From: Escherichia coli | GTDB taxonomy: Bacteria > Pseudomonadota > Gammaproteobacteria > Enterobacterales > Enterobacteriaceae | DNA: 64,000 nt | Direction: 5' to 3' (one strand) | NCBI RefSeq assembly: GCF_030013595.1 | Contig: NZ_CP122768.1 | Shown here: positions 1 to 64,000 of the stretch, piece by piece | How the letters are laid out: each line of letters begins with the position of its first letter | Numbering within the stretch: the stretch's first letter is position 1 | Made by a program: the position numbers and the translations under genes | Notes under the pieces: generated by a model | Told to the model about the DNA's origin: nothing | The model's input: only the letters and a program-made list of their open reading frames with translations | The model's database searches: none

Positions 1-114
1 GTCAAACGGGCGATATTACGAACCTGCGCCCGGGCGAAATTATGGTGTCGGCATGAATATTGCGTGGCGATTTGAGTAATTACCTTGATGCCCGGTATTT
101 GCCGGGCATTTACT

Positions 115-780
115 TTAACGATTGTATTGCTGGTATAAAATAGCAATATTTTGTTGCATAATTTCAGCAAGACAATGTCTGCATCCCTCTTTGTCTTTTG
201 CTTTTAACGCGGCGAGTAATAGACGATAGTTTTCTATACGCTCCCGTAATTCCGCTGGATTAATCGCTTCATAGAGATAATGTAAACCAGGTCCCATCCT
301 GACCCACAGTTGCTCAATCATCTCACACAGGATGGGCATATTTGAACGATGATAAATTGCTAAGCGAAATAGCCTGTTCGCATTAATGATTTGTTCCATG
401 TCGCCCTTTTCTTGCGCCTGCTGTAATTTCTCGAGCAATTCCTCGAGTTCCGCCAGGTCTTGCGGGGTGAGGTTTTCAACAGCCAGAGTAACTGCCATTA
501 ATTCCAGCTCGTAGCGGATCCGATTGATTTCGTCTAATTGACGTTTCCCCACTTCCGGAACTGTAAATGCTTGCGCTGGTGCGACAGAAAGCGCATTCAC
601 CGAAACCAGACGTAATAATGCTTCACGCACAGGTGTAATACTCATACCTAATTGCTCCGCCAGATTTTTAGTAATCAGGCGTGCGCCAGGTTTTAGTGCG
701 CCAATACTAAGCTGATGTTTCAGGTCATTCTCAACCTGCAGAGTCAAACTGACATGTTTCATTATTTCCGTTCCAGGCAT
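115..780 (-). CDS. mcbR: GntR/FadR-family transcriptional regulator McbR (YncC)
   Basis: ORF 115..837 matches recalled E. coli McbR over its full length; start trimmed to MPGT...; HTH N-terminus plus FCD-like C-terminus. Confidence 0.85.
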   Translation of the reverse strand: MPGTEIMKHVSLTLQVENDLKHQLSIGALKPGARLITKNLAEQLGMSITPVREALLRLVSVNALSVAPAQAFTVPEVGKRQLDEINRIRYELELMAVTLAVENLTPQDLAELEELLEKLQQAQEKGDMEQIINANRLFRLAIYHRSNMPILCEMIEQLWVRMGPGLHYLYEAINPAELRERIENYRLLLAALKAKDKEGCRHCLAEIMQQNIAILYQQYNR

Positions 781-977
781 TTTAATTCCTTCGCGTGTTT
801 TCTGTCCAACCCTGCCTGCATGGCAGAAGGAGTTCACCTGGGGTATTAAAGTGAATAATCATAAACCACTCACCTTTGTTGTTATTAGCAGCAGAACAAT
901 GACGTGGTTAGTTAATTAAAGCTGAAAATAAGCTTTTTGCCTGGATTTTTATGGCGGCTTACGCCGCCGTCGTATCT

Positions 978-2015
978 TTAATCATCACCCGCCACGCGGA
1001 TCACCACTTTGCCGAAGTTTTTACCCTTCAGCAGGCCGATAAATGTCTGTGGCGCATTCTCTAAACCGTCAGTAATTTCTTCGCGGTAGTGGATTTTATC
1101 CTCTTTCACCCATTGCCCCATCTCCTTCTGAAACTCATGGATGCGGTGACCATAATCCTGAGCGATAATAAATCCTTGCAAGCGAATACGTTTTTTCAGC
1201 ACCGTAGCCATCAGCAGAGGTAAACGATCCGGACCGGGTGGTAGCTCTGTAGCGTTATAGCTGCTCACTAAGCCGCAGACGGGAATGCGCGCAGATGTAT
1301 TAAGTAAAGGTAGCACTGCATCAAATACCTTACCGCCCACGTTTTCATAATAGATATCAACGCCTTTTGGGCACGCTTTCGCCAGTTGTTCGGCAAAATC
1401 ATCCGCATGGTGATCAAGGCATACATCGAAGCCTAAAACCTCGGTAGCATGGCGGCATTTTTCCGCGCCACCGGCTATCCCCACCACCCTGCAACCTTTA
1501 AGTTTGCCGATTTGACCCACCGTCGCCCCCACTGGTCCTGTCGCCGCAGCTACCACCAGCGTTTCGCCCTCTTTGGGCTGACCGATATCCAGCAGCCCCA
1601 TATAAGGGGTAAAGCCTGGCATCCCCAGCACACCCAGCGACCACGATGGATTTTGCGGATGATCGCCAAGTTTCACCAAATCATCACCACTGGATATGTC
1701 ATAGTCCTGCCATCCACTGTAGCCCAGCACCCAGTCGCCAGGCTGGTAATCAGGATGATTCGACTCCACGACACGGCTCACCGTACCGCCGACCATCACG
1801 CCGCCAATATCAACCGGCGGTGAATAAGATGGCTCATCGCTCATACGTCCACGCATATACGGGTCCAGGGACAAATAAACTGTGCGCAGTAACACCTGTC
1901 CTTCACTCGGTGTGGCGACATCATCTTCTTCAAGACGAAAGTTCTCCGGAACCGGCGCGCCATGCGGACGCGAGGCCAGAACCCAACGTCGATTACGCTG
2001 CTTTTGTTGCCCCAT
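978..2015 (-). CDS. curA: NADPH-dependent curcumin reductase (medium-chain dehydrogenase/reductase)
   Basis: ORF 978..2108; matches recalled CurA/YncB starting MGQQKQRNRRW; Rossmann GxGxxG-like motif AAATGPVG. Confidence 0.85.
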   Translation of the reverse strand: MGQQKQRNRRWVLASRPHGAPVPENFRLEEDDVATPSEGQVLLRTVYLSLDPYMRGRMSDEPSYSPPVDIGGVMVGGTVSRVVESNHPDYQPGDWVLGYSGWQDYDISSGDDLVKLGDHPQNPSWSLGVLGMPGFTPYMGLLDIGQPKEGETLVVAAATGPVGATVGQIGKLKGCRVVGIAGGAEKCRHATEVLGFDVCLDHHADDFAEQLAKACPKGVDIYYENVGGKVFDAVLPLLNTSARIPVCGLVSSYNATELPPGPDRLPLLMATVLKKRIRLQGFIIAQDYGHRIHEFQKEMGQWVKEDKIHYREEITDGLENAPQTFIGLLKGKNFGKVVIRVAGDD

Positions 2016-2195
2016 AATGCTCTCCTGTGCTTTTGGCATGAATCCATCAATAGTAGCAGGCTCGCAGGAATGGTTTTGTTTGCAGCCGTCACATCCCCTC
2101 TGCAACACGCAATAATTTCATCGAGGAATCCGTTGCTTCGGGCTGTTTTCGATAGTATTGATAACGTCATCATCATTATTTAATCGAGGCCAAAC

Positions 2196-2711
2196 ATGTC
2201 CATCCGTTTTGCCCGCAAAGCCGACTGTGCTGCCATTGCGGAAATTTATAACCACGCCGTGTTGTATACGGCGGCTATCTGGAATGACCAAACGGTGGAT
2301 GCAGATAACCGCATTGCCTGGTTCGAAGCGCGGACTTTAGCTGGTTATCCGGTGCTGGTGAGTGAACAAGATGGCGTAGTGACGGGATATGCCTCGTTTG
2401 GCGACTGGCGTAGTTTCGATGGTTTTCGCCATACCGTGGAACATTCGGTTTATGTCCATCCCGATCATCAGGGCAAAGGTCTGGGGCGTAAATTGTTAAG
2501 CCGATTGATTGATGAAGCGCGGGATTGCGGGAAGCATGTCATGGTCGCCGGGATCGAATCGCAAAACCAGGCTTCGCTGCATCTCCACCAGTCGCTGGGA
2601 TTTGTCGTCACCGCGCAAATGCCGCAGGTAGGCACTAAATTTGGGCGCTGGCTGGATCTGACATTTATGCAGTTGCAACTCGACGAACGCAGTGAACCGG
2701 ACGCAATCTGA
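2196..2711 (+). CDS. mnaT: GNAT L-amino acid N-acyltransferase MnaT (YncA)
   Basis: 171 aa ORF, GNAT acetyl-CoA binding motif QGKGLGRKLL; conserved position next to curA. Confidence 0.85.
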   Translation: MSIRFARKADCAAIAEIYNHAVLYTAAIWNDQTVDADNRIAWFEARTLAGYPVLVSEQDGVVTGYASFGDWRSFDGFRHTVEHSVYVHPDHQGKGLGRKLLSRLIDEARDCGKHVMVAGIESQNQASLHLHQSLGFVVTAQMPQVGTKFGRWLDLTFMQLQLDERSEPDAI

Positions 2712-3160
2712 TGAATCAGTCGCTTACCCTTGCCTTTTTGATTGCCGCCGGGATTGGTCTGGTAGTCCAAAACACGCTGATGGTGCGCATCACTCAGATC
2801 TCCTCAACCATTCTCATCGCCATGTTGCTGAACTCTTTGGTAGGAATTGTGCTGTTCGTTTCTATTTTATGGTTTAAACAAGGCATGGCGGGGTTTGGCG
2901 AACTGGTGTCCAGCGTGCGCTGGTGGACACTTATACCTGGCTTGCTGGGATCGTTTTTTGTCTTCGCCAGTATCAGCGGATATCAGAATGTGGGAGCGGC
3001 GACAACTATTGCGGTACTGGTCGCCAGCCAGCTGATTGGCGGTCTGGTGCTGGATATCTTCCGCAGCCATGGCGTACCACTACGGGCGTTGATCGGCCCA
3101 ATTTGTGGCGCAATTTTACTTGTGGTTGGTGCCTGGCTGGTGGCCAGGCGCACATTTTAA
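2711..3160 (+). CDS. ydcZ: inner membrane protein YdcZ (DMT-like, multi-TM)
   Basis: 149 aa hydrophobic ORF, start overlaps mnaT stop (ATGA). Confidence 0.8.
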   Translation: MNQSLTLAFLIAAGIGLVVQNTLMVRITQISSTILIAMLLNSLVGIVLFVSILWFKQGMAGFGELVSSVRWWTLIPGLLGSFFVFASISGYQNVGAATTIAVLVASQLIGGLVLDIFRSHGVPLRALIGPICGAILLVVGAWLVARRTF

Positions 3161-3394
3161 TCAGAGGATGGTGCCACCTTTGGTTAACTGTTCGTGGCGC
3201 GCTTCCATATCTTCTTTATGCTTGCGACCGTGATGGGCGATCGCTGTGCGCAGACGCTGCTGCTGGGTGTAGCGATCTTCCCGACTTAACTCCGCGTCAT
3301 CGCTCAGGGCGATTAATAATTCGTTCATATGGGCAATGACGCTCTCTTCAATCGCGGCATCCACGCGCGCGATGACTTCATCCAGATGCGACAT
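3161..3394 (-). CDS. ydcY: small protein YdcY
   Basis: 77 aa ORF in conserved K-12 gene order. Confidence 0.7.
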   Translation of the reverse strand: MSHLDEVIARVDAAIEESVIAHMNELLIALSDDAELSREDRYTQQQRLRTAIAHHGRKHKEDMEARHEQLTKGGTIL

Positions 3395-3479
3395 ACTTTC
3401 TCCTTAGCCACTTGTGAAATTTATCGATTCATCCAAATGATATAAGTCTGCGTGGTGCCGTCAAGCCAGTGAGTAAGAT

Positions 3480-3653
3480 TTAAAACAGTGAAAACAACAG
3501 CGCCACCGGGAAACTCATCGGCCATGTTGCCCCCACCAGAAAGGCGCTTAAGAAACGGATGCGTTTCTTATCGTGAGAAAGAAACCAGGTGATAAGAAAT
3601 GCGATTGCTGCCATAACCGCATAAAAAACAAGCATGTGTTGATAGAGAGACAT
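3480..3653 (-). CDS. ortT: small membrane orphan toxin OrtT (YdcX)
   Basis: ORF 3480..3728; trimmed to MSLYQHMLVFYAV... (57 aa, two TM segments) as in recalled OrtT. Confidence 0.7.
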   Translation of the reverse strand: MSLYQHMLVFYAVMAAIAFLITWFLSHDKKRIRFLSAFLVGATWPMSFPVALLFSLF

Positions 3654-4343
3654 GTACGGGCGTCCAGCCAGATGAATAAAACGCGCGCAAATATGCGTCA
3701 TTTTTTGATGTGCATCAAGTTTTTTCACCAGTTTGAGAAAAAATCATCAACAGCAACTTGCCCTTATCCATCTTCAGAATAAGTATTATTGCGGATTTTC
3801 TTAACCCGTACTATACACATAGGGGCAATGATAAAAGGTGGCAAAAATGAATGTTTCCAGTAGAACCGTAGTACTGATAAATGTCTTTGCTGCTGTTGGT
3901 TTGTTTACTCTTATCTCTATGAGATTTGGCTGGTTTATTTGATGTAGTGATTTTGCACGCAGCACGTACTGTCAGAGAAATCAGTGCTCTGACAGTACGC
4001 AAGATCATCTCATACTCTCCAGGTTTACAACATTATCCTTAATATTTACTTCTTTTTCCTGACATCTACATTGAAATAAGTAGAAAACATCCCCCTCCTG
4101 TCGTCTATACAGACAGCTTACTGATTCAAAGGGAACCTTGTTTTCACATTTTTCTATCATCAATACTTTAGACGCGCGGGAGTCTATAAATGCTTTATAC
4201 TTTCAGGGAATAAAGTAAATATAAAAAGATGGCGTAAAGTATATGCATGGCAGGATGATTGCAACCTCCTTGATGACGCTGTCCCATTGAAATTGCAAAC
4301 CCCGCACTGGTTATCTTGCCCATTTATCATGCAGAACAGATAA

Positions 4344-5153
4344 TTATAGGTCTCTAAATATCTCAGAAAGATTGAATTTTTTATAGTCCATCTCTTGAAT
4401 ATTTCCATTTGATATCAATCGATTCATCTCTTCAACAAAATAATTTATATCATCACATTTGTTATTATCCGGAAGATCTGAGTAATTATAATTCCACCAC
4501 TTTATTCTCAACAATTCATCAATAACATTTGAATCAAATCTAAATCTGATTATTTTTGCTGGAACTCCTGCAACTATGGCATATGGGGGCACATCTTTGG
4601 TAACAACGGAATTGGCAGCAATAACAGCACCATCACCTATTGCGATGCCACCTTTCAGTACAACATCATTTCCTATCCAGACATCATTTCCTATAATCGG
4701 ATTTTCAGGTTTGGTAATGAATGGTTTCAATGTCCAGCTACGTTCAAACTCACTCTTAGCAAACTTATCAAATTCACCGTTATAAGTCATCATGTGAGTA
4801 GTAAAACGATTCAAAGGATGATTTCCACCCATTATTTTTACATTTGATGCAATACTACAAAATCGACCTATATGTATATTCCCTGTAAAATGACAGGTCG
4901 GGAATGAAAAAGCGCCGACACTGGAGAAATTTTTTACAGGCATTGTTGAATATTCTTCAGCAATAACATTATCTTCAATTGTTATCTTGTCACCTTTTGA
5001 GAAAAGAAATAAATTTCTTTCTTTATACGACTTCTTCCCCTTATGATTTAAAAAGATTTTATTATCCATACAAAACTCAAAGTGTTTTTTCGCCCACCTG
5101 AAGGTAAGGGTTTTATTTTTATCTTCCGTGAATTTATACAATTGAACTTTCAT
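4344..5153 (-). CDS. hexapeptide-repeat xenobiotic acetyltransferase, Vat/XAT-like (streptogramin A / chloramphenicol acetyltransferase family)
   Basis: 269 aa; C-terminal left-handed beta-helix repeats IGNDVWIGNDVVLKGGIAIGDGAVIAANSVVTKDVPPYAIVAGVPAKIIRFRF followed by LLRIKWWNYN, closely resembling the Vat family signature; very AT-rich codon usage unlike flanking core genes. Confidence 0.7.
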   Translation of the reverse strand: MKVQLYKFTEDKNKTLTFRWAKKHFEFCMDNKIFLNHKGKKSYKERNLFLFSKGDKITIEDNVIAEEYSTMPVKNFSSVGAFSFPTCHFTGNIHIGRFCSIASNVKIMGGNHPLNRFTTHMMTYNGEFDKFAKSEFERSWTLKPFITKPENPIIGNDVWIGNDVVLKGGIAIGDGAVIAANSVVTKDVPPYAIVAGVPAKIIRFRFDSNVIDELLRIKWWNYNYSDLPDNNKCDDINYFVEEMNRLISNGNIQEMDYKKFNLSEIFRDL

Positions 5154-5375
5154 TGTTAATACTTCTACTTATAAATTATTAGGTTAATAACGATACTCTA
5201 AAGCCTTATGCGAATCAACTATGACAGGATGAAAAATCACCAACATACATTTAGATCATAATAACTGCCTAATTTTTCCGCTAGTTATTAATGTAATCAT
5301 TCTGATACTTAATCACCATTACACTCAGAACCTAAAACGATAGTGGCCGCCCTATAACAGCCACTAACATTTAAC

Positions 5376-6800
5376 TTAATGTTTAACCATGACGTGGCGG
5401 ACGACGGTGTAATCCTCCAGCCCATAAAGTGACATATCCTTGCCGTAACCAGAAAGTTTCTGCCCACCGTGCGGCATTTCACTTACCAGCATGAAATGGG
5501 TATTGACCCAGGTACAACCATATTGTAGCCGTGCGCTGACGCGATGCGCCCTGCCCACATCTTTCGTCCATACCGAAGATGCAAGTCCGTACTGGCTGTC
5601 ATTCGCCCAGTTCACCATCTGTTCTTCGTTGTCGAAGAGCGTAACACTCACTACTGGACCAAATACCTCTTTTTGCACGATGGCATCATCCTGTAATGCG
5701 CCAGCCAGCAGCGTCGGCGCATAGTAATAGCCATTACCCTTGCGCTTTTCACCGCCAGTGATCACTTTGATGTGCCCTGTCGCTTTCGCCTCTTCTACCG
5801 CCTTGCTGACGCGTTCGAGATGCGCCAGCGAACTTAAAGGTCCAAGCTCCGTAGAGTCGTCATCCGGCGCACCCGATTTTAACGTTGCCACTGCAGCACC
5901 AAGTTTTTCCACCAGCGTATCGTAAATGCCTTTTTGCGCATAGATCCGACAAGCCGCTGTACAATCCTGTCCGGCATTGTAATAGCCAAAAGTACGTACA
6001 CCTTCGACCACCGCTTCAATATCCGCATCATCAAAAACTATCACTGGCGCTTTGCCACCAAGTTCCATATGAGTACGCTTTATGGACGGCGCGGTATGGC
6101 TGATGATGTGTTCCCCAGTGGCGATAGAGCCCGTCAGCGACACCATCCGCACTTTGGGATGACCGGTCAGCGGATCGCCCACCGTTTTGCCTCTGCCAAA
6201 CAGTACATTAATCACGCCAGCCGGGAAGATATCTTTCGCCAGCTCTGCCAACTTCAACGCTGTCAGCGGGGTAATTTCTGATGGTTTAAGCACTACGCAG
6301 TTCCCTGCCGCCAGCGCCGGAGCCAGTTTCCACGCAGCCATCATCAGCGGATAATTCCACGGTGCGATAGAAGCCACGACCCCCAACGGATCGCGACGGA
6401 TCATCGAAGTATGACCTTCAAGATATTCACCTGCCGCCAGACCATTCAGGCAGCGAGCTGCTCCGGCGAAAAAGCGAAAGACATCGACAATCGCCGGGAT
6501 TTCATCATTGAACGCACTATGCAGCGGTTTGCCACAGTTACGGGACTCCAGTTCGGCTAAAACCTGACCATTTTCTTCGATAACATCAGCCAGTTTCAGC
6601 AGGCATTCCGCACGCGCTTTCGGCGTGGTTTGCCCCCATTCGGCAAATGCTGCATCTGCCGCGCGAACAGCAGCATCCACCTGTTCTGCGGATGCCTCGG
6701 CAATCTCTAGTAAAACGTCCCCCGTTGCCGGATTATAGACAGGCTGTTTTTCCCCTTCGCCGCTAACCAGTTCTCCGTTAATCAGTAACTTATGTTGCAT
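5376..6800 (-). CDS. patD: gamma-aminobutyraldehyde dehydrogenase PatD (YdcW)
   Basis: 474 aa aldehyde dehydrogenase; N-terminus [27 protein letters not shown] matches recalled PatD. Confidence 0.9.
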
Positions 6801-6821
6801 AGCATATTCCTGTATCAGTGG

Positions 6822-7616
6822 TTATTGACCATTGTCGCCTTCGCGGGTTAGCCACCAGGCCCCCAGGATCGGCAAGGTTGTTACCAACATAACCAGCAGT
6901 GCCACCACGTTAGTTACCGGTACATCACGCGGTCGCCCAAGCTGATTGAGCAACCACAACGGTAACGTTCGTTCATGACCTGCCGTAAAGGTCGTCACGA
7001 TGATTTCATCGAACGACAAGGCAAACGCCAGCATTCCTCCTGCCAGTAACGCCGAACTGAGATTCGGCAACACTACGTAGCGGAAGGTTTGCCAGCCATT
7101 GGCCCCAAGATCCATTGACGCCTCAACCAGACTCCACGAGGTGCGGCGAAAACGGGCGATGACATTGTTAAACACCACAACTACACAAAAAGTCGCATGA
7201 CCGACCACGATGGTGAAAAATCCCGGCTCCAGATTGATGGTTTTAAAGGCGGTTAACAACGCCAGACCAGTGACAATGCCCGGCAGCGCAATGGGCAGCA
7301 GCAGTAACAGCGAAATGGCGTTTTTGCCGAAAAAGTCTCGTCGCCACAGCGCGGCAGCGGCCAGCGTCCCTAACACCAGCGCCATTAATGTCGCCAGCGC
7401 CGCCACTTTAAGTGACAGTGTCACGGCATCAAGAATATCACTACGCTGTGCTGCCACGCTAAACCAGCGCAGCGTCAGGCCCTGCGGTGGAAAACTAAAC
7501 GCCGCACCTTCAGTGTTGAACGCATAGGCGGCGATTATCAGGATGGGAAAATGTAGGAAAACAACGCCGCCCCAGGCCGCCAGTTTGAGGAAAAACGGTG
7601 CGCGTTCAGAGTGCAT
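6822..7616 (-). CDS. ydcV: ABC transporter permease YdcV
   Basis: 264 aa multi-TM permease, conserved operon order ydcSTUV. Confidence 0.85.
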
Positions 7617-8547
7617 CGAACGCTCCCAGACGTTTCACGAACGCCAGGTACAGTGCGATAAGAACAATCGGCACCAGGGTGAATGCCGCCGCCATCGGCA
7701 TATTGCCAATCGCCCCCTGCTGGGAATAAACCATATTGCCGATAAAATATCCTGGCGGGCCAACCAGCTGCGGGACGATAAAATCGCCCAGTGTGAGTGA
7801 GAAGGTAAAGATAGAGCCAGCGGCAATACCAGGGATCGCCAGCGGCAGCACCACATAGCGAAAGGTTTGTCGTGGACGTGCGCCGAGATCAGCTGACGCC
7901 TGCAACAATGACGGCGGCAAACGCTCAAGCGCCGCCTGCACGGGCAGGATCATGAACGGCAGCCAGATATAGAGAAACACCAGAAAGCGCCCCAGCCCGG
8001 AAGTTGACAGCGTATTGCCGCCCACCGCAGGTAATGTAAGGAACGCAGTCAGCAGTGGTTCCAGCCCAAGATGTTGTAAAAACCACTGAGCCACGCCATC
8101 TTTTGCCAGCAATAACGTCCAGGCATAGGCTTTAACAATGTAGCTCGCCCACATCGGCAACATTACCGCAATATAAAAAAACGCTTTCATTTTCCCGCTG
8201 GTATAGCGCGCCATATACCACGCCATTGGAAAAGCCAGAATGGCGCTGGCGATAGTGACTGCCACAGCCATAGTCAGCGTGCGGAGAATGATGTCGTAAT
8301 TCGCCGGATTAAACAGCGCACGGATATTCGCCAGCGTCAGTTCCGGCGTTACCGACATGGTGAAATCGTCAAAGGTATAAAATCCCTGCCATAACAGTGT
8401 CAGCAGCGAGCCGAAATAGACAATGCCAAACCACATTAGCGGGCCAAGCAGCAGTAAAAACAGCCCCAGCCCCGGATTACGCCAGAAGAAACCGGACACC
8501 TTACCCAGACCTGGACGTGAAGGTGATTGCAATACATTCATCGCCAT
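7606..8547 (-). CDS. ydcU: ABC transporter permease YdcU
   Basis: 313 aa multi-TM permease, overlaps ydcV start. Confidence 0.85.
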
Positions 8548-9561
8548 TCACCTCTCCTCAACCAGCGGCACCATCACATCACGCGACCAGGAAACCATCA
8601 CCTGTTGTCCGGGCGTGAGCGTGGCAGGCAGTTCTTCGCCTGTCATATTGGCCTGACTCACAAGCAGTTTTTCACCGCCGTTCAATTTCAGTTCAAAACG
8701 TGTTGCCGCGCCCTGATATTGCACCGCCTGGATCGTGCCATTGGCCTGCAGTTCACCAGGGGTGTTGAGGCGGATATGTTCCGGTCGCAGGGCGAAGCTT
8801 CCCGTCATGCCACAAAGTTTCTCTGCCATCAGTCCATCAAAAACATTCGATGTACCAACGAACCCGGCAACAAACGGCGTGCGCGGGCGCATATAGAGAT
8901 CGCGCGGGGAATCGACCTGCTCAATGCGTCCATTATTGAAAACCGCAACACGATCAGACATCGATAACGCTTCGCCCTGATCGTGGGTAACGAAGATAAA
9001 AGTGATACCGAGAGACTGTTGCAGCTTTTTTAGTTCCAGTTGCATCTGCTCACGCAATTTGAGATCCAGTGCGCCGAGCGGTTCATCCAACAGCAATACG
9101 CGCGGTTCATTCACCAGTGCTCTGGCGATGGCGACTCGCTGGCGCTGACCACCAGAAAGTTGTGACGGTTTGCGTTGCTGAACAAAACCCAGCGCCACTT
9201 TCTCCAGCGCCTCTTGCGCCATCGCATGCCGCTGTTTTTTATTCACGCCTTTGACCATCAGACCATAGGCGACGTTGTCAAGAATCGACATATGCGGAAA
9301 TAGTGCGTAGTCCTGGAAGACAGTATTCACGTCCCGCTCCCACGGTGGCAGATTGCTGGCGGGTTTACCAAAGATAGAGATAGCCCCGCCGGAAAGCTGT
9401 TCGAAGCCAGCAATCAGGCGCAGGCAGGTGGTTTTGCCGGAGCCGGACGGCCCCAGCATAGAGAAGAACTCACCATCTTTTATCGCAATACTGACGCCAT
9501 CTACTGCGCGAACGTCACCGTACAACCGCGAGACGTTGTCAAACTCCACTGCGTACGTCAT
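8548..9561 (-). CDS. ydcT: ABC transporter ATP-binding protein YdcT
   Basis: Walker A GPSGSGKTT, ABC signature LSGGQRQR, Walker B LLLDEP. Confidence 0.9.
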   Translation of the reverse strand: MTYAVEFDNVSRLYGDVRAVDGVSIAIKDGEFFSMLGPSGSGKTTCLRLIAGFEQLSGGAISIFGKPASNLPPWERDVNTVFQDYALFPHMSILDNVAYGLMVKGVNKKQRHAMAQEALEKVALGFVQQRKPSQLSGGQRQRVAIARALVNEPRVLLLDEPLGALDLKLREQMQLELKKLQQSLGITFIFVTHDQGEALSMSDRVAVFNNGRIEQVDSPRDLYMRPRTPFVAGFVGTSNVFDGLMAEKLCGMTGSFALRPEHIRLNTPGELQANGTIQAVQYQGAATRFELKLNGGEKLLVSQANMTGEELPATLTPGQQVMVSWSRDVMVPLVEER

Positions 9562-9578
9562 AAAACACCCCAGCGAAG

Positions 9579-10724
9579 TTAGCGACCGCCCATAATGGCA
9601 ATGTAATCCTGCGTCCAGCGACTGTAGGGAACAAACTTGCCCCCTTCTGCTATAGGCGTTTTCCAGAAGGCGATTTTATCGAAATAGTTAAAACCGTTGG
9701 TTTCACAACCTTTTTCGCCTAATAACGGACTGGCTTTACACCCTTCCGGCACTACCGGTAACGAGCCAAACCAGGCCGCCACATCGCCCTGCACTTTTGG
9801 CGTTAATGACCAGTTCATCCATTTGTAGGCGCAAACCGGATGTTTCGCTTCACTATGTAGCATGGTGGTGTCAGCCCAACCGGTAACGCCCTCTTTCGGG
9901 AATACGGTCGCGACAGGCTGGCCTTCGGCTTTCAGGGCGTTGGCCTGATAGGGCCATGCACTGGAAGCAACCACACCCTCGTTTTTGAAATCGCTCATTT
10001 GCACGGTAGTGTCATGCCAGTAGCGATGGATCAAACTATGTTGATCGCGCAGCACTTTCAGCACCGCCTGGTACTGTTCTTCGGTGAGTTGATACGGATC
10101 GCTGATGCCCAACTGCGGCTGAGTGGCTTTAACGAACAACGCAGCGTCCGCAATGTAGATAGGGCCATCATAAGCCTGGACGCGGCCTTTATTGCTCTTG
10201 CCGTCCGGCAGATTCTGCTCAACAAAAACCACTTGCCAGCTATCCGGCGGCGTCGGGAAGGTTTTAGTGTTGTACATCAGCAGGTTCGGCCCCCATTGGT
10301 AAGGTGTGCCGTAAACTTTGCCGCCAACGTTAAACCAGTCGCCTTTAACCACGCGCGGATCGAGCGCTTTCCAGTTGGGAATCAAGGCAGTATTAATCGG
10401 CTGCACGCGTTTGCCCATAATCAAACGCAGCGAGGCATCGCCAGATGCCGTAACCAGATCGTAACCCCCTTTGGTCATCAGACTGACCATTTCATCGGAA
10501 GTCGCGGCGGTTTTCACATTCACCGCGCAGCCTGTCTCTTTTTCGAATTGCGTTACCCAGTCGTATTGTTTATCAGTTTGTCCGCGTTCGATGTATCCCG
10601 GCCAGGCGATAATATCCAGTCGCCCTTCCGGTTTATCTAAATTGGTAGGCGGTTCGGCGGCGTGAGCGGTCATTATTGTCATGGTGAGCGCACACAGGCT
10701 GCTGCGGGCAAATGTCTTGCTCAT
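9579..10724 (-). CDS. ydcS: periplasmic substrate-binding protein YdcS (polyamine-type SBP)
   Basis: 381 aa with N-terminal signal peptide; operon position. Confidence 0.85.
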   Translation of the reverse strand: MSKTFARSSLCALTMTIMTAHAAEPPTNLDKPEGRLDIIAWPGYIERGQTDKQYDWVTQFEKETGCAVNVKTAATSDEMVSLMTKGGYDLVTASGDASLRLIMGKRVQPINTALIPNWKALDPRVVKGDWFNVGGKVYGTPYQWGPNLLMYNTKTFPTPPDSWQVVFVEQNLPDGKSNKGRVQAYDGPIYIADAALFVKATQPQLGISDPYQLTEEQYQAVLKVLRDQHSLIHRYWHDTTVQMSDFKNEGVVASSAWPYQANALKAEGQPVATVFPKEGVTGWADTTMLHSEAKHPVCAYKWMNWSLTPKVQGDVAAWFGSLPVVPEGCKASPLLGEKGCETNGFNYFDKIAFWKTPIAEGGKFVPYSRWTQDYIAIMGGR

Positions 10725-10968
10725 AAGGTCTTACTCCTGTCGTAATTAATTGTTCAGCCGCCGTGCCGTAAAAATATCTCCTTGTTTAACCATAGACGGC
10801 GGCTTGCAGGCACACCTTCGCCCCTGAGAAAATTTAATCAGGTTGTGAGCTACCGTGCATTATGCCGTCTGTAAGGTTATCTTCTGGAGTATAGACAAGG
10901 AGTTAGGAAATATGACTGCTATTCGAAATTCATATTACTTAACCTGAGAGGAATTAAATTAAACGCTA

Positions 10969-12375
10969 TTACAGCCGTTCTTGAATAAGTTTGCCTAATT
11001 GTTTAACCGCCTGTTCTTCACGTTCTCCCCACTGCCACGCGGTATTAAAACGGAAAAAACGTGACCAGTTTTCACCGGTAGAAAACATTTTACCCGGCGC
11101 AATACTGATATGATGCGCCAGTGCCGCCAGGCTTAATTCGCCCGCATCTAACGGTTCGGGAAGCTCCAGCCAGAGAAAATAACCGCTGTCATTATGATGA
11201 ATTTTCACTTCCGCAGGCAGATAACGCAGCAGTGCTTGCCAGGCACGTTGTTTACGTTCCGCAAGCTGGCGACGCAGGCGACGAAGATGGGCGTCGTATC
11301 GGCGCGTGGAAAGGTAATCCACCAGAGCAAGCTGCATCGGTGAGCTGGTGGAAAGCGTACTCATCAACTGCAAGCGTTGAATTTTACGTGCATGTTTTCC
11401 GGCGGCGACCCAACCAATACGAAAACCAGGCACCAGACATTTCGAAAACGAAGAGCAATGCAAAACACCATCGTGGTGATCCCACGCTTTCGCAGGCAGC
11501 GGTTTTTCCCGTCCAAAATAAAGTTCGCTGTAAACGTCATCTTCAATCAGCGTTACGTTGTACTGATTGAGCAACGCTACCAGCCGCGCTTTTTTCTGCG
11601 GCGTTAAGGTAAATCCGAGTGGATTCTGGCTATTAGTCATCAGCCAGCACGCTTTCACTGGATACTCCTGCAACGCCAGTTCCAGCGCCTTGAGATCAAT
11701 CCCTTCTTTAACGTCCGTCGCCACCGATAACGCCTTCAGCCGTAACCGCTCCAGCGCCTGCAACGCGCCGTAGAAACAAGGATTCTCTACTATCACCCAA
11801 TCGCCCGGTTCAGTGACCGCTTGTAAACTGAGGTTTAATGCCTCTAACGCCCCGGCGGTAATGACAATTTCATCAGGAGAAATAGTGATGCCCTGTAAGG
11901 CATAGCGACGAGCAATAGCCTGACGCAGTTCTGCGTTTCCTGGCGGTAAGTTTTCAATCACGCTCATCGCCGTGGCGGTTTTGCTTACCTGCGCCAGCGA
12001 GCGGTTTAGTTGTTGGAGGGGGAAAAGTCGCGGGTCGGGAAAGGCCGAGGCAAACGGAACTACCGACGGATCGCGACTGGCCTGCAACATATCAAAAATA
12101 TAGGTGTTGATATCGACTGCTTCATCTCGAGTGACAGGAATGACTGGCGCTTTCGGCATTTTTATTGCCTGTGGCGCAACGTAATAACCCGACTGCGGTC
12201 GAGCGATAATATGTCCCTGACTTTCGAGCAACTGATAGGCATGGCTGACAGTCATAAAGCTCATGCCAGAAAGCGCCACCTGGTCACGCAACGAAGGCAA
12301 ACGATCGCCAGGTTGCCAGATACCCGACGCAATCTGCTCGCGTAATTGTTCTGCAAGCTGCTGGTATTTTTTCAT
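10969..12375 (-). CDS. ydcR: MocR/GntR-family regulator with fused aminotransferase domain YdcR
   Basis: 468 aa; N-terminal wHTH plus PLP-aminotransferase-like domain. Confidence 0.85.
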   Translation of the reverse strand: MKKYQQLAEQLREQIASGIWQPGDRLPSLRDQVALSGMSFMTVSHAYQLLESQGHIIARPQSGYYVAPQAIKMPKAPVIPVTRDEAVDINTYIFDMLQASRDPSVVPFASAFPDPRLFPLQQLNRSLAQVSKTATAMSVIENLPPGNAELRQAIARRYALQGITISPDEIVITAGALEALNLSLQAVTEPGDWVIVENPCFYGALQALERLRLKALSVATDVKEGIDLKALELALQEYPVKACWLMTNSQNPLGFTLTPQKKARLVALLNQYNVTLIEDDVYSELYFGREKPLPAKAWDHHDGVLHCSSFSKCLVPGFRIGWVAAGKHARKIQRLQLMSTLSTSSPMQLALVDYLSTRRYDAHLRRLRRQLAERKQRAWQALLRYLPAEVKIHHNDSGYFLWLELPEPLDAGELSLAALAHHISIAPGKMFSTGENWSRFFRFNTAWQWGEREEQAVKQLGKLIQERL

Positions 12376-12453
12376 TATCGAATCGTAATTATGTGCAGAT
12401 GATTCGGCAGTCTATATCAGTTGTTAAAAATGACAACTTTTCGTTAACTGTAA

Positions 12454-12567
<114 letters not shown>

Positions 12568-12609
12568 CCCTAATATAATGCCCCCACAATAACACGAGGG
12601 GGTACAACA

Positions 12610-12996
12610 ATGTTCAATATCATGATTCGTAAATTTGGCGAGATGACTTTCGAGAAAGCTGGTGTTGCTCGTACCGAAGAAGAAGCAATGGCCTTAGTTC
12701 TGGTAGCACTGAGATCATCACCTGAGATTATCGACGCTGAATATGTAGCTGCTGAGGGTGAGATTAAAGAGATTAAAGCGGTGGCTAAGGAATTAGGTGT
12801 TAAAGGTTTCCGTAAGCTGAGATTGAATCGTGAGACTTATGTAATTGGACAGCAAGGACAATACCTAGATGAGAATACCGTGATTGTTCTACTGAATAAG
12901 ATTACCCGCTACGGTTGGAAGATTGAGCAATATAAAACGTGTTTCGAATTATACGAAAAAGGTTTGCTGGATACTCTGACCATCGTTCGCGCTTAA
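12610..12996 (+). CDS. hypothetical protein (prophage attL-proximal)
   Basis: 128 aa ORF with RBS GAGGGGG upstream; no recognisable family. Confidence 0.5.
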   Translation: MFNIMIRKFGEMTFEKAGVARTEEEAMALVLVALRSSPEIIDAEYVAAEGEIKEIKAVAKELGVKGFRKLRLNRETYVIGQQGQYLDENTVIVLLNKITRYGWKIEQYKTCFELYEKGLLDTLTIVRA

Positions 12997-13304
12997 TTAA
13001 TTTCTAATTTGGTGGGTGTAATTCCCACCGCTTTTTAAACTGGAGAATCAAACATGTTAGCTTTTATCTCATTCGTGGGAGGTAGTCTCACAACTATGAT
13101 TAGTCTTTCTTATCTTGTCGTTAGTATGGGGTGAGCAATGAAACAATTTCATGATGGCATTTCATCTAAGACATTCAAGAAAGAATATAGCGGATTGTGT
13201 ATTAACTGGATTGATTTGATTGGTGCGGTTGTGTTTGGTCTGGTAATTAGCATCAATTTTTAACGATATAAATATATCGTAATTCATTCAAAGAGGATTC
13301 AATT

Positions 13305-13646
13305 ATGAAAAAGACTATCTACGCAATTATTGTTTCTGTGTGTGTTGGTGGCATCGGTGGATTTGTTTGTGGGTATGACTATTCCGATACTCAACATCAA
13401 GAGACTATCCGGTCAAATAAGGCCGAGATTAAGGATCTGAATCAGGAGATTAGCCAGTTAGAAAATGCTCTCTCACTCAAAGACAGTGAATATAGCGAGG
13501 TTTATGCAGATAAACAAAAATATTGGAAAGAGAAAGATAATCTCGTTGTTTACGGGATGAAATTGTGTAAGAGCATGAAGGACGAGCGCAGTTGTTTAAT
13601 GGAACTTGCCCTTAAAGGTAACGTGACCATCGACTTCAAAGACTAA
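13305..13646 (+). CDS. membrane-anchored coiled-coil protein (moron-like)
   Basis: 113 aa; N-terminal hydrophobic anchor IYAIIVSVCVGGIGGFVCG then coiled-coil; RBS AAGAGGATTC. Confidence 0.5.
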   Translation: MKKTIYAIIVSVCVGGIGGFVCGYDYSDTQHQETIRSNKAEIKDLNQEISQLENALSLKDSEYSEVYADKQKYWKEKDNLVVYGMKLCKSMKDERSCLMELALKGNVTIDFKD

Positions 13647-13675
13647 TTAATTCAAATAACAAAGAGGATTCTATT

Positions 13676-13921
13676 ATGAAAAAGATTATCGCTGGTATCG
13701 TTCTTGCTCTGGGTTTGGTTGGTGCTGCAAATGCCGAACAATATGTACAGGGTGATAGTGTCAAGCGTGCTGCCGTTGCACCTTCTTTAAATCAACTGTG
13801 TACTGAATTAGCACAGGTTGCCGGAGTTGGTGACGATGACGACTTTATTACTGCGTGTGTGTGGAGTCATATCGAGGATATTAATAAACGTGATGCAAAA
13901 CTAACTGGAAAGAAATATTAA
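13676..13921 (+). CDS. small secreted protein (moron-like)
   Basis: 81 aa; Sec signal peptide MKKIIAGIVLALGLVGAANA with AxA cleavage site; two Cys in mature part; RBS nearly identical to that of the preceding gene. Confidence 0.55.
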   Translation: MKKIIAGIVLALGLVGAANAEQYVQGDSVKRAAVAPSLNQLCTELAQVAGVGDDDDFITACVWSHIEDINKRDAKLTGKKY

Positions 13922-13971
13922 TGACTTACTAACCAATGCCCCTATCGTTATAATACACGGTAGGGGCGTTT

Positions 13972-15666
13972 TTGTTTGGAAATGGTATGAAAACTAAACT
14001 ATATTCGTATATTCGCTTCTCGTCTATGCGTCAGAATGATGGTTCGAGTTATGAACGGCAAATCAGGATGGCGAGAGAGGTTGCGGCAAAGTATGACCTT
14101 GAACTGGTAAATGATTATCAGGATCTGGGTGTATCTGCGTTTAAGGGTGCTAACTCTAAAACAGGGGCGCTATCTCGTTTCCTTGATGCAATTGGTAGAT
14201 CCGTTCCTGTTGGTAGCTGGCTATTCATTGAAAACTTGGACCGCTTATCCCGTGCCGATATTGTCAGTGCGCAGGAGTTATTCCTTTCAATCATCCGTAG
14301 GGGAATAACCATTGTTACTGGCATGGATAACAAGATCTACTCGCTGGATACTGTTACCGCTAATCCGATGGACCTGATGTTCTCCATCCTTCTATTCATC
14401 CGTGGTAATGAGGAAAGTCAGACTAAGCGCAATCGTACTAACTCAAGCGCATTGATTAAGATTAAAGCTCATCAAGAAAATCCCCAGAATCCGGCAGTGG
14501 CAATCGAGGAAGTTGGAAAGAATATGTGGTGGACTGATACCACATCTGGTTATGTGCTTCCTCATCCGGTCTTCTTCCCTATTGTTCAGGAAGTTGTGGA
14601 ATTACGCAGGAATGGACGGTCAACCGCCGAGATACTGGATCACCTTAACGCGACATACACACCACCACCAGCCGCAAGTCACAAGAGGCATTCAAACTGG
14701 TCACGGGCAATGATTGAAAGGTTGTTCCATACCCGCGCTTTGATTGGTATCAAGGAAATCTCTGTAGATGGCGTTAAGTATGAGTTAAAGGATTATTATC
14801 CTCGTGTGCTAGATGACGCTGAGTTTTATCACCTTAAGAAAAGCATTGGTGTTAGAGCATGTAACTATGGAGACAAGGAAGAAGTTAAACCGATCCCCCT
14901 GCTTAGTGGTGTTAATCTGCTGAAATGTGATCATTGCGGTTCCGCTATGGTTAAGGTGAAAGGAACAAACAGACGGCCTAACCAATATCGTTATTCATGC
15001 GATGCAATGCGCTCTAGTCGTATTGAATGTGTGCATACAAACTGGAGTTTTCGCGGCGACCAATTAGAGAAAGCTGTATTGCAATTGCTGGCTGATAAAA
15101 TCTGGATTGCTGAAGATAAGGCTAATCCGGTTCCGGCTTTGAAAGTACAGATTGATGAAATATCACGCAAGATTGATAACCTGATTGCCCTTTCTGCTAT
15201 GACAGGAGCAACGAAGGAGCTAGCCGATCAGATTACTACCCTCAATAGCGAGCGTGAAACACTCTACAATCAGATCAAGATGGCAGAAGAGGAAATGTAT
15301 TCTGTGGACTCTCAAGGCTGGGAGAAGCTCGCAGAATTTGATTTAGAAGATGTTTACAACGAGGATCGCATTAAGGTCCGGTTTAAGATTAAGCAAGCTC
15401 TAAAACGGATCGGGTGTAGCAGGATTGACAAGTACAAAAACTTGTTTGTACTGGAATACATCGATGGCAAGACCCAGAGAGTTGTAATAGAAAATTCAAG
15501 AGGACCGAGGAAAGGCCGGATCTTCGTTGATTTGAAGACTATCAATGATAGGCAGATTCTGGAGAGTAACGGGCTTGTTCTGCATCCATGTTTAGACATG
15601 CTGACAGATAAGAACTGGAAACCAGAAGAGGAAATACCAGGTCCATTACAGGAATTTGGAATTTAA
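13972..15666 (+). CDS. large serine recombinase (putative prophage integrase)
   Basis: 564 aa; resolvase-type catalytic motif YIRFSSMRQ at N-terminus, Cys-rich zinc-ribbon segment CDHCGS...YRYSCDAMRSSRIEC and coiled-coil, typical of large serine integrases. Confidence 0.8.
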   Translation: MFGNGMKTKLYSYIRFSSMRQNDGSSYERQIRMAREVAAKYDLELVNDYQDLGVSAFKGANSKTGALSRFLDAIGRSVPVGSWLFIENLDRLSRADIVSAQELFLSIIRRGITIVTGMDNKIYSLDTVTANPMDLMFSILLFIRGNEESQTKRNRTNSSALIKIKAHQENPQNPAVAIEEVGKNMWWTDTTSGYVLPHPVFFPIVQEVVELRRNGRSTAEILDHLNATYTPPPAASHKRHSNWSRAMIERLFHTRALIGIKEISVDGVKYELKDYYPRVLDDAEFYHLKKSIGVRACNYGDKEEVKPIPLLSGVNLLKCDHCGSAMVKVKGTNRRPNQYRYSCDAMRSSRIECVHTNWSFRGDQLEKAVLQLLADKIWIAEDKANPVPALKVQIDEISRKIDNLIALSAMTGATKELADQITTLNSERETLYNQIKMAEEEMYSVDSQGWEKLAEFDLEDVYNEDRIKVRFKIKQALKRIGCSRIDKYKNLFVLEYIDGKTQRVVIENSRGPRKGRIFVDLKTINDRQILESNGLVLHPCLDMLTDKNWKPEEEIPGPLQEFGI

Positions 15667-15942
15667 GCGGCCTAAATCGACGTATAACGAGCTAAAACAG
15701 TTAAGGGGTACAGATGTACCCCTTTTTAATTTAATTGCGTTAGGCAGCGTAAGCAAGTTTCATAGTAGTTTCCTCTAAAATAATAAGTTCACTACTATTT
15801 ATCAGAGAAAATTGTCTTACTATTGCATTCTCTATCTGGATGTGGGTATAGGCGGGATTGAATACGGCAAAACTGAAACATTCCACTACTGCAATAAATC
15901 ACTAAACAATATAAAGAATATTGCAAGTGTGGAGTGGAACTA

Positions 15943-16254
15943 ATGCAAGATATTAAAATTCATTTTCAAGATTACAGTTTCGTTAAGGTTGATTGCTCTC
16001 CTTCTATCGGAATGGAATTAAGAGATTATTTCTCGTTTGAGGTTGAAGGGGCTAGGTTTAGCCCCCGTTACAAGTATTCTGGCTGGGATGGACGAATAAG
16101 ACTGTTTACGCATGAAAACACCCTACCAATTGGACTATTAAAAACGTTGGGTGTCTTCGTTAAAAATATGGGCTATTCAGTCTGGATTGACCCCAGATTG
16201 CTTGAGAAGGAAGATGTAACCAAAGACGCGATTAATGAATGGATTGATTCCTTA
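15943..16254 (+). pseudogene. UvsW-like SF2 helicase, N-terminal fragment (interrupted by IS1)
   Basis: MQDIKIHFQDYSFVKVDC... runs in frame into the IS1 left end; the frame continues on the other side of IS1. Confidence 0.7.
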
Positions 16255-16309
16255 GGTGATGCTGCCAACTTACTGATTTAGTGTATGATGGTGTTTTTGA
16301 GGTGCTCCA

Positions 16310-16585
16310 GTGGCTTCTGTTTCTATCAGCTGTCCCTCCTGTTCAGCTACTGACGGGGTGGTGCGTAACGGCAAAAGCACCGCCGGACATCAGCGCTATC
16401 TCTGCTCTCACTGCCGTAAAACATGGCAACTACAGTTCACTTACGCCGCCTCTCAGCCCGGTACGCACCAGAAAATCATTGATATGGCCATGAATGGCGT
16501 CGGATGTCGCGCCAGTGCACGCATTATTGGCGTTGGCCTCAACACGATTTTCCGCCACTTAAAAAACTCAGGCCGCAGTCGGTAA
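16310..16585 (+). CDS. insA: IS1 InsA
   Basis: 91 aa [43 protein letters not shown]..., zinc finger plus HTH. Confidence 0.9.
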
Positions 16586-17007
16586 CCTCGCGCATACAAC
16601 CGGGCAGTGATGTGATTGTCTGCGCTGAAATGGACGAACAGTGGGGCTACGTCGGTGCTAAATCACGTCAGCGCTGGCTGTTTTACGCGTATGACAGGAT
16701 GCGGAGGACGGTTGTGGCGCACGTCTTCGGTGAACGCACTCTGGCCACACTGGAGCGTCTTCTGAGCCTGCTGTCGGCCTTTGAGGTCGTGGTATGGATG
16801 ACGGATGGCTGGCCGCTGTATGAATCACGCCTGAAGGGAAAGCTGCACGTTATCAGCAAGCGTTATACTCAGCGCATTGAGCGGCATAACCTGAATCTGA
16901 GACAACATCTGGCAAGGCTGGGACGGAAGTCACTGTCGTTCTCAAAATCGGTGGAGCTGCATGACAAGGTCATCGGGCATTATCTGAACATAAAACACTA
17001 TCAGTAA
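16504..17007 (+). CDS. insB: IS1 InsB reading frame (expressed as InsAB' by -1 frameshift)
   Basis: 167 aa frame overlapping insA 3' end; DDE transposase core. Confidence 0.85.
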
Positions 17008-17022
17008 GTTGGAGTCATTACC

Positions 17023-18210
17023 GATTCCTTAGAAGTGTATTCCGGTAGCAATAAAATCAATCCTTATTGGTATCAAAGGGAGGCAGTCTTTCAGGGTATC
17101 CACAATCGCCGTAGAATGCTGGTTCTTCCTACCAGTGCCGGAAAGTCATTGATTGCTTGTATGCTGTCTCGTTGGTACTTAGAGAACTACACCGGAAAAG
17201 TGTTAATCATTGTTCCGACTACATCGCTAGTGGTTCAAATGAGGGATGATTTCATCGATTATAGGCTATTCCCTTATGAAGCAATTCATACAATGATGAG
17301 TGGTAGCGGGAAACATCCGGGAGACAGGTTAATCACGGTTAGTACCTGGCAATCAGCTTGCAAGATGCCTCCTGAATGGTTCCGACAATATGGAATGTTG
17401 ATAGTTGATGAATCGCATAAGGCTAGTGCCAAAAATATTACCAATATCATCAATGGAATGAATCATTGCCAATTTAAGATCGGCATGACTGGTTCCCCGA
17501 AAGAATCAAAGTGCCATTTAATGCAGTATGTCGGGCTTTTCGGTGATATTTCTAAGATCGTGAGTATTGACCGCCTGATGGAAGAAGGGCAGGTGACAAA
17601 ACTGAAAATTAACTGTCTTTTCCTTCGTTATACAGATGAGGAATGTAGCGCGGTTAAGGGGCGAGAATATGCGGAAGAGATCAAGTATATTACGTCTAAC
17701 CCACGACGAAATAAGTTTGCTTGTAATTTGGCGCTAAAACTAGCTAAGAAGGGCGAAAACGTATTCCTGATGTTCCGCAATACTAAGCACGGAAAACTTA
17801 TGTATGATGCGTTACAGAAGGTACACGACAAGGTTTATTATATTGACGGTGGAGTTAAGACAGAAGAACGTGATGAATTTAAGAAAATGGCGGAGGGTGA
17901 CACCGGGATCATTTGCGTTGCATCCTATGGTGTGTTCTCTACTGGTGTTTCAATTAAGAATTTGCATCATGTTATTTTCGGTCATCCAGTGAAGGAATCA
18001 ACTATCGTTCGTCAGAGTATCGGTCGTGCATTGCGTAAACATGGTTCTAAGGATATTGCAACGGTCTGGGATCTTATAGATCATCTGTGTATATTCGGTC
18101 GTAACGGAAAAGTCAAGCATAAAAATTATGCGGTAAAACATGCACTTGAGAGAATCCGCTATTATCTAACCGACAAGTTCAGCTATGCAACTAAAACAAT
18201 TGCTATATAA
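17023..18210 (+). pseudogene. UvsW-like SF2 helicase, C-terminal fragment
   Basis: Walker A LVLPTSAGKSL, DExH box IVDESHKA, helicase C-terminal motifs VASYGVFSTGVSIKNLHHVIFG and GRALRKHGSKDIATVWDL; in frame with the N-fragment across the IS1 target duplication. Confidence 0.7.
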
Positions 18211-18211
18211 C

Positions 18212-18240
18212 AAAAAAGCGCCCACTAGAGGCGCTTTAAT
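18212..18240. terminator. bidirectional rho-independent terminator between convergent helicase and lysis/structural operons
   Basis: stem AGCGCC/GGCGCT with 7-nt loop, A-run upstream and T-rich tract downstream. Confidence 0.45.
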
Positions 18241-18241
18241 T

Positions 18242-18595
18242 TTATCCATTCCATCGTGATTTTTTCGATCTGGAATCGATATGCGTAAAGGTTTTATATT
18301 TGCCTAAGCCGTATTGAGTAGGATATTTCCCATCAAGATAAGCATGGACAATATCAGGGGAGACACCCTTGATCACAATGTCAGCCGCACGGCCTCGAAC
18401 GTGATAGCTGTTGGTTGCACCGCCTACATTCTTGTTATGAGTCGGGCAACGGTTGCCACTGTTAATAATCACTGGTTTACCGAAGTGCTCTCGTACATCC
18501 TCAAGAATTACCAGTAATTCAGCGTCGATTGTATCATAATCACATTTTCCGCATTTACATTTAAATTCCTTGCGAGAAAAATGCTTACTTAACAT
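18242..18595 (-). CDS. endolysin, peptidase M15 family (L-alanyl-D-glutamate peptidase type)
   Basis: 117 aa; zinc-binding signature SYHVRGRAADI ... FTHID typical of VanY/M15 phage endolysins. Confidence 0.75.
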   Translation of the reverse strand: MLSKHFSRKEFKCKCGKCDYDTIDAELLVILEDVREHFGKPVIINSGNRCPTHNKNVGGATNSYHVRGRAADIVIKGVSPDIVHAYLDGKYPTQYGLGKYKTFTHIDSRSKKSRWNG

Positions 18596-18604
18596 ATTAC
18601 CCCC

Positions 18605-18952
18605 TTAGATCATTTCGAAGATATAACCAATAAAGCGCATACCCTTGATATAATAAGGAGCAGTGCCTACACACACCGCGCGTGCATCGCCCAGACAGTT
18701 AAAGCTATAAGGATTAACTACATCGACTTCTTGCCCTACACGAAAACGATATTTAGGACGTTTAGCCAATGTAGCGACACAAAACACGGTCCCTTTTTCA
18801 TGATCGCGGATACATTCTTTATATTGTTTATGTTTAACTCTCTTCGCCTCAAAATCATGTGTCATGGATTCTGGGCTAATGCCATTGATAAAAATACCGG
18901 AAAGCTGGTCGACCGGATAAGTAGGAAATTCAGTAAAAATATTTTTAGCCAT
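18605..18952 (-). CDS. hypothetical protein (lysis cassette)
   Basis: 115 aa ORF tightly packed between endolysin and next gene. Confidence 0.45.
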   Translation of the reverse strand: MAKNIFTEFPTYPVDQLSGIFINGISPESMTHDFEAKRVKHKQYKECIRDHEKGTVFCVATLAKRPKYRFRVGQEVDVVNPYSFNCLGDARAVCVGTAPYYIKGMRFIGYIFEMI

Positions 18953-18990
18953 GTTATACCCCCATAAGATTCTATGAGGGTATTTATTGA

Positions 18991-19674
18991 TTAAACGTAT
19001 TTCATGCGCGATTTAATGTGCTTATTGATGTTTTCAAGCATCATTGCTTCGTTGCTTTCCCACGATCCTAGCGTCGAATAACGAGTAGAAATTTTATCCG
19101 ACTTAACGGCAACAATTCGCTTACTCTGTTTCTGTATGCGTTTCTCTAAGCGACGTTTTGCCACCGCCGATCCATTCTTAGCGCGTTTGGTTCGGGATTT
19201 CTTAGGCTTGTACTTCTTCATGATAAAAGTCCCTTCCTGGTTCTCTACCTTGATGAAGTTGCCATTTTCGATGTTACGCATCATCTTACCGCCTTTGATG
19301 GCCTTAATGTTCCCGTGGGCGTCTAAGACCTTACCGTTGGCAATTGGCACTAGCTTATTGATTTTGCCACCATCGAAATAGTGTTTCAGATAGTCATCCT
19401 GACTGCCGATCTTCTTGTCCTTATCCCTTGCGCCCTTGATGAAGATTTGGTGTCTCGTCCCTGAACGGTTCTTGTAGTTGGTATTACCTACAGCTTGTTG
19501 AGTCCAGCGAGTAGGTCTATCAACATTCTTGTTAATCTTCTTCTGGAGTGCTCTGGAAGCAAAGATCGCCCCTTCCCCTATCGCCTTTTCGAATGTATCG
19601 GTTGCTTTATCAGACCATTGGCGTAACGCTTTCTTAGTCCTTAGAGCGTTTCGTTTATTGGTACTGGTTGCCAT
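18991..19674 (-). CDS. hypothetical highly basic protein
   Basis: 227 aa, Lys/Arg-rich throughout. Confidence 0.45.
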   Translation of the reverse strand: MATSTNKRNALRTKKALRQWSDKATDTFEKAIGEGAIFASRALQKKINKNVDRPTRWTQQAVGNTNYKNRSGTRHQIFIKGARDKDKKIGSQDDYLKHYFDGGKINKLVPIANGKVLDAHGNIKAIKGGKMMRNIENGNFIKVENQEGTFIMKKYKPKKSRTKRAKNGSAVAKRRLEKRIQKQSKRIVAVKSDKISTRYSTLGSWESNEAMMLENINKHIKSRMKYV

Positions 19675-19675
19675 G

Positions 19676-19846
19676 TTAGCCCCCTAATAACGAAAAGACC
19701 CCCGCCAGTGTCCTTAGCAATTGTTCATCCACGGTCATAGCCGGGAGTTCAAGCCCAAAGGACGTTAGCAGAGGTCTAATTGCTACGTTATAAGTGAGGG
19801 CGACAATCAAGAGATAACCAAAATATTTCTTAAGTTTATTCTTCAT
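19676..19846 (-). CDS. small transmembrane protein (holin/spanin-like candidate)
   Basis: ORF 19676..19918 trimmed to MKNKLKK...; hydrophobic segment YFGYLLIVALTYNVAI; start codon choice uncertain. Confidence 0.35.
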   Translation of the reverse strand: MKNKLKKYFGYLLIVALTYNVAIRPLLTSFGLELPAMTVDEQLLRTLAGVFSLLGG

Positions 19847-19865
19847 ATATTCACCCCTTTTATTA

Positions 19866-20144
19866 TTATTTTTGTCTGAGTAAATCGATAACTTGGTCAA
19901 ATTTAGCGTCCATCGCAACCACTTTCTTTTCTATACCGTGAAGGGTTTGTTCCATGCGATAAACTCTCTCGGCGATCTGGTCGTGGTTATTCTGCATTGT
20001 TTCAAACTTCTGATTAAACAATGCATCATTGGACTCTAATTTCGACAATCTATTTTCTGTGGCTAATTGATTTCGGTGAAGTCTCCATAATCCACCACAA
20101 ATTAAGGCGATAACACCGATACCGCCATATATAATTTCAGTCAT
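19866..20144 (-). CDS. membrane-anchored coiled-coil protein (holin or i-spanin candidate)
   Basis: 92 aa; N-terminal TM IIYGGIGVIALICGGLW followed by coiled-coil. Confidence 0.4.
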   Translation of the reverse strand: MTEIIYGGIGVIALICGGLWRLHRNQLATENRLSKLESNDALFNQKFETMQNNHDQIAERVYRMEQTLHGIEKKVVAMDAKFDQVIDLLRQK

Positions 20145-20249
20145 TACGCCCCCGATATTTTTATATAGTTTAATGGCAAAATTATTTAGATAAAAATAAT
20201 CCCGCCTAACTCAAAAGAATTAAGCGGGATTTATTATTAAAATTAAATT

Positions 20250-23200
20250 TTAAGAAACAGTAATACCGGTAGTTGCTTTTTTAGTTACCATTACCGTTAA
20301 ATCACTGATCCATGTGCTAGGCGTCCAGTTGTTGATTGCGCTTGATTGCACTTCAAAGGTCAAGGTCACAGCACCCTTACCCGCTGGCATATCAATAACA
20401 CCTGAGTAAAGACCAGTATTACCGCCATACGCCCTATTATACAACTCTGACCCATTCTTACGAACAATCAGGCGACAGGTGTCGTAATAGGTATTATTGT
20501 TCGACCCTTCACGCGCTCGCAATCCACCAAAACTAACAGCCGGAATAACGATTTGACGATCGAACTTGTGATCATCTTCAACGCGAACAGTGACCGTACC
20601 TTGTGGATAGCCAGCATAACCATTATCAACGTTAACATCACGATGCGGGAACTTACGTCCAATCACCTTAACGAAATCACCCTTAACCTGAGTAGCTTCA
20701 AGCATACCCTTAATAACACAGCTAGAGTTAATCGTGACGTTGTTCAGAGTACCAGAATCGGCAGTGATATTACCTTTAACGGTTGCATTCATGAACGTAG
20801 CGGACCCGTTCTTGTTGATATGCCATCCGGTAGATCCGTTCCAGTCGGAAGACTGGATATAGTTACCAATTTTAGCGTTATCAATTGCGCCATTTACAAT
20901 CTTGGCGTTGGTGATCGCGCCGTCTTGGATTTTCGCTGAATTGATCGCAGCATTGCCAATTTTAGCCGTGGTGATACTAGCATCAGTAATCTGTGCTGAT
21001 CCGATTGAGGCATTACGAATCATGGCACTGTCGAGATAAACCTTGTTACCTTCGATACCAAACGGGCATACTTCCGATCCGTTCTGTGGAGCTACCGCGA
21101 TTTTATCAGCATTAAAGATGATTCTCGTCGGTTGCGCCGGATCGTTGGTTGCGCTCATGTGAATACCAGCCACGCGACCATCTGCATTAACTGCCAGATT
21201 ATATTTGCTGTTAATGGTTCCTTTCAAAGCATCGATTTTTACATCTGCTTCCTGATTCACGCCAGCAATCTTGCCATCCATTTCTACCCGAACTTGATCA
21301 ATCTTGCTTGCGCTTGCTGCCTCACTGGTAGCAATTGCTTGTTTCAGGGTAGTAGCAGATGCGCTGACTTCGGATTTAATATCGCCTTTCAGTTCAGCTT
21401 TAACCTGATCAATCTTAGTGGAGCTAGCTTGCTCGCTGGTAGCAATCAGACTCTTTAAGGTATTGGCTGAGGCTTGGACCGTCTGCCCTGTTTCGGTAGT
21501 GATTTGCTTATGCATTGCATCAATTTTAGCATCGGCATTAGCGCCAGCTTGAGCAATAGCATCCGCGATAGTTTCATCTAAGCGGTCTTGTAAACCAATC
21601 AGGTCTTCCAGTGCTTCTTTGTCCTGATCGTCCCAGCTAATTGTAGATCTCATTTGCATGAAATAAGGTTCAGACCAAACAGCATCATCCATACCGAAAA
21701 TATCGTAGTGAGCACCACGGATATAATAATCACCGTCAGCAATATCAAAGGAAGTATGGCTAACACTATTCGTGCTTACTGCCCTTGCATCGGAGAAAGT
21801 GTTATCGGTTGCATACTGGATGATTGACCCTGCATAATCATGTTCTACGTCATCTGCCCAGCTAACAAACACACTATTAAAGCCACCACGCGCACTAAAA
21901 CCTTTCATTGGCTTATGTTGTGGGTTGATAGCCACTAAACGCGCTGGGGCGCTCTCTGAGTTGTTATAGCCCTTAGCCGATACTTCTACCGTCAGTTGAC
22001 GCGAAAGGCCGTTAAACTGGTTCATATCAAGCGTATAAGTCCATGATTCAGGATCGCGGGTACGGTACTGAATAGACTTACCAGCCTTGTTAGTCACCTT
22101 GATAATGTATGCTTCAAACAGGTCACTAAACTTGTTAGTTTCACCGTTGATCTCAACATCTAATTGTTGCTGATTTTCCCATTCGATAATCAGATCATTA
22201 CCTTCGAAAGTTCCTGGCGTGCTACCCTGATTTTTGATTCGAATAACCGGAGTCGGCAATTCATAGGTAACAGTCGGATTCTGGTTAATCAGTTCTACCC
22301 ACTCGGAACGAGCAATAATACCGAAAGCACAAACTCGGTAATCATAAGAGCGATCTTTCGCCAGTGCATTGACACTGAAAATTTGCTGTGAAGTCTGTCC
22401 CAGCTTAATCCAGTTAGGCGATCCGCTTACACGGTAATCAATCTGGAAACCATAACGGTTAAAATCTTCCGGTGCATCCCATGTCAAAGTAACGTTTTTA
22501 CCGTAAATCGTCTCACCAGTTGCCTTAATCCTGAAATTAGTAGGCTTCTGTACTGTCATTGAATCCGGTAAACCACTTGGTCTATTGTCTGGAGTTGCCG
22601 CATAGTTCAGGTCAGTATAAACCTGAGAATTATATTCTGTGGCGGTGATAGTCATCATCCCAGCAATACCAGAATCAATCGAGCGATCAATTGCAGTAAT
22701 ACGCCATAAGGAATTATTCAGCTTCAATTCATCATAGGTTACGCTGATAACGTCCCAAACTTCGGCAGTGAATGCGTCAGTAGTCATAAAGCTGATAACC
22801 TGAGTGATACGAGATTTATTTCGCTCAATGCTCGCGAGTTTATCAATCTGATCTTTAGACTTAACAAAACGATATTCAATATCTTTAGCGATAATTCGAC
22901 CATCTTGACGAATAGTAGCATCGTTTTCAGCATCAGCCGGATAACGTAGCATTTGCTCTGAATAGTCAATTGATGGTTCTTGATACATCGCGTTAATGGT
23001 ATTGAAATAACCGTTAGTGCCACCTGTTTTCAGTGATACCTTACCCATCATGATATTGTCTTCATTGAAGGTATGCTTAACAATATCAGGAGCATCCAGT
23101 TTCAGCGTAATACGTCCAAAGGATTCGAACATCACCCCGCCGAAAGTCTGCATAAGATTAGTCAAGTTCTCTTTAAAGCTGGCGTTCGGATCACATGCAC

Positions 23201-24026
23201 CGTTTGAATGTAGATCCATCTGGCGTACTTGTTTACGTACTTTCAGGAATGAATCAACGTTAATGTTTTCAATTGGTACAGATAAGCCATATTTTTCATT
23301 TGTTAGGTAGTGGAAAATCTGGTCCACGCCGTTAGTGCTAGCCTCAATAGCATTAGTTTCAAGGTTACGAATCTTTAAGCCCATAACATCGACTGCTACC
23401 TGGCTATTTGGCTGGAGAATATCAACACCAGCAGCAAGAGATTTGTCATCACGACGTAACACAATACACATGGTTGCAATACCATTGCCTTTGTAGTTGT
23501 CGTTCCAGTCTGATCCTAAATGACGTTTTGCCAGTGACAAAGCGGTGTTAGGATTCTTACCCGTGCGAAACTCAACTTCTAAAACTTTCCGGTATTCTTC
23601 TTTAATGTTGCCTTTGTCCAGTACACCATCACGGATCGTCATGTTCTTACCAACAAGAACATTTTTGTTATCGATAAACAGTGCTTTGTAATGGTCGATT
23701 TCACCCTCGGCAATTGCGAAGATTTGCACTAACTTATTGTTTTCTTGCTTAGAAATTGCTTTGTAAACGCAGATTGCACCCGTGCGGGTAGTACCAAAAA
23801 GAACGGGTAATACTGTCTTCGGATCGTTTGATGTTCCTAGTGTCACCGCATTATCTGGGCTTTGTACTTTCGGTGTTTTTGGTGCGCCTACAGTGGAAGC
23901 GATCAAGGTCATTGCACCAGCAGCCATACCGATAGCGACTGCGGTCATAACCGAAAATGTTGCGGCTGCCGCCATCCCCGCCGAAGCACCAGCAATAACC
24001 GCGCCTACCAATACTTCAAATCCCAT
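20250..24026 (-). CDS. central tail fiber / host-specificity (J-like) protein
   Basis: 1258 aa; hydrophobic N-terminus, large beta-rich body and C-terminal Ser/Thr-rich fiber region; positioned after the distal tail genes. Confidence 0.65.
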   Translation of the reverse strand: MGFEVLVGAVIAGASAGMAAAATFSVMTAVAIGMAAGAMTLIASTVGAPKTPKVQSPDNAVTLGTSNDPKTVLPVLFGTTRTGAICVYKAISKQENNKLVQIFAIAEGEIDHYKALFIDNKNVLVGKNMTIRDGVLDKGNIKEEYRKVLEVEFRTGKNPNTALSLAKRHLGSDWNDNYKGNGIATMCIVLRRDDKSLAAGVDILQPNSQVAVDVMGLKIRNLETNAIEASTNGVDQIFHYLTNEKYGLSVPIENINVDSFLKVRKQVRQMDLHSNGACDPNASFKENLTNLMQTFGGVMFESFGRITLKLDAPDIVKHTFNEDNIMMGKVSLKTGGTNGYFNTINAMYQEPSIDYSEQMLRYPADAENDATIRQDGRIIAKDIEYRFVKSKDQIDKLASIERNKSRITQVISFMTTDAFTAEVWDVISVTYDELKLNNSLWRITAIDRSIDSGIAGMMTITATEYNSQVYTDLNYAATPDNRPSGLPDSMTVQKPTNFRIKATGETIYGKNVTLTWDAPEDFNRYGFQIDYRVSGSPNWIKLGQTSQQIFSVNALAKDRSYDYRVCAFGIIARSEWVELINQNPTVTYELPTPVIRIKNQGSTPGTFEGNDLIIEWENQQQLDVEINGETNKFSDLFEAYIIKVTNKAGKSIQYRTRDPESWTYTLDMNQFNGLSRQLTVEVSAKGYNNSESAPARLVAINPQHKPMKGFSARGGFNSVFVSWADDVEHDYAGSIIQYATDNTFSDARAVSTNSVSHTSFDIADGDYYIRGAHYDIFGMDDAVWSEPYFMQMRSTISWDDQDKEALEDLIGLQDRLDETIADAIAQAGANADAKIDAMHKQITTETGQTVQASANTLKSLIATSEQASSTKIDQVKAELKGDIKSEVSASATTLKQAIATSEAASASKIDQVRVEMDGKIAGVNQEADVKIDALKGTINSKYNLAVNADGRVAGIHMSATNDPAQPTRIIFNADKIAVAPQNGSEVCPFGIEGNKVYLDSAMIRNASIGSAQITDASITTAKIGNAAINSAKIQDGAITNAKIVNGAIDNAKIGNYIQSSDWNGSTGWHINKNGSATFMNATVKGNITADSGTLNNVTINSSCVIKGMLEATQVKGDFVKVIGRKFPHRDVNVDNGYAGYPQGTVTVRVEDDHKFDRQIVIPAVSFGGLRAREGSNNNTYYDTCRLIVRKNGSELYNRAYGGNTGLYSGVIDMPAGKGAVTLTFEVQSSAINNWTPSTWISDLTVMVTKKATTGITVS

Positions 24027-24445
24027 TATTCACCCCCGAATCTATAAACTTGTTCATAGTCAATGTCTGAAACAGGAATGGTCATCCAGATACCATCTTC
24101 TTCAACGAGGCCATAACCGGAATAATGAGGAACTACGGAATAATAATTACGGTTTCCTAATTTGTGGGCTGTGACCAGTAAGTCGCCGTCCTGTAAATCA
24201 TCAGTGACTAATTTGAAATGTTTCTTAATTGGTTGAAGGATATTTGAATACCCGCTTAATTCTTTGCAGATTTTCAAACCTTCTTCTTTAGTTGAATATT
24301 TTTTATAAAGAGAATTATATAGGTCAGTACCAGCGAGAATATCGATGATCTTACATGCAATTAGATTGCAATCATTCTCACCCTGAACGAACTCCTGACC
24401 TATTAAAGAATTGATGTAATCGGTGATAAGCCTAGTTTTTAGCAT
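24026..24445 (-). CDS. tail assembly protein (I/K-like candidate)
   Basis: ORF 24026..24601 trimmed to the internal ATG with GGAGG RBS (MLKTRL...) to remove overlap with the upstream gene. Confidence 0.4.
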   Translation of the reverse strand: MLKTRLITDYINSLIGQEFVQGENDCNLIACKIIDILAGTDLYNSLYKKYSTKEEGLKICKELSGYSNILQPIKKHFKLVTDDLQDGDLLVTAHKLGNRNYYSVVPHYSGYGLVEEDGIWMTIPVSDIDYEQVYRFGGE

Positions 24446-24491
24446 GTTGAATACCTCCATGCTGTTATTTACTAGGCTTAGGGAGAAGGGA

Positions 24492-25145
24492 TTATTTCTT
24501 CGATGAATGCCACTTGCTTTCGCTATTCCACTTCCCGGCTCGGGAGAAGAATAGATCGTTCTCGTTTCCGGCATAGGAACGGTGGATACCATCGGAGGCA
24601 TGACTACGAGCGTTTTTATCTAGAACTTCCCAGATACTATTAAGCTGAAATTCTGATTCGTTTTTACACTCATCATCTTCATGTTCGATGTTAATCCCGA
24701 TGGAATCGACTACCCCACGGAAAACAGGGTAAGTAGTTTCAACCTTGCCCGTGTTGGGGTTAAGGAAAACCATCTCGATTTTCACATCAGATTTATCGAA
24801 TTGCTTGTTTCGAATTAGGGTAATGTATTCTTCGCGAACGTTAGAAACGGTTACGTTAATCCCGTTGTTGTTGATCTCCTTCTCTTCGGTATTCGATGAG
24901 ATTTGAAGAAAATCACCCGTTGCGAGATACGTAAATCCGTTATAGTCCAAATCGAAATACCCATCTGTAAGCCGTAGAACGTCCCCTGACGCTGTTATCA
25001 CTTCGATAATGTGAAACATCGATCCAGTGGAAAAAAGCTGCGGTAGCGTCAATCTAGACACGTTCTGACCTGTCTGGTCGTTGTAGACCTCGATGAAGTC
25101 CAGATTAGTGCATAGTTTGCTGAATGATTCTTGAATAGTTGCCAT
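24492..25145 (-). CDS. minor tail protein
   Basis: 217 aa, start abuts stop of the upstream gene, tail module context. Confidence 0.45.
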   Translation of the reverse strand: MATIQESFSKLCTNLDFIEVYNDQTGQNVSRLTLPQLFSTGSMFHIIEVITASGDVLRLTDGYFDLDYNGFTYLATGDFLQISSNTEEKEINNNGINVTVSNVREEYITLIRNKQFDKSDVKIEMVFLNPNTGKVETTYPVFRGVVDSIGINIEHEDDECKNESEFQLNSIWEVLDKNARSHASDGIHRSYAGNENDLFFSRAGKWNSESKWHSSKK

Positions 25146-25720
25146 TATACATTCTCCACTAATTCAAATTTCATCTTGCCAATCTGGGCGATCTTCCAAT
25201 CGATATTTTCAGTTTTGAGAACAAATTCACCTTCTACGTTTTGATACTTGATCACCTCACCCGCCAGGACGTTTTGACGCAAGTTAGGGAAGAGTTTCAT
25301 TTCACCACCTGATTTCACGTCTTCGGTGATCGTGTAGATTTTCTTGTGGTTCTCAAACTGGATGATAGTTCCTGCTTTCAGTGTTCCGGTGAAGTTGGAG
25401 AGTCTCACCTTACGCCCACCGCGAGCAGTACCAGCAGCAGCCGTTACCATCTGGCGTACATCACCTGTATATTTTGAAAAGTAAGACAGTGGCACATTGA
25501 AAGGACGACCAAAAAGGTGACGTGCTACAAATTCTTTTACTTCGTTAATATCCTGAGCCATGTAATTCGCGGTAAATTCTGCTTCGTAAAAATGGATGCC
25601 AGTAAAGCGACGCTGGAACTTACCAGAAATAGATTGCGCCTTAAAGAAAGGCTGTTTTGATTTAAGAGTAAAATCTGTGATTTTAATATTCTTGGATTTG
25701 AACATAGAAAAGCCCCCCAT
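25145..25720 (-). CDS. distal tail protein candidate
   Basis: 191 aa immediately downstream of the tape measure gene. Confidence 0.45.
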   Translation of the reverse strand: MGGFSMFKSKNIKITDFTLKSKQPFFKAQSISGKFQRRFTGIHFYEAEFTANYMAQDINEVKEFVARHLFGRPFNVPLSYFSKYTGDVRQMVTAAAGTARGGRKVRLSNFTGTLKAGTIIQFENHKKIYTITEDVKSGGEMKLFPNLRQNVLAGEVIKYQNVEGEFVLKTENIDWKIAQIGKMKFELVENV

Positions 25721-25756
25721 AGTTTTATGATTATTTATGACTATGGGGGCTTTTAA

Positions 25757-28111
25757 TTACATCTTACGGCGTTGTGCGTCTTCTACCGCCTGAGCAACTA
25801 ACTTAGCGTGACGTTTGATAGCATCCATGACCATCTTGTCTGAGCTATTAACGTTGCCGTTAATGTTCAAAGGCGCATTAACTTCAATCGGTTGAGAGTT
25901 GCCACCGCCTGATTTTTGAGCAGCAAGGAAGTCTTTCAAATCACCGTTAGTACGCTGATCAACTACTCGTTCACCCTTATCAAGCAACCATGTACCCTCA
26001 CGAGGGATGTTATCAATACCATCATGAGCCATACCGCTAACGTTAGTAGACTTGATGTTGGCGATGCTCCCCATGTTCTGAGAAACAGCCAATGCAGCAG
26101 CCGCGATTTTTTGACCTGTGGTTACGTTGGTCGGATCGTTCCATGCATCGGTAGCAGCCGTCCACATGTTCACCGTCGCTTGTCCAATAGAGAATGCTTT
26201 ATGAGCAGTGAAAGCCATCTGCATAGCTTTAGTGTTTTCCTGCCCGAAGAGAGTCATTGCAGCAGCAAAACCGCCATACATATCATCAGCTATTGACTGA
26301 CGAGCATCAGCATATTTCTTCTCAATTGCAGCCATTCGTTTTTGATGGTTTTCATTGAGTTTTTCTAATTCTTCCATCCGTTTAGCCGGATCGGTGATCC
26401 CATCAATCTTGATTTTACCGGTCTTATAATCTTGTTCCGCTTCCGATTTCTCTTTATCGATTGCATTAAATTTAGCAAACGGATCATTTGGATCTTGATA
26501 GTCTAAGCTATTGGTCAACTGATTGGTTTTAAAACCATCCATTCCATGCAAAGAATCTTCAATCTGTGAATAACTTTGCTCGGTATCATTCACACGACGC
26601 ATATATTCTTCGTAGGAGATAGCTTTACCATCAAGTAACCGTTTATGGCTTTCTAACTCGTTGTCCCTGATTTGTTGCAAAACTGTTAAGGCATTCAAAG
26701 CATCAACCGGATCAGCACCCAGCATCATTTTATAGATGTTTTCTGCGTTCTGGTCTAACAGTTGCTGACGTTTAGCGGCTGCGTCTTGCTGTGAGATTAA
26801 GCCCAGATCTAAAGCAGTGTCCAAATCTTTCAAGCTGGCTTCTAACTGCTTGTTTTGAGAAGCAATAGACGCGGCTGTCTGTCCTTGCAATTTAACATCA
26901 AGAGCATTCAGTCGCTTGATTGCATCCTCGCGTGCTTTCTGTGCTTTTTCTGCGGCTTCCTTAGCCTTTTTAGCTGCCTCTTCCGCTTTCTTCTTGGCTT
27001 CTTCTTGTTCTTTTTTTGTTGGACCAGTGACGCCTCCACCTTGACCCGTTGGGGTAAATCCAGTATCCGATTTATTTCCAGTGATAGTAATTACCGGATC
27101 GCCGTTTTTATCACGGGTAACTCCTTCACTATCCACCCAACGATCAGGATAATTTGGTTTATTGTTGAAGCTGGCTTGTCCACCTGCTAGACCAGTAGAA
27201 CTATAACCATGCTTGTTAATAAAACCACCGTTAGCCATAGCCATATTCTGGCGAGCTTTTTCAAACCTTTCATTAAACGTCTTTAATGCGTTGAATAAAG
27301 CGGTCTTTTCCCAATCTTTATCAAACCAGTTGTATAACTTGTTCATCCCTTCAACAACTGGATTTAGCGCATTTGCTGCCATACCCTTTAAGTTATCGGT
27401 AAGGGTATCCATATTTTTAGAGAATTTATTATATTCTTCGGCTGTATCATTGGTGATTTTAACAGTTTGCTGATTAATGGCGTTTACAGCTTCCTGATAA
27501 GATCCGTATTTCTGCAATTCATCAGCCATATGACTTGAATCACTGGCTAACGATTCCATCATAAACTTAACATCAGCGATAGACGCACCAGCCTTGCGCA
27601 TATCATAGAAGACCTTGATTGCCGCTTTCATCCCGCCTTGTGGATCGTTCATAAACTCGGCATAATCTTTAATCTTCAAACCTACACTTTCTAGGTCGTC
27701 TTCAATACCGCCACCGTTACGCCATGCATCAGCCAGTTTATCTAAGGTGTCTTTGTTAATATCACCAAATTTCTCAACGGTTAAGCCAGTGCCAGAGAAT
27801 TGCTTCTCTAATTTCTGGAGTGTTTCGACGGTTAAACCAGTTGCTTTTGAAACTTCGCTGTATTCCTTTACATAATCACCGATGGCATTTGCAGCAGAGA
27901 CAGCACCAGCAGCCAGACCAACAAAACCACCAGCAGCCAAAGCAAGCGATCCACCAGTTCCGCGAAGGGTTCCACTTAAACTAGATAAACCACCAGACAA
28001 ATCAAGATTCATTGCCCTTTCTGAAAGGTTATCAAGCATGTCAATCGCTTGGTTGGTACTTCTCCTTAGACCGTCGTTATTCCCTTCTATTGTTACTATA
28101 TGTCTTGTCAT
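25757..28111 (-). CDS. tail tape measure protein
   Basis: 784 aa, long alpha-helical/coiled-coil regions, Gly-rich segments, lysine/glutamate-rich stretch; canonical position after the chaperone pair. Confidence 0.75.
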   Translation of the reverse strand: MTRHIVTIEGNNDGLRRSTNQAIDMLDNLSERAMNLDLSGGLSSLSGTLRGTGGSLALAAGGFVGLAAGAVSAANAIGDYVKEYSEVSKATGLTVETLQKLEKQFSGTGLTVEKFGDINKDTLDKLADAWRNGGGIEDDLESVGLKIKDYAEFMNDPQGGMKAAIKVFYDMRKAGASIADVKFMMESLASDSSHMADELQKYGSYQEAVNAINQQTVKITNDTAEEYNKFSKNMDTLTDNLKGMAANALNPVVEGMNKLYNWFDKDWEKTALFNALKTFNERFEKARQNMAMANGGFINKHGYSSTGLAGGQASFNNKPNYPDRWVDSEGVTRDKNGDPVITITGNKSDTGFTPTGQGGGVTGPTKKEQEEAKKKAEEAAKKAKEAAEKAQKAREDAIKRLNALDVKLQGQTAASIASQNKQLEASLKDLDTALDLGLISQQDAAAKRQQLLDQNAENIYKMMLGADPVDALNALTVLQQIRDNELESHKRLLDGKAISYEEYMRRVNDTEQSYSQIEDSLHGMDGFKTNQLTNSLDYQDPNDPFAKFNAIDKEKSEAEQDYKTGKIKIDGITDPAKRMEELEKLNENHQKRMAAIEKKYADARQSIADDMYGGFAAAMTLFGQENTKAMQMAFTAHKAFSIGQATVNMWTAATDAWNDPTNVTTGQKIAAAALAVSQNMGSIANIKSTNVSGMAHDGIDNIPREGTWLLDKGERVVDQRTNGDLKDFLAAQKSGGGNSQPIEVNAPLNINGNVNSSDKMVMDAIKRHAKLVAQAVEDAQRRKM

Positions 28112-28114
28112 AAA

Positions 28115-28465
28115 TTACCCCGTTTGTGCGCTTCTGAGTTTCTCAAGCAAAGATGGATCGAACATGTTCAGCATTGCCGCTTTACGTTCTTCTTCTTTCT
28201 TGCGTGCAATTTCTTCCAGTTCTTCTTTAGTTTTAAAGAGTTTTTCTTCTCTAATTAATTGGAATTGGCTAGGCTTGAGTTTGCGTGCAGTTTCGCGAGT
28301 CATTCCTTGTGACGTCATATACATGGAATATTGCAACATCGCATTCTGCATATCATGAAACGCGGGGCTTTGTGGTTCTAAGTAGGTGTCGAAAATGTAT
28401 AATTTCCAAAACAGAGTGATTGGCATATTATCCATTTCATCTTTACTAAGCCCCGATCGCATCAT
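28115..28465 (-). CDS. tail assembly chaperone, T-like ORF (probably expressed as frameshift fusion)
   Basis: 116 aa frame immediately upstream of the tape measure gene; its frame is open back to the stop of the preceding ORF. Confidence 0.5.
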   Translation of the reverse strand: MMRSGLSKDEMDNMPITLFWKLYIFDTYLEPQSPAFHDMQNAMLQYSMYMTSQGMTRETARKLKPSQFQLIREEKLFKTKEELEEIARKKEEERKAAMLNMFDPSLLEKLRSAQTG

Positions 28466-28494
28466 TTGCCGGAAATAGAAATTCAGAAGCGGGT

Positions 28495-28803
28495 TTACTT
28501 TACCTCGTTTTCAATTACTGCCGGATCTTGCATCAATGACGCTTGAGCAACCAAACCGATTAATTCACTACGGACGTTAGTATACAGTGCCTTAACTTGT
28601 TCCATAGATTCAAATACTGGTTTACCGTCTTCATCTTCAATACAACGAAGAATAGAACGTTCATCACGGTCTTCTTTATCAGTATTGAAAACATGTTCGT
28701 TAAATTCTTTTACTGACATAGGGCGAGCATAGAACGTGAATCCGCCGATGGTCAGAGATTCACGTTTCGGAGAAAGAGCTTTCAGCATTTCATTAATATT
28801 CAT
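28495..28803 (-). CDS. tail assembly chaperone, G-like ORF
   Basis: 102 aa; ends ...EVK with codons GTA AAG TAA where the -1 frame is open. Confidence 0.5.
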   Translation of the reverse strand: MNINEMLKALSPKRESLTIGGFTFYARPMSVKEFNEHVFNTDKEDRDERSILRCIEDEDGKPVFESMEQVKALYTNVRSELIGLVAQASLMQDPAVIENEVK

Positions 28804-28845
28804 TCTTGTTTCCTCTTAAGTTAATTCGATATGTTTATTTAGAAT

Positions 28846-29352
28846 TTAAGAGATTTTCAAAGTCTGCTTAGTGCCAGTCTTCTTAATGTTGGTAAGGAAA
28901 GCAGCCGGAGGATTGCTTAACCAGTAATAATGAAAACCACTTTGCATACTGTTATAAGGAACAGTGACAGCAGCACCACCCAAATTAACGGTTATATTCC
29001 CCGCTCTACCGTTCTGGAGATATACAGCCATAGTAGGAGTACCACCATTGAATTGACCAACGATAACGCCAATCAGACGCCCTACGCCCACGTTTTCGGG
29101 GTTCTCCATAGATCCTTTACCGCGCATGTCAGTTACTGGATAGTTTGAAGCAGTTACACCCCAGTTATTACCCAATGAAGTAGACCACGCAGCAGTAGCT
29201 ACAACCGTATCCATACCACGACCACACATCGCGCTCATATTACCAGGTACACCAACTTTTAACGCTTGCATAGCCTCACGCATCCATCTCTTGCCAGTTA
29301 CAGAAACAGCCGATGATCCGACCCAGCCGGGCTTATTAACGACATTTGCCAT
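28846..29352 (-). CDS. hypothetical tail protein
   Basis: 168 aa, RBS GGAG before the ATG, tail module context. Confidence 0.45.
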   Translation of the reverse strand: MANVVNKPGWVGSSAVSVTGKRWMREAMQALKVGVPGNMSAMCGRGMDTVVATAAWSTSLGNNWGVTASNYPVTDMRGKGSMENPENVGVGRLIGVIVGQFNGGTPTMAVYLQNGRAGNITVNLGGAAVTVPYNSMQSGFHYYWLSNPPAAFLTNIKKTGTKQTLKIS

Positions 29353-29365
29353 TTTTATTACTCCA

Positions 29366-29397
29366 ATAAAAAAGCCCCACCATTAAGGCAGGGCTTA
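29366..29397 (-). terminator. rho-independent terminator (copy 1 of a triplicated element)
   Basis: minus strand AAGCCCTGCC-TTAAT-GGTGGGGCTT followed by TTTTTT. Confidence 0.5.
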
Positions 29398-29403
29398 TAA
29401 TTA

Positions 29404-29526
29404 ATCTTTAGCCTTGCGGCTTCGTTTAGCTGTGGCTTTCGCCGTAACAACCTCTAATTCTGGAATCACCACCGCTTCATGTTCCGGCTGTGGTTCCGGT
29501 TCTATTAAAGGAAGTTCTTCGTTAGT
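29404..29526 (-). other. in-frame post-TGA extension ORF (41 codons) downstream of putative major tail gene
   Basis: translation continues in frame after the TGA stop: TNEELPLIEPEPQPEHEAVVIPELEVVTAKATAKRSRKAKD, ending TAA just before the terminator. Confidence 0.3.
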
Positions 29527-30003
29527 TCATCCGGCAGTATTGAAGATTTCCTGTTTCAGCGGTTTGCCGTCCACTGCAAAGGTAAACTCTTTAGTTACCA
29601 CTTCTTCATCGCCACCGTTCATAGCAACTTTAGAAATAAAGCCGTTGAAAGCGGTGCGAATACCAGTCTGTTTTCCGGCGTCAACATAATACTCTATTTT
29701 GATTTGTACTCTTGTGCCGTCTTCGGCAGCTTTGATCAATTTTTCGTGGACACTATCCCCGGGGATGTAATTCACCGTAAGAGTCAGATCAGGAACATTC
29801 AGTTTACCTACTAGTTTACGGTTATACTGAGAAGAGAAGGATTTAACTTCTACAGTACCGCGCTCGATACCAGTTTCAGGAAAACCAGCACACTCTTTAA
29901 TTTCTTCATAGCCCTCATGGTTGAGAGTGGTGTTAGTGGTATCGGCGTGATAGAACAGACTTACCAGACCACCAGTAAAAATATCTTTAAATTGCTGAGA
30001 CAT
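29527..30003 (-). CDS. putative major tail (tube) protein
   Basis: 158 aa, followed by a strong terminator as expected for an abundant structural protein; assignment by size and context only. Confidence 0.45.
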   Translation of the reverse strand: MSQQFKDIFTGGLVSLFYHADTTNTTLNHEGYEEIKECAGFPETGIERGTVEVKSFSSQYNRKLVGKLNVPDLTLTVNYIPGDSVHEKLIKAAEDGTRVQIKIEYYVDAGKQTGIRTAFNGFISKVAMNGGDEEVVTKEFTFAVDGKPLKQEIFNTAG

Positions 30004-30058
30004 AGAATTACCCCTTAATTAAATTGTTATTACGGGGGAACTAGTCCCCCGACTTTTA

Positions 30059-33000
30059 TTATTTAGTTGCTTTGAGTTCGGCAATTTCTTTCTGTAATGC
30101 TTCGATCTGGGCTTTATATTTGGCGTCCATTTCCTGAATAGCTTTAATAATCAAGGCATTAACAGCGGAGTTAGAAATAGTCTTAATTGCTTCTGGATTT
30201 TCTGGATCTTCGGTGGATTGAATACCTACTGCTTCCGGCAACACTTCTTCCAGATCCTGAGCAATAATACCTACTTCGCGTTTAATCACTGTGTCATCAG
30301 AAAGAGATTTAACTTTATCGTAGGTGTAGACTTTCAGGGAGTTTACTTTCTCTAATGCGCCGTCCTGTAATTCTTCCTTGTTGATTTTAAGGCGAGCATC
30401 AGAACGAATGTACACATCGTTAAAGCTACCGTTTCTGGATGCGCTTAAATCACCAGCCGCGTTAAAGTCAAACGTTGCATCGTGTACGTGCATACGCACC
30501 ATAGCATTTCCGATAGTACCGCTAGGAACATGTACACCCATTGCTGCGATATGATATTTACCTTGATGGGTTGCTTTCCATACGTTATGAGCGGAATCGG
30601 TTGATTGTTGACAGTCGACCTGAATACCAGAAGCACGATCACGCCAGCTAGTCCAACTACCACCAGCAACGCTACCACGAATAAGACCATTACCGCCACC
30701 GGATACAGTGCCCGTTTCAAGGTGAATCATCTTACCGCCGAATTTCCAGACTTCGGTTTGTTTCTCACCACGGAAGCGAATAACACCAGCGTCATCGCAA
30801 TACATCAAGCCCAACTCTAAACCGTTTGGATCTCTAAACCAGATGTGCTTATTGCCAGCGCGTTTAAACGTAATATCAGCACCAGTTGTTGTGATATTGC
30901 TAGCAACGTTTAGACTACCCGCCATAGAGAACAGAATAGGTCCAGTGCCACCCTGAGTACGTTCAGTATACCAGTGATAACTTGTAGCATCCTTACATTC
31001 AAAAACCTGTTTGCGTTGCTCGTTACCCCATGTATGGAGACTAAATTGCGAAGAAGAACCACGGTTAGCATCAAATGCAATTTCACCAGATTCTACACGT
31101 ACAAAGCCTCTAAAACGTGTTGTTATGTTACCAGTACCCATAGCACGTTCAGTGATAAAATGTGCGCCCTGACTGTCTTCAATCTGTAGGATGTTATCGC
31201 GACCGTTATTGCTATCGCCCCAATGGTTAAACCGGAAGTAATCGCGGGAATTTAATCGCCCAGCGTCGAAAGTCAAATGCCCTTTCTTAATGTAAACGTC
31301 ATTACTAAAGCGAGCGGCTTTGCTTGCACGTTCTAAGACTAATGCACCTTCGTTACCATCACCACCCAAAGTAACATTACCGCTACCAAGATGGTAAATG
31401 AACGGACGATAGCCGTTCCAACTACCAAGTTTATCATTTTCGGCAGTAGACAGAAGATATACGTTTTGACCATCATTACGCCAGAATGCACCATAATTAC
31501 CGTAGATCATGCGGTAAGCGTCGCTATTCATTGAGATGAATTGAGCGTTAGTATAAACTCGTTTTGTGTTACCGGTTGCAAGTTCGATCTGTCCGTCTAT
31601 GTGGTGACGAATAGAAGTACCACCTACATCACTATACCATTCAAAAACGTTAGTATCAGCATTACCATAACCGATCCACCCTTGACGGGTAATAGATCCA
31701 GTCCGATTATCTTGAAACGTAATATGGTTGGATTGACCAGCAGGACGCCGCAAGGTAATAACATTACTACCGCCACCCAACATCATTCGACCAGAAAGAA
31801 TATTACCTTTATGAGTCCCAGCAATAGAGCTACTAGATTCAACGGTTAGAATCTCCTGAGCATCTGTACTACCCGTGGCGAGTCGATAAGTAGAACCCTG
31901 AACCGTCTCATGCCAGATCATTTCATTATAGTTACTGCGGAATTTACGAATATATTTCCGACCAGTACCCCTATCATTACTCAAGTGAACAATATCATAA
32001 CTATTTTGTGTGTTATCGTCAAAACTCAACACACCTCGTTTGTTTTCGGTGTTGAAAAGAGTAATGATGCGCCCATCAATAACACCAACAGAAGGTTTAA
32101 TTAACGTGGCTTCCGGTGTATCGTGAACAGTCAGATTAACATAAACACTTTTACCAAATTCAACAATAACGTTATCAGTGTAACGCTGATATTTCACATA
32201 AATGTCATAGTTATCACCGGATGTATTGACGGCAAATACATCAAAATCTTTGACGGTATTTCGACGATATGCAACTACGTTAAGTCCTTTAGGTCTATCG
32301 TTACCACTACGGAGAAGAATTTCTACTACATCAACTTGGTCATATGCCGTAACGTTGTAACCATTACCACCATGAATACGGAAAAACACACTACGCCCGT
32401 TTTGTGGAATTGTTGCGGTTGCCAATTTGAAATATGCAGATACGTTTTCGCTAGAATTGGGAACAGACATAACGACGTTTTTAACAAACATCTTATCAAC
32501 TTCGGCTTTGGTGTATGCACCAATCTCGCCAGGAGTCGGCTTATCACCTTCGTGATACATCTTATAGCTAAAGTTCTTCTGTCCTTCTCTATCAAAACCA
32601 TAGGTTTCAACACGAGATCCACCAGACGCATAACGGAAAGTAAATCCGCGACCGTGAGCTTTACCGGCAGAGTGAGGAACGTTAAGAGTTAGATCCATGA
32701 GTCCATCTTGACCATTGGTACGGAAAGCACCAAAGTAGTTAAGATCTCTCGCTGTCTGGTCTTCCAAATAGTTAGCTGTTTTGGTTAACAGATACCCGCC
32801 ATGCTTAGTGTTGGTATTCTTCTTGATGTAAAGAGCATCGTTACTACCTTCAATACCATCAATTCGACGGTTAGCGGCTGCGATCGCTGAATCAGTATCA
32901 GTTTTGTTTTTGTCAACCTTTGCGTTAATAGCGGTATGGTTGCTATTCACCGTCCCTGTAAGGTTACTGATTTTAGTATCAACATCTTTCTTGTTGTCGG

Positions 33001-33520
33001 AAACGACCTTTTCAATCGCTGTTTTGTTAGCTGCAACCGTGCTAGTTAAGCTAGAAATTTTGTTATCTGCATCGGTTTTATTTGCAGTAACAGTTTTAGT
33101 CAAGTTGCTAACGTTGGTGTTAGTGGTATTAACTTTGTTGTTAATCGCGGTGTTATTGTCATTAACCGTCGTGGTTAAAGCTGCGATTTTATTGTCCGCA
33201 TCTCGTTTATTATTTGCTACAGTAGTTTCTATAGCTGATTTGTTAGATGCAACTGTCCCCGTAAGGTTATTGATCTTAGTATCAGCATCGGTTTTATTTG
33301 CCGCGATAGTCGCATCAGTAGTTTTCTTGTTATTGTCTACTTTTGTGTTTAAAGCATTATGACTTTCAGGAGAAACACTTACTTGAACTACTGCGTTATT
33401 TTTATCTTTGGTATAAATTACATGGTCTGCCATCTGAATAGCGATTTCACCGACCTGTAATTGTTCCGGCGTTGGCTTTTTACCAGCCGTCTGTGTGCGT
33501 TTAAATTGGATCGACTGCAT
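30059..33520 (-). CDS. side tail fiber with tandem repeats and C-terminal intramolecular chaperone (S74-like) domain
   Basis: 1153 aa; conserved fiber N-terminus (KPTPEQLQVGEIAI...YTKD), about five 28-29 aa repeats (ANKTDADTKINNLTGTV...), C-terminal DVYIRSDARLK ... GIIAQDLEEVLPEAV chaperone signature. Confidence 0.75.
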   Translation of the reverse strand: MQSIQFKRTQTAGKKPTPEQLQVGEIAIQMADHVIYTKDKNNAVVQVSVSPESHNALNTKVDNNKKTTDATIAANKTDADTKINNLTGTVASNKSAIETTVANNKRDADNKIAALTTTVNDNNTAINNKVNTTNTNVSNLTKTVTANKTDADNKISSLTSTVAANKTAIEKVVSDNKKDVDTKISNLTGTVNSNHTAINAKVDKNKTDTDSAIAAANRRIDGIEGSNDALYIKKNTNTKHGGYLLTKTANYLEDQTARDLNYFGAFRTNGQDGLMDLTLNVPHSAGKAHGRGFTFRYASGGSRVETYGFDREGQKNFSYKMYHEGDKPTPGEIGAYTKAEVDKMFVKNVVMSVPNSSENVSAYFKLATATIPQNGRSVFFRIHGGNGYNVTAYDQVDVVEILLRSGNDRPKGLNVVAYRRNTVKDFDVFAVNTSGDNYDIYVKYQRYTDNVIVEFGKSVYVNLTVHDTPEATLIKPSVGVIDGRIITLFNTENKRGVLSFDDNTQNSYDIVHLSNDRGTGRKYIRKFRSNYNEMIWHETVQGSTYRLATGSTDAQEILTVESSSSIAGTHKGNILSGRMMLGGGSNVITLRRPAGQSNHITFQDNRTGSITRQGWIGYGNADTNVFEWYSDVGGTSIRHHIDGQIELATGNTKRVYTNAQFISMNSDAYRMIYGNYGAFWRNDGQNVYLLSTAENDKLGSWNGYRPFIYHLGSGNVTLGGDGNEGALVLERASKAARFSNDVYIKKGHLTFDAGRLNSRDYFRFNHWGDSNNGRDNILQIEDSQGAHFITERAMGTGNITTRFRGFVRVESGEIAFDANRGSSSQFSLHTWGNEQRKQVFECKDATSYHWYTERTQGGTGPILFSMAGSLNVASNITTTGADITFKRAGNKHIWFRDPNGLELGLMYCDDAGVIRFRGEKQTEVWKFGGKMIHLETGTVSGGGNGLIRGSVAGGSWTSWRDRASGIQVDCQQSTDSAHNVWKATHQGKYHIAAMGVHVPSGTIGNAMVRMHVHDATFDFNAAGDLSASRNGSFNDVYIRSDARLKINKEELQDGALEKVNSLKVYTYDKVKSLSDDTVIKREVGIIAQDLEEVLPEAVGIQSTEDPENPEAIKTISNSAVNALIIKAIQEMDAKYKAQIEALQKEIAELKATK

Positions 33521-33597
33521 CGAATCACCTCACTATAAAACAGGAATAAGGGAGGCGTTAACCTCCCAACGTTCATGTTTTATTTAGGTACGCAATC

Positions 33598-34431
33598 TTA
33601 ATACTCACCGAAATCGATCCGGTCCGTCTTAGCCACTGCGCCAATTTCGGCTGGCGTAGGCTTCTCGTTTGTTGTATAGACTTTAATCCATTCCGATTTT
33701 CCGTTGTCCTGAATATTTCGTACCCGCAAACGTGGAGCACCGGAAGTATTACACGTTAATTGCCATGCGCCATGCTCATTAGCTTGAAGATGAATTAACG
33801 ATGTATCAGCACCATAAGGGTTAGTGCTAGCCGTTCCTTTGTAGGTTACAAAGCGGTTTCCTGTCAGAGATTCACTATCAATAGGTCCGGTGAATGGGCT
33901 AACGCCTGAGCCTACGCCAAAATCCCCTTGTCGGATGAGTTTTCCCTCGGTCGCTATACCCCTTGCTAGAATCCCGCCATCTGGTTCAAGTTTAAATTCC
34001 AGTGTTACAGCTTTGTTATCACTACCACGGGTTTTATGTGATGTGACGTAAGCATCGAATATACAAAAGTACCCTGTGTTAGCAGCACTATAGCCAGAGT
34101 TCACAACATAGAACATACGGAAGCGTAAAGGTGTTTTATCCTCTACCGCTTTCATCAACATTGCTTGATGTTCGTCATCCAGAACACGGTTTAACGTGAG
34201 TGTCGTCGGTTCCAGTCTACGATAACCAGCAAGTTTCCCCGTAGCGTCCTGATCGTACTCTTCCAGAGTTTCAATCTCTGTGGATTCTGTTAGCGTAGGG
34301 AATGCTGCGACGTTCTCAATAGAACTAAAGCTAGGATCGAAAAAGTCGACCTGATTGTCTAGCTGGTTAGAGATCGACACTTCAACATGCGATCCCGTAA
34401 AAATATCTAAGTTATCTTGTGTAATATTCAT
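33598..34431 (-). CDS. hypothetical structural protein
   Basis: 277 aa; C-terminal EKPTPAEIGAV motif echoes the fiber N-terminus. Confidence 0.4.
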   Translation of the reverse strand: MNITQDNLDIFTGSHVEVSISNQLDNQVDFFDPSFSSIENVAAFPTLTESTEIETLEEYDQDATGKLAGYRRLEPTTLTLNRVLDDEHQAMLMKAVEDKTPLRFRMFYVVNSGYSAANTGYFCIFDAYVTSHKTRGSDNKAVTLEFKLEPDGGILARGIATEGKLIRQGDFGVGSGVSPFTGPIDSESLTGNRFVTYKGTASTNPYGADTSLIHLQANEHGAWQLTCNTSGAPRLRVRNIQDNGKSEWIKVYTTNEKPTPAEIGAVAKTDRIDFGEY

Positions 34432-34440
34432 TATTACCCC

Positions 34441-34911
34441 TTAAAAACGCGCTAGATAAGAAAATTTAAGGCTAAGTGTCCCAACGATACCCCCATCACT
34501 AGAATCATCGTCATAATCGGTATTAGAAGCTACTGGAGTGATATCTGAAATTGAGAAGCCCAAATCTTTAAAACGTGGGTTATCCGGCTGAATCTGGATT
34601 ATCTGGCAAATACCCTCATGAATTTTGGTTTCATGAATCTGAGAATACAATTGCATTTCGATAACGCATTCAGCTTGCATTGCATTACCGCCACGGACCC
34701 TATTGTAAGTCTCATTCATTCCGGTGATCCAACAAACCACGTCATCACTAAAGCCTTGCTGAGTTTGTTCTACGTTTAAAGCCAGACCTAAATCTTGTTC
34801 GATAATATCCTGCAAGGCGCGTTTGATTTTCAGTCTAGGCATATTATTAACGGTAGCGAGCATGTGTACCCCCTGCCAGAGTGATAAAGCAATCAGTTGT
34901 ATTGTCACCAT
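34441..34911 (-). CDS. head-tail joining protein candidate
   Basis: 156 aa ORF in head-to-tail junction region; true start may be the internal Met. Confidence 0.35.
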   Translation of the reverse strand: MVTIQLIALSLWQGVHMLATVNNMPRLKIKRALQDIIEQDLGLALNVEQTQQGFSDDVVCWITGMNETYNRVRGGNAMQAECVIEMQLYSQIHETKIHEGICQIIQIQPDNPRFKDLGFSISDITPVASNTDYDDDSSDGGIVGTLSLKFSYLARF

Positions 34912-35137
34912 TGCGCTTAACGTATTGAACTTTGAAACGCTGATTTTCTACAGTGACAATATCACCCTGCTTTAAGTCTCCCTCACGACAAAATAGAAAT
35001 TCTGTCTCTGTCATTACCCCTGATTCGTCGGTAGTAGTAATTTCATGATAAGCACGAATTGATTTACCACCTTCCACCGAAAATACAGGAGCACTTCGGA
35101 ACATTCTTGATAATTGTGATTCTGATAATTTGAACAT
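34847..35137 (-). CDS. head-tail connector/completion protein candidate
   Basis: 96 aa with RBS GGGGG before the ATG, directly downstream of the capsid terminator. Confidence 0.4.
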   Translation of the reverse strand: MFKLSESQLSRMFRSAPVFSVEGGKSIRAYHEITTTDESGVMTETEFLFCREGDLKQGDIVTVENQRFKVQYVKRNGDNTTDCFITLAGGTHARYR

Positions 35138-35167
35138 AGTTACCCCCTTTATGGAGTATTTACATAC

Positions 35168-35196
35168 AAAAAAGCCCCACCGTTAGGCAGGGCTAA
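35168..35196 (-). terminator. rho-independent terminator (copy 2)
   Basis: minus strand AGCCCTGCC-TAAC-GGTGGGGCT followed by TTTTTT. Confidence 0.5.
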
Positions 35197-35202
35197 TTAT
35201 TA

Positions 35203-35286
35203 TTTTGCTTTCGGTGGACGTCCCACCTTTTTAGCTGTGGCTTTCGCCGTAACTACCGGAATTTCTTCCGGCAATTCTTCGTTATT
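35203..35286 (-). other. in-frame post-TGA extension ORF (28 codons) downstream of capsid gene
   Basis: NNEELPEEIPVVTAKATAKKVGRPPKAK after the TGA; shares NEELP and VVTAKATAK with the extension at 29404..29526. Confidence 0.3.
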
Positions 35287-37293
35287 TCACTCTTCGCCAA
35301 TTTTCAGAACTTTCAGAGCTTCCGGCTGTGCTACAACGTAGTCCAAATCTACAAAGATACGAGGCACTACCGCACCACGGTCACGGTATGTAGTTAGATC
35401 CATATCCAGTTCCAGACCGCCCCACTCACCGATGGTAATACCGGAGAAGTCACCCAGAACGATGTGGTCTGCCGGAATAACGCCAGAAGTAACTACTTCG
35501 TAACCAGCCAGTTTGCCGTTTTCGATGATATAACCGGAAACGCCGTTATCTTTCAGGGTAGATTCCAGTTCGGCAGCAGTTGCACCGCTCATTGCAAACT
35601 TGATCGCCTGAGCAGGAACGCCAGCGTCGGTCAGTGCTGCAATTTCTTTCAGGAAGTCTTTATAAGAGAAAGCAGCTTTCTTGGTAACGCGGCTAGCGTC
35701 TACCAGTTGCTTAACCAGACCAGCCGGACCACGAGCATTTTCTTTATCAGACAGAATCAGTTGTTCCAGTTTGATACGAACAGCTTTGTTAATGTGATCA
35801 GTGATCAGGGTAGCGATGCCCGGAACGGTTTTCAGCGACTGACGGCTGATCGGGTTGCCACCAGCAAAAGTTTTCGGAGACAGTTTCACGTTCGCAAATT
35901 CAGCTTTGCTTTCCGGTGCAGCACCGTTTTCATCAACGAAGCCGAAAGCGTCAACGCTGGAAGCGGTCATTTTTGGAATAGCGGTCGGGGAGTTCAAGCC
36001 ACTGTAAACAGTCACACCCAGACGACCCAGACACGAAGCAGGAAGCAGCATTTCGATGTAGGATTCAGTCATCAGTTTTTCGTCAGTGATAGCGGTCAGG
36101 TCGGCTTTGGTGTTACCAGCAGAAGCAGCACGCAGAGCAGCAGCCGGAACGAATACAGAGCCACCACGAGCAGCACGACCACGCTGCATAGTTGCAGTAG
36201 CAGCCATTGCGGAATATTCAGCTTCGTTAGCGCCGAGCACGTCGCCATCTACCAGGGAGCGGATTACGTTATTAAGATCGAAAGTTTTTTCCATGATTTG
36301 TTCCTTATTAATTTGTTCGTTATTACGTTGAGCATTGGTAATGTTATTTAGTGCCTTAGTGCGGAATGCTTCCGGCGTCATGTCTTTAATTGCCAATGCG
36401 CGTGCTAATTCAGAGTCATCAATATTTAGTTCGCGTGCAATTTCGCGAATTTCTAATTCGTCTTCTTCGGAACGTTCAGCCACTTCCTCGGTTTTTTCTT
36501 CTTCAACCGGAGCGGCTTCACGTTCTTCTTTTACTTCTTCTGTTTCCCGAACAGTTGAACTATCATCATCAACACTTTCAGGATGTTCAGCGTCTTTTCC
36601 GTCTTCGAGATTTTCATCTTCTTTATTCTCTTCAACTTGGCGCTCTTGAGTTTCTTCAACTTCCGGTTCTTTATTTTCTTCTACCGGAGTTTCTTCAACC
36701 TGAGCGGCTTCTTGTTCTTCTTTGATTTCTTCGATTTGTTCTTTAGTCATATCGCGTTTAGCCCCCAAATTAACTGTGATAGTATTTAGAGAGCGATTTA
36801 AACCGACCGTATCGTCTGCGGGCACCGACACCCATGAAATCTCGTGAGGAATCCATTTAGAAACAATGAGTTGCGATTTAGCGTAGTCGATGTGATATTC
36901 TTTAATGTCATAACCGACAGAAATTTTTTCCATCGTACCTTCAATGACTTTATTGCGAATATCATTAGCCAAAGTGCCATGCTTAGAGAATCTAACGGTC
37001 GCACGGCCTACGTTATCCGCATCGATTCGAGCGTTACAAACGACACCAATGTGATTATCGAAATTGTGATTGAACAGCAACGGAGCGTTATTATTCAGAC
37101 GAGACAGATCAACCGCTTCCGGTGTATGTACCAGAATTTCATCTAATACCACCATTTCTTGATTTTGCTCATCCCAAAATTGGCGCTGATAAGGCTGTGT
37201 ACTTGAGAAAGCAATTTCAAATTCGTATTGATCGTTATGCCCTTCATTAATAACTCCACCGTAACCGTTAAGATCGCGGCGAAATTTAAGCAT
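35287..37293 (-). CDS. prohead protease - scaffold - major capsid protein fusion
   Basis: 668 aa; N-terminal protease-like domain, central Glu-rich acidic linker (scaffold/delta-like), C-terminal HK97-like capsid region; directly downstream of portal. Confidence 0.65.
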   Translation of the reverse strand: MLKFRRDLNGYGGVINEGHNDQYEFEIAFSSTQPYQRQFWDEQNQEMVVLDEILVHTPEAVDLSRLNNNAPLLFNHNFDNHIGVVCNARIDADNVGRATVRFSKHGTLANDIRNKVIEGTMEKISVGYDIKEYHIDYAKSQLIVSKWIPHEISWVSVPADDTVGLNRSLNTITVNLGAKRDMTKEQIEEIKEEQEAAQVEETPVEENKEPEVEETQERQVEENKEDENLEDGKDAEHPESVDDDSSTVRETEEVKEEREAAPVEEEKTEEVAERSEEDELEIREIARELNIDDSELARALAIKDMTPEAFRTKALNNITNAQRNNEQINKEQIMEKTFDLNNVIRSLVDGDVLGANEAEYSAMAATATMQRGRAARGGSVFVPAAALRAASAGNTKADLTAITDEKLMTESYIEMLLPASCLGRLGVTVYSGLNSPTAIPKMTASSVDAFGFVDENGAAPESKAEFANVKLSPKTFAGGNPISRQSLKTVPGIATLITDHINKAVRIKLEQLILSDKENARGPAGLVKQLVDASRVTKKAAFSYKDFLKEIAALTDAGVPAQAIKFAMSGATAAELESTLKDNGVSGYIIENGKLAGYEVVTSGVIPADHIVLGDFSGITIGEWGGLELDMDLTTYRDRGAVVPRIFVDLDYVVAQPEALKVLKIGEE

Positions 37294-37338
37294 TTAATCA
37301 CCTTTAATTAATTGGGGGCATTGCGCCCCCGTTGGTTA

Positions 37339-38850
37339 TTAGGGATCGGCTGGGGAATTTTTTTCTTCACCCTCGCCATCAACGATAATATTTAGTGCGC
37401 TCTTTTCGGCTTGAATCTCTGAGAATACTTTTTCAGGATCATCACCACGTTCAAGAATAACGGCAGTACGTGATTTAAGTCCTTTATCAATTAAAGCAAT
37501 CTCGGCGCTTACGTCTTTAAATGGATCGACGGATTCAAAACGAGGACGAATAATAGTAGTGTTGTCGATAATATGCGGAATTGCAGTAATACGAATCGGA
37601 ACAATACCACGCGCGGAATAATGGCGTAGATATGCTTCGAAAATTGGCAATACCACTGTTTCAATCAATTTGTTTTGCAGTGCTTTAACTCGTGTGCGCT
37701 GGGTTAATTCACCGAAACGTGCGGCTGAGTAGTTGATCTGGCTAGTATCACCAGTCAAGCCCTGTTTAAACACGCCTAAGCCCATTGATACGCTAGTAAA
37801 CATCGCATCATTGAAGCTGTTAAAGTCATCACCGCTTTGCGTCGCCTGGATGCTCTTGATCGTTGCCCCTTCCGGCAATTCCTGAATAGTACCCGGTGCA
37901 AAATCCTGTACTACTTCCGGCGCTTGATATTGTTCATCCTCTTCACCAGTATCAAAATCGTCACCAGAATCTTTCGGACGTTCGATAAAGCCCATAGAAC
38001 TAGCCGCAATACGTTTCTGGACGATCGCAGTTTCGCGGAATGCGTCTTGATGTGCGATATCCTTAATCACTGGCAGGAAATCAGTCACACCACGCAGGGA
38101 TTCAGACGCAAGTGGTTGATAATAATGGAATACTTGCGAAGCATCGACGCGATAGTTATCACCTGTGTAAGTCTGAGTCAGTAGGTTGATTTTACGAAAC
38201 CAATATGCAACAGGGCGCATTGTTTCTACGTCATACTCGATCCCCTGATAGATAGCACGTTCTTTGCTTATTTCACGGTTTAGCGACCAGTCGCACTTAT
38301 CAGCAGACAGGATGGAAACATTTAACTCATTGTTTTCTTTGGTTAAAACGATGAAGCACTCACCACCCATAACGCGCTCACGTTCAGCCATTACCAGCAG
38401 TTCACGGAAGTTAAAGCGACCGTTACGAGAGAAGCGTTTAGCGTTCTGCGCCCACTTCCAGAAAGCATTCTCGATCTGCTTATTCAGTGCGCTATCAAGT
38501 TTGCCATTTGATTTAACGATTGACGGCTTCGGATCTAGGCCAGTACCTACCACCATATCGGTGATGTATTGCGTGTAGCGACTGCCAACGGAAGTGTTTA
38601 AGGCCAGAGTACGACCCTGATCATAAAGGCGCTCACCGTTCGATTTGAGAGCCTTATTGAAGGTTCCTGTAATGGTGTCTTGTTGAAGTGATCCATCAAT
38701 ACGATCACCAACCAGTCCTAAACTACGAGTCGCCAGAGATTTCTGGTATCTTTCTATAGATTTGTCGATGAAAATTTTTGGTTGTTGCTGGCGGTGATTA
38801 GTTTTAACTGGAGTTTCTACCGCCTTTTTGCGTCGAAAAAGATTAAACAT
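37339..38850 (-). CDS. portal protein
   Basis: 503 aa, size and position between terminase and capsid. Confidence 0.65.
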   Translation of the reverse strand: MFNLFRRKKAVETPVKTNHRQQQPKIFIDKSIERYQKSLATRSLGLVGDRIDGSLQQDTITGTFNKALKSNGERLYDQGRTLALNTSVGSRYTQYITDMVVGTGLDPKPSIVKSNGKLDSALNKQIENAFWKWAQNAKRFSRNGRFNFRELLVMAERERVMGGECFIVLTKENNELNVSILSADKCDWSLNREISKERAIYQGIEYDVETMRPVAYWFRKINLLTQTYTGDNYRVDASQVFHYYQPLASESLRGVTDFLPVIKDIAHQDAFRETAIVQKRIAASSMGFIERPKDSGDDFDTGEEDEQYQAPEVVQDFAPGTIQELPEGATIKSIQATQSGDDFNSFNDAMFTSVSMGLGVFKQGLTGDTSQINYSAARFGELTQRTRVKALQNKLIETVVLPIFEAYLRHYSARGIVPIRITAIPHIIDNTTIIRPRFESVDPFKDVSAEIALIDKGLKSRTAVILERGDDPEKVFSEIQAEKSALNIIVDGEGEEKNSPADP

Positions 38851-38860
38851 GATTTACCCC

Positions 38861-39355
38861 TTATCGCGTAAGACGTAATTTGATATTTTTAATCGGACTA
38901 ATTCCCTGTTTACGTCGTTCGGCTTGAATTAATTTAGATAACTGACGTTCATAATCAGTCTTCAATTGCTGGAGAACACCCAATGACTCATAGGCGAAAG
39001 TATTCCCTTTCACGGTCATTTGAGATAATGCGGCTTCGTCCCCAGATAGCCTGGCGAAAATAACTTGCTCGATTACAGAAATCGTTTCGCGCAGATGTTC
39101 TTTTTTGGATTGTTTGGCGAATACTGGCAAAACAGTTAATTCCTGCATTGATACCAGTTCTTCATCAAGAGTAATAACAATGGTCATCTTCCCTTCTGGA
39201 AAGTCTAACGTTTTAATCTCGTGATTTTCCGGTGCATCATCGACCTGATAGACAATGCCTTTGCTATTACCTACCTGAATTGTTACACCCTCTTCATTCG
39301 CAAGCGTGACTTTTTCGCCTTTACGAATTACTAAGGGAATTAGTTCTAAACTCAT
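38861..39355 (-). CDS. hypothetical protein between terminase and portal
   Basis: 164 aa ORF. Confidence 0.45.
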   Translation of the reverse strand: MSLELIPLVIRKGEKVTLANEEGVTIQVGNSKGIVYQVDDAPENHEIKTLDFPEGKMTIVITLDEELVSMQELTVLPVFAKQSKKEHLRETISVIEQVIFARLSGDEAALSQMTVKGNTFAYESLGVLQQLKTDYERQLSKLIQAERRKQGISPIKNIKLRLTR

Positions 39356-39427
39356 AATTACCCCTTATTTAATTGTTATTGGATTAACAATATTTAGGAG
39401 TAAGCCGCCCCGAAGGACGGCGAGTTA

Positions 39428-41332
39428 TTAGAACGATGTTACCCAGCTACGGCCTCTATTTGGGCGTCTGACGATGTTTTGACGTTGTGGTCGTGTGATT
39501 GGCTTAGTTTCTTCGATTTGCTCGTCAGATTGCGATTTAGGAGCTTCTACAGGTTCTTCTGGTTCACGGTTCAAACTATCTTTGATGGCTTCGAGTTTTT
39601 CCCATGACATTTTATTGAGTACATGACGAGAAGCAGCATAGGAATAAGCCAGGCAGTCCAACGCTTCGTTTCGTGTTTGTCCAACTTTTACCCAACGTGT
39701 GGTATTACCCTGCCGTTTCAACTGTTCAGAAAGCAATTGCTCGCAATAGTCATCAGGAACGTCACCAATCTGGAAGACAGTGTGAGGATCGCCATCTCTC
39801 AAGTTCCGGTTAATCATTTCACGGATCATCGTTTTAAGGTTGTTTACGCCCAGAATTTTAAGGGTAAAACCACCCGTTCTTGTGTCTTTTACCGGAAGGA
39901 TTGGTGCATCAACATTGCTTGCGCCTTTAATGGCGGTTAGATTTTGCCACCGACTACAGAATCGATAGATCACGTTTGTAGCTCGTCCGTTCGATGAGTC
40001 CACGAAAGCAGATAACATCGGGATTCGTTCACCGGATCGGGTATAGAATTTAGCTTTCAGGAAGTTGTAAAGCTGGTTATATGCTGGTGATTCGTGGCGT
40101 TCGCAGTTCACATCATAGAATGATCGGTGATCAACTACGCATAGCCCTTTACGAGAAATACCCAGCAAGGTAGATTCCAGACGGTCTTTTTGCTGGTCAA
40201 CTCCACCTACCAGAGCCAGTACATCATCAGGAATATTGTCTAGGCTAATATCAGTTTTCAGCGTTTCTAATTCGTCGGCTGTGCGGTCTTCGTTAAGATC
40301 ATCGAAGGTTTCACCGAGGACTGTATTGTAGAACGTTGCCAGGGACATATTCGCGTAGCTATCAGCAAAGTCCACCACACACGCACGGATAGAACTAAAC
40401 GGAGACATAAGGCGGTTAGCATGAAAACCGATTACTTCCGCGTTTGGTTCGGTGGCGACCCATTCTCCCTGTCCAACAGCACGTAGGCGATCACCCTCGG
40501 TCCAATCGGTTTCACATTCAGGGCAACGGTAAACGGCTGTATCTGGGTTGGGTAATGATTTACCGTTAATCGTATGCCAATCGAAATGTACGTTACTCCA
40601 TTCCATTACGTGCTTGTGTCCGCAATGCTGGCAAACGACATGATATTTTCTCTTATCCGAGAGTTCCCATTGTTGGTTAATCGCCCCATCACGAGCGGTT
40701 GGAGTGGAAGCAATTACGATCCTTGCATCTTCCCCGAAAGTGGTTGCGCGTTGTTCCGCTAGTTGGATCGGGTTCCCTTCGTCTGACTCATCAGCCGCAT
40801 CAACTTCATCAAGAATAATCAAAGGGAGTGTTTTACCGCGAAGATGTGACGGACTATTCAACGACATGAAATACATAAACGATCCGTTACGAAGCTGAAT
40901 AATCGATGAGTTGTTAACGGCATTGCGATCTGATTTGTCGGTGATCATCGCCTTTAATTCTGGTGTTGCCTCTAATACTGGCTTCACCTTACCAGCGATC
41001 CAAGAATTTAGTTCTCTAACGTTACTTTGCAACACCCCAATATTAGTAGGGTTACTCGCGATCCGATGGAAGATAATTCCGTTAAGAATCATGGTCTTAC
41101 CCAACTGTGCCGAACATTTAAACACAATTTTTCTACGGTCTTCGGTGATCGCGTCCATCATTCCACGTTGGAAGGGATGCAATTTAATTAGCGATCCGGC
41201 TTTAACACCATCGGTTGCAACTACATTAGCCTCTACCCATTCGCTAGGTTTCATCGTTTTAGGTGGGCGAATTGCCGCAGAGATATTTTTAAGAATCTTT
41301 TTTAATTTTGCCTTGTTCGAAATCAGTTTCAT
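39428..41332 (-). CDS. terminase large subunit (GpA-like)
   Basis: 634 aa; Walker A-like FKCSAQLGKTMILNG, acidic DE-rich nuclease region at C-terminus. Confidence 0.8.
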   Translation of the reverse strand: MKLISNKAKLKKILKNISAAIRPPKTMKPSEWVEANVVATDGVKAGSLIKLHPFQRGMMDAITEDRRKIVFKCSAQLGKTMILNGIIFHRIASNPTNIGVLQSNVRELNSWIAGKVKPVLEATPELKAMITDKSDRNAVNNSSIIQLRNGSFMYFMSLNSPSHLRGKTLPLIILDEVDAADESDEGNPIQLAEQRATTFGEDARIVIASTPTARDGAINQQWELSDKRKYHVVCQHCGHKHVMEWSNVHFDWHTINGKSLPNPDTAVYRCPECETDWTEGDRLRAVGQGEWVATEPNAEVIGFHANRLMSPFSSIRACVVDFADSYANMSLATFYNTVLGETFDDLNEDRTADELETLKTDISLDNIPDDVLALVGGVDQQKDRLESTLLGISRKGLCVVDHRSFYDVNCERHESPAYNQLYNFLKAKFYTRSGERIPMLSAFVDSSNGRATNVIYRFCSRWQNLTAIKGASNVDAPILPVKDTRTGGFTLKILGVNNLKTMIREMINRNLRDGDPHTVFQIGDVPDDYCEQLLSEQLKRQGNTTRWVKVGQTRNEALDCLAYSYAASRHVLNKMSWEKLEAIKDSLNREPEEPVEAPKSQSDEQIEETKPITRPQRQNIVRRPNRGRSWVTSF

Positions 41333-41498
41333 GTAATTACCCTCATTACGAAATATGAAGGTATTTATTAAATTGTTGATATTTTGATAAATATGGGTAT
41401 TAAGGCAGAGTTCTTTATGTCGGTTGACGATGGAGAACTTTTTCCGATAAAATGTAAGTCCTCTAAATAAAGGTGAACATTCACTTTAATTTGGAGAA

Positions 41499-41732
41499 AT
41501 GACTATGACTACTAAAGCTACTCGCGGTCGCCCTGCCCGTTATACTCGTGAACAGATGGCTGATATTGCCTACGCTTACTATACAGCGGATCGCGGGAAG
41601 GAAGCGAAAGAACAGATTCTTAGTGAACATGGGATTTCAGTAGCCCAATTCTATAAGAATATGAAGAAGTTAGACATTAAATTCTATGTTCAGATCGATG
41701 ACGGTCAGATCGTAGAAGCAACAGGTTTTTGA
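41499..41732 (+). CDS. small DNA-binding protein (paralog of 45446..45628)
   Basis: 77 aa; RGRPARYTRE ... pattern shared with MARPVKFTRE... of the paralog; own terminator downstream. Confidence 0.5.
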   Translation: MTMTTKATRGRPARYTREQMADIAYAYYTADRGKEAKEQILSEHGISVAQFYKNMKKLDIKFYVQIDDGQIVEATGF

Positions 41733-41740
41733 TTCTCTTT

Positions 41741-41765
41741 GCCACTCTTCGGAGTGGCTTTTTTG
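41741..41765 (+). terminator. rho-independent terminator
   Basis: GCCACTC-TTCG-GAGTGGC followed by TTTTTTG. Confidence 0.6.
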
Positions 41766-41844
41766 TATCTAAGTTATTGATTTTCTCGAACTTCACAATT
41801 TGTGGGAGTCGGGAAACATCCACAATTTGTGGGAGTTGGATAGT

Positions 41845-41872
41845 AAAAAGCCCCACCATTACGGCAGGGCTT
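41845..41872 (-). terminator. rho-independent terminator (copy 3)
   Basis: same AGCCCTGCC...GGTGGGGCT-TTTT element as at 29366 and 35168. Confidence 0.45.
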
Positions 41873-41876
41873 CTAA

Positions 41877-42428
41877 TCAGATTCCGAAGATGTCACATAG
41901 GTCGGCTGTGTGGCGTTCTTGTTTTGAATAGTAAATCCGTTCAGCTTCATATAACGTGATAGAATCATCATTAACGACGGTTTCAAACTCCCCTTCTATT
42001 ACCCTTTCTGTGTGCGCTTTACTGCGTAATTCGGCCTCTTCCATGCGATATAAGCCAATACAGATACTACCATATACACCATATTTTTTCTCGTCGAGAT
42101 GGCGACGACCTTTGCGTTGTTCGAACGGAAGATCGTAAGCGGTTATCTTTTTGCGGCGAACTCGATCATATCCACTCTCTTTGGCATCAATCATCATACT
42201 AATCAACATCCCACATTTAACAAGGGATTCAAGGCACTGACGAATAGAATTAGTTCTTGATTGTTTTAATTCTGGGTTAGGATCGTAATATGGATTATCT
42301 ATCCATGATTCATGAATAAGGAAATGTACGTCATCAGCCGTTAAAGGCCAACCACCAACACTTTCAACATCGGTCTTAGTACAATCAAACAGATCCAGAA
42401 TGAATTTCTTTTTGTGCGTCATTTTCAT
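41877..42428 (-). CDS. hypothetical protein
   Basis: 183 aa ORF. Confidence 0.45.
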   Translation of the reverse strand: MKMTHKKKFILDLFDCTKTDVESVGGWPLTADDVHFLIHESWIDNPYYDPNPELKQSRTNSIRQCLESLVKCGMLISMMIDAKESGYDRVRRKKITAYDLPFEQRKGRRHLDEKKYGVYGSICIGLYRMEEAELRSKAHTERVIEGEFETVVNDDSITLYEAERIYYSKQERHTADLCDIFGI

Positions 42429-42523
42429 AATGTTCTATCCTCAAAATACTTAAAAAGTACCATGCCGATTTTCGCGGCATGGTCAAAAAATCACCATACA
42501 CCCAATGGGCGTTTGGTTAAAAA

Positions 42524-43363
42524 TTAGATACCAAAGACAGCAAGTGATCCGGCGTTCTTACGAATCAATGCGGCGGTATTATTAACGATTGCACGAGCAT
42601 TGTTAGGCTGCGGTAATTTCAAAGTTGCTATCGTCTCTTCCTCAATCAAGCCCAATTCAACCAGCACTGGTAAACAGTCAGTTGTGAACTCAAGCTGACC
42701 ATGTGCTGATTGTCGGGCATACATGTAAGCAGGAGGAAGAACATCATAGCCACAAGGCTTACCAGAAGCATCCAGACGGCGCTCAATGTGTTTAGCCTCA
42801 CACAATCCCTTAAGAATACGTTGTACCTTCGTAGAGCCTCGTTTTTCGCCCAATAAGCGGGTTAAGCTGTGCCCGTCAATGGCACGGCGAACATGAAGAT
42901 CAATTAATTGTTCTTTTTCTTCCGCTAAAGTCAGAGCCTTACGAATCCAATCAACTTCGGTCATCTTGCTTGCGTCTGGGAAAGCGTTATTCTTTAATTC
43001 TTCATTTTCTTTCTTCAAACGCTGCCATTCATCAACCAGCATTGCGGTATAAACCGGATCGGTCTGTGCGATAACAATGTAGCTATCACGTTCAGTCAGA
43101 AGATAAACTTCAATTGGTTTGCCTTTACGGCCTAAACGGTCAGTTTTTGACCAAAACGCCACTGGCGGTTTGGTTACAATTTGAGCTTCAACCAGACGAT
43201 CAACCGTTCTCATAATATCGGTGTGACGGTTTTCACGCCCCATTAGTTCAGCAATACGCCAGGTAGAAATTGATAATTCTTTCTCTACAGAGTCATTTGC
43301 AGCAGTCAGGTCAACAGAAGAAGCAGTTTTAACAGCAGTATTCATAGTAGTAACAGTATTCAT
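42524..43363 (-). CDS. Rha-family phage regulatory protein (antirepressor-like)
   Basis: 279 aa; N-terminal segment STWRIAELMGRENRHTDIMRTVDRL fits the Rha domain pattern (recalled signature, unverified). Confidence 0.45.
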   Translation of the reverse strand: MNTVTTMNTAVKTASSVDLTAANDSVEKELSISTWRIAELMGRENRHTDIMRTVDRLVEAQIVTKPPVAFWSKTDRLGRKGKPIEVYLLTERDSYIVIAQTDPVYTAMLVDEWQRLKKENEELKNNAFPDASKMTEVDWIRKALTLAEEKEQLIDLHVRRAIDGHSLTRLLGEKRGSTKVQRILKGLCEAKHIERRLDASGKPCGYDVLPPAYMYARQSAHGQLEFTTDCLPVLVELGLIEEETIATLKLPQPNNARAIVNNTAALIRKNAGSLAVFGI

Positions 43364-43451
43364 AGTAGTAATTCCCCTTTCGGTTTAGTGATATTGATCC
43401 TCCTAGTTCCGGCATCACCACCGGAACATTTTTATTTATGATAGAAATTTA

Positions 43452-43784
43452 TTACCAATCGATTTCTACTTGGTCTTCTTCATAATAAGGAATCGCATAT
43501 TCATAACGCCAATTTTCGATGATTTCACGTTCTTCATTAGTAAGAAGGTGATTGTTAACTGGAGTCGCATTGTGATTACCAGCTTCGAATTGCTCGCGAA
43601 CTTCCAGCATTGCATGAATACCAGTTAAGGACATCAGATCAAACGGAACATGCATACTACGGGAGATTGTTTCACGGGATACGCCCCAATCATTTTCTAC
43701 ATGGCTAGGGGTTACAGAAACGGTTTTGCCGGAGATTTTAACAGTCCAGTCATACAGGGATTTAGTGATGGTAAATTCTTTCAT
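43452..43784 (-). CDS. hypothetical protein
   Basis: 110 aa ORF. Confidence 0.45.
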   Translation of the reverse strand: MKEFTITKSLYDWTVKISGKTVSVTPSHVENDWGVSRETISRSMHVPFDLMSLTGIHAMLEVREQFEAGNHNATPVNNHLLTNEEREIIENWRYEYAIPYYEEDQVEIDW

Positions 43785-43905
43785 GTTACATCCTCTTTAC
43801 AAATCTAGGTCAAATAGGTTCAAAGTTGTCAAGTGCGATAATCATAAAAAAGTTTGAAGATATTGTCAAATACCACTTGACAAGACACCAAAGGGTTGAC
43901 CTAAC

Positions 43906-44094
43906 TTACAGCATATCTAAGCCTTCATCGTAACCGTAGAAGCCATTCTGAGAAGAGAAGCAGATTGGTGCGTAGTCGTCGTCATCTTCGTCTTGTTCAT
44001 CTTGTTCTGGGGCTTCCTGAGCGGTTTCTTTGCCGTAGTTAAACATGGCTTCATCCAGTTCATAGTGGAAATCCTCTAAAAGAAAGTGAATCAA
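43906..44094 (-). CDS. small acidic protein
   Basis: 62 aa with EQDEQDEDDDD tract; first gene after the control region on the minus strand. Confidence 0.35.
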   Translation of the reverse strand: MIHFLLEDFHYELDEAMFNYGKETAQEAPEQDEQDEDDDDYAPICFSSQNGFYGYDEGLDML

Positions 44095-44743
44095 TCTAAT
44101 ATTATTTATAAAGAGAAAATTCTTGTTATTATGAAAGGAGTGATCTGGTAGAGTCCAAAACTGGTCTGTACTTGAAAGGTGATTGGATTCAGTCGGGCAA
44201 AGCCCTCCTTCATGTTTTGATTAAATCATCATCAAAACGAAGAAGTATCTTTAGAATATAAGATCTTTCTTTTGGAGAAATAATAATCAGGAAGCAATTT
44301 GGCAACCGAAGGTTGCAATCCCGAAGGGATAACCAATACCTTTCTAGAAAGTGATTGTTACTCACTTCGTTCGTTTACTAGAATCAGTTATCATCTGGTA
44401 TTAAATCCCTTTCTAAGAAAATCCTTTCAAAAGTGATTCTCGATGCCACGCAGTGGCGTCGCAGACGTTTGGGAGTGAGCGAAGCGAGCGAGCAAACTAG
44501 TTAATTCCTTCTAAGACCATCTAGTATCATCTAGTTTAAATTAGTTGTTACTAGAAGCAATTGGTTGGCGCTTCGCGCAGTCGGGCTAAAGCCCTCCTAA
44601 TTATCTTTTTGGTTATTTGTTGTTTTTAGTTTTACACATGAGCGTAGCGAATGTGTTATATAATATCTATGCACGCCCAATCCCCCGCTTTTTCCCCTCA
44701 CTAAGTTAATGTTTTATAAAGAGTTTTTCTCACCAATCCTTTT

Positions 44744-44931
44744 CGGGGGCAAATTTCAGGGGCAAAAATTAGATTTTCAGGGGCAAAAATAGTGGGTTTC
44801 AGGGGCAAAAATGAGGGGCAAAATCACTGTTTCCCAGAATTTCAGGGGCAAAAATAGTGGGTTTCAGGGGCAAAAATGGGATGTGGAATCTAGGGGATTT
44901 TGGTTCAGGGGCAAAATTCAGGGGCAATTTT
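44744..44931. repeat. iteron-like direct-repeat array, about 9 copies of TTCAGGGGCAAAAAT at mostly 21-22 bp spacing
   Basis: copies at 44757, 44777, 44799, 44842, 44864, 44905, 44918 plus degenerate copies at 44745 and 44813; two 22-bp units AGTGGGTTTCAGGGGCAAAAAT are identical. Confidence 0.65.
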
Positions 44932-44968
44932 CATAGTGTAGGGCTAGTGTAGGTTTGAAAATCCTTTG

Positions 44969-44997
44969 TTGACACTGTGTAGGATCGGTGGTATACT
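44969..44997 (+). promoter_or_regulatory. consensus sigma70 promoter (TTGACA-17 bp-TATACT)
   Basis: perfect -35 hexamer, 17-bp spacer, near-consensus -10; points toward the plus-strand right-arm genes. Confidence 0.5.
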
Positions 44998-45445
44998 TGA
45001 AAATTCGAGATAAATATGTTATAATATTTGTATTGAAAGTGAAAATTTACCGATTTTCCTTCCTATTGTTATCACCGTGTTAAATTGTTATATGTCTGTG
45101 AAGATTTGGATCTGAGAGAAAATCTTGTAACAAATCTTTACAATTCATAGCTCAATTAATGCTCACCGCTTTAGCAAAAAGTGCTATGCCTTTTTCTAAA
45201 TTGATTGAATATACATCAATTTGGTTAAATCGTGTTCTTCGCTTTAGCAATTCGTGCTGTGGTTTAACACATTTAACACGTCTGATAACATCTGAATAAC
45301 ATTTTAACATATCTCTGTTATAAATACATATATAAGAGATAAATGTGAGGGGTTGAAAAATAAAATACAATCCCATATAAATAATAGTGAGCGGTTAACG
45401 CTCTTTTTTAAGAAATCATTAATCCACATTGTAGGAGGATTCGAG

Positions 45446-45628
45446 ATGGCACGACCTGTTAAGTTCACTCGCGAAATCATCTTAGAAATGGCTAAACGCT
45501 ACTTTGAGTTAACGCCGGGTGTGAGAATTGAAGAGTGGTTTAAAAATGAGGGCATCGATAAATCAACCTTTCATAAACTGCTAAAACGATATGACATTAA
45601 AGTGAAGATTGAAGCTACCGTTTGGTAA
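45446..45628 (+). CDS. small DNA-binding protein (paralog of 41499..41732)
   Basis: ORF 45353..45628 trimmed to the ATG with TAGGAGG RBS (MARPVKFTREIIL...); 60 aa. Confidence 0.5.
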   Translation: MARPVKFTREIILEMAKRYFELTPGVRIEEWFKNEGIDKSTFHKLLKRYDIKVKIEATVW

Positions 45629-45742
45629 TCAACTTTGACTGAGAATTATATGATGGCTTTAAAAAAGAAAAAGCCTCCTTTGCTGCAACAAGGGAGGCTT
45701 GAAATGAACAATTAAAACTAACTTTCCATAGGAGTATTTATA

Positions 45743-46684
45743 ATGTTATTTTCCGCTAACTTTTTCACTAACGAAGTAACCAACGCTAAAGCAGTTATCA
45801 AATTTGGCACCGAAGCAAACAAGAAGATTCAGCCGAAAGTTGTTGCTCATGTTTCCTTTGCGCAGCAGAAATCCGCTTTCGCTGGCTTTAAAGCACATCG
45901 TGAAGCACTGATCGCGGCTGGCTTTGGTGTTGACGGTAAACTGCCTAACGGCATTCGTAAAGCAATCGACCGCGTTAAACCAGTTAAAGACGTTGCAGTA
46001 GACCACATCGTTACTTTTACCGTTAAGAACTCTTCTGAACTGTTCCACCTGGTTATTGCTGGTGATACTGCTATCGTTTCCGCTCCTAACATGGATTTTC
46101 AGGATACCGCTGATTGCCAGATCACCTTCGGTCGTCGTAAAGAAGTTACCGGAAAAGCTAAACTGAACTTCACTAAATCCGGCAATCCTTACTTTGCTGT
46201 ATTCTTTAACAGCCACGCTACCGAAAAAGAAGTTGTAGAACTGGTTGCTTATGAAGGTGAAGAGAAAGAACGTATTGAATCTTGCGAAGCATTTCTGGAA
46301 CTGGAAGCACAGGTGAATGCTGTTTCTCCGGTTGTTGAAGATCGCTTTGCTGCACTGGAAGCACAGATCGCAGAACTGAAAGCTGCACTGGAAGAAAAAG
46401 ACCAGATTATCGAAGCACAGAAAGCTGAGATTGAAGAACTGAAAGCTAAAGAAGTTGCTCCGGTGGCAGTAGTTGAAAACGCGGCTGATGAGGCCGCAAA
46501 TGATGAAGTAGAAGTGAAAATCGATGTGATGCGTGATCCGATGGCTGCACTGCAATTACTTCGTTCTTTTAAGGGCAAATCTCATTTTTCTAGTGATGTA
46601 GAAGATGAGGAAGAAGAACAGAAACGCAATGCTGCAATGCTTCATGATGAAATGTACGGTACTAACTTTTCTTACTGCCAATAA
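45743..46684 (+). CDS. hypothetical protein with central coiled-coil and acidic C-terminus (moron-like)
   Basis: 313 aa; AGGAG RBS; codon usage (CTG, CGT, GGT, AAA, GAA, AAC, TTC) resembles highly expressed E. coli genes and differs from the rest of the prophage. Confidence 0.6.
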   Translation: MLFSANFFTNEVTNAKAVIKFGTEANKKIQPKVVAHVSFAQQKSAFAGFKAHREALIAAGFGVDGKLPNGIRKAIDRVKPVKDVAVDHIVTFTVKNSSELFHLVIAGDTAIVSAPNMDFQDTADCQITFGRRKEVTGKAKLNFTKSGNPYFAVFFNSHATEKEVVELVAYEGEEKERIESCEAFLELEAQVNAVSPVVEDRFAALEAQIAELKAALEEKDQIIEAQKAEIEELKAKEVAPVAVVENAADEAANDEVEVKIDVMRDPMAALQLLRSFKGKSHFSSDVEDEEEEQKRNAAMLHDEMYGTNFSYCQ

Positions 46685-46712
46685 AAAAAGGGACTCCGAA
46701 GAGTCCCTAGTA
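46684..46712 (-). terminator. rho-independent terminator (reads as terminator on minus strand)
   Basis: GGGACTC-CGAA-GAGTCCC with A-run on the plus strand (T-run on minus). Confidence 0.5.
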
Positions 46713-46968
46713 AGTTTAGGTTAGGTTTGCACAACAAAGATGAGGTTATAATGAATATAATGCTACATTATTCTTTAAAGCCAGAAAAATAACCGCCCCC
46801 TTCGGGGCGGGAGGATTAATACTCAATCTATACTTGTTATGTTTTTATGTTGTATAGTCACTGACTATGAAAACACTGTACTGAATGTGTTTTATGGCTT
46901 TTAATCGGGAACTCTCTTTCGAAAATTCCCTGTTAAAACCACATAAGGAGAAAAGGCAGATTACAATA

Positions 46969-47253
46969 TTATTTAGTCTGTTTGAAAACGAACGTTAAAA
47001 ATTCGATTAAGCAATATACCCAAAGTACGGTCAGCATCAAATGCATAGCAATAGTTGGATGGAAGTTAAAAAGTGTCATACTAACTAGGCCAACAATATA
47101 AGAAATTCCTTCGACAATTAACGCAAGGCTAGCAAATGCAACAAACGCACCTAAGAATAATTCGCCTCGTTCTTTCGGTTCGGTTCCGAGTTTATAAGCA
47201 GAGATAGCAGCCAGAATAGTAATGATGACAGCATAGGTAATAAAAGTAGCCAT
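46969..47253 (-). CDS. small inner-membrane protein (2-3 TM)
   Basis: 94 aa, almost entirely hydrophobic. Confidence 0.5.
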   Translation of the reverse strand: MATFITYAVIITILAAISAYKLGTEPKERGELFLGAFVAFASLALIVEGISYIVGLVSMTLFNFHPTIAMHLMLTVLWVYCLIEFLTFVFKQTK

Positions 47254-47345
47254 AGTTTTATATCCTCTTAAAAGTTAAGCGGGGGATGTTCTCCCCCGTA
47301 GACGTTGACCATCAACATCTTTCATACATTTATTTATAACGCGTT

Positions 47346-47903
47346 TTAAGACACATCAAATTCATCGTCTTCTTCTGGTTCTTGTTCTTCCGGTTCATCC
47401 ATTAATGGTAATTCTTCTTCCTCGTCTTCTCCCAAATCTGCATTTTCGAACAAGTCCCCTACTTCATTTAAACGACGCTCGATGATCTCCCTTAGCTTAT
47501 TCTTTAATGTTTTCTGGTCATTGGCAGATTCGAGAATTTCTAGGGCATCGATCGTACAAATCTGCAAAATAGTCTGCTTCACTTTCCCGCAATATTCCGC
47601 TAGTTGCTGTTCTACATAACCGACAGGAATCAGGAGGTTCATTTTTTCCTGATTCTCTCGTTCGGCTGCATCTGCCATTGCTCTTTCTCTGCGGAGACGT
47701 TCTTGATCAATCGCTTCTTTGATTGAAGTTTGTTTAAGTGGGTTAATTACGTTCTTTAGCACCCAATCGCAACCTTCCTTTGCCGGAACACGCCTCTTAT
47801 TGGTATTGTAAGGTAGTCCCCTTTCTAACCATCGCTTACCGCCACCATTCAATGTATAGCCATATAAACGGGAAATTTCTGTAAGGGTTAATTCTTCTTT
47901 CAT
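47346..47903 (-). CDS. wHTH DNA-binding protein, Nu1-like (terminase small subunit candidate or regulator)
   Basis: 185 aa; N-terminal LTEISRLYGYTLNGGGKRWLERGLPY resembles the recalled lambda Nu1 LADIFGASIRTIQNWQEQGMP...GGGKG region; acidic C-terminal tail. Confidence 0.4.
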   Translation of the reverse strand: MKEELTLTEISRLYGYTLNGGGKRWLERGLPYNTNKRRVPAKEGCDWVLKNVINPLKQTSIKEAIDQERLRRERAMADAAERENQEKMNLLIPVGYVEQQLAEYCGKVKQTILQICTIDALEILESANDQKTLKNKLREIIERRLNEVGDLFENADLGEDEEEELPLMDEPEEQEPEEDDEFDVS

Positions 47904-48394
47904 TGGTTATCCTCCATTAAATTTGCGTAATTTTATTTATTGGTTTTACGCAAAATCTAAGCGCCTAAATCGCATTCTAACGAAGGGAAAGATCCAGTAA
48001 TGGTAAGGGCTAGGAAGTGGGTTAATAGTCGCGTAGCGACCGCGCTAGGACTGCACTGATCACGTTTTAAAATCTCACACGCACATCAAAAACCGGGGTG
48101 CCGAAAACTCGCTTTATCTGACCCCGATCCAGAACCTAAATCATTTGTCAAGTCTTTCCGATTCAGTAAAGGGGAACATGCATCTAAGCTAGAGAAGCTC
48201 ATAAAGACTAAGTATGAATGCGGTGTTGTTAGTCGGGATGATATGCGAGACGGTTACACTGAAACGCTACCATTTGAAGCATTGCCGGAGATCATCACTA
48301 TCACCAACAAAATGATAAGCGAAAGCATCCTCGTAAGTAATTGATTCCTAAGCCCTGTCCTTGTGATGGGGCTTTTTTATTGGAAAAATTTTAG

Positions 48395-48745
48395 TTATTG
48401 GGGTTTACAACATTTAGGTTTGCCAATTCGTCTGGCTAACTCTTGCTGAGTGATTTCTGACTGTAAAAAAGCATTTAACAGCAATACCTTAGAGGCGACA
48501 CTCAAAGGCACTTCAATAAAGTGATCGTGACTATTTAATGGCGAAGGTAACGGGATAAGCTCGTTATCTTCAAAATAAAAATCAAATGCGGTCAGTAAAG
48601 CATCTTTTGCCGCTTCCATCGCTTCAGCAACTGTTTCGCCCTGGGTCAACGCTTCAGGGATATCCACAAAAGAAACCATATAACCGCCTTCCGGCGCGGG
48701 TGTAAGAGTGACGGGATAACGCATAATTTCGACTGTCTCTCGCAT
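48395..48745 (-). pseudogene. hicB: hicB 5' part (truncated antitoxin, toxin-binding domain retained, DNA-binding domain replaced by 5 phage-derived codons)
   Basis: matches recalled HicB up to ...ARRIGKPK then diverges to CCKPQ* at the attR core. Confidence 0.8.
48413..48421. repeat. attR core (TTTAGGTTT)
   Basis: identical to 12559..12567. Confidence 0.5.
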
Positions 48746-48768
48746 GTCATTAACCTTTTTAATTGGCG

Positions 48769-48945
48769 ATTAACTCAAACCGAGTTGCTTCAGGATTGCT
48801 TTACGCAATGGTTCTTTAATCTCATCGCAGGGGTGACGCGGCATGACACTGCGCCTCCCGTGAAACCTGAGTTTTAAATGGTTGCTGCCATTCGCTACAT
48901 CGACGCCCTGAGATTCGAGCCAACGTCTGAACTCGCTTTGTTTCA
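48769..48945 (-). CDS. hicA: HicA mRNA interferase toxin
   Basis: 58 aa from GTG start: VKQSEFRRWLESQGVDVANGSNHLKLRFHGRRSVMPRHPCDEIKEPLRKAILKQLGLS; below the ORF-track size cut-off. Confidence 0.8.
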
Positions 48946-49167
48946 CATCGCCTCCCTGCCGCTGAGTATATCAACAAAGTAAACATTAGTGTTTACCTCC
49001 GTGTGTAATTTGCTCGAAAATAGCACTAAATCGCCGCAACGGCAGAATGCAATGCAAAATCAGGAAGGAAGATTCCAGAATTTCTTTGCGCTAATTTGCA
49101 AAACTGAATAATAACCTCAAGAAACTATCGGCATCATAGCGGCAAAAGGTGAGAAAAAGGTGGCGGG

Positions 49168-49398
49168 ATGTTTACGAAGGCGTTATCGGTTGTCTTATTA
49201 ACGTGTGCGCTGTTCTCAGGACAACTCATGGCAGGGCACAAAGGACATGAATTTATGTGGGTAAAGAATGTGGATCATCAGCTACGTCATGAAGCGGACA
49301 GCGATGAATTGCGTGCCGTGGCGGAAGAGTCGGCGGAAGGTTTGCGCGAGCATTTTTACTGGCAAAAATCGCGCAAACCAGAAGCGGGACAACGTTGA
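49168..49398 (+). CDS. yncJ: small secreted protein YncJ
   Basis: 76 aa with signal peptide; matches recalled YncJ. Confidence 0.8.
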   Translation: MFTKALSVVLLTCALFSGQLMAGHKGHEFMWVKNVDHQLRHEADSDELRAVAEESAEGLREHFYWQKSRKPEAGQR

Positions 49399-49489
49399 GT
49401 CATTTATTGCCGGATGCGGCGTGACGCCTTACCCGGCCAACAATATCATGCAGATTCAATAAGTTGTGAGTAACCAGAAAACTGGCGTT

Positions 49490-51493
49490 TTACCCTTTTC
49501 GCTTCGGCAATGTTTTCAGCAGCTCATCCGGACTTACGGAGGCGACAACACTTCCCGGTAACGGCATTTTCAGAATGTGATTTTTAATTTTGCCGATGAC
49601 GTGCATCTCGCATGGGCGGCAATCAAACTTTAGCGTTAATACTTCATCGCCGTTAACCAGTTGCATTGGCGTCGCCTTCCAGCTTTTGATATTGCCTTTC
49701 GCCTGTTTCGGGCACAGATTGAAGGCAAAGCGCAGACAATGCTTAGTGATCATCACCGGGACTTCGCCCTTCTCTTCATGTGCCTCATACGCCGCGTCAA
49801 TCAGCTGCACACCGTAGCGATGATAAAATTCACGCGCTTTCTGGTTGTATACGTTCGCGAGGAAACTCAGATGCGTTTGCGGATAAACCGGCGCAGGATC
49901 AGCAACCGGTTTACGGCTGCCCCGCTGGTAACCGGCAAGACGTGCAGCATCCAGCATGTCGGCGGCTTCACGGCGGAACTGGTTTAACAGACTGTTTGGT
50001 ACAAACAGCGCACCCGGCAAATTAATTTGCACATCGCGGGCGTAATAGATGGTTTGCCCCAGTTTTGCCAGACCATCCTTTAGATTGTTCATTGCTTTTT
50101 CGGCGTTATTGGCTTCGTCGAACTGCCCGTCCAGCGTATGCATGATGCTGACACCCTCTTCACTGGTGAGGGTCAGAATCAGTTGTTCCTGCCAGCCGCC
50201 CAGTTCAATGTCTACCGCCACCCGACGTTCGCTGGATGTTTTGGTCAGTGCCTGCTGCCAGTTATGATCAAGATTACGGTTTAGTGGGTGATGCGGGCGA
50301 ATTTTGTGCAACTCTGCTGGCATTTCATTGGGCCAGACGCGGTACTGATTTTCTCCGGTTTTCTCGACCGTATTGGCACGAAAGCCGACGACTTCACGTT
50401 TAATCATCACGTTCAGGCCATCGCCATTTGCCAGTGGTTCGGAAACGGCAACATCGAGATGATCTTTCGCCACTTTCAATACTTCACCCACCGGCAGGCC
50501 GATAAATTTCGGCGAATCGAACGCGCCAATATCGCCTTTACGGGCATTCACAAAATAATCTGTGCTACCACGGTGGAAAGTCTTTTCCGTCGATGGAACA
50601 AAGAAATGTTCAGTACGACCTGATGAAGCACGCGTCAGATCGACACGTTCTTCAATAATGGCATCCAGCATCTGGCGATAATGGGCGGTGATATTCTTCA
50701 CGTAGCTCATATCTTTGTAACGCCCTTCAATCTTGAAGGAGCGTACGCCAGCATCAATCAGCGCGCCGAGGTTGGCAGTCTGATCGTTATCTTTCATCGA
50801 CAGCAGATGTTTTTCATAGGAAACCACCCGCCCCTGATCGTCTTTCAATGTGTATGGCAAACGGCACGCCTGCGAGCAATCGCCACGGTTGGCGCTACGC
50901 CCTGTTTGCGCATGAGAAATGTAGCACTGACCCGAATAGGCCACGCACAGTGCGCCATGAATAAAGAATTCAATGGTCGCGTCCGTGGCCTGGTGAATCG
51001 CGCGGATCTGCTCAAGATTCAGTTCTCGCGCCAGCACAATCTGCGTGAAGCCAACATCAGAGAGGAACTTCGCTTTTTCTACTGTACGAATGTCGCACTG
51101 CGTACTGGCGTGCAGTTCAATCGGCGGAATATCAAGTTCCAGAATCCCCATATCCTGAACAATCAGCGCATCGACGCCGGTCTGGTAGAGGTCAGTAATC
51201 AGCCGTTGCGCGGGTTCCAGCTCATCATCATGCAAAATTGTGTTAAGCGTGACGAAAATTTTTGCACCATAACGATGGGCAAACGGCACCAGCTCGGCAA
51301 TATCTTTCAGGCTATTACTGGCATTATGACGGGCACCAAAACCAGGGCCGCCGATATAAACAGCATCGGCACCGTGCAAAATAGCTTCGCGGGCAATGGC
51401 GGCATCGCGTGCCGGACTTAACAGTTCAAGACGATGAGAAGATACAGTCACTTTCTTATCCAGTAGCTGAAAAATGGCGGCTATTTTAGCCAC
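49490..51493 (-). CDS. rlhA: U32-family peptidase-like protein YdcP / RlhA (23S rRNA hydroxycytidine synthesis)
   Basis: 667 aa ORF; U32 family features with Cys-rich C-terminal region; conserved neighbourhood; start codon uncertain. Confidence 0.75.
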   Translation of the reverse strand: MAKIAAIFQLLDKKVTVSSHRLELLSPARDAAIAREAILHGADAVYIGGPGFGARHNASNSLKDIAELVPFAHRYGAKIFVTLNTILHDDELEPAQRLITDLYQTGVDALIVQDMGILELDIPPIELHASTQCDIRTVEKAKFLSDVGFTQIVLARELNLEQIRAIHQATDATIEFFIHGALCVAYSGQCYISHAQTGRSANRGDCSQACRLPYTLKDDQGRVVSYEKHLLSMKDNDQTANLGALIDAGVRSFKIEGRYKDMSYVKNITAHYRQMLDAIIEERVDLTRASSGRTEHFFVPSTEKTFHRGSTDYFVNARKGDIGAFDSPKFIGLPVGEVLKVAKDHLDVAVSEPLANGDGLNVMIKREVVGFRANTVEKTGENQYRVWPNEMPAELHKIRPHHPLNRNLDHNWQQALTKTSSERRVAVDIELGGWQEQLILTLTSEEGVSIMHTLDGQFDEANNAEKAMNNLKDGLAKLGQTIYYARDVQINLPGALFVPNSLLNQFRREAADMLDAARLAGYQRGSRKPVADPAPVYPQTHLSFLANVYNQKAREFYHRYGVQLIDAAYEAHEEKGEVPVMITKHCLRFAFNLCPKQAKGNIKSWKATPMQLVNGDEVLTLKFDCRPCEMHVIGKIKNHILKMPLPGSVVASVSPDELLKTLPKRKG

Positions 51494-51523
51494 AAGCGCG
51501 ACGTTGCGAAATAGTTTTCCCGC

Positions 51524-52060
51524 TTAACTGCGCGGGTAATGGATGAGGGAATGAAAATGTACGGTTTGCTCCCCTCCATTACGATAGACATGCGTGACGT
51601 CTGCAGCAAATCGAGCGCCTTCCCCACAATTAAGGCTCTGCCATTCACCATCAACGCACAGATCAAGTTGTCCATCAATGACGACGACATGTTCGATTAC
51701 CCCCTTCTCATGGGGCGTCGATTCGCTTATTGCACCGGGTGCCATCTGAATCGAGAAGTGTTCAAAGCAGAGTTGTGGATCATAAGGAAACAGCGAAGTG
51801 ATCACCATCGCCTGCCGTTGTGGATCATAAACTGAAGGCGTAGCGGACTGCGGCGGAGAAATAAATGTTGAAAATGGCACGTTCAACCCGGTGGCAATTT
51901 TCCATAATGTCGCGACCGTCGGGCTGGATTCATTACGCTCAATCTGCCCTAACATCGCTTTAGAAACGCCCGTCGCTTCTGCCAGTCGCGAAAGACTCCA
52001 GCCGCGCTGCTGACGTAGTTGTTTAAGTGTGGTGGATAAAAAGCGAGCGAGATTTTCCAT
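51524..52060 (-). CDS. sutR: XRE-HTH plus cupin regulator SutR (YdcN)
   Basis: 178 aa; N-terminal HTH LRQQRGWSLSRLAEATGVSKAMLGQIERNES then cupin domain. Confidence 0.8.
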   Translation of the reverse strand: MENLARFLSTTLKQLRQQRGWSLSRLAEATGVSKAMLGQIERNESSPTVATLWKIATGLNVPFSTFISPPQSATPSVYDPQRQAMVITSLFPYDPQLCFEHFSIQMAPGAISESTPHEKGVIEHVVVIDGQLDLCVDGEWQSLNCGEGARFAADVTHVYRNGGEQTVHFHSLIHYPRS

Positions 52061-52151
52061 GCGACTCCTCCGGCAAAACGGAAGTTTATCACTTGTGCGT
52101 TATAACGGACAAATGCTACGGTACCTGTACGTTATAACGCACGAGGTGACT

Positions 52152-53324
52152 ATGCGTCTGTTTTCTATTCCTCCACCCACGCTACTGGCGGGGTTTCTGG
52201 CGGTATTAATTGGCTACGCCAGTTCAGCGGCAATAATCTGGCAAGCAGCGATTGTCGCCGGAGCCACCACTGCACAAATCTCTGGCTGGATGACGGCGCT
52301 GGGGCTGGCAATGGGCGTCAGTACGCTGACTCTGACATTATGGTATCGCGTACCTGTTCTCACCGCATGGTCAACGCCTGGCGCGGCTTTGTTGGTCACC
52401 GGATTACAGGGACTAACACTTAACGAAGCCATCGGCGTTTTTATTGTCACCAACGCGTTAATAGTCCTCTGCGGCATAACGGGACTCTTTGCTCGTCTGA
52501 TGCGCATTATTCCGCACTCGCTTGCGGCGGCAATGCTTGCCGGGATTTTATTACGCTTTGGTTTACAGGCGTTTGCCAGTCTGGATGGTCAATCTACGTT
52601 GTGTGGAAGTATGTTGCTGGTATGGCTGGCAACCAAGGCCGTTGCGCCGCGCTATGCGGTAATTGCCGCGATGATTATTGGGGTCGTGATCGTTATCGCG
52701 CAAGGTGACGTTGTCACAACTGATGTTGTCTTTAAACCCGTTCTCCCCACTTATATTAGCCCTGATTTTTCGTTTGCTCACAGCCTGAGCGTTGCACTCC
52801 CCCTTTTTCTGGTGACGATGGCATCGCAAAACGCACCGGGTATCGCAGCAATGAAAGCCGCCGGATATTCAGCTCCTGTTTCGCCATTAATTGTATTTAC
52901 TGGATTGCTGGCACTGGTTTTTTCCCCTTTCGGCGTTTATTCCGTCGGTATTGCGGCAATCACCGCGGCTATTTGCCAAAGCCCGGAAGCGCATCCGGAT
53001 AAAGATCAACGTTGGCTGGCAGCTGCCGTTGCCGGCATTTTCTATTTGCTCGCAGGTTTGTTTGGTAGTGCCATTACCGGGATGATGGCTGCCCTGCCCG
53101 TAAGTTGGATCCAGATGCTGGCAGGTCTGGCGCTGTTAAGTACCATTGGCGGCAGTTTGTATCAGGCGCTGCATAATGAGCGTGAGCGAGACGCGGCGGT
53201 GGTGGCATTTCTGGTAACGGCAAGTGGATTGACGCTGGTCGGGATTGGTTCTGCGTTCTGGGGATTAATTGCCGGAGGCGTTTGTTACGTGGTGTTGAAT
53301 TTAATCGCTCACAGAAACCGATAA
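52152..53324 (+). CDS. ydcO: BenE-family benzoate transporter-like membrane protein YdcO
   Basis: ORF 52029..53324 trimmed to MRLFSIPPPTLLAG...; multi-TM. Confidence 0.8.
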   Translation: MRLFSIPPPTLLAGFLAVLIGYASSAAIIWQAAIVAGATTAQISGWMTALGLAMGVSTLTLTLWYRVPVLTAWSTPGAALLVTGLQGLTLNEAIGVFIVTNALIVLCGITGLFARLMRIIPHSLAAAMLAGILLRFGLQAFASLDGQSTLCGSMLLVWLATKAVAPRYAVIAAMIIGVVIVIAQGDVVTTDVVFKPVLPTYISPDFSFAHSLSVALPLFLVTMASQNAPGIAAMKAAGYSAPVSPLIVFTGLLALVFSPFGVYSVGIAAITAAICQSPEAHPDKDQRWLAAAVAGIFYLLAGLFGSAITGMMAALPVSWIQMLAGLALLSTIGGSLYQALHNERERDAAVVAFLVTASGLTLVGIGSAFWGLIAGGVCYVVLNLIAHRNR

Positions 53325-53358
53325 TAAAAAGCGCCATCTTACGATGGCGCGGCTGGAA

Positions 53359-54027
53359 TTACTTTTTGTTAACGTCAAACATAGTGGCATCGGTCGCCAT
53401 GTCATCAATAACTTGTTTAATATTTTCGAAAGCCATTGGCGTACTTTCGTTATTCAGGTCTTTACCTTCGCCCTGACGAACGACTTTGATAACCGGTTTA
53501 TTAGTCGCTGCATCAATCAGCTCACCTTCAAAATAGAGGCGAGTATCCATGGTACGGTGGCCCGTCGCCATTTGCGTCCCCGCGACCACTAATGCGACAG
53601 GAACCACTTCATAGAATTGCAGCCCTTCTTTGCTGGTATCAACACCGGTAATGGCCCCACGGAAAATCAGACTACGCGGCCCAGCGGTGGTAACCAGTGG
53701 TTTACGCTGCGCTATCGCTTCTTTCATTTCGGTGTTGGTATAGTTCAAAATTTTATCCAGAACTTTCTGCCCTACCTGGGTTGAAGGTTTCGGTACCGGA
53801 TAATAAGTGATTGGGTTCCAGACGATGCTGTCATATTTGCTTTGATCAAAACTCGGGTCTACCCAACGTAAAACAGGTTTACCTGTTGCTGAGGTTGTTT
53901 CTTTTAAATCAGAGTAATTGTTTAAAAAACCAGAATATTTATCTGGCTGGGTGATTTTAGAGGCACAACCAGACAGAGCCAACAAGCCGCATAAAGCTGC
54001 AACTTTCGCAAATGATGTGGTACGCAT
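53359..54027 (-). CDS. ydcL: lipoprotein YdcL
   Basis: 222 aa with lipobox LALSGC. Confidence 0.8.
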   Translation of the reverse strand: MRTTSFAKVAALCGLLALSGCASKITQPDKYSGFLNNYSDLKETTSATGKPVLRWVDPSFDQSKYDSIVWNPITYYPVPKPSTQVGQKVLDKILNYTNTEMKEAIAQRKPLVTTAGPRSLIFRGAITGVDTSKEGLQFYEVVPVALVVAGTQMATGHRTMDTRLYFEGELIDAATNKPVIKVVRQGEGKDLNNESTPMAFENIKQVIDDMATDATMFDVNKK

Positions 54028-54329
54028 GAATAGTTTCCTGAGATGATTATATTACTTTCTAAGTTATAGCAAAAAGCGCCGCTTCGTGTTGTGGCAAAAA
54101 AAGTGTTGGTGAAAATAAATTTTTTAGCCCCTTTTCAGACGACATAGTCAATGCCGAAAAAGGGGCTAAGTCAATCATCAGTAGTTAAATTTCAGTAAGT
54201 TAAGCGGCTAAAAAACTTCGACTACTGTGATTAATTTCACATCCCTTCGATAAAAAATATGCTTACCGAAAAGAAGAACAGTAAACCATCTCAGCGTGGG
54301 GAATTTTCACGCGCTTTGTTCTTACCGGA

Positions 54330-54923
54330 TCATTTTTTACGTGCCAGCATCGTGGCGAAACGCAGTTTAATACGATTACCGTTGGCGTCGGTACGGTGCA
54401 GCTCGCCGACGTCTTCATTGTATTTCACCCTCTCCCAGCCTTCGTAATATCGACGTAATTCTCCCTCTTTGAATGCAAACGGGAAGCCGACGGTACATGG
54501 ATAATCAGCGGTATCCATCGCCGCCACAATCAGGTTGTAACCGCCAGGTTTAGTGCAACGTTGCATATTGGCAATCAGCCCTGGGATGGTTTTAGCCTCA
54601 AGGAACATCAGCACCACAGTCGAAATAATAAAATCGTACTGTCCATCAAATGTGAGGTTATTCAGATCAACGACCCGGGTGTGTAAATTATCCAGATTTT
54701 CAATGGACTTAATGCGCTCGACGTTGGCGATACTCATGGCATTTTTATCCCATGCGTCAACATCATAACCATTGGCTGCCAGGTAAAGACTGTTACGACC
54801 ATTGCCACAGCCCAGATCCAGCGTTTTGCCCGGTTTAACCACTTTCACCGCTTCCAGCACTTCAGAGTGTGTGCGGGTTAATTCATATTTATCAGTAAAA
54901 TAGTTTTCATCACGAATGATCAT
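54330..54923 (-). CDS. tehB: tellurite methyltransferase TehB (SAM-dependent)
   Basis: 197 aa; SAM-binding motif [15 protein letters not shown]. Confidence 0.85.
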
Positions 54924-55912
54924 TCTTTGTCCTCTGCTTTCATTAAAACGGCGCGCTCGGTTCTGACTAACAATTTTCCCTGCATCAGAAGCGCAAAAGT
55001 ACGGATGAGCAGTATTGCAATAATAAAATTGGTAAAGATAAACAGCGGCACCGCCAGCGTATGAAAAAATCCATTATCGCTGCCACTCCCCATATGCAAA
55101 CCGGTGGTTGCCAGTGCAGATACGCCGAACGAGAAACTCCAGAATGAAGCATTAAATGGCTGGGAGAGATACCATGGCATCAGACGTAGCATAAACAGCA
55201 GTTGCAGCAGCCCATAACCGAAAAGCATTTTCGCCAGCGTGTCACCCTCGCCGCCGTTGACGCTTAGCCAGGCACTACAGGCCACCAGCGCAGGAGCGAG
55301 CTGAATGCCGAGTGATGTCCGCAGTGCCGTGGGTAATTCTCCCGAACTGCGCAGACGCTGCAAGATCACCGGTTCAAGGCTTAGCCATGAGAAAACGCCT
55401 GCGCCTAAAAACACCAGACCGGCGTCGGTGTAGCCCAACGCACCACAGGCCATTGCGCTGATAAAGTTGTTGGCAACTGTCGGCAGATACAGTCCAGGCG
55501 TGGTAGCTTCTTCAGGGTGAGATCCGCGCCATAATCCCGCAGTTTGCCATGCGGCATAAGCCAGTTGCACCACGACACCAAAACTGAACAGGCACACCGC
55601 CAGTGGGCGAAACCACGGAACAAAACCAATCGCCACCAGCATCGTCGTTGCCGGAAACAAACTCACAAAACTGCTCAGCACTGGATGGCGCACTTCCGCC
55701 AGCACGCTATGCGGAAAGCGTATGAGTCGGGTAATAAATGCGCTAGTTAATAATCCCCAGATGATCATCGCCAGAATCACCAGCCCATCCCCTAACCAGT
55801 GGCTGACCTGCCAAACCTGGCTGGCATAGCGCCAGGCAAATCCCATCCCTATCGTCCCCAACACAATACCAAAGTAGCCTGCCGGCAAATTGAGCACTTT
55901 ATCGCTCTGCAT
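54920..55912 (-). CDS. tehA: tellurite resistance / dicarboxylate-type transporter TehA
   Basis: ORF 54920..56020 trimmed to [15 protein letters not shown]... (330 aa, 10 TM); overlaps tehB start. Confidence 0.85.
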
Positions 55913-56035
55913 CTTCTTACTCATTTTGTTTAATTTATAAAGTATATTTGAAATGCATTTTATGGAATTTTCTCGAGCATAGCCAGAGCCGCAGAATTTG
56001 CTACGGTTATAGTAAGTCACCTGTGGGAAAACGCT

Positions 56036-57016
56036 ATGCGCAAATATCGTCTAAGTGAAGAACAGCGAGCCTTTAGTTATCAGGAAGATGGCACTAAAAA
56101 AAGTGTGTTATTACGGCAGATTATCGCCATTAGCGATTTTAACGATGTGATAGCAGGAACCGCTGGCGGCTGGATCGATCGCGAAACGGTGTTAGCACAG
56201 GAAGGAAATTGCTGGATTTACGACCAGAATGCTATTGCGTTCGGCGGAGCGGTGATTTCCGGTAATACGCGTATCACCGGCACCAGCGTGCTGTGGGGAG
56301 AGGTTTACGCAACGGATAACGTCTGGATCGATAATAGTGAAATCAGCCAGGGTGCATATATAAGTGACAGCGTCACCATTCATGACTCATTAGTTTACGG
56401 GCAATGTAGAATATTTGGTCACGCCTTAATTGATCAACATTCTATGATCGTCGCCGCACAAGGCTTAACGCCCGACCATCAACTCCTGCTCCAAATTTAT
56501 GATCGCGCAAGGGTTAGCGCCTCGCGTATTGTCCACCAGGCACAAATTTATGGCGATGCCGTCGTCCGGTATGCTTTTATTGAACATCGCGCCGAAGTTT
56601 TTGATTTTGCCAGCGTTGAAGGTAATGAAGAGAACAACGTCTGGCTATGCGATTGCGCTAAAGTCTACGGTCACGCGCAGGTGAAAGCTGGCATAGAAGA
56701 AGATGCCATTCCGACGATTCATTACAGTTCGCAGGTGGCGGAATATGCCATTGTGGAAGGTAATTGTGTGTTAAAACATCATGTCTTGATTGGCGGAAAT
56801 GCCGTGGTATGTGGCGGACCGATTCTGCTCGACGAGCACGTTGTCATACAAGGTGAGAGCCGTATTACAGGTGCGGTGATAATTGAAAACCATGTGGAGT
56901 TAACCGACCACGCCGTCGTTGAAGCCTTTGATGGCGACACGGTTCATGTCCGTGGTCCAAAAGTCATTAACGGCGAGGAACGCATTACTCGAACGCCACT
57001 GGCAGGGTTATTGTGA
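56036..57016 (+). CDS. ydcK: hexapeptide-repeat protein YdcK
   Basis: 326 aa with repeated beta-helix turns. Confidence 0.8.
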
Positions 57017-57547
57017 ATCGATAATAAGCGCGTATAAGTTCACATCATCATAGGCATCATTCAGGAACTCAGCCTGTTTCAGGCAACCTTCAAGGATAAA
57101 ACCATTGCGCAAAGCGACCTGGTTGCTTTGCGCATTGTCCACCCGACATTTGATCACGAAGCGTCTAAGTTCACCAGACTGAGCGTAATGATGAATCAAT
57201 GCCTGCAGCGCCTGAGAAATGATCCCCTGCCCCTGATGAGATTCGTCCAGCCAGTAGCCGATTTCAGCGGTTTTATTCAGTGGTTCAATACGATTAAACG
57301 AGATAACGCCGATAAGTTCATCTTCTTTGAAAATCATGAACATTTTGGCATAGCCGCGTTGATGCAACATCACATTACCCTGCACCGTTTTTCGCGTGTC
57401 CTCTTCACTCTGAACAAACTGCGGCCAGTTTAGCGACTGCTGTAACCAGGTTTTATTTTTACAGATTAACTGATAAAGAGGTATGACATGACTTTCTGCA
57501 ACAGCATGTAATTCAAGTGATTCACTTACTTTTATCGTTTCAGTCAT
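57008..57547 (-). CDS. rimL: ribosomal-protein-serine acetyltransferase RimL
   Basis: ORF 57008..57562 trimmed to [13 protein letters not shown]...; GNAT fold. Confidence 0.85.
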
Positions 57548-57609
57548 CTTATCTCCAGTCAATCCATGCAGTTGTTAAAAAAGCCGCCTGGCTGGCGGCT
57601 TAGGAAAGT

Positions 57610-57834
57610 TTACACCTCTTTGACGCTCTCCTGCTGCAGGATTTTGAGCATCTCATCTTTTAACTGTAACTTTTGTTTTTTCATGCGGACCACTTCCGCA
57701 TTGTACCCTCGACCGTCGGAACCTTCCTTTCTGGCAATTTCATGATCAAGTTTATTGTGTTTATCGAACAAGGACATAAAGCGAGGATTTTCGTTTTTCA
57801 GACGGGATATTAAATCTCGGTATTCTGGAAACAT
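57610..57834 (-). CDS. ydcH: DUF465-type small protein YdcH
   Basis: ORF 57610..57840 trimmed to MFPEYRDLISRLKNENPRF...; 74 aa. Confidence 0.75.
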   Translation of the reverse strand: MFPEYRDLISRLKNENPRFMSLFDKHNKLDHEIARKEGSDGRGYNAEVVRMKKQKLQLKDEMLKILQQESVKEV

Positions 57835-57973
57835 ACGCACTCCCTGTTAGTGGCTGACAAGGTGTATCTGAAATACACACTATCAGATTACTCATTTAAC
57901 TTAGGGAAAAATGCGAGCGGGATCGTGTTTAACCAGACGGCACCTCCCGAAGAAGGTGCCGAAGAAAAAACGA

Positions 57974-59629
57974 TTAACTCATCACGCGGTCGTCAACATA
58001 CTGACGTTTATCCGGCGCTGGCGGGAAATACTGATACAGCCATGTTTCACTGATAGCGTCGCCCTGACAACGCAGATACATCCGCATATCGACCGGATCA
58101 GTGGAGTCCGAAGTCGGATACCAGTCAAACTGAATACGATAACCATCAATGGGTTCAATATAGAGAATTTCGATTTGCTTCGCTTCCCCACTGGAAAGCG
58201 TAATCACCGGCTCAATGCCTTTTGGTGCGGCAGCTTTCAGATCACCACCAACGAAATCGACGGCAAAACGACGCGCCCATTTTTCGGGATAGTGTTCACC
58301 TGGCGCCCAACCTTCCGGGAAACCGCCCATGCCGGTACGCGTCGCCATAACGCGCGCTAATGGGCAATGAACAGGCGGTTGCGCACTCCAGTACAGACGA
58401 TACTGGAATGCAAACTCATCACCCGCTTTTACAGCTTTTTCTGGCTGCCAGAAGCAGACAATGTTATCCAGCGTTTCACCCGTAGTTGGGATTTCCATCA
58501 GGCCGATGGTGCCCTTACCCCACTTGTTACGCGGTTCCACCCACAGACTTGGGCGTTTGTTATACCAGCCCATAATGTCCTGATAATGAGAGAAATCACG
58601 ATCCAGTTGCAATAAACCAAACCCTTTCGGGTTGTTGTCGGTGTAAGCATTGAACTGCAATTTTTGCGGATTGCTCAGCGGACGGCAAATCCACTCGCCG
58701 TTGCCCCGCCACATGGACAGACGATCAGAGTCATGGATTTGCGGATGAATGGTGTCGCACATCCGACGTTCATTAGTACCGCAGCTGAACATGCTGGTCA
58801 TCGGCGCAATGCCCAGCTGTTTAATGTCTTTGCGCGCATACAGGTGATTTTCCACATCCATAATCACCTGACTTTTCTCACAATGGATAGTGAACTTATA
58901 GGCACCAGTAATGCTGGTGCTATCGAGCAACGCATAAACGGTAAAGGTGGTTGCCCCCGGTTTTACCGTATCAAACCAGAAGGCGGTAAAGTCGGGGAAC
59001 TCTTCTTTACTGTCGGTGTAAGTGTCGATCGCCAGGCCGCGAGCCGATAGACCGTATTGATATGTGTCGTCAACGGCGCGGAAATAACTCGCACCGAGGA
59101 ATGATACTACATCACGGCGCGCCAGTTCGGGGGCTTTAAACACGCGAAAACCGGCAAAACCGAGATCGCTTTGCCCTTCTAATTGTTTGGTATCAACACC
59201 CGCATCGTTGTATTTGAACAACTCCGGGCGAAAGTGAATTTCACGCGCCAGATGTGTTGCGGGATCAACAGAAAACATACGAACGCGGCGACGGAAACCC
59301 ATTCCCATATGGAAGAACTGAGCGTCCAGTTGACGGTTCTCAACGTTATGCCAGAGCGATTTTTCGGCGTCGTATTGAATACTGTTATAAGCCTGCGGCG
59401 TCATTGTCGCCAGAGTGTCAGGTAACGGACGCGGCGCACCACGCCACGCGGTTTGCGCTAAGTCGTGCGCCATTGACTGTAGAATGGAGAAGTCAAAACG
59501 CTGGGTTTGCCCGTCGGCAATATCAGAATCTGCCGCGAATGCCGCCTGAGAAAAAAGAGAAGCAATGCCGCTGGTACCGCACACGGCGGCCATAGCCATT
59601 GAACCTTTAATAAATCGTCTACGATCCAT
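57974..59629 (-). CDS. opgD: periplasmic glucan biosynthesis protein OpgD (MdoD)
   Basis: 551 aa with Tat signal [32 protein letters not shown]. Confidence 0.85.
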
Positions 59630-59853
59630 ACCTGAAAGTGAGTCCTTCTGGTGTTGTGAATGGTCCCGCGCTGGTCGTTTTCAGCGGCAAGAAAGTGCTT
59701 ATTTATGACCGCTCACTCTAGACAATATTTATTAATAATCCAATTGTTGAACTCAGAGAATATGCATTAATCGGCAATTTTTTTATGTCGATGGGATGAG
59801 CCTGATTCGTTTGTAAAATCAGGCAAATTTTTGCAAAGGCGGATGGTCAGAAT

Positions 59854-61197
59854 TTAAAGCAAACCACAGCGACGTTTACTGCGATCTTCCGCTTCCTGAT
59901 AAAGCTGGAACTCATCCAAAACCGGGCAGCCCAACGCCTGCTCAAATGTTTCGCGACTGGCATTACCGTGACTGCGTGCCTGCGTTTCATTACCCAGATT
60001 TGACTGGAAGATCCCCGCCGCGCTAACGGGCAAGAAATCTTCATAGGTAATGGGTTGCGCCACTACCCAACCACGTTCAATTAAGGGCTGTGGATCGTCT
60101 CCGGGATGAATCGCCTGACGATGCGCCTCACCCGAAGGCGTCAGACGGTACCGGAACCATGCCAGCCCTTGCTGACGCATTAAAAACTCACTGTCAGGAA
60201 AAGCGCGGAAGGTTTCCTGTAAATGCATTTGGTGAGTGAGATTATCCTGCCCGGTTCCAGCGTTCCGCAGTAGATCATCATACAGTTGTCGTCCTTTCGG
60301 CGTTAATGCCACGCCACGCTGCTCTATTTCACCAAAGCGCGCGGTATGCGTGCCCTGTTTCTGCCCTGCAAACAACACCGTCTCTTCCAGTGCTTTAAAG
60401 CTGGTCTGGCGTAGTAAAATAGGTACCTCGCGGCGCGGCGGCCCTTCGATCAGAATTTTGGGTTCAATCCCGCATTCAGGCATCATCGACTGCACCCGGT
60501 CAATATCCAGCGTGCGTGGCGTCAGGTGGTTGATATGGCATCCAGGAAAACAGACCACATCAGCAATCAGCCGATGTTCGTTATGCAAGGCGCGATAGGT
60601 TACTTCATCCACCGTTGCTGACTGGTGCCAGCGAAACGTTTCCAGGGCTTCCTGCACAAACTCCTGTGCCTGTGTTTCGTTAAAACCGCCCCGCTGCTCA
60701 TATTCCTCTAACAGTTGTCGACAACGTGGGGTGAAGATATCGCGCTGACGCAGAATCTCCGCTGCTTTCTGGCGCAAAAATTCGTTCTCGATAAGCTCAA
60801 GGCGGAGTAATGAGGTAAAAATGCGGAAGGGATTACGCGCCAGAGAAGCATCATCAATGGGCCGAAATGCTGTGGAATGTACCGGCACTCCCGCCTGCGA
60901 GAGATCGTAATAGCTCACCGGGTACATCCCCATAATGGCAAACATCCGCCGAAGAGTAGCAAGCTCTTGTGCAGTCCCAACGCGAATCGCCCCATGACGT
61001 TCAACATTCAGTCGCGCCAGCTCGTCTGCATTTACCATTTTTTCGTGCAGTTGAGGATTGTTTTCCAGCACAGCCAGATTCACATCAGCTACCAGTTCCA
61101 GCAGCGTGCCGTACTGCGGAACTTCTTGCTGGTACATGGCTGACATTGCCTGCGAAAACTGTTCCCGAATCTCATCCGCCGTGATGCTGTTCGCCAT
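59854..61197 (-). CDS. ydcJ: DUF1338-family protein YdcJ
   Basis: 447 aa, conserved neighbourhood. Confidence 0.75.
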   Translation of the reverse strand: MANSITADEIREQFSQAMSAMYQQEVPQYGTLLELVADVNLAVLENNPQLHEKMVNADELARLNVERHGAIRVGTAQELATLRRMFAIMGMYPVSYYDLSQAGVPVHSTAFRPIDDASLARNPFRIFTSLLRLELIENEFLRQKAAEILRQRDIFTPRCRQLLEEYEQRGGFNETQAQEFVQEALETFRWHQSATVDEVTYRALHNEHRLIADVVCFPGCHINHLTPRTLDIDRVQSMMPECGIEPKILIEGPPRREVPILLRQTSFKALEETVLFAGQKQGTHTARFGEIEQRGVALTPKGRQLYDDLLRNAGTGQDNLTHQMHLQETFRAFPDSEFLMRQQGLAWFRYRLTPSGEAHRQAIHPGDDPQPLIERGWVVAQPITYEDFLPVSAAGIFQSNLGNETQARSHGNASRETFEQALGCPVLDEFQLYQEAEDRSKRRCGLL

Positions 61198-61413
61198 AAT
61201 GTCTGCCTCCAGTGGTCAGTAATCTGGAGTGTAGGTAACCGCATTCACTCTGGCGGGAAGAATTTGCAAACTGTGATCTCGCCGCGAAAACATTAATATT
61301 ATCCATTTTGATGTAATACAATTGCTTTAATTGTTAATAATATTTTGCAATCAAGTTATCATAATCAAACAACTTCACTTGTCAGCGACACCGCTTCGTT
61401 TTTAACATCGCTT

Positions 61414-62337
61414 ATGGAAAAAAATAGTCTGTTTAGTCAGCGCATCCGTTTGCGCCACCTTCATACATTCGTAGCTGTCGCACAACAAGGAACTTTGGGG
61501 CGCGCGGCTGAAACCCTTAATTTGAGTCAACCTGCGCTCTCTAAGACATTGAATGAACTGGAGCAACTGACGGGCGCTCGCTTGTTTGAGCGTGGTCGTC
61601 AGGGGGCGCAACTTACCTTACCCGGCGAACAATTTTTAACGCATGCAGTCAGAGTTCTTGACGCCATCAACACTGCCGGACAGTCGCTTCATCGTAAAGA
61701 AGGTCTTAATAATGATGTCGTCAGGGTTGGTGCACTACCTACTGCGGCACTGGGGATATTACCTTCGGTTATAGGTCAGTTTCATCAGCAACAAAAAGAG
61801 ACGACCTTGCAAGTTGCGACAATGAGTAACCCTATGATTCTGGCGGGTTTGAAAACCGGGGAAATCGATATCGGCATTGGTCGGATGTCAGATCCTGAAC
61901 TGATGACCGGGCTTAATTACGAACTGCTGTTTCTTGAATCGCTGAAGCTGGTTGTCCGCCCTAATCATCCGCTACTTCAGGAGAACGTAACGCTAAGCCG
62001 GGTGCTGGAATGGCCGGTCGTTGTATCACCAGAAGGCACTGCGCCACGCCAGCATTCAGATGCATTAGTGCAGAGCCAGGGATGTAAAATTCCTTCGGGT
62101 TGTATCGAAACGCTGTCTGCTTCGCTATCTCGTCAACTTACGGTTGAATACGATTACGTGTGGTTTGTCCCTTCTGGCGCTGTAAAAGACGACCTGCGTC
62201 AAGCCACGCTGGTGGCCCTGCCTGTTCCTGGACATGGTGCAGGCGAACCGATTGGAATACTGACCCGCGTAGATGCAACGTTCTCTTCTGGTTGCCAGTT
62301 GATGATTAACGCTATTCGAAAATCAATGCCGTTCTGA
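61414..62337 (+). CDS. ydcI: LysR-family transcriptional regulator YdcI
   Basis: ORF 61345..62337 trimmed to MEKNSLFSQRIRLRHLHTFVAVAQQG... (307 aa); LysR HTH. Confidence 0.8.
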   Translation: MEKNSLFSQRIRLRHLHTFVAVAQQGTLGRAAETLNLSQPALSKTLNELEQLTGARLFERGRQGAQLTLPGEQFLTHAVRVLDAINTAGQSLHRKEGLNNDVVRVGALPTAALGILPSVIGQFHQQQKETTLQVATMSNPMILAGLKTGEIDIGIGRMSDPELMTGLNYELLFLESLKLVVRPNHPLLQENVTLSRVLEWPVVVSPEGTAPRQHSDALVQSQGCKIPSGCIETLSASLSRQLTVEYDYVWFVPSGAVKDDLRQATLVALPVPGHGAGEPIGILTRVDATFSSGCQLMINAIRKSMPF

Positions 62338-62374
62338 AAGGTGAAGGGATCTGTCGATCCCTCCTTTAACATTT

Positions 62375-64000
62375 TCACACCGTAGCGAAACTAACTGGTT
62401 TACCAACTCCGCGAGGTTCTGCCGACACAGAATGTTTGTTCAGACGGAATACGTCCACCGCCTCAGTTAATCGTGCAGCCTGTTCTTCAAGGGACACCGC
62501 CGCCGCTGAGGCCTCTTCTACCAGAGAAGCATTCTGTTGCGTCACCTTATCCATTTCAGAAATCGCCTGGCTAACCTGAGTTATGCCTCTACTTTGTTCA
62601 TCCGAGGCGGCGGCGATTTCCTGCATGATATGTGTGACACTCGCGACGGCATCAACAATAGTGCTCATGGTTTTCCCTGCCGTTGCCACCTCATCCGACC
62701 CCAGGTCAATTAACCTGACTGATTCACTGATCAAGCCTTCAATCTCTTTCGCCGCCTGAGCGCTGCGGCTTGCGAGTGTCCGTACTTCGCTGGCGACAAC
62801 GGCAAATCCACGCCCTTGCTCACCCGCTCGCGCGGCTTCAACGGCAGCATTCAGTGCCAGAATATTCGTCTGGAAAGCAATACTGTTGATGACGGCGGTG
62901 ATCTCAGAAATTTTCTTCGAACTCGTGGAGATAGCGCCCATCGTTTTTACTACACCGGAAACCGTCTGCCCGCCATCGCTGGCTTTAATAGAAGCCTCTT
63001 GCGCCAGTTTGCTGGCATGATGCGCGTTATCCGCATTCTGTTTCACCGTCGCAGTAAGTTGCTCCATGCTGGCGGCAGTTTGTTCGATAGCCGCCGCTTG
63101 TTCTTCGGTGCGAGATGACAGGTCCGCATTGCCAGCTGAAATTTCGCTGGTGCCACGATAAATCTCTTCCGCACCCTGTCGAACAGTCCCTACTGTCATC
63201 CCCAGTGAATGCTGCATTTGCTGTAAATGACGACTTAAGCGACCGATTTCATTACGACCCGCCGGTTCATCATTCATCGTCAGATCGCCACTGGCGATTT
63301 TTTCAATCCGTTGTGCGGCATGTTGCAGTGGACGAATGACGATCCGACGTAGCACTATAAATGTTATCAGCGTCATGACCAGGGCAAGCACAAACGCGCC
63401 AATCATGAACATCCCACCCAGGCGGGTGCGCTGATGGGCCAGTTCCGCCAGTTGGTTGGCTCTGGCGCTACGTATCTTAACGGCTTTGCTCAAAATATCG
63501 GTATAAGCATTATCCAGCGGTCGGATCTGCTCACTTTCATGATTGATAATCGCTTCAAACATGCCATTTTTGGCATATTTCAACATCGGTTGCATACCCG
63601 TGATATAAGCCTGGAAGCGTTGATTTAATTCAGTGTCGAGGGCTTCATCAGCAGGTGTTTTCACCGACCGATTCTGATAAGCACGATAACCTTGCTGCGA
63701 CTGTTTAATCTCCGATTCGGCTTGCGCAATATTTCGCTTCATTGCTTCCAATTCCGCAATACGACTCGCAGCACCGGCCTGAATCATATTGATCCGGGCT
63801 GAACGCAAAAAATCTGAACTGTTCGCTAACCCGGTCCGAATCTCAATCTCCGCAGTAACATCCCGCTGATCGCGATCGGCCTGCCAAAGGAAATAGCCGG
63901 CCAGGGCTGAACTTAATGCGAATAGAACTAAGATACCGCCAAGAATGCAGGCAAATAACGGAACCAGCCTGATGTGATGCAAAAAACCTAATCGCTGTGA
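62375..64000 (-). CDS. trg: methyl-accepting chemotaxis protein III (ribose/galactose sensor) Trg, 5' end beyond window
   Basis: two TM segments, HAMP and highly conserved MCP signalling domain; frame remains open at the window edge (N-terminal residues missing). Confidence 0.85.

Follow-up and report, generated by a model that had tools for sequence, protein, structure and literature searches.

Genomic Organization of the Locus

An open reading frame located at 4344..5153, on the minus strand of the 64-kb stretch of E. coli DNA analysed here (the window), starts with ATG and codes for a 269-aa hexapeptide acetyltransferase of the XAT-like left-handed β-helix type, exactly as described in an earlier reading made from the letters alone (the sequence-only reading). 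The gene lies in an islet of 1,337 bp, placed at 4049..5385, that is missing from empty-site E. coli alleles; because the sequence TTAATRTTTA is present at both ends, its limits can be shifted by ~11 bp and 4038–5374 is equivalent. As already noticed in that reading, the DNA is AT-rich with respect to its neighbours, the GC content dropping to 0.28–0.38 over positions ~3750–5400 versus 0.51–0.58 in patD and the ydc genes. It is 0.338 in the insert proper (4049–5375) and 0.326 in the acetyltransferase CDS (GC3 0.278), that is, ~34% GC for the islet versus ~53% in its flanks. The reported lack of mobility genes was confirmed as well, neither a transposase nor an integrase being found inside the interval 3729–5375.

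That same interval had been considered as a whole to be an accessory islet lying between ortT and patD. Accessory DNA is indeed contained in it, but a core gene, yncL, and a core hairpin are included too; since what the empty alleles lack is 4049–5385, the neighbours of the islet are yncL and patD, and ortT had to be discarded as the left-hand one. yncL (3847..3942, plus strand; MNVSSRTVVLINVFAAVGLFTLISMRFGWFI), a core small membrane-protein gene, was annotated in all genomes examined, with the islet either present or absent. It is followed by a perfect 13-bp inverted repeat (3965..3999), a core bidirectional terminator which in empty alleles serves yncL and patD jointly. On the right-hand side, the core neighbour patD (5376..6800, minus strand) codes for aminobutyraldehyde dehydrogenase.

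The insertion point of the islet is the 3' end of patD, and an imperfect direct repeat of 20 nt is found at the junctions. The left copy (4029..4048; AACATTATCCTTAATATTTA) consists of a decayed patD stop codon with the last codons and 3' UTR, and the right copy (5366..5385; AACATTTAACTTAATGTTTA) holds the functional patD stop and last codons. A third copy (80%) occurs inside the acetyltransferase CDS at 4965–4984, so that the similarity of the repeats may partly be due to chance in AT-rich DNA. Just to the left, a 9-bp block (4019..4027) has one version in alleles with the islet (CCAGGTTTA) and another in those without it (TACGATCTG), a correspondence seen in the six alleles read. Immediately past the stop codon of patD, the islet carries a hairpin with a T-run (5341..5366, minus strand; ΔG −19.7 kcal/mol, z −4.0), likely, from its sequence features, a substitute patD terminator that shields the acetyltransferase from read-through.

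The region upstream of the acetyltransferase (5154..5340, minus strand) holds a sigma-70-like candidate (5202→5175, TTTAGA-16-AATAAT) that is weak and a consensus match only; neither a strong promoter nor a Shine-Dalgarno sequence was evident for the gene. Compared with the common allele, that of the window is longer in this region by an insertion of 13 bp. About 50 bp (~5188–5238) are conserved with the orthologous locus of Citrobacter, the sole match among the non-coding parts of the islet. The tail 3' of the gene (4049..4343, 295 bp) is non-coding, with short spurious-looking ORFs only. It had no tblastx or blastn match in any of the fetched orthologous loci, and for this reason the idea that it is the relic of a second gene known elsewhere was dropped. 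An Rfam scan of the entire window returned nothing reaching the gathering score.

Distribution and Age of the Islet

Comparison of the locus across E. coli, as suggested in the sequence-only reading, showed that the islet is accessory: the flank sequence was matched in 5,415 of the 5,426 genomes, and the islet was present in 1,158 of the 5,426 complete genomes (~21%), the other 79% being without it. Carriers include the EHEC strains O111:H- 11128 and O103:H2 strain 129. In a scan of genome representatives, none of those of other Escherichia species had the gene; matches were retrieved from Citrobacter, a 'Raoultella' MAG, Enterobacter sp. Ag1 and a mis-binned E. coli contig. A tie with the prophage located at 12.6–48.4 kb of the window was ruled out, both by the numbers (prophage in ~12 genomes versus islet in 1,158) and by an islet-identical genome without that prophage.

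The foreign composition is in agreement with the horizontal acquisition already postulated, but the event was not recent. Indeed, in the same genome pair representing the two main E. coli alleles, dS was 0.10 for the islet and 0.11 for the adjacent patD; the islet has therefore been part of E. coli for a long time.

The Encoded Protein

The protein corresponds to RefSeq entry WP_000867994.1, already named 'CatB-related O-acetyltransferase'; the protein itself is uncharacterised. Its match to Pfam Hexapep (PF00132; cut-off 27 bits) scored 48.2 bits. The AF2 model of the 269 residues (pLDDT 91.7) gave VatA, CatB and VatD as best Foldseek matches (probability 1.00), and by sequence the best relatives with a solved structure were VatD (E 2.5e-29), VatA and type-B CATs. 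The catalytic His112 aligns with the Vat His and, together with G96, D157-V158-W159 and P198, is invariant in 65 homologues. Having both the hexapeptide repeats and the catalytic His, the protein is a member of the hexapeptide XAT-like class. Extensions are present at the N-terminus (about residues 1–58) and at the C-terminus (about residues 230–269), and the family motif is E-x-Y-S-x-M-P, the position of Thr70 being variable among homologues. Reading the sequence by eye, no long hydrophobic or signal-peptide-like N-terminal stretch was apparent. No family of the PADLOC-DB models was matched at E ≤ 1, and the sole PHROGs match was phrog_16087, whose function is not known.

All of the curated models remained far under their cut-offs: 125.5 bits versus 300 for Vat (NF000311), 92–113 versus 400–475 for the allele-specific Vat models (e.g., 113 versus 415 for Vat(I)), 105.7 versus 350 for CatB (NF000490), 81 versus 550 for ApmA (NF000084; core only), and 59.7 versus 347 and 52.9 versus 314 for LacA and Maa, respectively (residues 153–203 only). 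In the sequence alignment, the oxyanion Tyr of Vat enzymes (VatA Tyr42, equivalent to VatD Tyr37, in the GxYSYY motif) falls on Thr70, to which CatB Tyr30 and ApmA Tyr102 likewise correspond. The chloramphenicol-site residues Pro8, Gly11, Tyr30 and Ser32 are absent, as is the YSYYSG motif, with only the His79 equivalent present. The close Vat/XAT match formerly proposed thus stands as regards the XAT class and the best solved relatives, but the resemblance is at family level only (~34–38% identity), and membership in the Vat/XAT resistance family is contradicted by the Vat and CatB model scores, by Thr70 and by the separate clade described below.

Relatives and Their Gene Neighbourhoods

In a neighbour-joining tree, the E. 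coli protein and its relatives excluded VatD, a Vat-family protein and two CatB in 100 of 100 bootstraps. The tree was built with the C. lari Orf11 orthologue, 60% identical to C. jejuni P0272. BLASTP of the E. coli protein gave 169 bits with C. lari Orf11 and 140 with C. jejuni Orf11, versus 111 with VatD and 107 and 103 with the two CatB (about 103–112 for Vat and CatB). Best homology to sugar O-acetyltransferases, named in the sequence-only reading as an outcome that would speak against a Vat/XAT enzyme, was thus partly found. As judged from these scores, Orf11, a sialate O-acetyltransferase, is the closest biochemically characterised relative; branching inside the big clade is however star-like, and the E. 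coli protein is therefore not a specific sister of Orf11. The traits that the E. coli protein has in common with the clade are a C-terminal extension past the WW helix, aligned to residue 267–269, the motif EEY(S/C)xx replacing GxYSYY, and a clade-wide 2-residue deletion before the catalytic His.

C. jejuni P0272 (276 aa) is encoded in the locus cgtA / GT2 / cst (CST-I) / neuB / neuC / neuA / [gene] / GT2 / GT9, which is where class A/B LOS loci carry orf11, the gene of their sialic acid acetyltransferase (PMC2174954). Orf11 has been proven to be a sialate O-acetyltransferase (SOAT; Houliston et al. 2006 J Biol Chem 281:11480, as referenced by PMC8319020, PMC3513307 and PMC2174954); it acetylates the terminal sialic acid of lipooligosaccharide in an acetyl-CoA-dependent manner. 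Its substrate is oligosaccharide-bound and not free sialic acid (PMC3513307).

The gene contexts of relatives were surveyed in a convenience sample of 14 loci. The closest orthologues (70–79% identity) are single-gene AT-rich islets at differing loci in Citrobacter, Cedecea and one further enteric bacterium; the Citrobacter one adjoins nucleoside/sugar uptake genes (PNP_UDP_1, MFS, Tsx). No partner glycosyltransferase, sugar-synthesis or export gene was found beside the gene in E. coli, Citrobacter, Cedecea, Rahnella, Vibrio and the further enteric bacterium. More distant relatives lie within the waa LPS-core cluster of Pectobacterium (50% identity), in a Providencia prophage, adjoining a tail-fibre gene and a GT52 glycosyltransferase (56%), directly 3' of P2-type tail-fibre and tail-fibre-assembly genes in Kluyvera (53%), in a primase/terminase island of Dickeya (49%), upstream of GtfA/GtfB in Brochothrix (41%), and between a polysaccharide pyruvyl transferase, GT4 and RmlA in Alteromonas (41%). 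No clade member was found beside resistance genes among the contexts examined. Four loci were not counted as clade contexts, namely the polysaccharide loci L029 and L042, having near-equal scores versus all reference groups, and L033 and L035, coding for true Vat-family proteins. Genuine Vat-family genes encountered incidentally adjoin resistance- or mobility-type contexts.

Searches of a plasmid collection in DNA and protein modes retrieved no true plasmid carrying the gene. The single close 'plasmid' match was a mislabelled 4.9-Mb chromosome, for which the RGI/AMRFinderPlus predictions of PLSDB have no entry at the gene. Deposited phage genomes yielded core matches of at most 42%, mostly Vat genes of Streptococcus suis phages, and the IMG/VR viral contigs, queried with the protein, yielded core matches of at most 48%, so that neither collection provided a close relative.

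Proposed Function and Origin

The best overall explanation is that of a stand-alone envelope-glycan O-acetyltransferase, possibly an old mobile-element cargo left behind as an islet, to which, taken in full, we would give an even chance of being correct. A surface-glycan modifier is more likely than a hidden resistance gene, because the protein groups with enzymes O-acetylating cell-surface sugars. The protein would be an acetyl-CoA-dependent O-acetyltransferase of the XAT-like left-handed β-helix class that works in the cytoplasm, probably as a trimer. By reference to the family, His112, on a loop protruding from the β-helix, would act as general base on the acceptor hydroxyl, with the acceptor placed at the subunit interface and acetyl-CoA arriving along the helix. 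Phylogeny and neighbourhoods suggest that the acceptor is most likely an envelope-glycan sugar, either of LPS core, O-unit or another lipid-linked oligosaccharide. Acetylation would take place at the cytoplasmic face ahead of export, as for C. jejuni Orf11, and might result in a non-stoichiometric surface O-acetylation altering phage or antibody recognition. To our knowledge, no O-acetylated E. coli envelope structure tracks the islet gene, and, against the glycan reading, the stand-alone position equally fits small-molecule detoxifying acetyltransferases.

As to its origin, the islet possibly derives from a decayed mobile element, on the basis of an analogy, since relatives are morons beside prophage tail-fibre genes, and of the short imperfect repeat, perhaps partly a chance one. 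The cargo would have entered an early lineage of E. coli by integration at the 3' end of patD, an event that would have restored the end of patD and brought in a new terminator. Mobility functions would have been lost afterwards; since then, the islet would have been handed down by inheritance, transferred by recombination and lost on repeated occasions.

The first alternative is a cryptic stand-alone XAT-type enzyme inactivating streptogramin A, chloramphenicol or some other small molecule with a hydroxyl or amine group, which we consider unlikely, yet deserving attention. The XAT fold with VatD, VatA and CatB as top solved relatives, the conserved catalytic His and the single-gene, self-sufficient layout in E. 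coli and in the nearest orthologues, usual for detoxifying acetyltransferases, are all compatible with it, and ApmA offers the case of an XAT-class enzyme having an extra N-terminal domain and a new antibiotic substrate (PMC7885111). On the contrary, all curated resistance models (Vat, Vat(I), CatB and ApmA) failed, Thr70 takes the place of the Tyr found in Vat, CatB and ApmA, CatB Pro8 and Gly11 are without counterpart, and the protein stays outside the Vat and CatB group in every bootstrap. The clade occurs in glycan and prophage contexts, as opposed to the resistance- or mobility-type contexts of real Vat-family genes, and none of the true plasmids searched carries the gene. Moreover, E. 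coli is intrinsically insensitive to streptogramins, therefore selection for a Vat function in this species is unlikely. The antibiotic-modifying enzyme envisaged in the sequence-only reading thus lost ground to the clade shared with Orf11, its glycan and prophage contexts, and the lack of neighbouring resistance genes and of true plasmids.

A free-sugar or metabolite acetyltransferase acting in the manner of LacA/Maa seems to us decidedly unlikely. Such an enzyme would detoxify, or block the metabolism of, a cytoplasmic sugar that is toxic or cannot be metabolised, perhaps free sialic acid or a different nonulosonic or keto-sugar acid. The gene is solitary, without pathway partners in six taxa, its clade has affinity to a sialate O-acetyltransferase, and the sugar uptake genes adjoining the Citrobacter gene would suit such a role. 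E. coli also imports and catabolises host sialic acids, O-acetylated forms included, which is in favour of this explanation (compare the NanS entries in PMC8319020). However, C. jejuni Orf11 uses bound and not free sialic acid (PMC3513307), the LacA and Maa scores are far under cut-off, and the closer relatives beside prophage tail fibres or in the waa cluster point to polymer-bound acceptors.

We deem it improbable that the gene codes for an uncatalogued drug-modifying acetyltransferase, whose N- and C-terminal extensions would confer a new acceptor specificity, lying silent in about one-fifth of E. coli. Such a case would parallel, by analogy, the emergence of ApmA within the XAT class, and mobilisation by IS1 could be conceived. 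If it were true, it should be considered that carriers include non-O157 EHEC lineages and that IS1 elements already insert at the locus.

Finally, the gene is under purifying selection, with a dN/dS of 0.12 between the two main E. coli alleles and of 0.075 versus the Citrobacter orthologue, where dS is saturated. Of 39 sampled genomes with full coverage, 36 had an intact ORF annotated as full-length, and IS1 insertions were present in the remaining three. A functionless relic of an old insertion, persisting by hitch-hiking, is hence very improbable: the gene is dispensable, being missing from 79% of genomes, several strains have IS1 insertions plus an IS1-associated deletion at the locus, one strain has an 18-bp in-frame duplication and no strong promoter or Shine-Dalgarno is evident, but the dN/dS values, the intact ORFs, the preservation of both deeply diverged alleles and the conservation of all catalytic and structural residues argue against it.

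Should the surface-glycan reading hold and an envelope glycan be O-acetylated, a single 0.8-kb gene would give ~21% of E. coli a strain-variable antigenic and phage-receptor diversity, which in-silico serotyping would miss because the classical loci for O-antigen, core and capsule do not include the gene. The islet would also exemplify how a cargo gene can persist after its vehicle is gone, alone in its islet and with the end of the host gene in which it landed repaired. For resistance surveillance, names such as 'CatB-related' or 'antibiotic acetyltransferase' are not evidence of chloramphenicol or streptogramin resistance.

Comparison with Known Acetyltransferases

NeuO, the polysialic acid O-acetyltransferase of the E. 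coli K1 prophage (3JQY), matched in the hexapeptide core only (E 3e-10, residues 149–204); it is not of XAT type and has phase-variable heptanucleotide repeats, absent from the islet gene. ApmA (7JM0) belongs to the XAT class and its added N-terminal region reshapes the acceptor pocket (PMC7885111). It is of similar length (274 versus 269 aa) and, as the E. coli protein, has an extra N-terminal region, but the Foldseek TM is ~0.4, the two N-terminal regions are unalignable and ApmA keeps Tyr102, lost here. With CatB/PaXAT (1XAT/2XAT, 6MFK, 3EEV), the fold, the trimeric XAT architecture and the catalytic His (PaXAT His79) are in common, with 28–33% identity in structural alignments, whereas the N-terminal FESPFKG segment, including Pro8 and Gly11, has no counterpart.

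Vat enzymes have in common with the E. coli protein the XAT-type β-helix, the protruding loop with the catalytic His (VatD His82, VatA His87) and the C-terminal helix with the WW motif. Foldseek returned VatD 1KHR and VatA 4HUR with E ~2e-11 and a target-normalised TM of ~0.6, and identity is ~34–38% over ~170–200 residues, at family level. The E. coli protein differs in having ~55 extra N-terminal and ~25–35 extra C-terminal residues, YSTM in place of the YSYY of Vat (second Tyr to Thr70), two residues missing ahead of the catalytic His and a lengthened loop behind it. Furthermore, the E. coli gene forms an islet at a chromosomal core locus and is not plasmid-borne.

Orf11 is embedded in an LOS locus, after cst-neuB-neuC-neuA, whereas the E. 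coli gene stands alone, flanked by yncL and patD, with no sialic-acid synthesis or transfer genes in the window. Although the N-terminal 60 residues align poorly, the two proteins are 38–39% identical over residues 66–269, are comparable in length (276 versus 269 aa) and have the same HPxxR(F/I)(T/S)T catalytic loop.

Limits and composition of the islet

The acetyltransferase gene (nt 4344–5153, minus strand, ATG start, 269 codons) is real and already annotated in RefSeq, under a generic family name only: nt 3400–5700 of the window match strain HCP5S3_I2 of E. coli (pig faeces, UK) at 100% identity, and the RefSeq annotation of this strain gives the order ortT, yncL, ‘CatB-related O-acetyltransferase’ (WP_000867994.1), patD. 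GC content is 0.28–0.38 across about nt 3750–5400, versus 0.51–0.58 in the genes rightward; segment 4049–5375 has 33.8% GC and the acetyltransferase CDS 32.6% (GC3 27.8%). The limits of the islet were derived by aligning the window with two genomes without the gene, 88COLEC and O157:H7 F8798, from both of which 1,337 bp of the window are absent. As yncL (nt 3847–3942, 31 aa) and the perfect 13-bp hairpin 3' of it (nt 3965–3999) are core sequence, the islet sits between yncL and patD. The sequence-only reading had placed an AT-rich accessory islet between ortT and patD; the AT-rich insert is confirmed, its left neighbour being the core gene yncL and not ortT. The lack of mobility genes also proved correct, since no transposase, integrase or RNA family was found within the interval.

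The decamer TTAATRTTTA, corresponding to the stop codon and last codons of patD, is present at both insert ends, thus leaving the exact insertion point ambiguous by about 11 bp. It is part of a 20-nt imperfect direct repeat (nt 4029–4048 and 5366–5385, 16/20 identical), whose left copy reads stop-Tyr-Lys versus stop-His-Lys at the patD end and is therefore a decayed duplicate of the latter. A third match to the 20-mer (80%) falls within the acetyltransferase CDS, so that part of the repeat may have arisen by chance from the AT-rich composition. A 9-bp block immediately to its left (nt 4019–4027) has the sequence CCAGGTTTA in the 4/4 alleles that hold the islet or a remnant of it, but TACGATCTG in 2/2 empty alleles (yncL-patD spacers without the islet). 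The block is thus wholly different between the two groups, in contrast to the near-identical DNA leftward of it, and a simple indel between the flanking repeats does not account for the difference.

Directly downstream of the patD stop, energy prediction placed a hairpin followed by a T-run within the islet (nt 5366→5341, dG −19.7 kcal/mol, z −4.0). Where the insert is absent, it is the yncL hairpin into which patD reads. The only promoter-like match upstream of the acetyltransferase is a weak sigma-70-like sequence, predicted from the consensus (nt 5202→5175). Also upstream, 13 bp (GATCATAATAACT, nt 5249–5261) are inserted in the window allele relative to the common 95% allele, and this difference might alter expression of the gene. 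The 295 bp downstream of it (nt 4049–4343) have no detectable relative anywhere.

Distribution and history in E. coli

The flanks of the locus were matched in 5,415 of 5,426 complete E. coli genomes, 1,158 of which (21%) carry the islet; its matches are chromosomal in 1,162/1,164 cases and lie between yncL and patD in all genomes for which the annotation was read. Three classes were distinguished by identity to the window, namely at least 99% (180 genomes), about 95.3% (955 genomes, including O111:H- 11128 and O103:H2) and 90–95% (23 genomes). Flanks at least 99% identical to the window likewise occur in 180 genomes, and the empty-site genomes listed reach at most 98.4%, so that the window-type haplotype seems to be always occupied. 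One 1.6-kb contig of the islet (95.7% identity) was found misassigned to a ‘Collinsella sp.’ MAG, itself the GTDB representative of its species (locus L018).

Between the window and the common allele the acetyltransferase CDS shows dS 0.10 and dN 0.012 (dN/dS 0.12), while the adjacent patD of the same genome pair has dS 0.109; the islet has kept pace in divergence with its core neighbour and was therefore in place before the two haplotypes split. Presence and absence also segregate on near-identical backgrounds, through loss or recombination, since patD of the occupied strain 204446 differs from that of the empty 88COLEC by one synonymous change. Losses were directly observed as IS1 insertions at the islet in several strains. 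In strain cM2a (locus L015, nt 1500–2620, corresponding to window nt 4049–5385) IS1 replaces the acetyltransferase and only the islet ends remain (about 195 bp on the left, about 165 bp on the right), the allele being an IS1-associated deletion. IS1 was also seen within or adjoining the gene in strains KE40, DXMF6-3R and TB354. In E. coli 2018-166 (locus L016, nt 1805–2632; window nt ~4663–4694) an extra hexapeptide turn of GNDVWI type results from the in-frame tandem duplication of 18 bp (ACATCATTTCCTATCCAG), and the product has 275 aa; at the same site the window itself has a 14-nt motif twice, 18 nt apart.

Elsewhere in the window, a prophage of about 35.8 kb (nt 12575–48412, ~42% GC) is absent from a genome ~99.9% identical on both sides, its junctions mapping within the HicAB antitoxin gene hicB and overlapping by 15 bp. 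In strain PSJ-22, ycdX is the site of a related prophage (89% coverage, 93.8% identity) that encodes a serine-type ‘recombinase family protein’, tail tip, tail fibre, capsid, portal and terminase. Only 12/5,426 genomes hold at least 80% of window nt 12400–37000.

Relatives of the acetyltransferase

Full-length homologues with 70–79% identity were found in Citrobacter, Cedecea/Enterobacter sp. Ag1, a ‘Raoultella’ MAG and Salmonella (partial), followed by others at 47–56% in Providencia, Kluyvera, Pectobacterium, Dickeya, Rahnella and Brenneria, and by hundreds of 250–390-aa proteins at 35–45% in many phyla. All enterobacterial copies examined are AT-rich (33–37% GC), irrespective of the host. 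Deposited phage genomes and IMG/VR contigs gave no match above 48% identity.

In a distance-based (NJ) tree of 252 columns, with branching within the clade poorly resolved, the E. coli protein and its relatives separated from VatD, a Vat-family protein and two CatB in 100/100 bootstraps. Like-for-like BLASTP with the E. coli protein as query scored 300 bits for Providencia, 291 for Kluyvera, 261 for Pectobacterium, 246 for Dickeya, 174 for Brochothrix, 169 for C. lari and 140 for C. jejuni Orf11, followed by the Pasteurella Vat-family protein (112), VatD (111) and two CatB sequences (107 and 103). To that Pasteurella protein, two true Vat-family proteins from other loci show 58–62% identity; their genes adjoin a tyrosine integrase in Polaribacter (L033, nt 6684–7841) and a VanX-like D-Ala-D-Ala dipeptidase in a Burkholderiales MAG (L035, nt 6470–7246).

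The C. lari member (40% identity over residues 41–267) has a C. jejuni orthologue of 276 aa (P0272, 1,560 database members), encoded in the order cgtA, GT2, cst, neuB, neuC, neuA, [gene], GT2, GT9. In class A/B lipooligosaccharide loci this position is occupied by orf11, which encodes the sialic acid O-acetyltransferase (PMC2174954). According to the accounts of Houliston 2006 in PMC8319020 and PMC3513307, Orf11 was shown in biochemical work to acetylate terminal sialic acid at O-9, with acetyl-CoA as donor, when the sialic acid is bound to an oligosaccharide. The clade to which the E. coli protein belongs is thus a distinct one, and its only member characterised biochemically acts as an acetyltransferase on a surface oligosaccharide.

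Genomic context and possible acceptor

Context was surveyed in a convenience sample of 14 loci, in which more than half of the clade members lie in glycan loci or in a prophage lysogenic-conversion slot. The C. jejuni and C. lari members are in the LOS locus, and that of Pectobacterium brasiliense is in the waa core cluster (flanked by GT9, GT4, GT8, GT8, GT2 ... WaaA, CoaD, GT4, MutM); the Brochothrix member adjoins GtfA/GtfB and a KxYKxGKxW protein, the Alteromonas one a pyruvyl transferase, GT4 and RmlA. Among mobile elements, the Providencia prophage gene is bordered by a tail-fibre gene with a GT52 glycosyltransferase and, on its other side, by defence genes and an integrase. In P. rettgeri prophages (L011–L014, nt 4785–7721) the 56% orthologue, the divergent GT52 and an unannotated 250-aa protein form a conserved three-gene module, with the tail-fibre gene on one side and variable defence cargo (DarTG, reverse transcriptase + ATPase, SIR2/Mrr) on the other; this is a candidate lysogenic-conversion module, possibly modifying LPS. 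In a Kluyvera P2-like prophage the gene directly follows the tail fibre and tail-fibre-assembly genes, and the Dickeya member is in a primase/terminase island. The gene is solitary in core DNA, each time at a different locus, in E. coli, Citrobacter, Cedecea, Rahnella, Vibrio and another enteric bacterium (between ybhL and ybhQ).

The reading we favour, at about an even chance, is that the E. coli enzyme would act at the cytoplasmic face to O-acetylate a glycan of the envelope, that this would change recognition by phages or antibodies, and that the islet would be the surviving cargo of an element once integrated into the patD end. The chief point against it is the solitary position of both the E. 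coli gene and its closest orthologues, an arrangement that fits a small-molecule acceptor equally well. Such an acceptor could be an antibiotic or xenobiotic, which is rather unlikely, as no resistance gene adjoins any clade member among the sampled loci and no true plasmid with the gene was found. (PLSDB record NZ_CP141089.1, matches H71/H89, is a 4.9-Mb E. coli chromosome filed as a plasmid.) A free sugar or metabolite, equally compatible with a solitary gene, is an improbable acceptor. That the gene is a functionless relic is very improbable, the acetyltransferase being intact and under selection.

The gene is already generically annotated and of a known enzyme class, in a clade with one characterised member. 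What it adds is a recurrent one-gene AT-rich islet at differing core loci across several enterobacterial genera, with patD neatly repaired at the insertion site, and a database name (CatB-related, ‘antibiotic acetyltransferase’) that mismatches the likely role of the enzyme.

Comparison with Vat, CatB and ApmA

The hexapeptide acetyltransferase proposed from sequence was borne out by Pfam hexapeptide repeats and by Foldseek, whose top hits with an AlphaFold2 model (65 homologues, confident, pLDDT 91.7) were VatA, CatB and VatD, at a target-normalised TM of ~0.6 over ~190 aligned columns. The best PDB-sequence matches (VatD, E 2.5e-29; VatA; type-B CATs; ApmA; PaXAT) all cover residues ~60–230 only. 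The catalytic His112, invariant in the family, aligns with VatD His82, and reading the N-terminal sequence by eye revealed no apparent signal peptide or membrane segment. The protein is an intact, selected, XAT-fold, His-bearing acetyltransferase.

By curated criteria it is not Vat, CatB, ApmA, LacA or Maa: no NCBIfam model matched at or over its cut-off (bits/cut-off: TIGR03308 131.6/201.65, Vat 125.5/300, CatB 105.7/350, ApmA 81/550, LacA 59.7/347, Maa 52.9/314). Together with the separate clade and an apparent Tyr-to-Thr70 replacement, these scores speak against membership in the Vat or XAT resistance families. The replaced residue is the Tyr of the GxYSYY motif (VatA Tyr42, CatB Tyr30, ApmA Tyr102), involved in transition-state stabilisation or substrate binding (PMC7885111, PMC8096840); the E. 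coli protein reads EEYSTMP, in which this position appears from the alignment to be Thr70, variable among homologues. Relative to Vat and CatB, it is also longer at both termini, by ~55 residues at the N-terminus (in which the pattern FRW..KH..F....IF is conserved) and by ~25–35 at the C-terminus; two residues are missing ahead of the His, and the loop that follows the His is longer.

What the first reader, a model, noticed from the sequence alone, without database searches (positions are those of the whole stretch)
3964..3999. Near-perfect 13-bp stem hairpin inside the islet
ACGTACTGTCAGAG-AAATCAGTG-CTCTGACAGTACG forms a long perfect stem, not followed by a U-tract on either strand. It may be a protein-binding palindrome, an RNA processing site or a remnant of the insertion event that delivered the acetyltransferase gene.
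Basis: seen in the sequence. Interest (0 to 1): 0.2.

Follow-up and report, generated by a model that had tools for sequence, protein, structure and literature searches.

The report
3' end hairpin of yncL mRNA
The palindrome is real, but it is not part of the acetyltransferase islet: it is the conserved stem-loop at the 3' end of the small stress-gene yncL transcript in E. coli, an ordinary feature that published RNA-end maps already list.

Summary
Observation confirmed. A perfect 13-bp stem (3965-3977 / 3987-3999) with a 9-nt loop has no U-tract on either strand. It is the only perfect hairpin of 11 bp or more in the 64-kb window.

The placement is wrong. The hairpin lies in core E. coli DNA, 22 nt after the yncL stop codon and about 50 bp outside the islet junction. 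It occurs once per genome in 5411 of 5426 complete E. coli genomes, K-12 included. Only about 21% of genomes carry the islet.

In other Escherichia species and in Citrobacter the arms change by compensatory substitutions: 7 of 16 pairs changed on both sides, and loops vary freely. More distant yncL homologues carry a canonical terminator or another U-less hairpin at the same place.

Published K-12 data on identical sequence put an abundant RNA 3' end 3 nt after the stem (Adams 2021). They also list it as the primary yncL terminus (TRS 2023) and place a bicyclomycin-sensitive Rho termination region about 290 nt further on. The downstream tract is C-rich and G-poor.

Best reading: a protective 3' stem-loop of a Rho-terminated transcript, the class of Dar and Sorek 2018. 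It is not a REP element, an insertion scar or a demonstrated protein site. Low interest, already catalogued.

The parts
3847..3942 (+). yncL coding sequence. It encodes a 31-aa stress-response membrane protein (MNVSSRTVVLINVFAAVGLFTLISMRFGWFI). The hairpin closes this gene's transcript.
   Evidence: RefSeq annotation of the 100%-identical strain HCP5S3_I2 and of K-12; translation; Pfam PF28073:YncL on homologues.
3965..3977 (+). Left (5') arm of the hairpin, CGTACTGTCAGAG.
   Evidence: 13 nt, 100% complementary.
3978..3986 (+). Loop, AAATCAGTG. It is free to vary: AAATCAACT in many E. coli, and different sequences and lengths (4-9 nt) in other species.
3987..3999 (+). Right (3') arm of the hairpin, CTCTGACAGTACG.
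   Evidence: Covariation with the left arm across 15 Escherichia and Citrobacter sequences.
4002..4002 (+). Position matching the dominant steady-state RNA 3' end of the yncL transcript mapped in K-12 MG1655 (NC_000913.3 position 1517039, minus strand). It lies 3 nt after the stem.
   Evidence: Adams et al. 2021, PMC7815308, Supplementary file 1. The 61-nt sequence printed there equals window 3952-4012, and the 3' end is nucleotide 51 (register checked on the sgrS row). Read counts are 75,265 and 536,300, and the end is listed in three conditions. Independent TRS data list it as the 'Primary' yncL terminus at 1517026-1517043 with the same fold, -21.6 kcal/mol, max U-tract 2. Transfer to this strain is by sequence identity.
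4000..4079 (+). C-rich, G-poor tract directly 3' of the hairpin in the yncL sense. This is a candidate Rho-utilisation (rut) region.
   Evidence: C/G is 4.0 over 40 nt and 3.8 over 80 nt, the 99.9th percentile of 80-nt windows on both strands of the window. Islet-free K-12 gives 3.7 over 40 nt, other Escherichia 3.5-6.0, Citrobacter 1.7-2.9, and E. albertii 1.2. A Rho termination region is reported downstream in K-12. The rut function is inferred.
3811..3817 (+). CTATACA, a possible sigma-S-type -10 element upstream of yncL. Inferred only; it would give a transcript of about 180 nt ending at the hairpin.
   Evidence: Read from the sequence. The Salmonella orthologue (STnc1110 / STM14_1932) is sigma-S dependent (PMC5437024). 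Not tested here; the sigma-70 scan found nothing at this site.

Best explanation
The hairpin is the 3'-terminal stem-loop of the short, monocistronic yncL mRNA. Proposed mechanism: RNA polymerase transcribes yncL and passes through the hairpin, because with no U-tract it is not an efficient intrinsic terminator. Rho then loads on the C-rich, G-poor RNA just downstream and terminates transcription diffusely within the next few hundred nucleotides. In K-12 that region is antisense to patD; in this strain it lies inside the islet. The 3'-to-5' exonucleases PNPase and RNase II trim the tail back until the stable 13-bp helix (about -22 kcal/mol) blocks them. That leaves a precise 3' end about 3 nt after the stem and protects the mRNA.

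Shown: the hairpin exists. It is core, single-copy and attached to yncL. Its pairing, not its sequence, is conserved. In K-12 an abundant RNA 3' end sits at its base, and bicyclomycin-sensitive termination occurs downstream.

Inferred: the read-through of the hairpin, the trimming step, and the transfer from K-12 to this strain.
For: 1. Location: the hairpin starts 22 nt after the yncL stop codon, in the convergent yncL-patD spacer of the core genome.
2. It travels with yncL, not with patD. In islet-bearing E. coli, in E. albertii (IS1 downstream) and in Citrobacter (other genes or about 2.3 kb between yncL and patD), it always stays directly after yncL.
3. Covariation: 85.4% of cells are paired against 32-50% in slid controls. 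Seven of 16 pairs changed on both sides. The covariation score is 0.237 against 0.122 +/- 0.017 in shuffles, with 0 of 500 shuffles reaching it. Examples are CGTAC/GTACG to CGCAC/GTGCG to CACAC/GTGTG, CTGTCAG/CTGACAG to CAGTCAG/CTGACTG in E. albertii, and to CTGGCAG/CTGCCAG in Citrobacter.
4. Functional replacement: distant yncL homologues have a canonical bidirectional intrinsic terminator (L013, L103/104, L106-108) or another U-less perfect hairpin (L105, L024) at the same place.
5. Published Term-seq on identical K-12 sequence puts the 3' end 3 nt after the stem, with very high read counts in three conditions. TRS lists it as the primary yncL terminus with the same fold and a max U-tract of 2.
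6. Rho: a termination region has its best coordinate 286 nt downstream on the same strand. Coverage was 220 upstream and 9 downstream without BCM, 106 and 72 with BCM; Rho score 16.6, p = 5e-21.
7. C/G is about 4 immediately downstream.
8. All of this matches the class defined by Dar and Sorek 2018: precise 3' ends immediately after stable stem-loops that lack U-tracts, C-over-G enrichment downstream, and PNPase/RNase II trimming.
Against: No experiment separates termination at the hairpin from trimming back to it for this gene. The Rho score uses 800-nt windows, so it locates the Rho event only roughly. The RNA data come from K-12, which lacks the islet. In this strain the sequence beyond 4049 differs, although it is even more C-rich and G-poor. 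The palindrome is almost perfectly Watson-Crick, and wobble counts do not favour either strand: 9 G.U-type cells against 13 A.C-type cells. The alignment therefore cannot exclude selection on the patD-sense RNA or on the DNA. An extra 10-bp lower stem predicted for the + strand is not conserved in other Escherichia. ExcludonFinder lists patD-yncL as overlapping convergent transcripts, which leaves room for an additional antisense role.
Confidence: 0.7

Rival explanations
1. The hairpin is itself a non-canonical, U-tract-less or weak intrinsic terminator. It may act in both directions for the convergent pair yncL/patD in islet-free genomes. Under this reading the 3' end at +3 is a true termination product or a slightly nibbled one.
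For: The stem is stable and fairly long. The RNA 3' end is precise and abundant at its base. The site lies between convergent genes in K-12. In other lineages the same site holds canonical bidirectional terminators, so the site's role is clearly '3' end of yncL'.
Against: There is no U-tract on either strand: 1 U in the 8 nt after the stem on the + strand, a max U-tract of 2 in the TRS table, and no listing by the terminator scan. From established knowledge, E. coli RNA polymerase needs the U-tract for efficient hairpin-dependent release. Intrinsic 3' ends usually lie 7-9 nt after the stem, not 3. Bicyclomycin raises downstream coverage about 8-fold. No patD-sense 3' end is listed at the hairpin.
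Confidence: 0.17
2. The palindrome is a double-stranded-DNA binding site for a dimeric regulator, or a cruciform-forming site, in the yncL-patD spacer.
For: The repeat has perfect dyad symmetry with a 9-bp spacer. The five central pairs (CAGAG/CTCTG core) are invariant across Escherichia and Citrobacter. The outer arms contain LexA-like half-site letters, TACTGT and ACAGTA. Wobble counts do not prove an RNA strand.
Against: The site lies at the 3' ends of both neighbouring genes, not at a promoter. Seven of 16 positions changed symmetrically between close relatives, and spacer length and sequence vary (4-9 nt), which fits a helix better than a protein-contact surface. The CTGT...ACAG spacing is 19 nt rather than the 8 nt of a LexA box. 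Remote homologues replace it with unrelated terminator hairpins. A mapped RNA 3' end explains the element without any DNA-binding role.
Confidence: 0.04
3. The hairpin, or the sense/antisense overlap around it, is mainly an RNase III or excludon processing site. It would couple yncL and patD expression.
For: patD-yncL is listed among convergent excludons from RNA-seq coverage. yncL mRNA abundance changed in ribonuclease mutants in a tiling-array study, direction not retrievable. yncL read-through runs antisense into patD in K-12.
Against: A 13-bp helix is short for RNase III, which typically needs about 20 bp (established knowledge). In the 21% of E. coli with the islet, and in Citrobacter and E. 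albertii, patD is no longer opposite yncL, yet the hairpin is retained. An end at the base of the stem is the signature of exonuclease blockage, not of cleavage within the stem.
Confidence: 0.06
4. The hairpin is a scar, attachment site or terminal repeat left by insertion of the CatB-related acetyltransferase islet, or a REP-like dispersed element.
For: It lies close to the islet (about 50 bp from the junction), and the DNA just downstream varies between strains and species.
Against: It is identical in islet-free genomes, K-12 included. It occurs in 5411 of 5426 genomes, against 1154 with the islet. It is single-copy per genome, and the window holds no other copy within 1 mismatch. It is conserved with yncL in other species.
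Confidence: 0.01

Closest known systems
[quoted passage not shown] 2012)
   Same: A stable stem-loop has the steady-state RNA 3' end immediately after it. It has no U-tract and no upstream A-tract, a C-over-G bias downstream, and bicyclomycin-sensitive read-through beyond it.
   Different: Exonuclease dependence (pnp, rnb) has not been shown for this gene. I could not check whether yncL is in their list, because the supplement is not held. The stem here is an unusually long, perfect palindrome of mixed composition rather than a G+C-rich one.
Canonical intrinsic (Rho-independent) terminators, including bidirectional ones between convergent genes
   Same: It is a hairpin at the end of a gene, between convergent genes in K-12. 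Remote yncL homologues have true bidirectional terminators at the same position.
   Different: There is no U-tract on either strand, and the 3' end is only 3 nt from the stem.
REP / BIME extragenic palindromes
   Same: It is an extragenic palindrome that can stabilise upstream mRNA against 3' exonucleases.
   Different: It is single-copy in the genome and specific to the yncL locus, with no REP consensus.
Salmonella STnc1110, first described as an sRNA and later shown to carry the yncL orthologue (PMC5437024)
   Same: It is the same gene expressed as a short, discrete, sigma-S-dependent transcript.
   Different: I did not retrieve the Salmonella sequence, so whether its 3' end uses a homologous hairpin is untested. 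No Rfam family matched the window region.

Membership tests
Protective 3' stem-loop of a Rho-dependent transcript | The steady-state RNA 3' end lies immediately downstream of an energetically stable stem-loop. | tested here: met
   The fold is -21.6 kcal/mol with z about -5. The published K-12 Term-seq 3' end lies 3 nt after the stem on identical sequence. The TRS primary yncL terminus has the same fold.
Protective 3' stem-loop of a Rho-dependent transcript | No U-rich tract after the stem. | tested here: met
   The tail is CAAGAUCAUC. It is not called by the terminator scan, and the max U-tract is 2 in the TRS table.
Protective 3' stem-loop of a Rho-dependent transcript | Rho dependence: bicyclomycin increases read-through downstream. 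| tested here: met
   This rests on literature data for K-12 only. The Rho termination region peaks at 1516753 (-), 286 nt downstream. Coverage changes from 220/9 to 106/72 with BCM, score 16.6. It has not been measured in this strain.
Protective 3' stem-loop of a Rho-dependent transcript | C-over-G enrichment (rut-like) downstream of the stem-loop. | tested here: met
   C/G is 4.0 over 40 nt and 3.8 over 80 nt, the 99.9th percentile of the window. The bias holds in K-12, other Escherichia and most Citrobacter, but not in E. albertii, where C/G is 1.2.
Protective 3' stem-loop of a Rho-dependent transcript | The 3' tail is trimmed by PNPase or RNase II up to the stem-loop, and the stem-loop stabilises the mRNA. 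| not testable with these tools
   This needs RNA-seq or northern blots in pnp/rnb mutants and hairpin mutants.
Intrinsic (Rho-independent) terminator | A G+C-rich hairpin followed directly by a run of U. | tested here: not met
   The hairpin is present, but there is no T-run on either strand.
REP / dispersed extragenic palindrome | Many copies per genome sharing a consensus. | tested here: not met
   There is one place per genome in 5411 of 5426 E. coli genomes. The window holds no other copy within 1 mismatch.
Islet insertion scar / att site / terminal inverted repeat | Present only with the islet and located at its boundary. | tested here: not met
   It is present in islet-free genomes, and the junction is about 50 bp away.
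LexA (SOS) box | CTGT-N8-ACAG dyad. | tested here: not met
   The CTGT and ACAG letters are 19 nt apart. The arm letters change in E. albertii and Citrobacter.
Rfam RNA families | A match at or near the gathering score. | tested here: not met
   No hit overlaps 3940-4010, even at E <= 10.

The most novel reading that the evidence does not exclude
The perfectly symmetric palindrome might be kept because it works on both strands. It would fold in the yncL RNA and also in any transcript entering from the opposite side (patD in K-12, the islet in this strain). It would then act as a U-tract-independent, two-way boundary that insulates yncL from whatever gene lands next to it. That could explain why the DNA just beyond it tolerates recurrent insertions: the islet, IS1, IS3 and other genes.
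Probability: 0.08. Interest if true: 0.4.

Novelty: already known. Interest (0 to 1): 0.1.

Why it matters
It matters little beyond correct annotation. The result shows that the hairpin belongs to the core gene yncL and not to the acetyltransferase islet. It adds clear covariation support for one member of the class of U-less protective 3' stem-loops on Rho-terminated mRNAs. It also corrects one published label: this 3' end is classed as 'antisense to patD' in one data set, although it is the yncL mRNA terminus. For anyone studying YncL, a small stress protein whose mRNA is targeted by sRNAs such as RprA, the hairpin defines the 3' boundary of a transcript of about 180 nt and gives an obvious handle for stability mutants.

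Tried and rejected
- Rfam scan of 3300-5500 at E <= 10: nothing at the hairpin.
- Promoter/terminator scan: the hairpin was not called as a terminator. A weak promoter-like match at 3989-4016 is no better than the shuffled expectation.
- Extra copies: none in the window or in E. coli genomes, so REP is rejected.
- Lower stem 3947-3956 / 3999-4008, suggested by the + strand fold: not conserved in other Escherichia, and the mapped 3' end at 4002 would cut it. Dropped.
- Strand assignment from G.U against A.C wobble counts: inconclusive, 9 against 13.
I used the listing of cluster members, an HMM search of representatives and the look-up of encoding contigs instead.
Only about 20 enterobacterial loci came back, and Salmonella was not among them.
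- Supplements of Dar and Sorek 2018 and Stead 2011 are not held. The TERMITe supplements do not mention yncL.
- The direction of the yncL change in RNase E/III mutants could not be recovered.

Full report
**What is there.** The window is E. coli chromosome, 100% identical over 3400-5400 to strain HCP5S3_I2. The local gene order is as follows:

| Gene | Coordinates | Strand |
|---|---|---|
| mnaT | 2196-2711 | + |
| ydcZ | 2711-3160 | + |
| ydcY | 3161-3394 | - |
| ortT | 3480-3653 | - |
| yncL (31 aa) | 3847-3942 | + |
| CatB-related O-acetyltransferase | 4344-5153 | - |
| patD | 5376-6800 | - |

The reported palindrome is real. The arms 3965-3977 and 3987-3999 are 13 nt, fully complementary, with a 9-nt loop. 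As RNA it folds at about -22 kcal/mol on either strand, with z about -5. It is the only perfect hairpin of 11 bp or more in the 64-kb window, whereas simulated sequence gives 0.43 such hairpins of 11 bp or more per 64 kb. Neither strand has a T-run after the stem.

**It is not in the islet.** Genomes that lack the acetyltransferase gene, K-12 included, align with the window from 3400 to 4048 and carry the identical hairpin. In K-12 the hairpin sits in the 96-bp spacer between the convergent genes yncL and patD. A 69-nt query centred on the hairpin finds one place per genome in 5411 of 5426 complete E. coli genomes. Only 1154 genomes carry the islet. The element is therefore core, single-copy DNA. 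It is not a REP element and not an insertion scar.

**Variation within E. coli.** The variation seen is a three-base change in the loop (GTG to ACT), which adds a fourteenth pair, together with rare changes at the foot of the stem.

**It belongs to yncL and is conserved as a helix.**
- I anchored on PatD and on exact YncL protein variants. These gave yncL loci from other Escherichia lineages, E. whittamii, E. albertii and seven Citrobacter genomes.
- What lies downstream of yncL differs between them: patD, the islet, IS1, an IS3-family element, or an HTH gene plus a GNAT gene. A hairpin homologous to the E. coli one always follows the yncL stop codon.
- The arms differ by paired substitutions. 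CGTAC/GTACG becomes CGCAC/GTGCG and CACAC/GTGTG. CTGTCAG/CTGACAG becomes CAGTCAG/CTGACTG in E. albertii and CTGGCAG/CTGCCAG in Citrobacter.
- On a 15-sequence alignment, 85.4% of cells pair, against 32-50% when the partner is slid. Seven of 16 pairs have changes on both sides. The covariation score (0.237) exceeds all 500 shuffles. The loop varies in sequence and length.
- An HMM search of 1.8 billion representative proteins found more remote YncL homologues. Downstream of these genes lies either a canonical bidirectional intrinsic terminator or a different perfect hairpin without a U-tract.
- The constant feature of the family is therefore a strong 3' hairpin after yncL. Its type is interchangeable.

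**Direct RNA evidence from the literature.**
- Adams et al. 2021 (PMC7815308), Supplementary file 1, lists a Term-seq 3' end at MG1655 position 1517039, minus strand, in all three growth conditions. Read counts are 75,265 and 536,300. The printed sequence is window 3952-4012 exactly.
- With the register checked on the sgrS row, that 3' end corresponds to window 4002, 3 nt after the stem. The table labels it 'antisense to patD', apparently because yncL was missing from the annotation used.
- The TRS study (PMC10687069) independently lists a 'Primary' 3' terminus for yncL at 1517026-1517043. It gives the same 13-bp fold (-21.6 kcal/mol), a longest U run of 2, and a 66-nt 3' UTR.
- Adams et al. 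also report a Rho termination region whose best coordinate is 286 nt further downstream on the same strand. Coverage is 220 upstream and 9 downstream without bicyclomycin, and 106 and 72 with it; Rho score 16.6.
- The RNA just after the hairpin is C-rich and G-poor. C/G is 4.0 over 40 nt and 3.8 over 80 nt, the 99.9th percentile of the window. A similar bias appears in K-12, other Escherichia and most Citrobacter, but not in E. albertii.

**Mechanism.** These features are the ones Dar and Sorek 2018 (PMC6061677) describe for Rho-dependent transcripts. Such transcripts have precise steady-state 3' ends immediately after stable stem-loops that lack U-tracts. They show C-over-G enrichment downstream, and PNPase and RNase II trim them back to the stem-loop.

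I therefore read the element as the protective 3' stem-loop of the yncL mRNA. Polymerase passes the hairpin. Rho terminates within the next few hundred nucleotides. Exonucleases then chew back to the helix, which sets the 3' end and stabilises the message. The position of the RNA end, the downstream Rho-sensitive termination and the conservation of pairing are shown. The read-through, the trimming and the transfer from K-12 to this islet-bearing strain are inferred.

**Rivals.**
- A U-less intrinsic or bidirectional terminator is the main alternative (about 0.17). It would explain the precise end. It conflicts with the missing U-tract, the +3 position of the end and the bicyclomycin effect.
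- A DNA-level protein site is unlikely (about 0.04). The element sits at gene 3' ends, and seven pairs changed symmetrically among close relatives. The invariant CAGAG/CTCTG core and the inconclusive wobble count (9 G.U-type against 13 A.C-type cells) mean it is not formally excluded.
- An RNase III or excludon role is possible as an add-on in K-12-type genomes. It cannot be the reason for conservation where patD is no longer opposite yncL.

**Verdict.** The element is an ordinary example of a known class that published 3'-end maps already list. Interest is low.

Noticed in passing
window 4029-4051 and about 5353-5375: The acetyltransferase islet (about 1.3 kb, low G+C) is flanked by an imperfect direct repeat: ACAACATTATCCTTAATATTTAC and CTAACATTTAACTTAATGTTTAAC, 16 of 23 positions identical. 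The K-12 junction ATTATCCTTAATGTTTAACC reads like a crossover inside CTTAAT. The islet-free form could therefore be a deletion between the repeats rather than the empty site of an insertion. Citrobacter keeps ATTATCCTTAAT after its hairpin too.
   Followed up: partly
window 5341-5366 (- strand): The islet supplies patD with its own canonical terminator-like hairpin plus T-run (TAGTGGCTGTTATAGGGCGGCCACTA TCGTTTTAGG), 10 nt after the patD stop. In this strain patD therefore does not depend on the yncL hairpin.
   Followed up: no
L087/L088 about 1700-2431; L004 2379-3069; L092, L095-L097, L102 downstream of 1700: The DNA just beyond the yncL hairpin and its C-rich tract varies repeatedly. It holds IS1 in E. 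albertii, an IS3 element cutting the acetyltransferase gene in E. coli EC11, and an HTH gene plus a GNAT gene, an IS3-family transposase or an AraC-type regulator gene in Citrobacter.
   Followed up: partly
window 3984-3986: A loop polymorphism changes three adjacent bases (GTG to ACT). It is seen in three of the six E. coli sequences aligned, and the four- and six-mismatch variants sampled from the 90-95% identity band (879 genomes) both carry it. It lengthens the stem to 14 bp. Three neighbouring changes at once suggest a single templated or multi-nucleotide event.
   Followed up: no
K-12 position 1517039 (-), equivalent to window 4002: In Adams et al. 2021, Supplementary file 1, this very abundant 3' end is classed as 'antisense to patD'. 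It is in fact the yncL mRNA terminus, and the TRS paper annotates it correctly.
   Followed up: yes
protein P0037 (82 aa): One database protein is YncL fused to a read-through translation across the hairpin and on through the spacer into the strand opposite the 3' end of patD. This is a stop-codon-loss variant or a sequencing or annotation artefact.
   Followed up: no
window 3811-3829: CTATACA upstream of yncL resembles a sigma-S-type -10 element. The Salmonella orthologue (STnc1110) is sigma-S dependent and was first described as a non-coding sRNA. RIL-seq and TRIC-seq papers list yncL mRNA as a target of RprA and KilS.
   Followed up: no
L109 1201-1499: In one remote lineage yncL has no strong hairpin directly after its stop codon. 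About 100 nt downstream it is followed by a second small gene (YniD-like, 35 aa) on the same strand, possibly forming a two-gene small-protein operon.
   Followed up: no

Follow-up and report, generated by a model that had tools for sequence, protein, structure and literature searches.

How did a phage of some 35 kilobases come to lie inside hicB of an Escherichia coli strain, and what selected that gene? The question is raised by a 64,000-nucleotide stretch of E. coli DNA (from contig NZ_CP122768.1; here, the window), where a low-GC, sipho-type prophage interrupts hicB and carries a gene for a large serine recombinase (LSR). The answer proposed here, to which we give a probability of about 85%, is that this 559-amino acid protein is the integrase of a sipho-type temperate phage of ~35 kb. 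The protein is tied to the choice of site because the allele of its DNA-binding domains predicts which gene is occupied in 16 related loci. Insertion into hicB by a prophage's own large serine integrase is, of course, an ordinary kind of system; its integration module, taken by itself, is a routine prophage module that changes nothing conceptually. Table 1 collects the features discussed.

Table 1. Features of the prophage and its surroundings (window coordinates).
Feature	Position	Strand	Remarks
hicB 3' fragment, codons 102-138 and stop	12454..12567	-	Aligns to K-12 hicB 3' end; left-junction remnant
attL: hicB (B) arm, probable crossover TT (12566-12567), phage P' arm	12541..12592	+	9-mer at 12559-12567
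128-aa cargo ORF	12610..12996	+	phrog_14908, function unknown
113-aa ORF, hydrophobic N-terminus	13305..13646	+	No family match; varies among relatives
81-aa ORF, signal-peptide-like N-terminus	13676..13921	+	98% conserved in ycdX- and codB-type relatives
Terminator-like hairpin, then T-tract	13935..13970	+	Directly upstream of integrase start
LSR (integrase), probably 559 aa	13987..15666	+	ORF runs upstream to TTG 13972
Bidirectional terminator-like hairpin	15703..15724	.	After integrase gene
DEAD/DEAH-box helicase gene, split by IS1	15943..18210	+	Intact 1491-nt gene in relatives
IS1, 768 bp, own transposase	16255..17022	+	9-bp target duplication GATTCCTTA at 16246-16254 / 17023-17031
Prophage body	18242..47903	-	Endolysin, tail tip, tape measure, gp37/gp38-like fibre module, major capsid, portal, large terminase; Rha/Ant-like regulator, iteron array (44742-44940), small-terminase-like gene
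attR: phage P arm, probable crossover TT (48420-48421), hicB (B') arm	48395..48446	+	9-mer at 48413-48421
Truncated hicB' ORF	48395..48724	-	HicB residues 1-104 plus CCKPQ from phage DNA
hicA toxin gene, intact, 58 aa	48770..48946	-	

The prophage inside hicB

The prophage occupies positions ~12568-48419, and 35,854 bp (~35.9 kb) separate one crossover dinucleotide from the other, the 777-bp IS1 insertion being counted in. The GC content drops from ~0.50 outside to ~0.41 between the junctions. An earlier note on this DNA, written from the letters alone, had placed the att site of a prophage inside hicB, and the reconstructed empty site bears this out. Joined together, the flanks (12460-12567 and 48422-48521) align with K-12 hicB without a gap, with 203 of 208 positions identical; BLAST alignments to K-12 end exactly at both junction points, and TTA at 12454-12456 is the hicB stop codon read on the opposite strand. 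Of 5426 complete E. coli genomes, 5349 have the site and ~31 have this same junction; dozens of genomes carry the insertion at the identical nucleotide. It falls at codons 102-104 (K-P-K) of the 138-aa HicB, within the HTH_3 domain (residues 88-134). The truncated hicB' thus keeps its toxin-binding domain (residues 3-67) and loses most of its HTH.

Between the att sites lies the gene set of a siphovirus-like temperate phage for packaging, head, tail and lysis, with PHROG matches to large terminase, portal, major capsid, tail tube, tape measure, distal tail, tail tip and endolysin. Replication and lysogeny control of the prophage are poorly defined. A search with Rfam at gathering thresholds gave no RNA gene in the window; the single tRNA call, by ARAGORN, falls within an ORF and is probably spurious. 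The integrase gene had been described as lying about 1.4 kb from attL behind three small genes, and ~1.42 kb and three ORFs are indeed found. The first of these, whose RefSeq relatives are named "beta/alpha barrel domain-containing protein", sits in a variable slot, being missing from the ycdX-type prophage L013 and present in the codB type. The third begins with what looks like a signal peptide (MKKIIAGIVLALGLVGAANA).

Is this copy still a phage? Its inducibility is in doubt because IS1 disrupts the helicase gene neighbouring the integrase, and the copy may be defective, perhaps no longer viable. The element could, more generally, be a fixed defective prophage, put in place by its integrase in the past and now without excision or phage production, leaving att sites and recombinase as relics. 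The IS1 in the helicase gene, with its target duplication intact, is what one would expect of such an element, as are the three IS903B copies within the prophage of a relative, OW848980. The exact attP junction predicted for the hicB type, like that for the ycdX type, has no match in IMG/VR or in JGI metagenome contigs, and INPHARED contains no isolated phage similar to the element, its tail-fibre gene alone matching, to RB49-like phages. The relatives in IMG/VR make up 28 loci, nearly all of them prophage calls trimmed at gene starts, with the flank kept in 3. Contigs of ~35-37 kb in ENA/NCBI that carry the integrase were considered as free phage and set aside, since they prove to be prophages with junctions in hicB, not circular genomes.

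Against a relic speak the intact integrase ORF, whose exact protein is found on 19 contigs, and the structural, lysis and packaging genes, which are full-length ORFs with strong PHROG matches. Recent mobility of the family is implied by its presence in ~1% of E. coli genomes, at three sites and in many distinct alleles. Further, excision requires only an integrase and a recombination directionality factor (RDF); the helicase is not needed. A fixed defective prophage is accordingly a live possibility, at clearly less than even odds.

The RDF that excision would require would be encoded by the phage. The earlier note held that this factor is not recognisable from sequence, in agreement with the literature (PMC12286644), and neither PHROGs nor NCBIfam names one among the prophage ORFs. 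Conservation across the three phage types offers weak candidates, namely two HTH-like paralogues of 77 aa (41499-41732) and 91 aa (45353-45628) and an ORF of 313 aa. The 81-aa ORF adjoining the integrase was set aside as an RDF, as it looks secreted.

The repeat and the crossover

The window holds exactly two copies of TTTAGGTTT, both on the plus strand and one at each junction (12559-12567 and 48413-48421); the earlier note had reported these positions. The repeat alone is no evidence for a junction, because repeats so short arise by chance. Of 100 shuffles, 16 contain this 9-mer two or more times, a 9-mer common to both 500-bp windows at the junctions would turn up in 56% of shuffles, and these windows also have an unrelated 11-mer in common (12711 / 48288). 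The junctions were therefore rested on the comparison with the empty site.

The repeat had also been called a 9-bp att core. The repeat stands; the core does not. The 9-mer is a stretch of identity between attP and attB, not the crossover: in ycdX-type prophages attP and attB share TT only, and in the codB type TTACC only. In the ycdX-type strain OW848980, attL reads ...TTTGGGA-TT-CCCTAAT and attR reads ...GTTCGGG-TT-TCCGGG, with ...TTTGGGA-TT-TCCGGG as the K-12 attB. Here, in this one strain, TT is the sole dinucleotide that reproduces both junctions.

For hicB, the window alone confines the crossover only to somewhere within the 9-mer. The most likely position is the TT at its 3' end (12566-67 / 48420-21), an assignment based on register homology with the ycdX type and on a modest dyad symmetry of attP. 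The centre of attP reads GGN-TT-NCCTAA, in the same register, in all three types. Dyad symmetry of attP peaks at the TT (13 of 25 positions for hicB, 16 of 25 for ycdX, ~6 expected); that of attB is weak (7 to 11 of 25). It is from the reach of the attP symmetry, ±25 bp, that the extent of attL was put at ~52 bp. Position +1 is C in attL of the window versus G in attB, and the crossover is therefore not to the right of the 9-mer. Some hicB lysogens have a 12-bp repeat, because their attP has G at +1. Thus, the sites are of the kind that serine integrases use, short and with an imperfect dyad around what would be a 2-bp crossover.

Another dinucleotide of the 9-mer, such as the T-T shifted left by one position or TA/AG, might, of course, be the one exchanged by the same integrase. 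If only the window is considered, both hicB junctions are compatible with every position in TTTAGGTTT, positions 7-8 of the 9-mer are also TT, and the dyad score of attP at offset -2 (11/25) comes close to the 13/25 at offset 0. Such a choice implies a hicB register shifted relative to the ycdX type. With the TT at positions 8-9, however, the hicB and ycdX attP sequences align base for base in both arms out to ±25 (TTATT blocks, CCTAATAT) and all three types have the GGN-TT-NCC core in common; a shift would break this register. We consider another dinucleotide improbable, at roughly the level of an outside chance.

With the TT at positions 8-9 as crossover, integration would proceed as follows. 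LSR dimers would bind an attP of ~50 bp with an imperfect dyad (TTATTGGGG...TTTAGGT-TT-CCCTAAT...CCCACAATAA) and the attB inside hicB. Ser 12 would then make cuts with a 2-nucleotide stagger at the central, non-palindromic TT, and rotation of subunits would swap the halves to give attL and attR. The 9-bp repeat would simply be where attP and attB happen to match around the TT. What the sequences show is the architecture, the clean insertion, the three sites of the family and the association of allele with site; the cleavage and rotation, the exact TT at hicB and any activity today are inferred. Excision, were it to occur, would be expected to leave the attP junction ...ACATTTAGGT-TT-CCCTAAT...

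The recombinase

The earlier note had recognised a large serine recombinase rather than a tyrosine integrase, and here Pfam, profile and fold matches agree. Its length of 564 aa is another matter. An ORF of that length exists (13972-15666), but the protein probably starts at ATG 13987 and has 559 aa. The shorter version is preferred because TTG 13972 falls in the T-tract of the terminator-like hairpin at 13935-13970, because the PGAP annotation of relatives starts at ATG 13987, and because public databases contain the 559-aa version and not the 564-aa version. Pfam finds Resolvase at 11-158 (E 2.7e-14, coordinates in the 564-aa ORF), Recombinase (PF07508) at 203-291 and Zn_ribbon_recom at 315-373; the best PHROG match is to "integrase" (3.8e-58). 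Clusters of the integrase at 90% identity have 381 and 975 members.

The protein has the full layout of an LSR. A resolvase-type catalytic domain (~1-155, with R10 and S12, numbered as all conserved residues here in the 559-aa protein) is followed, after a long alpha-E helix, by a recombinase domain (RD, ~196-300), a zinc ribbon domain (ZD, ~301-375) with cysteines C314, C317, C338 and C348, and a coiled coil (~382-438). An additional beta-rich region (472-559) closes the chain. The YIRFSS motif, which had been read as catalytic, does align with the resolvase Y-x-R-x-S. Across 36 homologues, Y8, R10, D85, R86, R89 and the four cysteines never vary, and conservation of S12 is at least 90%. An AF2 model (pLDDT 78.6) predicts a helix at 127-164, a helical domain at 196-293, beta strands at 312-356 and an antiparallel helix pair (382-406 / 410-438).

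Which integrases does it resemble? A single-sequence phmmer search of the PDB found no solved integrase at E<1e-3; a profile of the 36 sequences was needed, and this matches the integrases of SPbeta (4e-19), A118/LI (1e-12) and phiC31. The top Foldseek matches of the model are the same proteins, and its catalytic domain has the fold of those of TP901-1, Sin and gamma-delta. SPbeta integrates inside spsM, and A118 inside comK. The best match by both profile (positions 88-496 of 540) and fold is the SPbeta integrase SprA/YokA of Bacillus subtilis (PDB 9dxd, 9dxf, 9dxh), which is likewise the large serine integrase of a prophage inside a host gene, with a separate RDF for excision. It differs in its host, the window's being Gram-negative, in att sites and target gene, and in lacking the beta-rich region at 472-559; identity in structural alignment is 12-15%. 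The Listeria A118/LI integrase (PDB 4kis, 6dnw) is matched by the profile in RD, zinc ribbon and coiled coil (positions 187-461). The attP of the hicB prophage fits the model derived from its structure, an imperfect dyad of ~50 bp in which conserved inner and outer blocks surround a 2-bp core (PMC3783163; for integration of A118 in comK, see PMC3556126). Identity is again 12-15%, however, and neither its core dinucleotide nor its sites are related to those of the hicB prophage. Among sequenced phage isolates, the nearest recombinases are the YbcK-type LSRs of lambdoid coliphages and gp53 of Burkholderia phage Bcep176 (tblastn E 3e-44 to 6e-40, with at least 80% of the length aligned), which are only ~30% identical and whose carrier phages are unrelated to the hicB prophage at the DNA level.

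The protein was also considered as a member of the multi-targeting, TndX-like LSRs, a clade marked by DUF4368 and by relaxed target choice, one integrase allele being found in many unrelated sites (Durrant et al., PMC10083194), and this was rejected: the Pfam scan gave no match to DUF4368, and in all 16 loci the site goes with the RD/ZD allele.

Might the serine recombinase instead be an invertase or resolvase acting on some other substrate, with something else responsible for the insertion in hicB? A weak secondary PHROG match (7.2e-11), in which the catalytic domain aligns with "DNA invertase", and database entries that call some relatives "site-specific invertase; DLP12 prophage" might suggest so. 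Small invertases and resolvases, however, are without the C-terminal apparatus of RD, zinc ribbon and coiled coil that is present in full here, the RD/ZD allele predicts the insertion site, and no other integrase or transposase in the element explains the junctions. This reading is very improbable. On the last point, the earlier note had called the LSR the only recombinase of the element; it does have the sole match to integration and excision PHROGs among ~40 ORFs, and the transposase of IS1 had been missed. Least probable of all, and rejected, is that the 9-bp direct repeat is the target-site duplication of a transposase: its size is that of the IS1 duplication inside the element, and repeats of about this length are made by IS1 and Mu-like elements, but the insertion site is fixed, the repeat varies in length (2 bp in ycdX, 5 bp in codB, 12 bp in some hicB lysogens), and apart from the internal IS1 the PHROGs scan of ~40 ORFs shows no DDE transposase.

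Three target genes and the DNA-binding domains

The integrase family occupies three sites, all intragenic, in hicB, ycdX and codB. The allele of RD plus ZD predicts the site in all 16 loci whose flanks are known (8 hicB, 6 ycdX, 2 codB). Integrases that are 92-93% identical overall occupy different target genes. The catalytic domain does not track the site: two of its alleles (100% and 80% identical to the window) are each found in both hicB- and ycdX-type integrases. Twenty-five positions are diagnostic of hicB versus ycdX, of which 13 are in the RD, 9 in the ZD and 3 in the C-terminal tail; the catalytic domain and coiled coil contain no such position. The P' arm is common to hicB- and ycdX-type phages, a difficulty for any account in which 25 substitutions alter specificity, as one half-site is unchanged.

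It is proposed that site choice lies in the RD and ZD; sister phages, with integrases differing almost only there, sit in ycdX or codB. The family would then be a natural allelic series, in which ~25 substitutions confined to RD/ZD, with changes in one arm of attP, retarget the phage from hicB to ycdX, and a more diverged cassette retargets it to codB, with catalytic domain, coiled coil and P' arm being interchangeable. We lean towards this reading, with some reserve. Engineered domain-swap hybrids of phiC31 and TG1 show that att specificity follows the C-terminal DNA-binding domains and that the catalytic domain is interchangeable (PMC13425240; PMC4197438). Here, similarly, two natural catalytic-domain alleles are combined with different RD/ZD alleles. 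Those hybrids are, of course, laboratory chimeras with measured activities, whereas the link of alleles to hicB, ycdX and codB is a correlation across natural prophages. The literature search gave no paper that links any of the three genes with a serine-recombinase prophage, and in the searched supplements of the Durrant LSR catalogue the N-terminus of the protein, attB and "hicB" are all absent.

For the lysogen, HicA and the toxin-binding half of HicB are intact and the DNA-binding domain of HicB is gone, so that regulation of HicAB may change. That integration and excision form a reversible switch on HicAB autoregulation is less likely than the allelic series. Characterised serine integrases come mostly from Gram-positive hosts; here, attP, attB and a probable TT crossover are defined for an uncharacterised one native to E. 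coli. The confinement of the hicB/ycdX differences to two DNA-binding domains could be of use to those who engineer the specificity of serine integrases. If the substitutions are causal, the family would provide a compact natural map of the specificity-determining residues for reprogramming these enzymes.

Junctions and the empty site

The window is a piece of the E. coli chromosome and runs collinear with K-12 around ydcR-hicB-hicA. It departs from K-12 in three ways: a 35.9-kb insert (the prophage), an inserted 1.3 kb at 4049-5374, and no counterpart of the IS609 of K-12. Across ~12.5-48.5 kb, GC content falls from ~0.50 to ~0.41.

The earlier note held that the two prophage junctions share a 9-mer. 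They do; TTTAGGTTT occurs exactly twice in the window, at 12559-12567 and 48413-48421. Taken alone, this repeat is uninformative. Two or more copies also appear in 16 of 100 shuffles, some common 9-mer is expected in 56% of shuffles of the two 500-bp junction windows, and those windows additionally have an unrelated 11-mer in common. The junction assignment is valid because the joined flanks rebuild the empty site: 12460-12567 fused to 48422-48521 aligns without gaps to K-12 hicB (203/208 identical).

In the 138-aa antitoxin HicB, the 9-mer supplies codons 102-104 (K-P-K), within the HTH_3 domain (88-134); the toxin-binding domain (3-67) lies upstream of them. Since the insertion falls within hicB, the lysogen encodes HicB 1-104 followed by CCKPQ, adjoining an intact toxin gene, hicA.

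Elsewhere, IS609, which in K-12 lies between ydcL and ydcO, is missing at 53323/53324, where the flanks are joined cleanly. The ~1.3-kb segment is low in GC, with patD on one side and the yncL region of K-12 on the other; judged by eye, its 269-aa ORF (4344-5153, minus strand) resembles a hexapeptide-repeat acyltransferase.

The integrase and its prophage

The ORF at 13972-15666 carries the Pfam domains Resolvase, Recombinase and Zn_ribbon_recom, and matches a PHROG "integrase" family at 3.8e-58. A 564-aa protein starting at TTG 13972 had been proposed. That TTG lies inside the T-tract of a terminator-like hairpin (13935-13970), RefSeq starts relatives at the ATG equivalent to 13987, and public collections hold the 559-aa form (19 contigs); the 564-aa form was not found in them. 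For these reasons, the gene is taken as 13987-15666, encoding 559 aa.

In an alignment of 36 homologues (identity down to 27%), Y8, R10, D85, R86, R89, C314, C317, C338 and C348 are invariant, and S12 is at least 90% conserved. A single-sequence search matched no solved integrase. A profile search matched the SPbeta integrase (4e-19), the A118/LI integrase (1e-12), the phiC31 integrase and the TP901-1 catalytic domain. An AlphaFold2 model (mean pLDDT 78.6) predicts a catalytic domain, a long alpha-E helix, a helical recombinase domain, a beta-ribbon, an antiparallel helical pair (382-438) and an additional beta-rich C-terminal region; the top Foldseek matches of this predicted fold are the same serine integrases.

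Prophage features assigned by PHROG
Feature	Coordinates	Strand
endolysin	18242-18595	
tail tip	20250-24026	
tape measure	25757-28111	
gp38-like adhesin	28846-29352	-
gp37-like long tail fibre (distal subunit, 1153 aa)	30059-33520	-
major capsid	35287-37293	
portal	37339-38850	
large terminase	39428-41332	
Rha/Ant-like regulator	42524-43363	
small-terminase-like protein	47346-47903	

PHROG scans took in ~40 ORFs of the element, and this large serine recombinase was the only match in the integration/excision class. To that extent it is the only recombinase, as first described; overlooked was an IS1 (768 bp, 16255-17022) flanked by the 9-bp target duplication GATTCCTTA (16246-54 and 17023-31). 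The spacing first described, three small ORFs (~1.42 kb) between integrase and attL, the left junction, stands. IS1 splits a DEAD/DEAH helicase gene (15943-18210) just downstream of the integrase gene, a gene unbroken in relatives. Given this, the copy in the window may be defective; excision proper should need only the integrase and a recombination directionality factor (RDF). IS1 is also found in the helicase neighbourhood of 39EVA, a relative inserted in codB.

Other features deserve mention. The fibre gene has 77-83% nucleotide identity to gp37 of T-even phages in the RB49-like group (Krischvirus); paired with the gp38-like adhesin, it sets a receptor-binding module of myovirus type among the tail genes of a sipho-type prophage. 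A direct iteron-like array (44742-44940), TTCAGGGGCAA followed by an A/T run, lies in ~0.8 kb of AT-rich DNA poor in ORFs. The sequence AGGGGCAA occurs eight times there, always on the plus strand, and ten times in the whole window, a count reached in 0 of 100 shuffles. Its role could lie in replication, as an origin, or in regulation, as a set of operators. Upstream of the small-terminase-like gene, ~290 bp of non-coding DNA (47904-48190) is near-invariant in prophages of the hicB, ycdX and codB types, named by the host gene occupied; a packaging site and a late promoter are two possibilities. From there to the P arm of the phage site, attP, the content varies: the ycdX type has a gene of 101 aa, the codB type is empty, and the window has just a remnant-like ORF of 33 codons. 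A tRNA-Gln(ttg) called by ARAGORN (91 nt, 34586-34676, plus strand) is probably false; it lies within an opposite-strand ORF (34441-34911) and has no Rfam match.

Crossover point and choice of target

The ycdX type is instructive. Here, the junctions in OW848980 were set against the empty site of K-12: attL reads ...TTTGGGA-TT-CCCTAAT, attR ...GTTCGGG-TT-TCCGGG, and attB, the host site, ...TTTGGGA-TT-TCCGGG. In this type, attP and attB share TT alone, with a mismatch on either side, and no other dinucleotide reproduces both junctions. In the codB type they share TTACC. GGN-TT-NCCTAA is found in all three attP types, which align in a single register to +/-25 bp. Dyad symmetry of attP peaks at the central TT (hicB type 13/25, ycdX type 16/25), and both the inner (TTAGG) and the outer (TTATTG.GGG) blocks match.

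At +1, attL of the window has C and attB has G; therefore, the exchange is not to the right of the 9-mer. By homology of register, we infer that strands in the hicB type cross at the TT of 12566-67 and 48420-21, and that the "9-bp core" would be a fortuitous identity of attP and attB. Where the attP of a hicB lysogen carries G at +1, that identity extends to 12 bp.

Integrases were compared at 16 loci with known flanks (8 hicB, 6 ycdX, 2 codB). The alleles of the recombinase domain (RD) and zinc-ribbon domain (ZD) form three discrete classes, and at 16/16 loci the class agrees with the site. Compared with the window, hicB-class alleles are at least 98% (RD) and at least 95% (ZD) identical, ycdX-class alleles 80-82% and 77-83%, and codB-class alleles 50-51% and 64%. 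Both catalytic-domain alleles (100% and 80%) are found in both the hicB and ycdX classes. Between 17 hicB-class and 15 ycdX-class sequences, 25 positions have no residue in common. RD accounts for 13 of these, ZD for 9 and the C-terminal tail for 3; the catalytic domain and the coiled coil contain none. The P arms of these types differ at 11/25 positions; the P' arm is common to both, one hicB-class phage carrying a "ycdX-like" P' arm.

This correlation, drawn from sequence comparison, suggests that target choice maps to RD and ZD. It agrees with the established model, in which RD and ZD read the att half-sites (PMC3783163), and with laboratory domain swaps (PMC13425240, PMC4197438). It also calls for caution before clusters at 90% identity with two or three targets, as in the scheme of PMC10083194, are taken as relaxed specificity.

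Relatives and directionality

The integrase gene is found in 56 of 5426 complete E. coli genomes, with related prophages occupying hicB, ycdX and codB. Homologues of 60-74% identity occur in Salmonella, E. fergusonii and Edwardsiella; the nearest recombinases in phages are ~30% identical. INPHARED held no isolated phage resembling the element, with only the fibre gene matched (RB49-like phages, 77-83%), and a literature search found no paper on this family.

E. coli UTME-9 (NZ_CP157110.1) and BS74R-D (NZ_CP063332.1) have two integrase-gene matches per record and look like double lysogens with two sites occupied. UTME-9 has a hicB junction at ~2.81 Mb and the left end of a separate integrase-bearing prophage at ~3.38 Mb, whose integrase (93.5% identity) is within the ycdX band. 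E. coli PSJ-07, L73, PK5074, rl0044 and EC05 have a prophage right junction in hicB, yet stand outside the 56 genomes with a megablast integrase match; their integrase may be diverged or deleted. In the ycdX lysogen L008 (NZ_CP069522.1), ~40 bp of ycdX at the junction (locus positions ~1880-1920) are far more diverged from K-12 than the remaining flank, and the annotated ycdX fragment continues into phage DNA. Exchange at the junction, or a ycdX allele of foreign origin, could account for this.

Predicted attP junctions were not found in IMG/VR or JGI metagenomes. Phage-sized contigs with the integrase gene, considered as free phage, proved to be prophage junctions. As the earlier note held, no RDF can be named among the ORFs of the element, in agreement with the reported lack of sequence conservation or synteny among RDFs (PMC12286644). 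The small non-structural ORFs that all three phage types conserve are no more than weak candidates: the 77-aa and 91-aa HTH-like paralogues (41499-41732, 45353-45628) and a 313-aa ORF.

The original observation is confirmed, and its interpretation as a serine-integrase system is supported, with three points corrected: the start codon, what the 9-mer means, and the IS1 that had been overlooked. The system is uncharacterised and belongs to a well-known kind. Its added interest is a natural three-site allelic series, in which target choice appears to map to RD and ZD.

Follow-up and report, generated by a model that had tools for sequence, protein, structure and literature searches.

What are the small genes that sit at the attL end of an Escherichia coli prophage, and in which state of the phage are they expressed? 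The window analysed here, a stretch of 64,000 nt of E. coli DNA, holds three ORFs between attL and the integrase gene, at 12610-12996 (128 aa), 13305-13646 (113 aa) and 13676-13921 (81 aa), all on the plus strand and upstream of the integrase gene (int, 13987-15666), just as the initial annotation had placed them when it read the last two as superinfection-exclusion or receptor-blocking morons. Comparison with about 45 related loci reveals that selection acts on all three ORFs and that they belong to a hypervariable array of accessory cassettes with conserved junctions, which spans attP to the serine integrase gene in the circular phage genome. Features described below that have a direction lie on the plus strand unless stated otherwise.

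The prophage and its attachment sites

The hicB gene of E. coli is the insertion site of this prophage of about 36 kb, and a large serine integrase is responsible; the int product contains the Pfam domains Resolvase, Recombinase and Zn_ribbon_recom and matches the integrase family phrog_95. The 3' remnant of hicB, a host antitoxin gene, forms the attB-derived side of attL at 12454-12573 on the minus strand, according to the RefSeq annotation of the equivalent stretch in the related locus L001. When attL and attR are compared directly, the attL core TTTAGGTTT maps to 12559-12567, and the same sequence occurs in attR at 48413-48421. Of 5426 complete E. coli genomes, 5409 have the hicB-side flank and only 56 the DNA studied here, and in 7 the 113- and 81-aa genes occur together. 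A literature search for an earlier description of an E. coli prophage that a serine recombinase inserts into hicB returned nothing relevant. The GC content is 0.377 over 13001-14000 versus about 0.40-0.45 across most of the prophage. The late operon is encoded on the strand opposite to the 113- and 81-aa genes and ends with the gene of an M15 endolysin (18242-18595). An IS1 element interrupts the UvsW-like helicase gene of the prophage.

A cassette array with conserved junctions

The array is ordered as the attP P' arm (with a -10 hexamer and the first translation initiation region, TIR), a terminator-like hairpin T1, a pair of tiny ORFs of 26 and 41 aa, a palindrome, a cargo slot headed by a TIR, a second hairpin T2, and int. 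Only int and the 41-aa ORF are constant across the related loci. Downstream of the same TIR the relatives have either the 113- or the 81-aa gene, the two together, none of these, or a different cargo. The slot contents found are a protein of 81 aa; one of 137 aa, secreted and with the same signal peptide as the 81-aa protein; one of 113 aa; those of 113 and 81 aa together; one of 348 aa; or nothing. The 113-aa gene is missing from most relatives, the 81-aa gene from many and all cargo from one; the accessory nature assumed for these genes is borne out by their variable presence among otherwise near-identical prophages. Each of these two genes is a cassette by itself and occurs in loci that do not have the other. 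The 348-aa cargo (locus L059) has no signal peptide, and the slot is therefore not limited to envelope proteins.

The boundaries of the 113-aa cassette are marked by a repeat. The TIR CAAAGAGGATTCAATTATGAAAAAGACTATC at 13289-13319, which includes an AAGAGGA ribosome-binding site and the start ATG AAA AAG A, forms its left edge, and a second copy at 13660-13690 forms its right edge and the head of the cargo slot. The two copies are identical at 29 of 31 positions and are the only matches with at most three mismatches in the 64 kb (0 in 100 shuffles); a weaker similarity around them extends over 63 nt at 75%. The near-identical sequences noted upstream of the two genes are thus real and unique in the window, and the duplicated expression cassette deduced from them survives as a repeated TIR that serves as a cassette boundary, the duplication comprising the TIR and no more than four codons of each gene. 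The two encoded proteins, of 113 and 81 aa, do not align, and paralogy between them was rejected. In relatives that lack the 113-aa gene, homology ends at 13319 and resumes at 13648, and the missing piece is exactly the 371-nt TIR-to-TIR unit. Homology with relatives breaks at 12995, 13319, 13648, 13734 and 13938.

The outermost of these breakpoints fall in or near hairpins that resemble intrinsic terminators. T1 (13010-13030, -11.4 kcal/mol) is conserved in the alignment and is the junction 3' of either the 128-aa gene or an 89-aa gene; homology with relatives that have only the latter starts at 12995. T2 (13935-13970) is strong (-22.6 kcal/mol, z -5.3) and separates the cargo slot from int; it is a conserved junction, where homology with relatives carrying other cargo resumes at 13938. 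T2 ends the whole 26-41-113-81 unit, in which no separate terminator follows the 113-aa gene. A further hairpin at 12579-12604 (-11.9 kcal/mol, z -3.2) pairs CCCCC of the P' arm with the Shine-Dalgarno sequence GAGGGGG of the first gene, and the related locus L003 preserves this stem with two changes, on both sides. Neither a search of all 64 kb against Rfam nor a sensitive one restricted to 12380-14100 gave a match.

The 128-aa protein is a cytoplasmic protein encoded by an optional cassette, absent from relatives that have only an 89/90-aa gene. It matches phrog_14908 (function unassigned, E=4.9e-19), so the verdict that none of the three proteins belongs to a recognisable family holds for the 113- and 81-aa proteins and has to be withdrawn for this one. 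Two conserved ORFs that were absent from the initial annotation sit between the 128- and 113-aa genes. The first, at 13054-13134, is unannotated, encodes a hydrophobic 26-aa product, is preceded by a GGAG ribosome-binding site and occurs in 23/23 loci of the first set; its counterpart in L006 is a diverged 27-aa version with hydrophobicity kept, and in L057 an unrelated hydrophobic ORF of 29 aa takes its place. The second, at 13138-13263, encodes a 41-aa protein with a C-terminal membrane segment, is present in every related locus examined and is annotated as hypothetical in some records. The palindrome ACGATATAAATATATCGT (13263-13280), immediately 3' of the 41-aa stop codon, is unchanged among aligned relatives, occurs once in the window and would form a hairpin of -5.7 kcal/mol.

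Synonymous change is in excess in all five ORFs, with pN/pS below 0.55. The three annotated genes are under purifying selection (pN/pS 0.0-0.5; 0.04-0.33 for the 128-aa gene), and the 41-aa ORF shows pN/pS of 0.00-0.23 and indels in frame. No diversifying selection is seen on the 81-aa protein, whose two allele types differ at pS 0.49 with pN/pS 0.28. Neighbouring cassettes diverge to very different degrees: between L061 and the window the 113-aa gene has a pS of 0.09 and the adjoining 81-aa gene a pS of 0.49. The int gene of the window is 98.7% identical to that of the group with the 137-aa cargo, whereas the cargo of the window matches a group whose int is 93% identical. Both contrasts speak for reassortment of the cassettes. 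The 113-aa gene is broken in L010. The exact 113-aa sequence is present on 613 contigs and the exact 81-aa sequence on 784. Genes for the small envelope proteins (26, 41, 81 and 113 aa) occur in roughly 1% of complete E. coli genomes and also in Shigella. Porcine ETEC and other isolates from animals are numerous among the carriers, a pattern that sampling may explain.

A second cargo slot lies at the other end of the prophage, between the small-terminase gene and attR (47904-48395). It is empty or degenerate in the window, with no ORF of at least 45 aa and a terminator at 48350-48374; in relatives it carries a 101-aa gene, an LprI-family protein or distant 113-family genes. The LprI-family lysozyme-inhibitor homolog in the second slot of L032 is 67% identical to RB49p262 of the lytic T4-type phage RB49. 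In L027 this slot contains a distant 113-family gene between its own 11/12 promoter (TTGACA-16-TATACT) and a terminator.

The products of the 113- and 81-aa genes

Two envelope-targeted products had been predicted, and the signal peptide of the 81-aa protein together with the N-terminal hydrophobic segment of the 113-aa protein agree with this. The 81-aa signal peptide (13676-13735), MKK-IIAGIVLALGLVGAA-NA/EQ, is canonical by inspection, with a positive n-region, an h-region of about 15 residues and an A-x-A motif that would direct type I cleavage at ANA/E. The Sec signal proposed for this protein gains further weight from its occurrence elsewhere, since the same 20 N-terminal residues begin the 137-aa cargo protein of relatives, the mature parts of the two being unrelated. 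Homology between the two cargo genes stops at 13734, one base before the predicted cleavage site. The mature part of the 81-aa protein is predicted as a two-helix hairpin (pLDDT 74-91 over residues 31-80), and C42 and C61 are invariant. A fold search with this model against PDB and BFVD gave no match at E<=0.001. The leader of the 81-aa gene shares 85-88% identity over about 51-54 nt with that of RB49p262; homology of the mature proteins was rejected as the reason for this match, the TIR and leader being all that they have in common.

The 113-aa protein, predicted to be exported or anchored, has the N-terminal hydrophobic segment, a putative long helix and a conserved C-terminal LCK-x6-CLMEL motif that includes two invariant cysteines. 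The helix is predicted at residues 27-90 in a low-confidence AF2 model, which with a mean pLDDT of 58.8 is too poor for a fold search. Residues G23-Y24 are invariant and compatible with the -3/-1 cleavage rule, and by its sequence the hydrophobic segment could be either an uncleaved anchor or a cleaved signal peptide. A lipoprotein (VSVC or GFVC) was rejected: the -1 residue is unsuitable and those cysteines are missing in distant homologs. These homologs, at 33-42% identity, retain the C-terminal motif. An exhaustive HMM search added only three distant representatives of the family and two repeat-protein false positives.

Searches of Pfam, NCBIfam, PHROGs and PADLOC with the 113- and 81-aa proteins returned only sub-threshold matches to coiled coils or hydrophobic segments; Pfam, PHROGs and PADLOC cover the described exclusion and defence protein families. 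With tblastn against 50,697 phage genomes nothing was found at E values up to 1, and sequence comparison with solved structures gave only coiled-coil noise (keratin, Lpp, prefoldin) and one designed repeat protein. Since neither product has homology or a fold match to a protein of known function, their function can only be proposed from context. Superinfection exclusion or receptor blocking, the role given in the initial annotation, is plausible in view of the location, the export signals and the neighbouring cargo, which in a relative is of the LprI family.

A predicted promoter that is complete only in attP

In the integrated state, no plus-strand sigma-70-like site is present in 12380-13975, hence before none of the five ORFs. 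A putative promoter appears when the element ends are joined. The -35 hexamer TTTACA lies at the attR end (48404-48409), where relatives have TTGACT or TTGACA, and the -10 hexamer TATAAT at the attL end (12574-12579), so that the two come from opposite ends of the element and are combined only in attP. The reconstructed attP reads TTTACA-18-TATAAT, an 11/12 match that is absent from the attL and attR forms. Four attP reconstructions, of the window and of three variants, gave 11/12, 11/12, 10/12 and 9/12 with spacings of 17-18 nt; a score of 10/12 near the junction arises in about 1% of shuffles.

The attP promoter is predicted solely from its agreement with the consensus. To reach the 113- and 81-aa genes and int, transcripts from it would have to pass two terminator-like hairpins, and read-through is assumed. 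No conserved promoter element was found immediately upstream of int across relatives. A conserved int promoter within T2 was also considered and rejected, as the TATAAT in the loop is missing in L007-L009 and the -35 region is cargo-specific. Weak non-consensus promoters may be active in the lysogen. Because the sole consensus promoter spans attP and is broken by integration, the expression in lysogens that defines a moron is doubtful here; judged from sequence, the genes in the arrangement of the window may be expressed from circular phage DNA and not from the quiescent prophage.

Proposed model and alternative explanations

We propose that homologous recombination at two kinds of junction, the TIR/leader and the terminators, adds, removes and swaps cassettes, in the way that PeSL cassettes reshuffle orphan genes of T4-type phages (see below). 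Both the 113-aa and the 81-aa product would leave the cytoplasm via the Sec pathway and act in the periplasm or inner membrane, each stabilised by one disulfide bond; export and disulfides are suggested by the invariant cysteine pairs and the helical hairpin model of the 81-aa protein. Their most probable role would be to shield the infected or lysogenic cell from competing phages, through superinfection exclusion or envelope protection; the contents of the second slot in relatives, the LprI-family homolog and the distant 113-family genes, likewise suggest envelope or anti-phage cargo. Transcription of the array, and perhaps also of int, would come chiefly from the circular phage DNA that exists after infection or excision, and integration would turn it down. 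We give the model as a whole, comprising the cassette array, recombinational shuffling, exported anti-competitor products and attP-dependent transcription, an even chance of being correct.

The strongest competitor, distinctly less probable, is that the 113- and 81-aa genes are classical morons, transcribed in the repressed prophage and conferring superinfection exclusion or receptor masking. Envelope-targeted, variably present genes of low GC content (0.377) at a prophage end fit this, the distant 113-family gene of L027 has a promoter and terminator of its own, and HK97 gp15 provides a precedent as a small inner-membrane exclusion moron (PMC3594210). In the window, however, the integrated state shows no promoter-like site before any of the five ORFs, the single consensus promoter is split upon integration, the 113-aa gene has neither promoter nor terminator of its own, and known exclusion proteins are not similar.

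Rather unlikely, in our estimate, is a dedicated export slot, in which the conserved TIR and signal peptide would be a landing pad for the exchange of periplasmic effectors between temperate prophages and lytic phages of the T4 type. Such a slot would work together with the universal 26/41-aa pair, and the array and int would be on only while the element is circular, via the attP-split promoter, to give transient exclusion or envelope remodelling in the establishment phase instead of lysogenic conversion.

The two products might also be directed at the host or at competitors, altering envelope physiology or acting as toxins or signals in the manner of the small helical enterotoxin STb. Small Sec-exported proteins with an invariant cysteine pair in each, the helical hairpin of the 81-aa protein and the many porcine ETEC or animal carriers (possibly a sampling effect) would suit this reading, which we judge improbable: toxin and virulence families are not similar, no system for crossing the outer membrane lies nearby, and the recognisable neighbouring cargo is phage-related, being LprI-like and common with lytic RB49.

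A part in lysis is very improbable. The 113-aa protein would then be an Rz-like inner-membrane spanin or a T4 RI-like antiholin and the 81-aa protein its periplasmic partner, an idea prompted by the N-terminal hydrophobic segment and cysteine-containing periplasmic helix of the former and by its weak match to the Rz-like spanin family phrog_739 (E=0.0024, residues 2-76); a search of the whole prophage for an outer-membrane lipoprotein spanin, as an ORF with a lipobox, gave no candidate. That match is confined to the hydrophobic and coiled-coil part, an architectural resemblance, and the cysteines in the hydrophobic segment are not present in distant homologs. The 81-aa protein lacks a lipobox and carries a cleavage site of the type I signal-peptidase kind. 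Both genes are dispensable among relatives and lie on the other strand, outside the late operon that ends with the M15 endolysin, and a spanin or antiholin role was accordingly rejected.

That the ORFs are decaying or meaningless remnants of a defective prophage, as the IS1 in the helicase gene, the degenerate second slot and the broken 113-aa gene of L010 might suggest, is scarcely credible and is largely refuted by the selection data, given the synonymous excess in all five ORFs, the in-frame indels of the 41-aa ORF, the occurrence of the unaltered 113-aa sequence on 613 contigs and of the unaltered 81-aa sequence on 784, and the C-terminal motif retained by 113-family homologs at 33-42% identity.

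Comparison with known systems

Compared with known systems, the genes are of a common type among phage accessory genes, and what is unusual is how neatly modular their arrangement is. Prophage accessory cassettes are a well-known class, and current ideas are not overturned; the analysis points out four uncharacterised small envelope proteins of 26, 41, 81 and 113 aa.

T4 Imm, Sp/Spackle and RI are small early exclusion or lysis-inhibition proteins, Sec-exported or signal-anchored, that act in the periplasm soon after infection and are encoded in hyperplastic regions. The 113- and 81-aa proteins resemble them in being small, predicted to be Sec-exported or signal-anchored, and encoded in a hyperplastic region, but have no detectable sequence or fold similarity to them. 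The likeness to the lambda Rz/Rz1 spanins consists in the N-terminal membrane segment and the helical periplasmic part with cysteines of the 113-aa protein; unlike a spanin, it has no lipoprotein partner, is encoded outside the lysis cassette and is dispensable among relatives. Morons such as HK97 gene 15 (Juhala et al. 2000; Cumby et al. 2012; reviewed in PMC3594210) are likewise small accessory genes with envelope-located products that vary among related phages. The genes of the window differ in forming one operon-like array, in having no promoters of their own and in being unrelated to gp15/YebO.

A close parallel in cassette structure is with the PeSL (promoter-early stem-loop) cassettes, which shuffle orphan genes in the T4-type phages RB49 and phi1 (Arbiol et al. 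2010, PMC2839356). In both systems orphan genes lie between repeated regulatory sequences and their presence or absence is bounded exactly by the repeats, as found here for both TIR copies; G/C-tract hairpins serve as terminators between cassettes, and the cassettes cluster in a hyperplastic region. A further point in common is the RB49p262-like leader of the 81-aa gene together with the 67%-identical RB49p262 homolog in a relative. The repeat itself is different, being the TIR with the first codons or the whole signal peptide here and a sigma-70 promoter in PeSL, and the element that carries it here is a siphovirus-like prophage, temperate and equipped with a serine integrase. Membership in the PeSL class was rejected, as T1 and T2 have no accompanying promoter-like hexamers at 9/12 or better. 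If the model is true, the locus would be a clean natural example of effector swapping at the boundary between signal peptide and mature domain, and an example of gene flow between lytic T4-type and temperate phages.

For the attP promoter, the parallels are with mobile elements. IS911 circles have a junction promoter. State-dependent promoters have been described for ICEclc (Pcirc, PMC5812530) and for ICEKp1 (an int promoter switch, PMC13023037), and in the latter stem-loops in the 5' region also attenuate transcription (PMC13023037). As in these three elements, the promoter identified here would drive the genes at the recombination site only when the element ends are joined. It differs in that its -35 and -10 hexamers flank the crossover point of a serine-integrase attP, so that integration destroys the promoter and does not merely uncouple it, and in that it precedes, by its predicted position, accessory cargo as well as int. 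If the model is true, the array would be an example of integration-state control of accessory genes, in which a serine integrase assembles and dismantles the promoter.

Prophage boundaries and gene content

The window is chromosomal E. coli DNA; the ydcS/ydcR region flanking the locus is present in 5409 of 5426 complete E. coli genomes. From about 12560 to about 48420 extends a prophage block with a G+C content of 0.36-0.47 per kb, against ~0.5 in the flanks. The gene disrupted by the element is the antitoxin gene hicB, of which a 3' remnant lies at 12454-12573 and the 5' part, followed by hicA, at 48395-48745; the junction sequence TTTAGGTTT is common to both ends (12559-12567 and 48413-48421). 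The split hicB and the shared junctions therefore place the ORFs of 128, 113 and 81 aa between attL and the integrase gene int, as proposed in the initial annotation, and all three ORFs were recovered at the positions it assigned. The product of int (13987-15666) is a large serine recombinase with Resolvase, Recombinase and Zn_ribbon_recom domains and a phrog_95 integrase match. The tail, head and gpA-type terminase genes are on the minus strand; an M15 endolysin is encoded at 18242-18595 and a small-terminase-like protein at 47346-47903. This family, which combines a serine integrase with a siphovirus-like tail module, a gpA-type terminase and T4-like UvsW/UvsY genes, is carried by ~1% of complete E. 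coli genomes. No nucleotide-level relative of 12560-48420 was found among 50,697 deposited phage genomes, in which the sole match to the 7.9-kb head and terminase region was 137 nt at 71.6%.

At the integrated locus, HicB is left with 116 aa, having lost its C-terminal end and gained ~5 phage-encoded residues, and hicA is intact (48395-48946); integration and excision could alter hicAB toxin-antitoxin regulation. Transcription of hicAB runs on the minus strand into the right end of the prophage, toward the small-terminase gene. Related elements integrate elsewhere, in ycdX or at a site beside a photolyase gene. An IS1 (16255-~17022; left inverted repeat 16255-16277; insA/insB ORFs 16310-17007) cuts the UvsW-like helicase gene into a UvsW_N fragment of 108 aa and a ResIII/Helicase_C fragment of 391 aa (parts at 15934-16281 and 17035-18210), whereas relatives carry a single 497-aa gene; with this gene broken, the prophage of the window may therefore be defective. 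Two candidate holin or lysis-accessory genes lie upstream of the endolysin on the minus strand. One (19866-20144) encodes 92 aa with a membrane segment at the N-terminus and a coiled coil; the other (19676-19918) is listed at 80 aa and probably yields a product of ~56 aa, which has a membrane segment too. No lipoprotein outer-membrane spanin was detectable within the prophage.

A repeated translation-initiation region and a constant core

The near-identical sequences noticed upstream of the 113- and 81-aa genes are 31-nt copies with 2 mismatches (13289-13319 and 13660-13690), and no further match turned up in the window when up to 3 mismatches were allowed, nor any in shuffles; a relaxed alignment of the two upstream regions extends to 63 nt at 75%. 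They had been taken for a duplicated expression cassette. This holds for the ribosome-binding site, the start codon and the first four codons; the two proteins are otherwise unrelated, so the duplication is limited to this translation-initiation region (TIR).

The Sec signal peptide ascribed to the 81-aa protein is a textbook type I peptide (MKKIIAGIVLALGLVGAANA|EQ). The mature protein is predicted to form two helices (residues 27-49 and 55-77; pLDDT 74-91 across residues 31-80), and all of 16 cluster representatives keep C42 and C61. The 113-aa protein has a hydrophobic N-terminal segment, either retained as an anchor or cleaved after the invariant G23, followed by a long helix. Its C-terminal motif, V-x-[YF]-[GA]-x-x-LCK-x-M-x-x-x-x-x-CL[ML]EL, is strongly conserved, and both Cys of the motif stay invariant in homologs as distant as 33-42% identity; the structure model of the protein is poor (mean pLDDT 58.8).

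Two unannotated ORFs overlooked in the initial annotation lie between the terminator-like hairpin T1 (13010-13030) and the 113-aa gene. The first (13054-13134) encodes a hydrophobic 26-aa membrane protein behind a GGAG ribosome-binding site, and the second (13138-13263) a 41-aa protein with a C-terminal membrane segment; neither gave a family match. Both were found in 23/23 related loci of the first set, and the 41-aa ORF also in 26/26 further IMG/VR loci, with pN/pS of 0.00-0.23 and length variation by in-frame 3-nt indels. A diverged 27-aa hydrophobic version replaces the 26-aa ORF in the related locus L006, and an unrelated 29-aa hydrophobic ORF does so in L057. Directly 3' of the 41-aa stop codon is the palindrome ACGATATAAATATATCGT (13263-13280), which does not vary in the alignment and occurs only once in the window. 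Since this pair of tiny membrane proteins is kept across relatives, it is the constant core beside int, rather than the genes first flagged.

Exchange of cargo genes

DNA resembling 13040-13925 occurs in only 56 of 5426 complete genomes, and both the 113- and 81-aa genes in only 7. From attL to int, the window and L001 read 128+26+41+113+81 (ORF lengths in aa), and L002, L015 and L019 the same behind a 90-aa ORF; L006 and L061 read 89+26+41+113+81. The 81-aa gene is the only cargo after 128+26+41, optionally preceded by the 90-aa ORF, in L012 and L013, and after 89+26+41 in L005, L011 and L024; L007-L009 have 89+26+41 and only a 113-family gene. A 137-aa gene follows (90)+128+26+41 in L003, L022 and others, and a 348-aa gene follows 89+26+41 in L059. 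L057 (90+145+29+41) reaches int without any cargo; its 145-aa product is the 128-aa protein annotated from a start codon further upstream. In the records that give this longer version, the start falls inside a terminator-like hairpin, and the protein has probably been extended too far. The RefSeq names of the 128-aa protein (12610-12996), "beta/alpha barrel domain-containing protein" and "type I 3-dehydroquinate dehydratase", are almost certainly misannotations; their apparent source is a chance-level match to DHquinase_I (E=0.15, 12.6 bits, cut-off 22.2).

BLAST breakpoints of relatives against the window recur at 12995, 13319, 13648, 13734 and 13938. Where the 81-aa gene occurs without the 113-aa gene, the missing DNA is exactly the 371-nt unit between the TIR copies, and L024 has the first TIR variant joined to the 81-aa gene. 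The 137-aa protein shares the 20-residue signal peptide of the 81-aa protein (DNA identity ~93% over 60 nt); homology stops at 13734, a single base short of where cleavage is predicted, and restarts in the stem of the second terminator-like hairpin, T2. The int of the window is 98.7% identical to that of the 137-aa-cargo group, while its cargo matches a group with int ~93% identical, and L061 differs from the window by a pS of 0.09 in the 113-aa gene and 0.49 in the adjoining 81-aa gene. Judging from these sequence comparisons, the cassettes have been reassorted between relatives. All are under purifying selection, with no sign of diversifying selection. The locus is a prophage accessory-gene cassette array, a well-known class; notable in it are the shared TIR/leader as swap junction, the constant tiny membrane-protein pair and a putative promoter split by attP.

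A putative promoter split across attP

The initial annotation implied that the genes are expressed in the quiescent prophage. With the prophage integrated, the plus strand of 12380-13975 showed no sigma-70-like site of at least 9/12, and the DNA directly upstream of int has no promoter element conserved between cargo types. A perfect TATAAT lies at 12574-12579, just within the P' arm. When the attR-side P arm and the attL-side P' arm were joined to reconstruct attP, the window gave TTTACA-18-TATAAT (integration site hicB; 11/12), L001/L031 TTGACT-17-TATAAT (hicB; 11/12), L003/L032 TTGACT-17-TATCAT (hicB; 10/12) and L005/L030 TTGACT-17-TATCCT (ycdX; 9/12). The crossover falls within the promoter spacer in all four, the attL and attR forms have no promoter-like site, and ~1% of shuffles score at least 10/12 near the junction. 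TTGACA or TTGACT is likewise found just within attR in L027 and L028, which are distant relatives. We infer a promoter present solely in circular phage DNA; the first gene, and perhaps by read-through the entire array with int, would be transcribed from it. T1 (-11.4 kcal/mol) and T2 (-22.6 kcal/mol) are attenuator- or terminator-like. The promoter geometry in the window thus suggests expression from the circular genome. This consensus-based, putative attP promoter is analogous to Pcirc of ICEclc (PMC5812530) and the int promoter switch of ICEKp1 (PMC13023037).

Proposed function of the 113- and 81-aa proteins

All database copies of both proteins are labelled hypothetical, and neither was linked to a known family or fold. 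By context, they are best read as small, Sec-exported, disulfide-stabilised proteins. The best-supported role, held tentatively at a little under an even chance, is action against competing phages in the periplasm or inner membrane; the hyperplastic region of their genes also holds a lysozyme-inhibitor-family protein shared with lytic phages. The observations of the initial annotation are confirmed, and its interpretation as envelope-targeted morons for superinfection exclusion or receptor blocking is partly supported. We reject a function as spanin or antiholin because neither the 81-aa protein nor any ORF in the prophage has a lipobox, and the 113- and 81-aa genes are optional among relatives and lie outside the late operon.

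A second slot and exchange with T4-type phages

In the circular phage genome the array extends past attP to a second slot between the small-terminase gene and attR. In the window this slot (47904-48395, 490 bp) is empty or degenerate, with no ORF of at least 45 aa, and ends in a terminator (48350-48374). Its first half is conserved in relatives (~80-94% identity), and a 33-aa ORF at 48243-48344 resembles a protein C-terminus; possible contents of the segment are cos or packaging signals, a small RNA, or what is left of a cargo gene since lost. The slot contains a 101-aa gene in L030 and L031 and, by exhaustive HMM search, three distant 113-family representatives in L027-L029. The L027 gene, flanked by TTGACA-16-TATACT (11/12) and an intrinsic terminator, is therefore a textbook moron.

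In L032 the slot encodes a secreted 256-aa protein annotated as an LprI-family lysozyme inhibitor (L032 691-1461; L004 2519-3277). Its identity to RB49p262, from a lytic T4-type phage (Krischvirus), is 67% overall and ~93% in the first 136 residues, which indicates that genes have passed between lytic and temperate phages fairly recently. The 81- and 137-aa genes have a leader whose DNA resembles the LprI leader, and UvsW- and UvsY-like genes are also found in the prophage family; together with the LprI-family cargo, these make exchange with T4-type phages real. In RB49 and phi1, orphan genes are shuffled between repeated regulatory cassettes, the PeSLs (PMC2839356). Although our locus is not a strict PeSL, because its hairpins have no promoter beside them, PeSL shuffling is the closest described mechanism to it.
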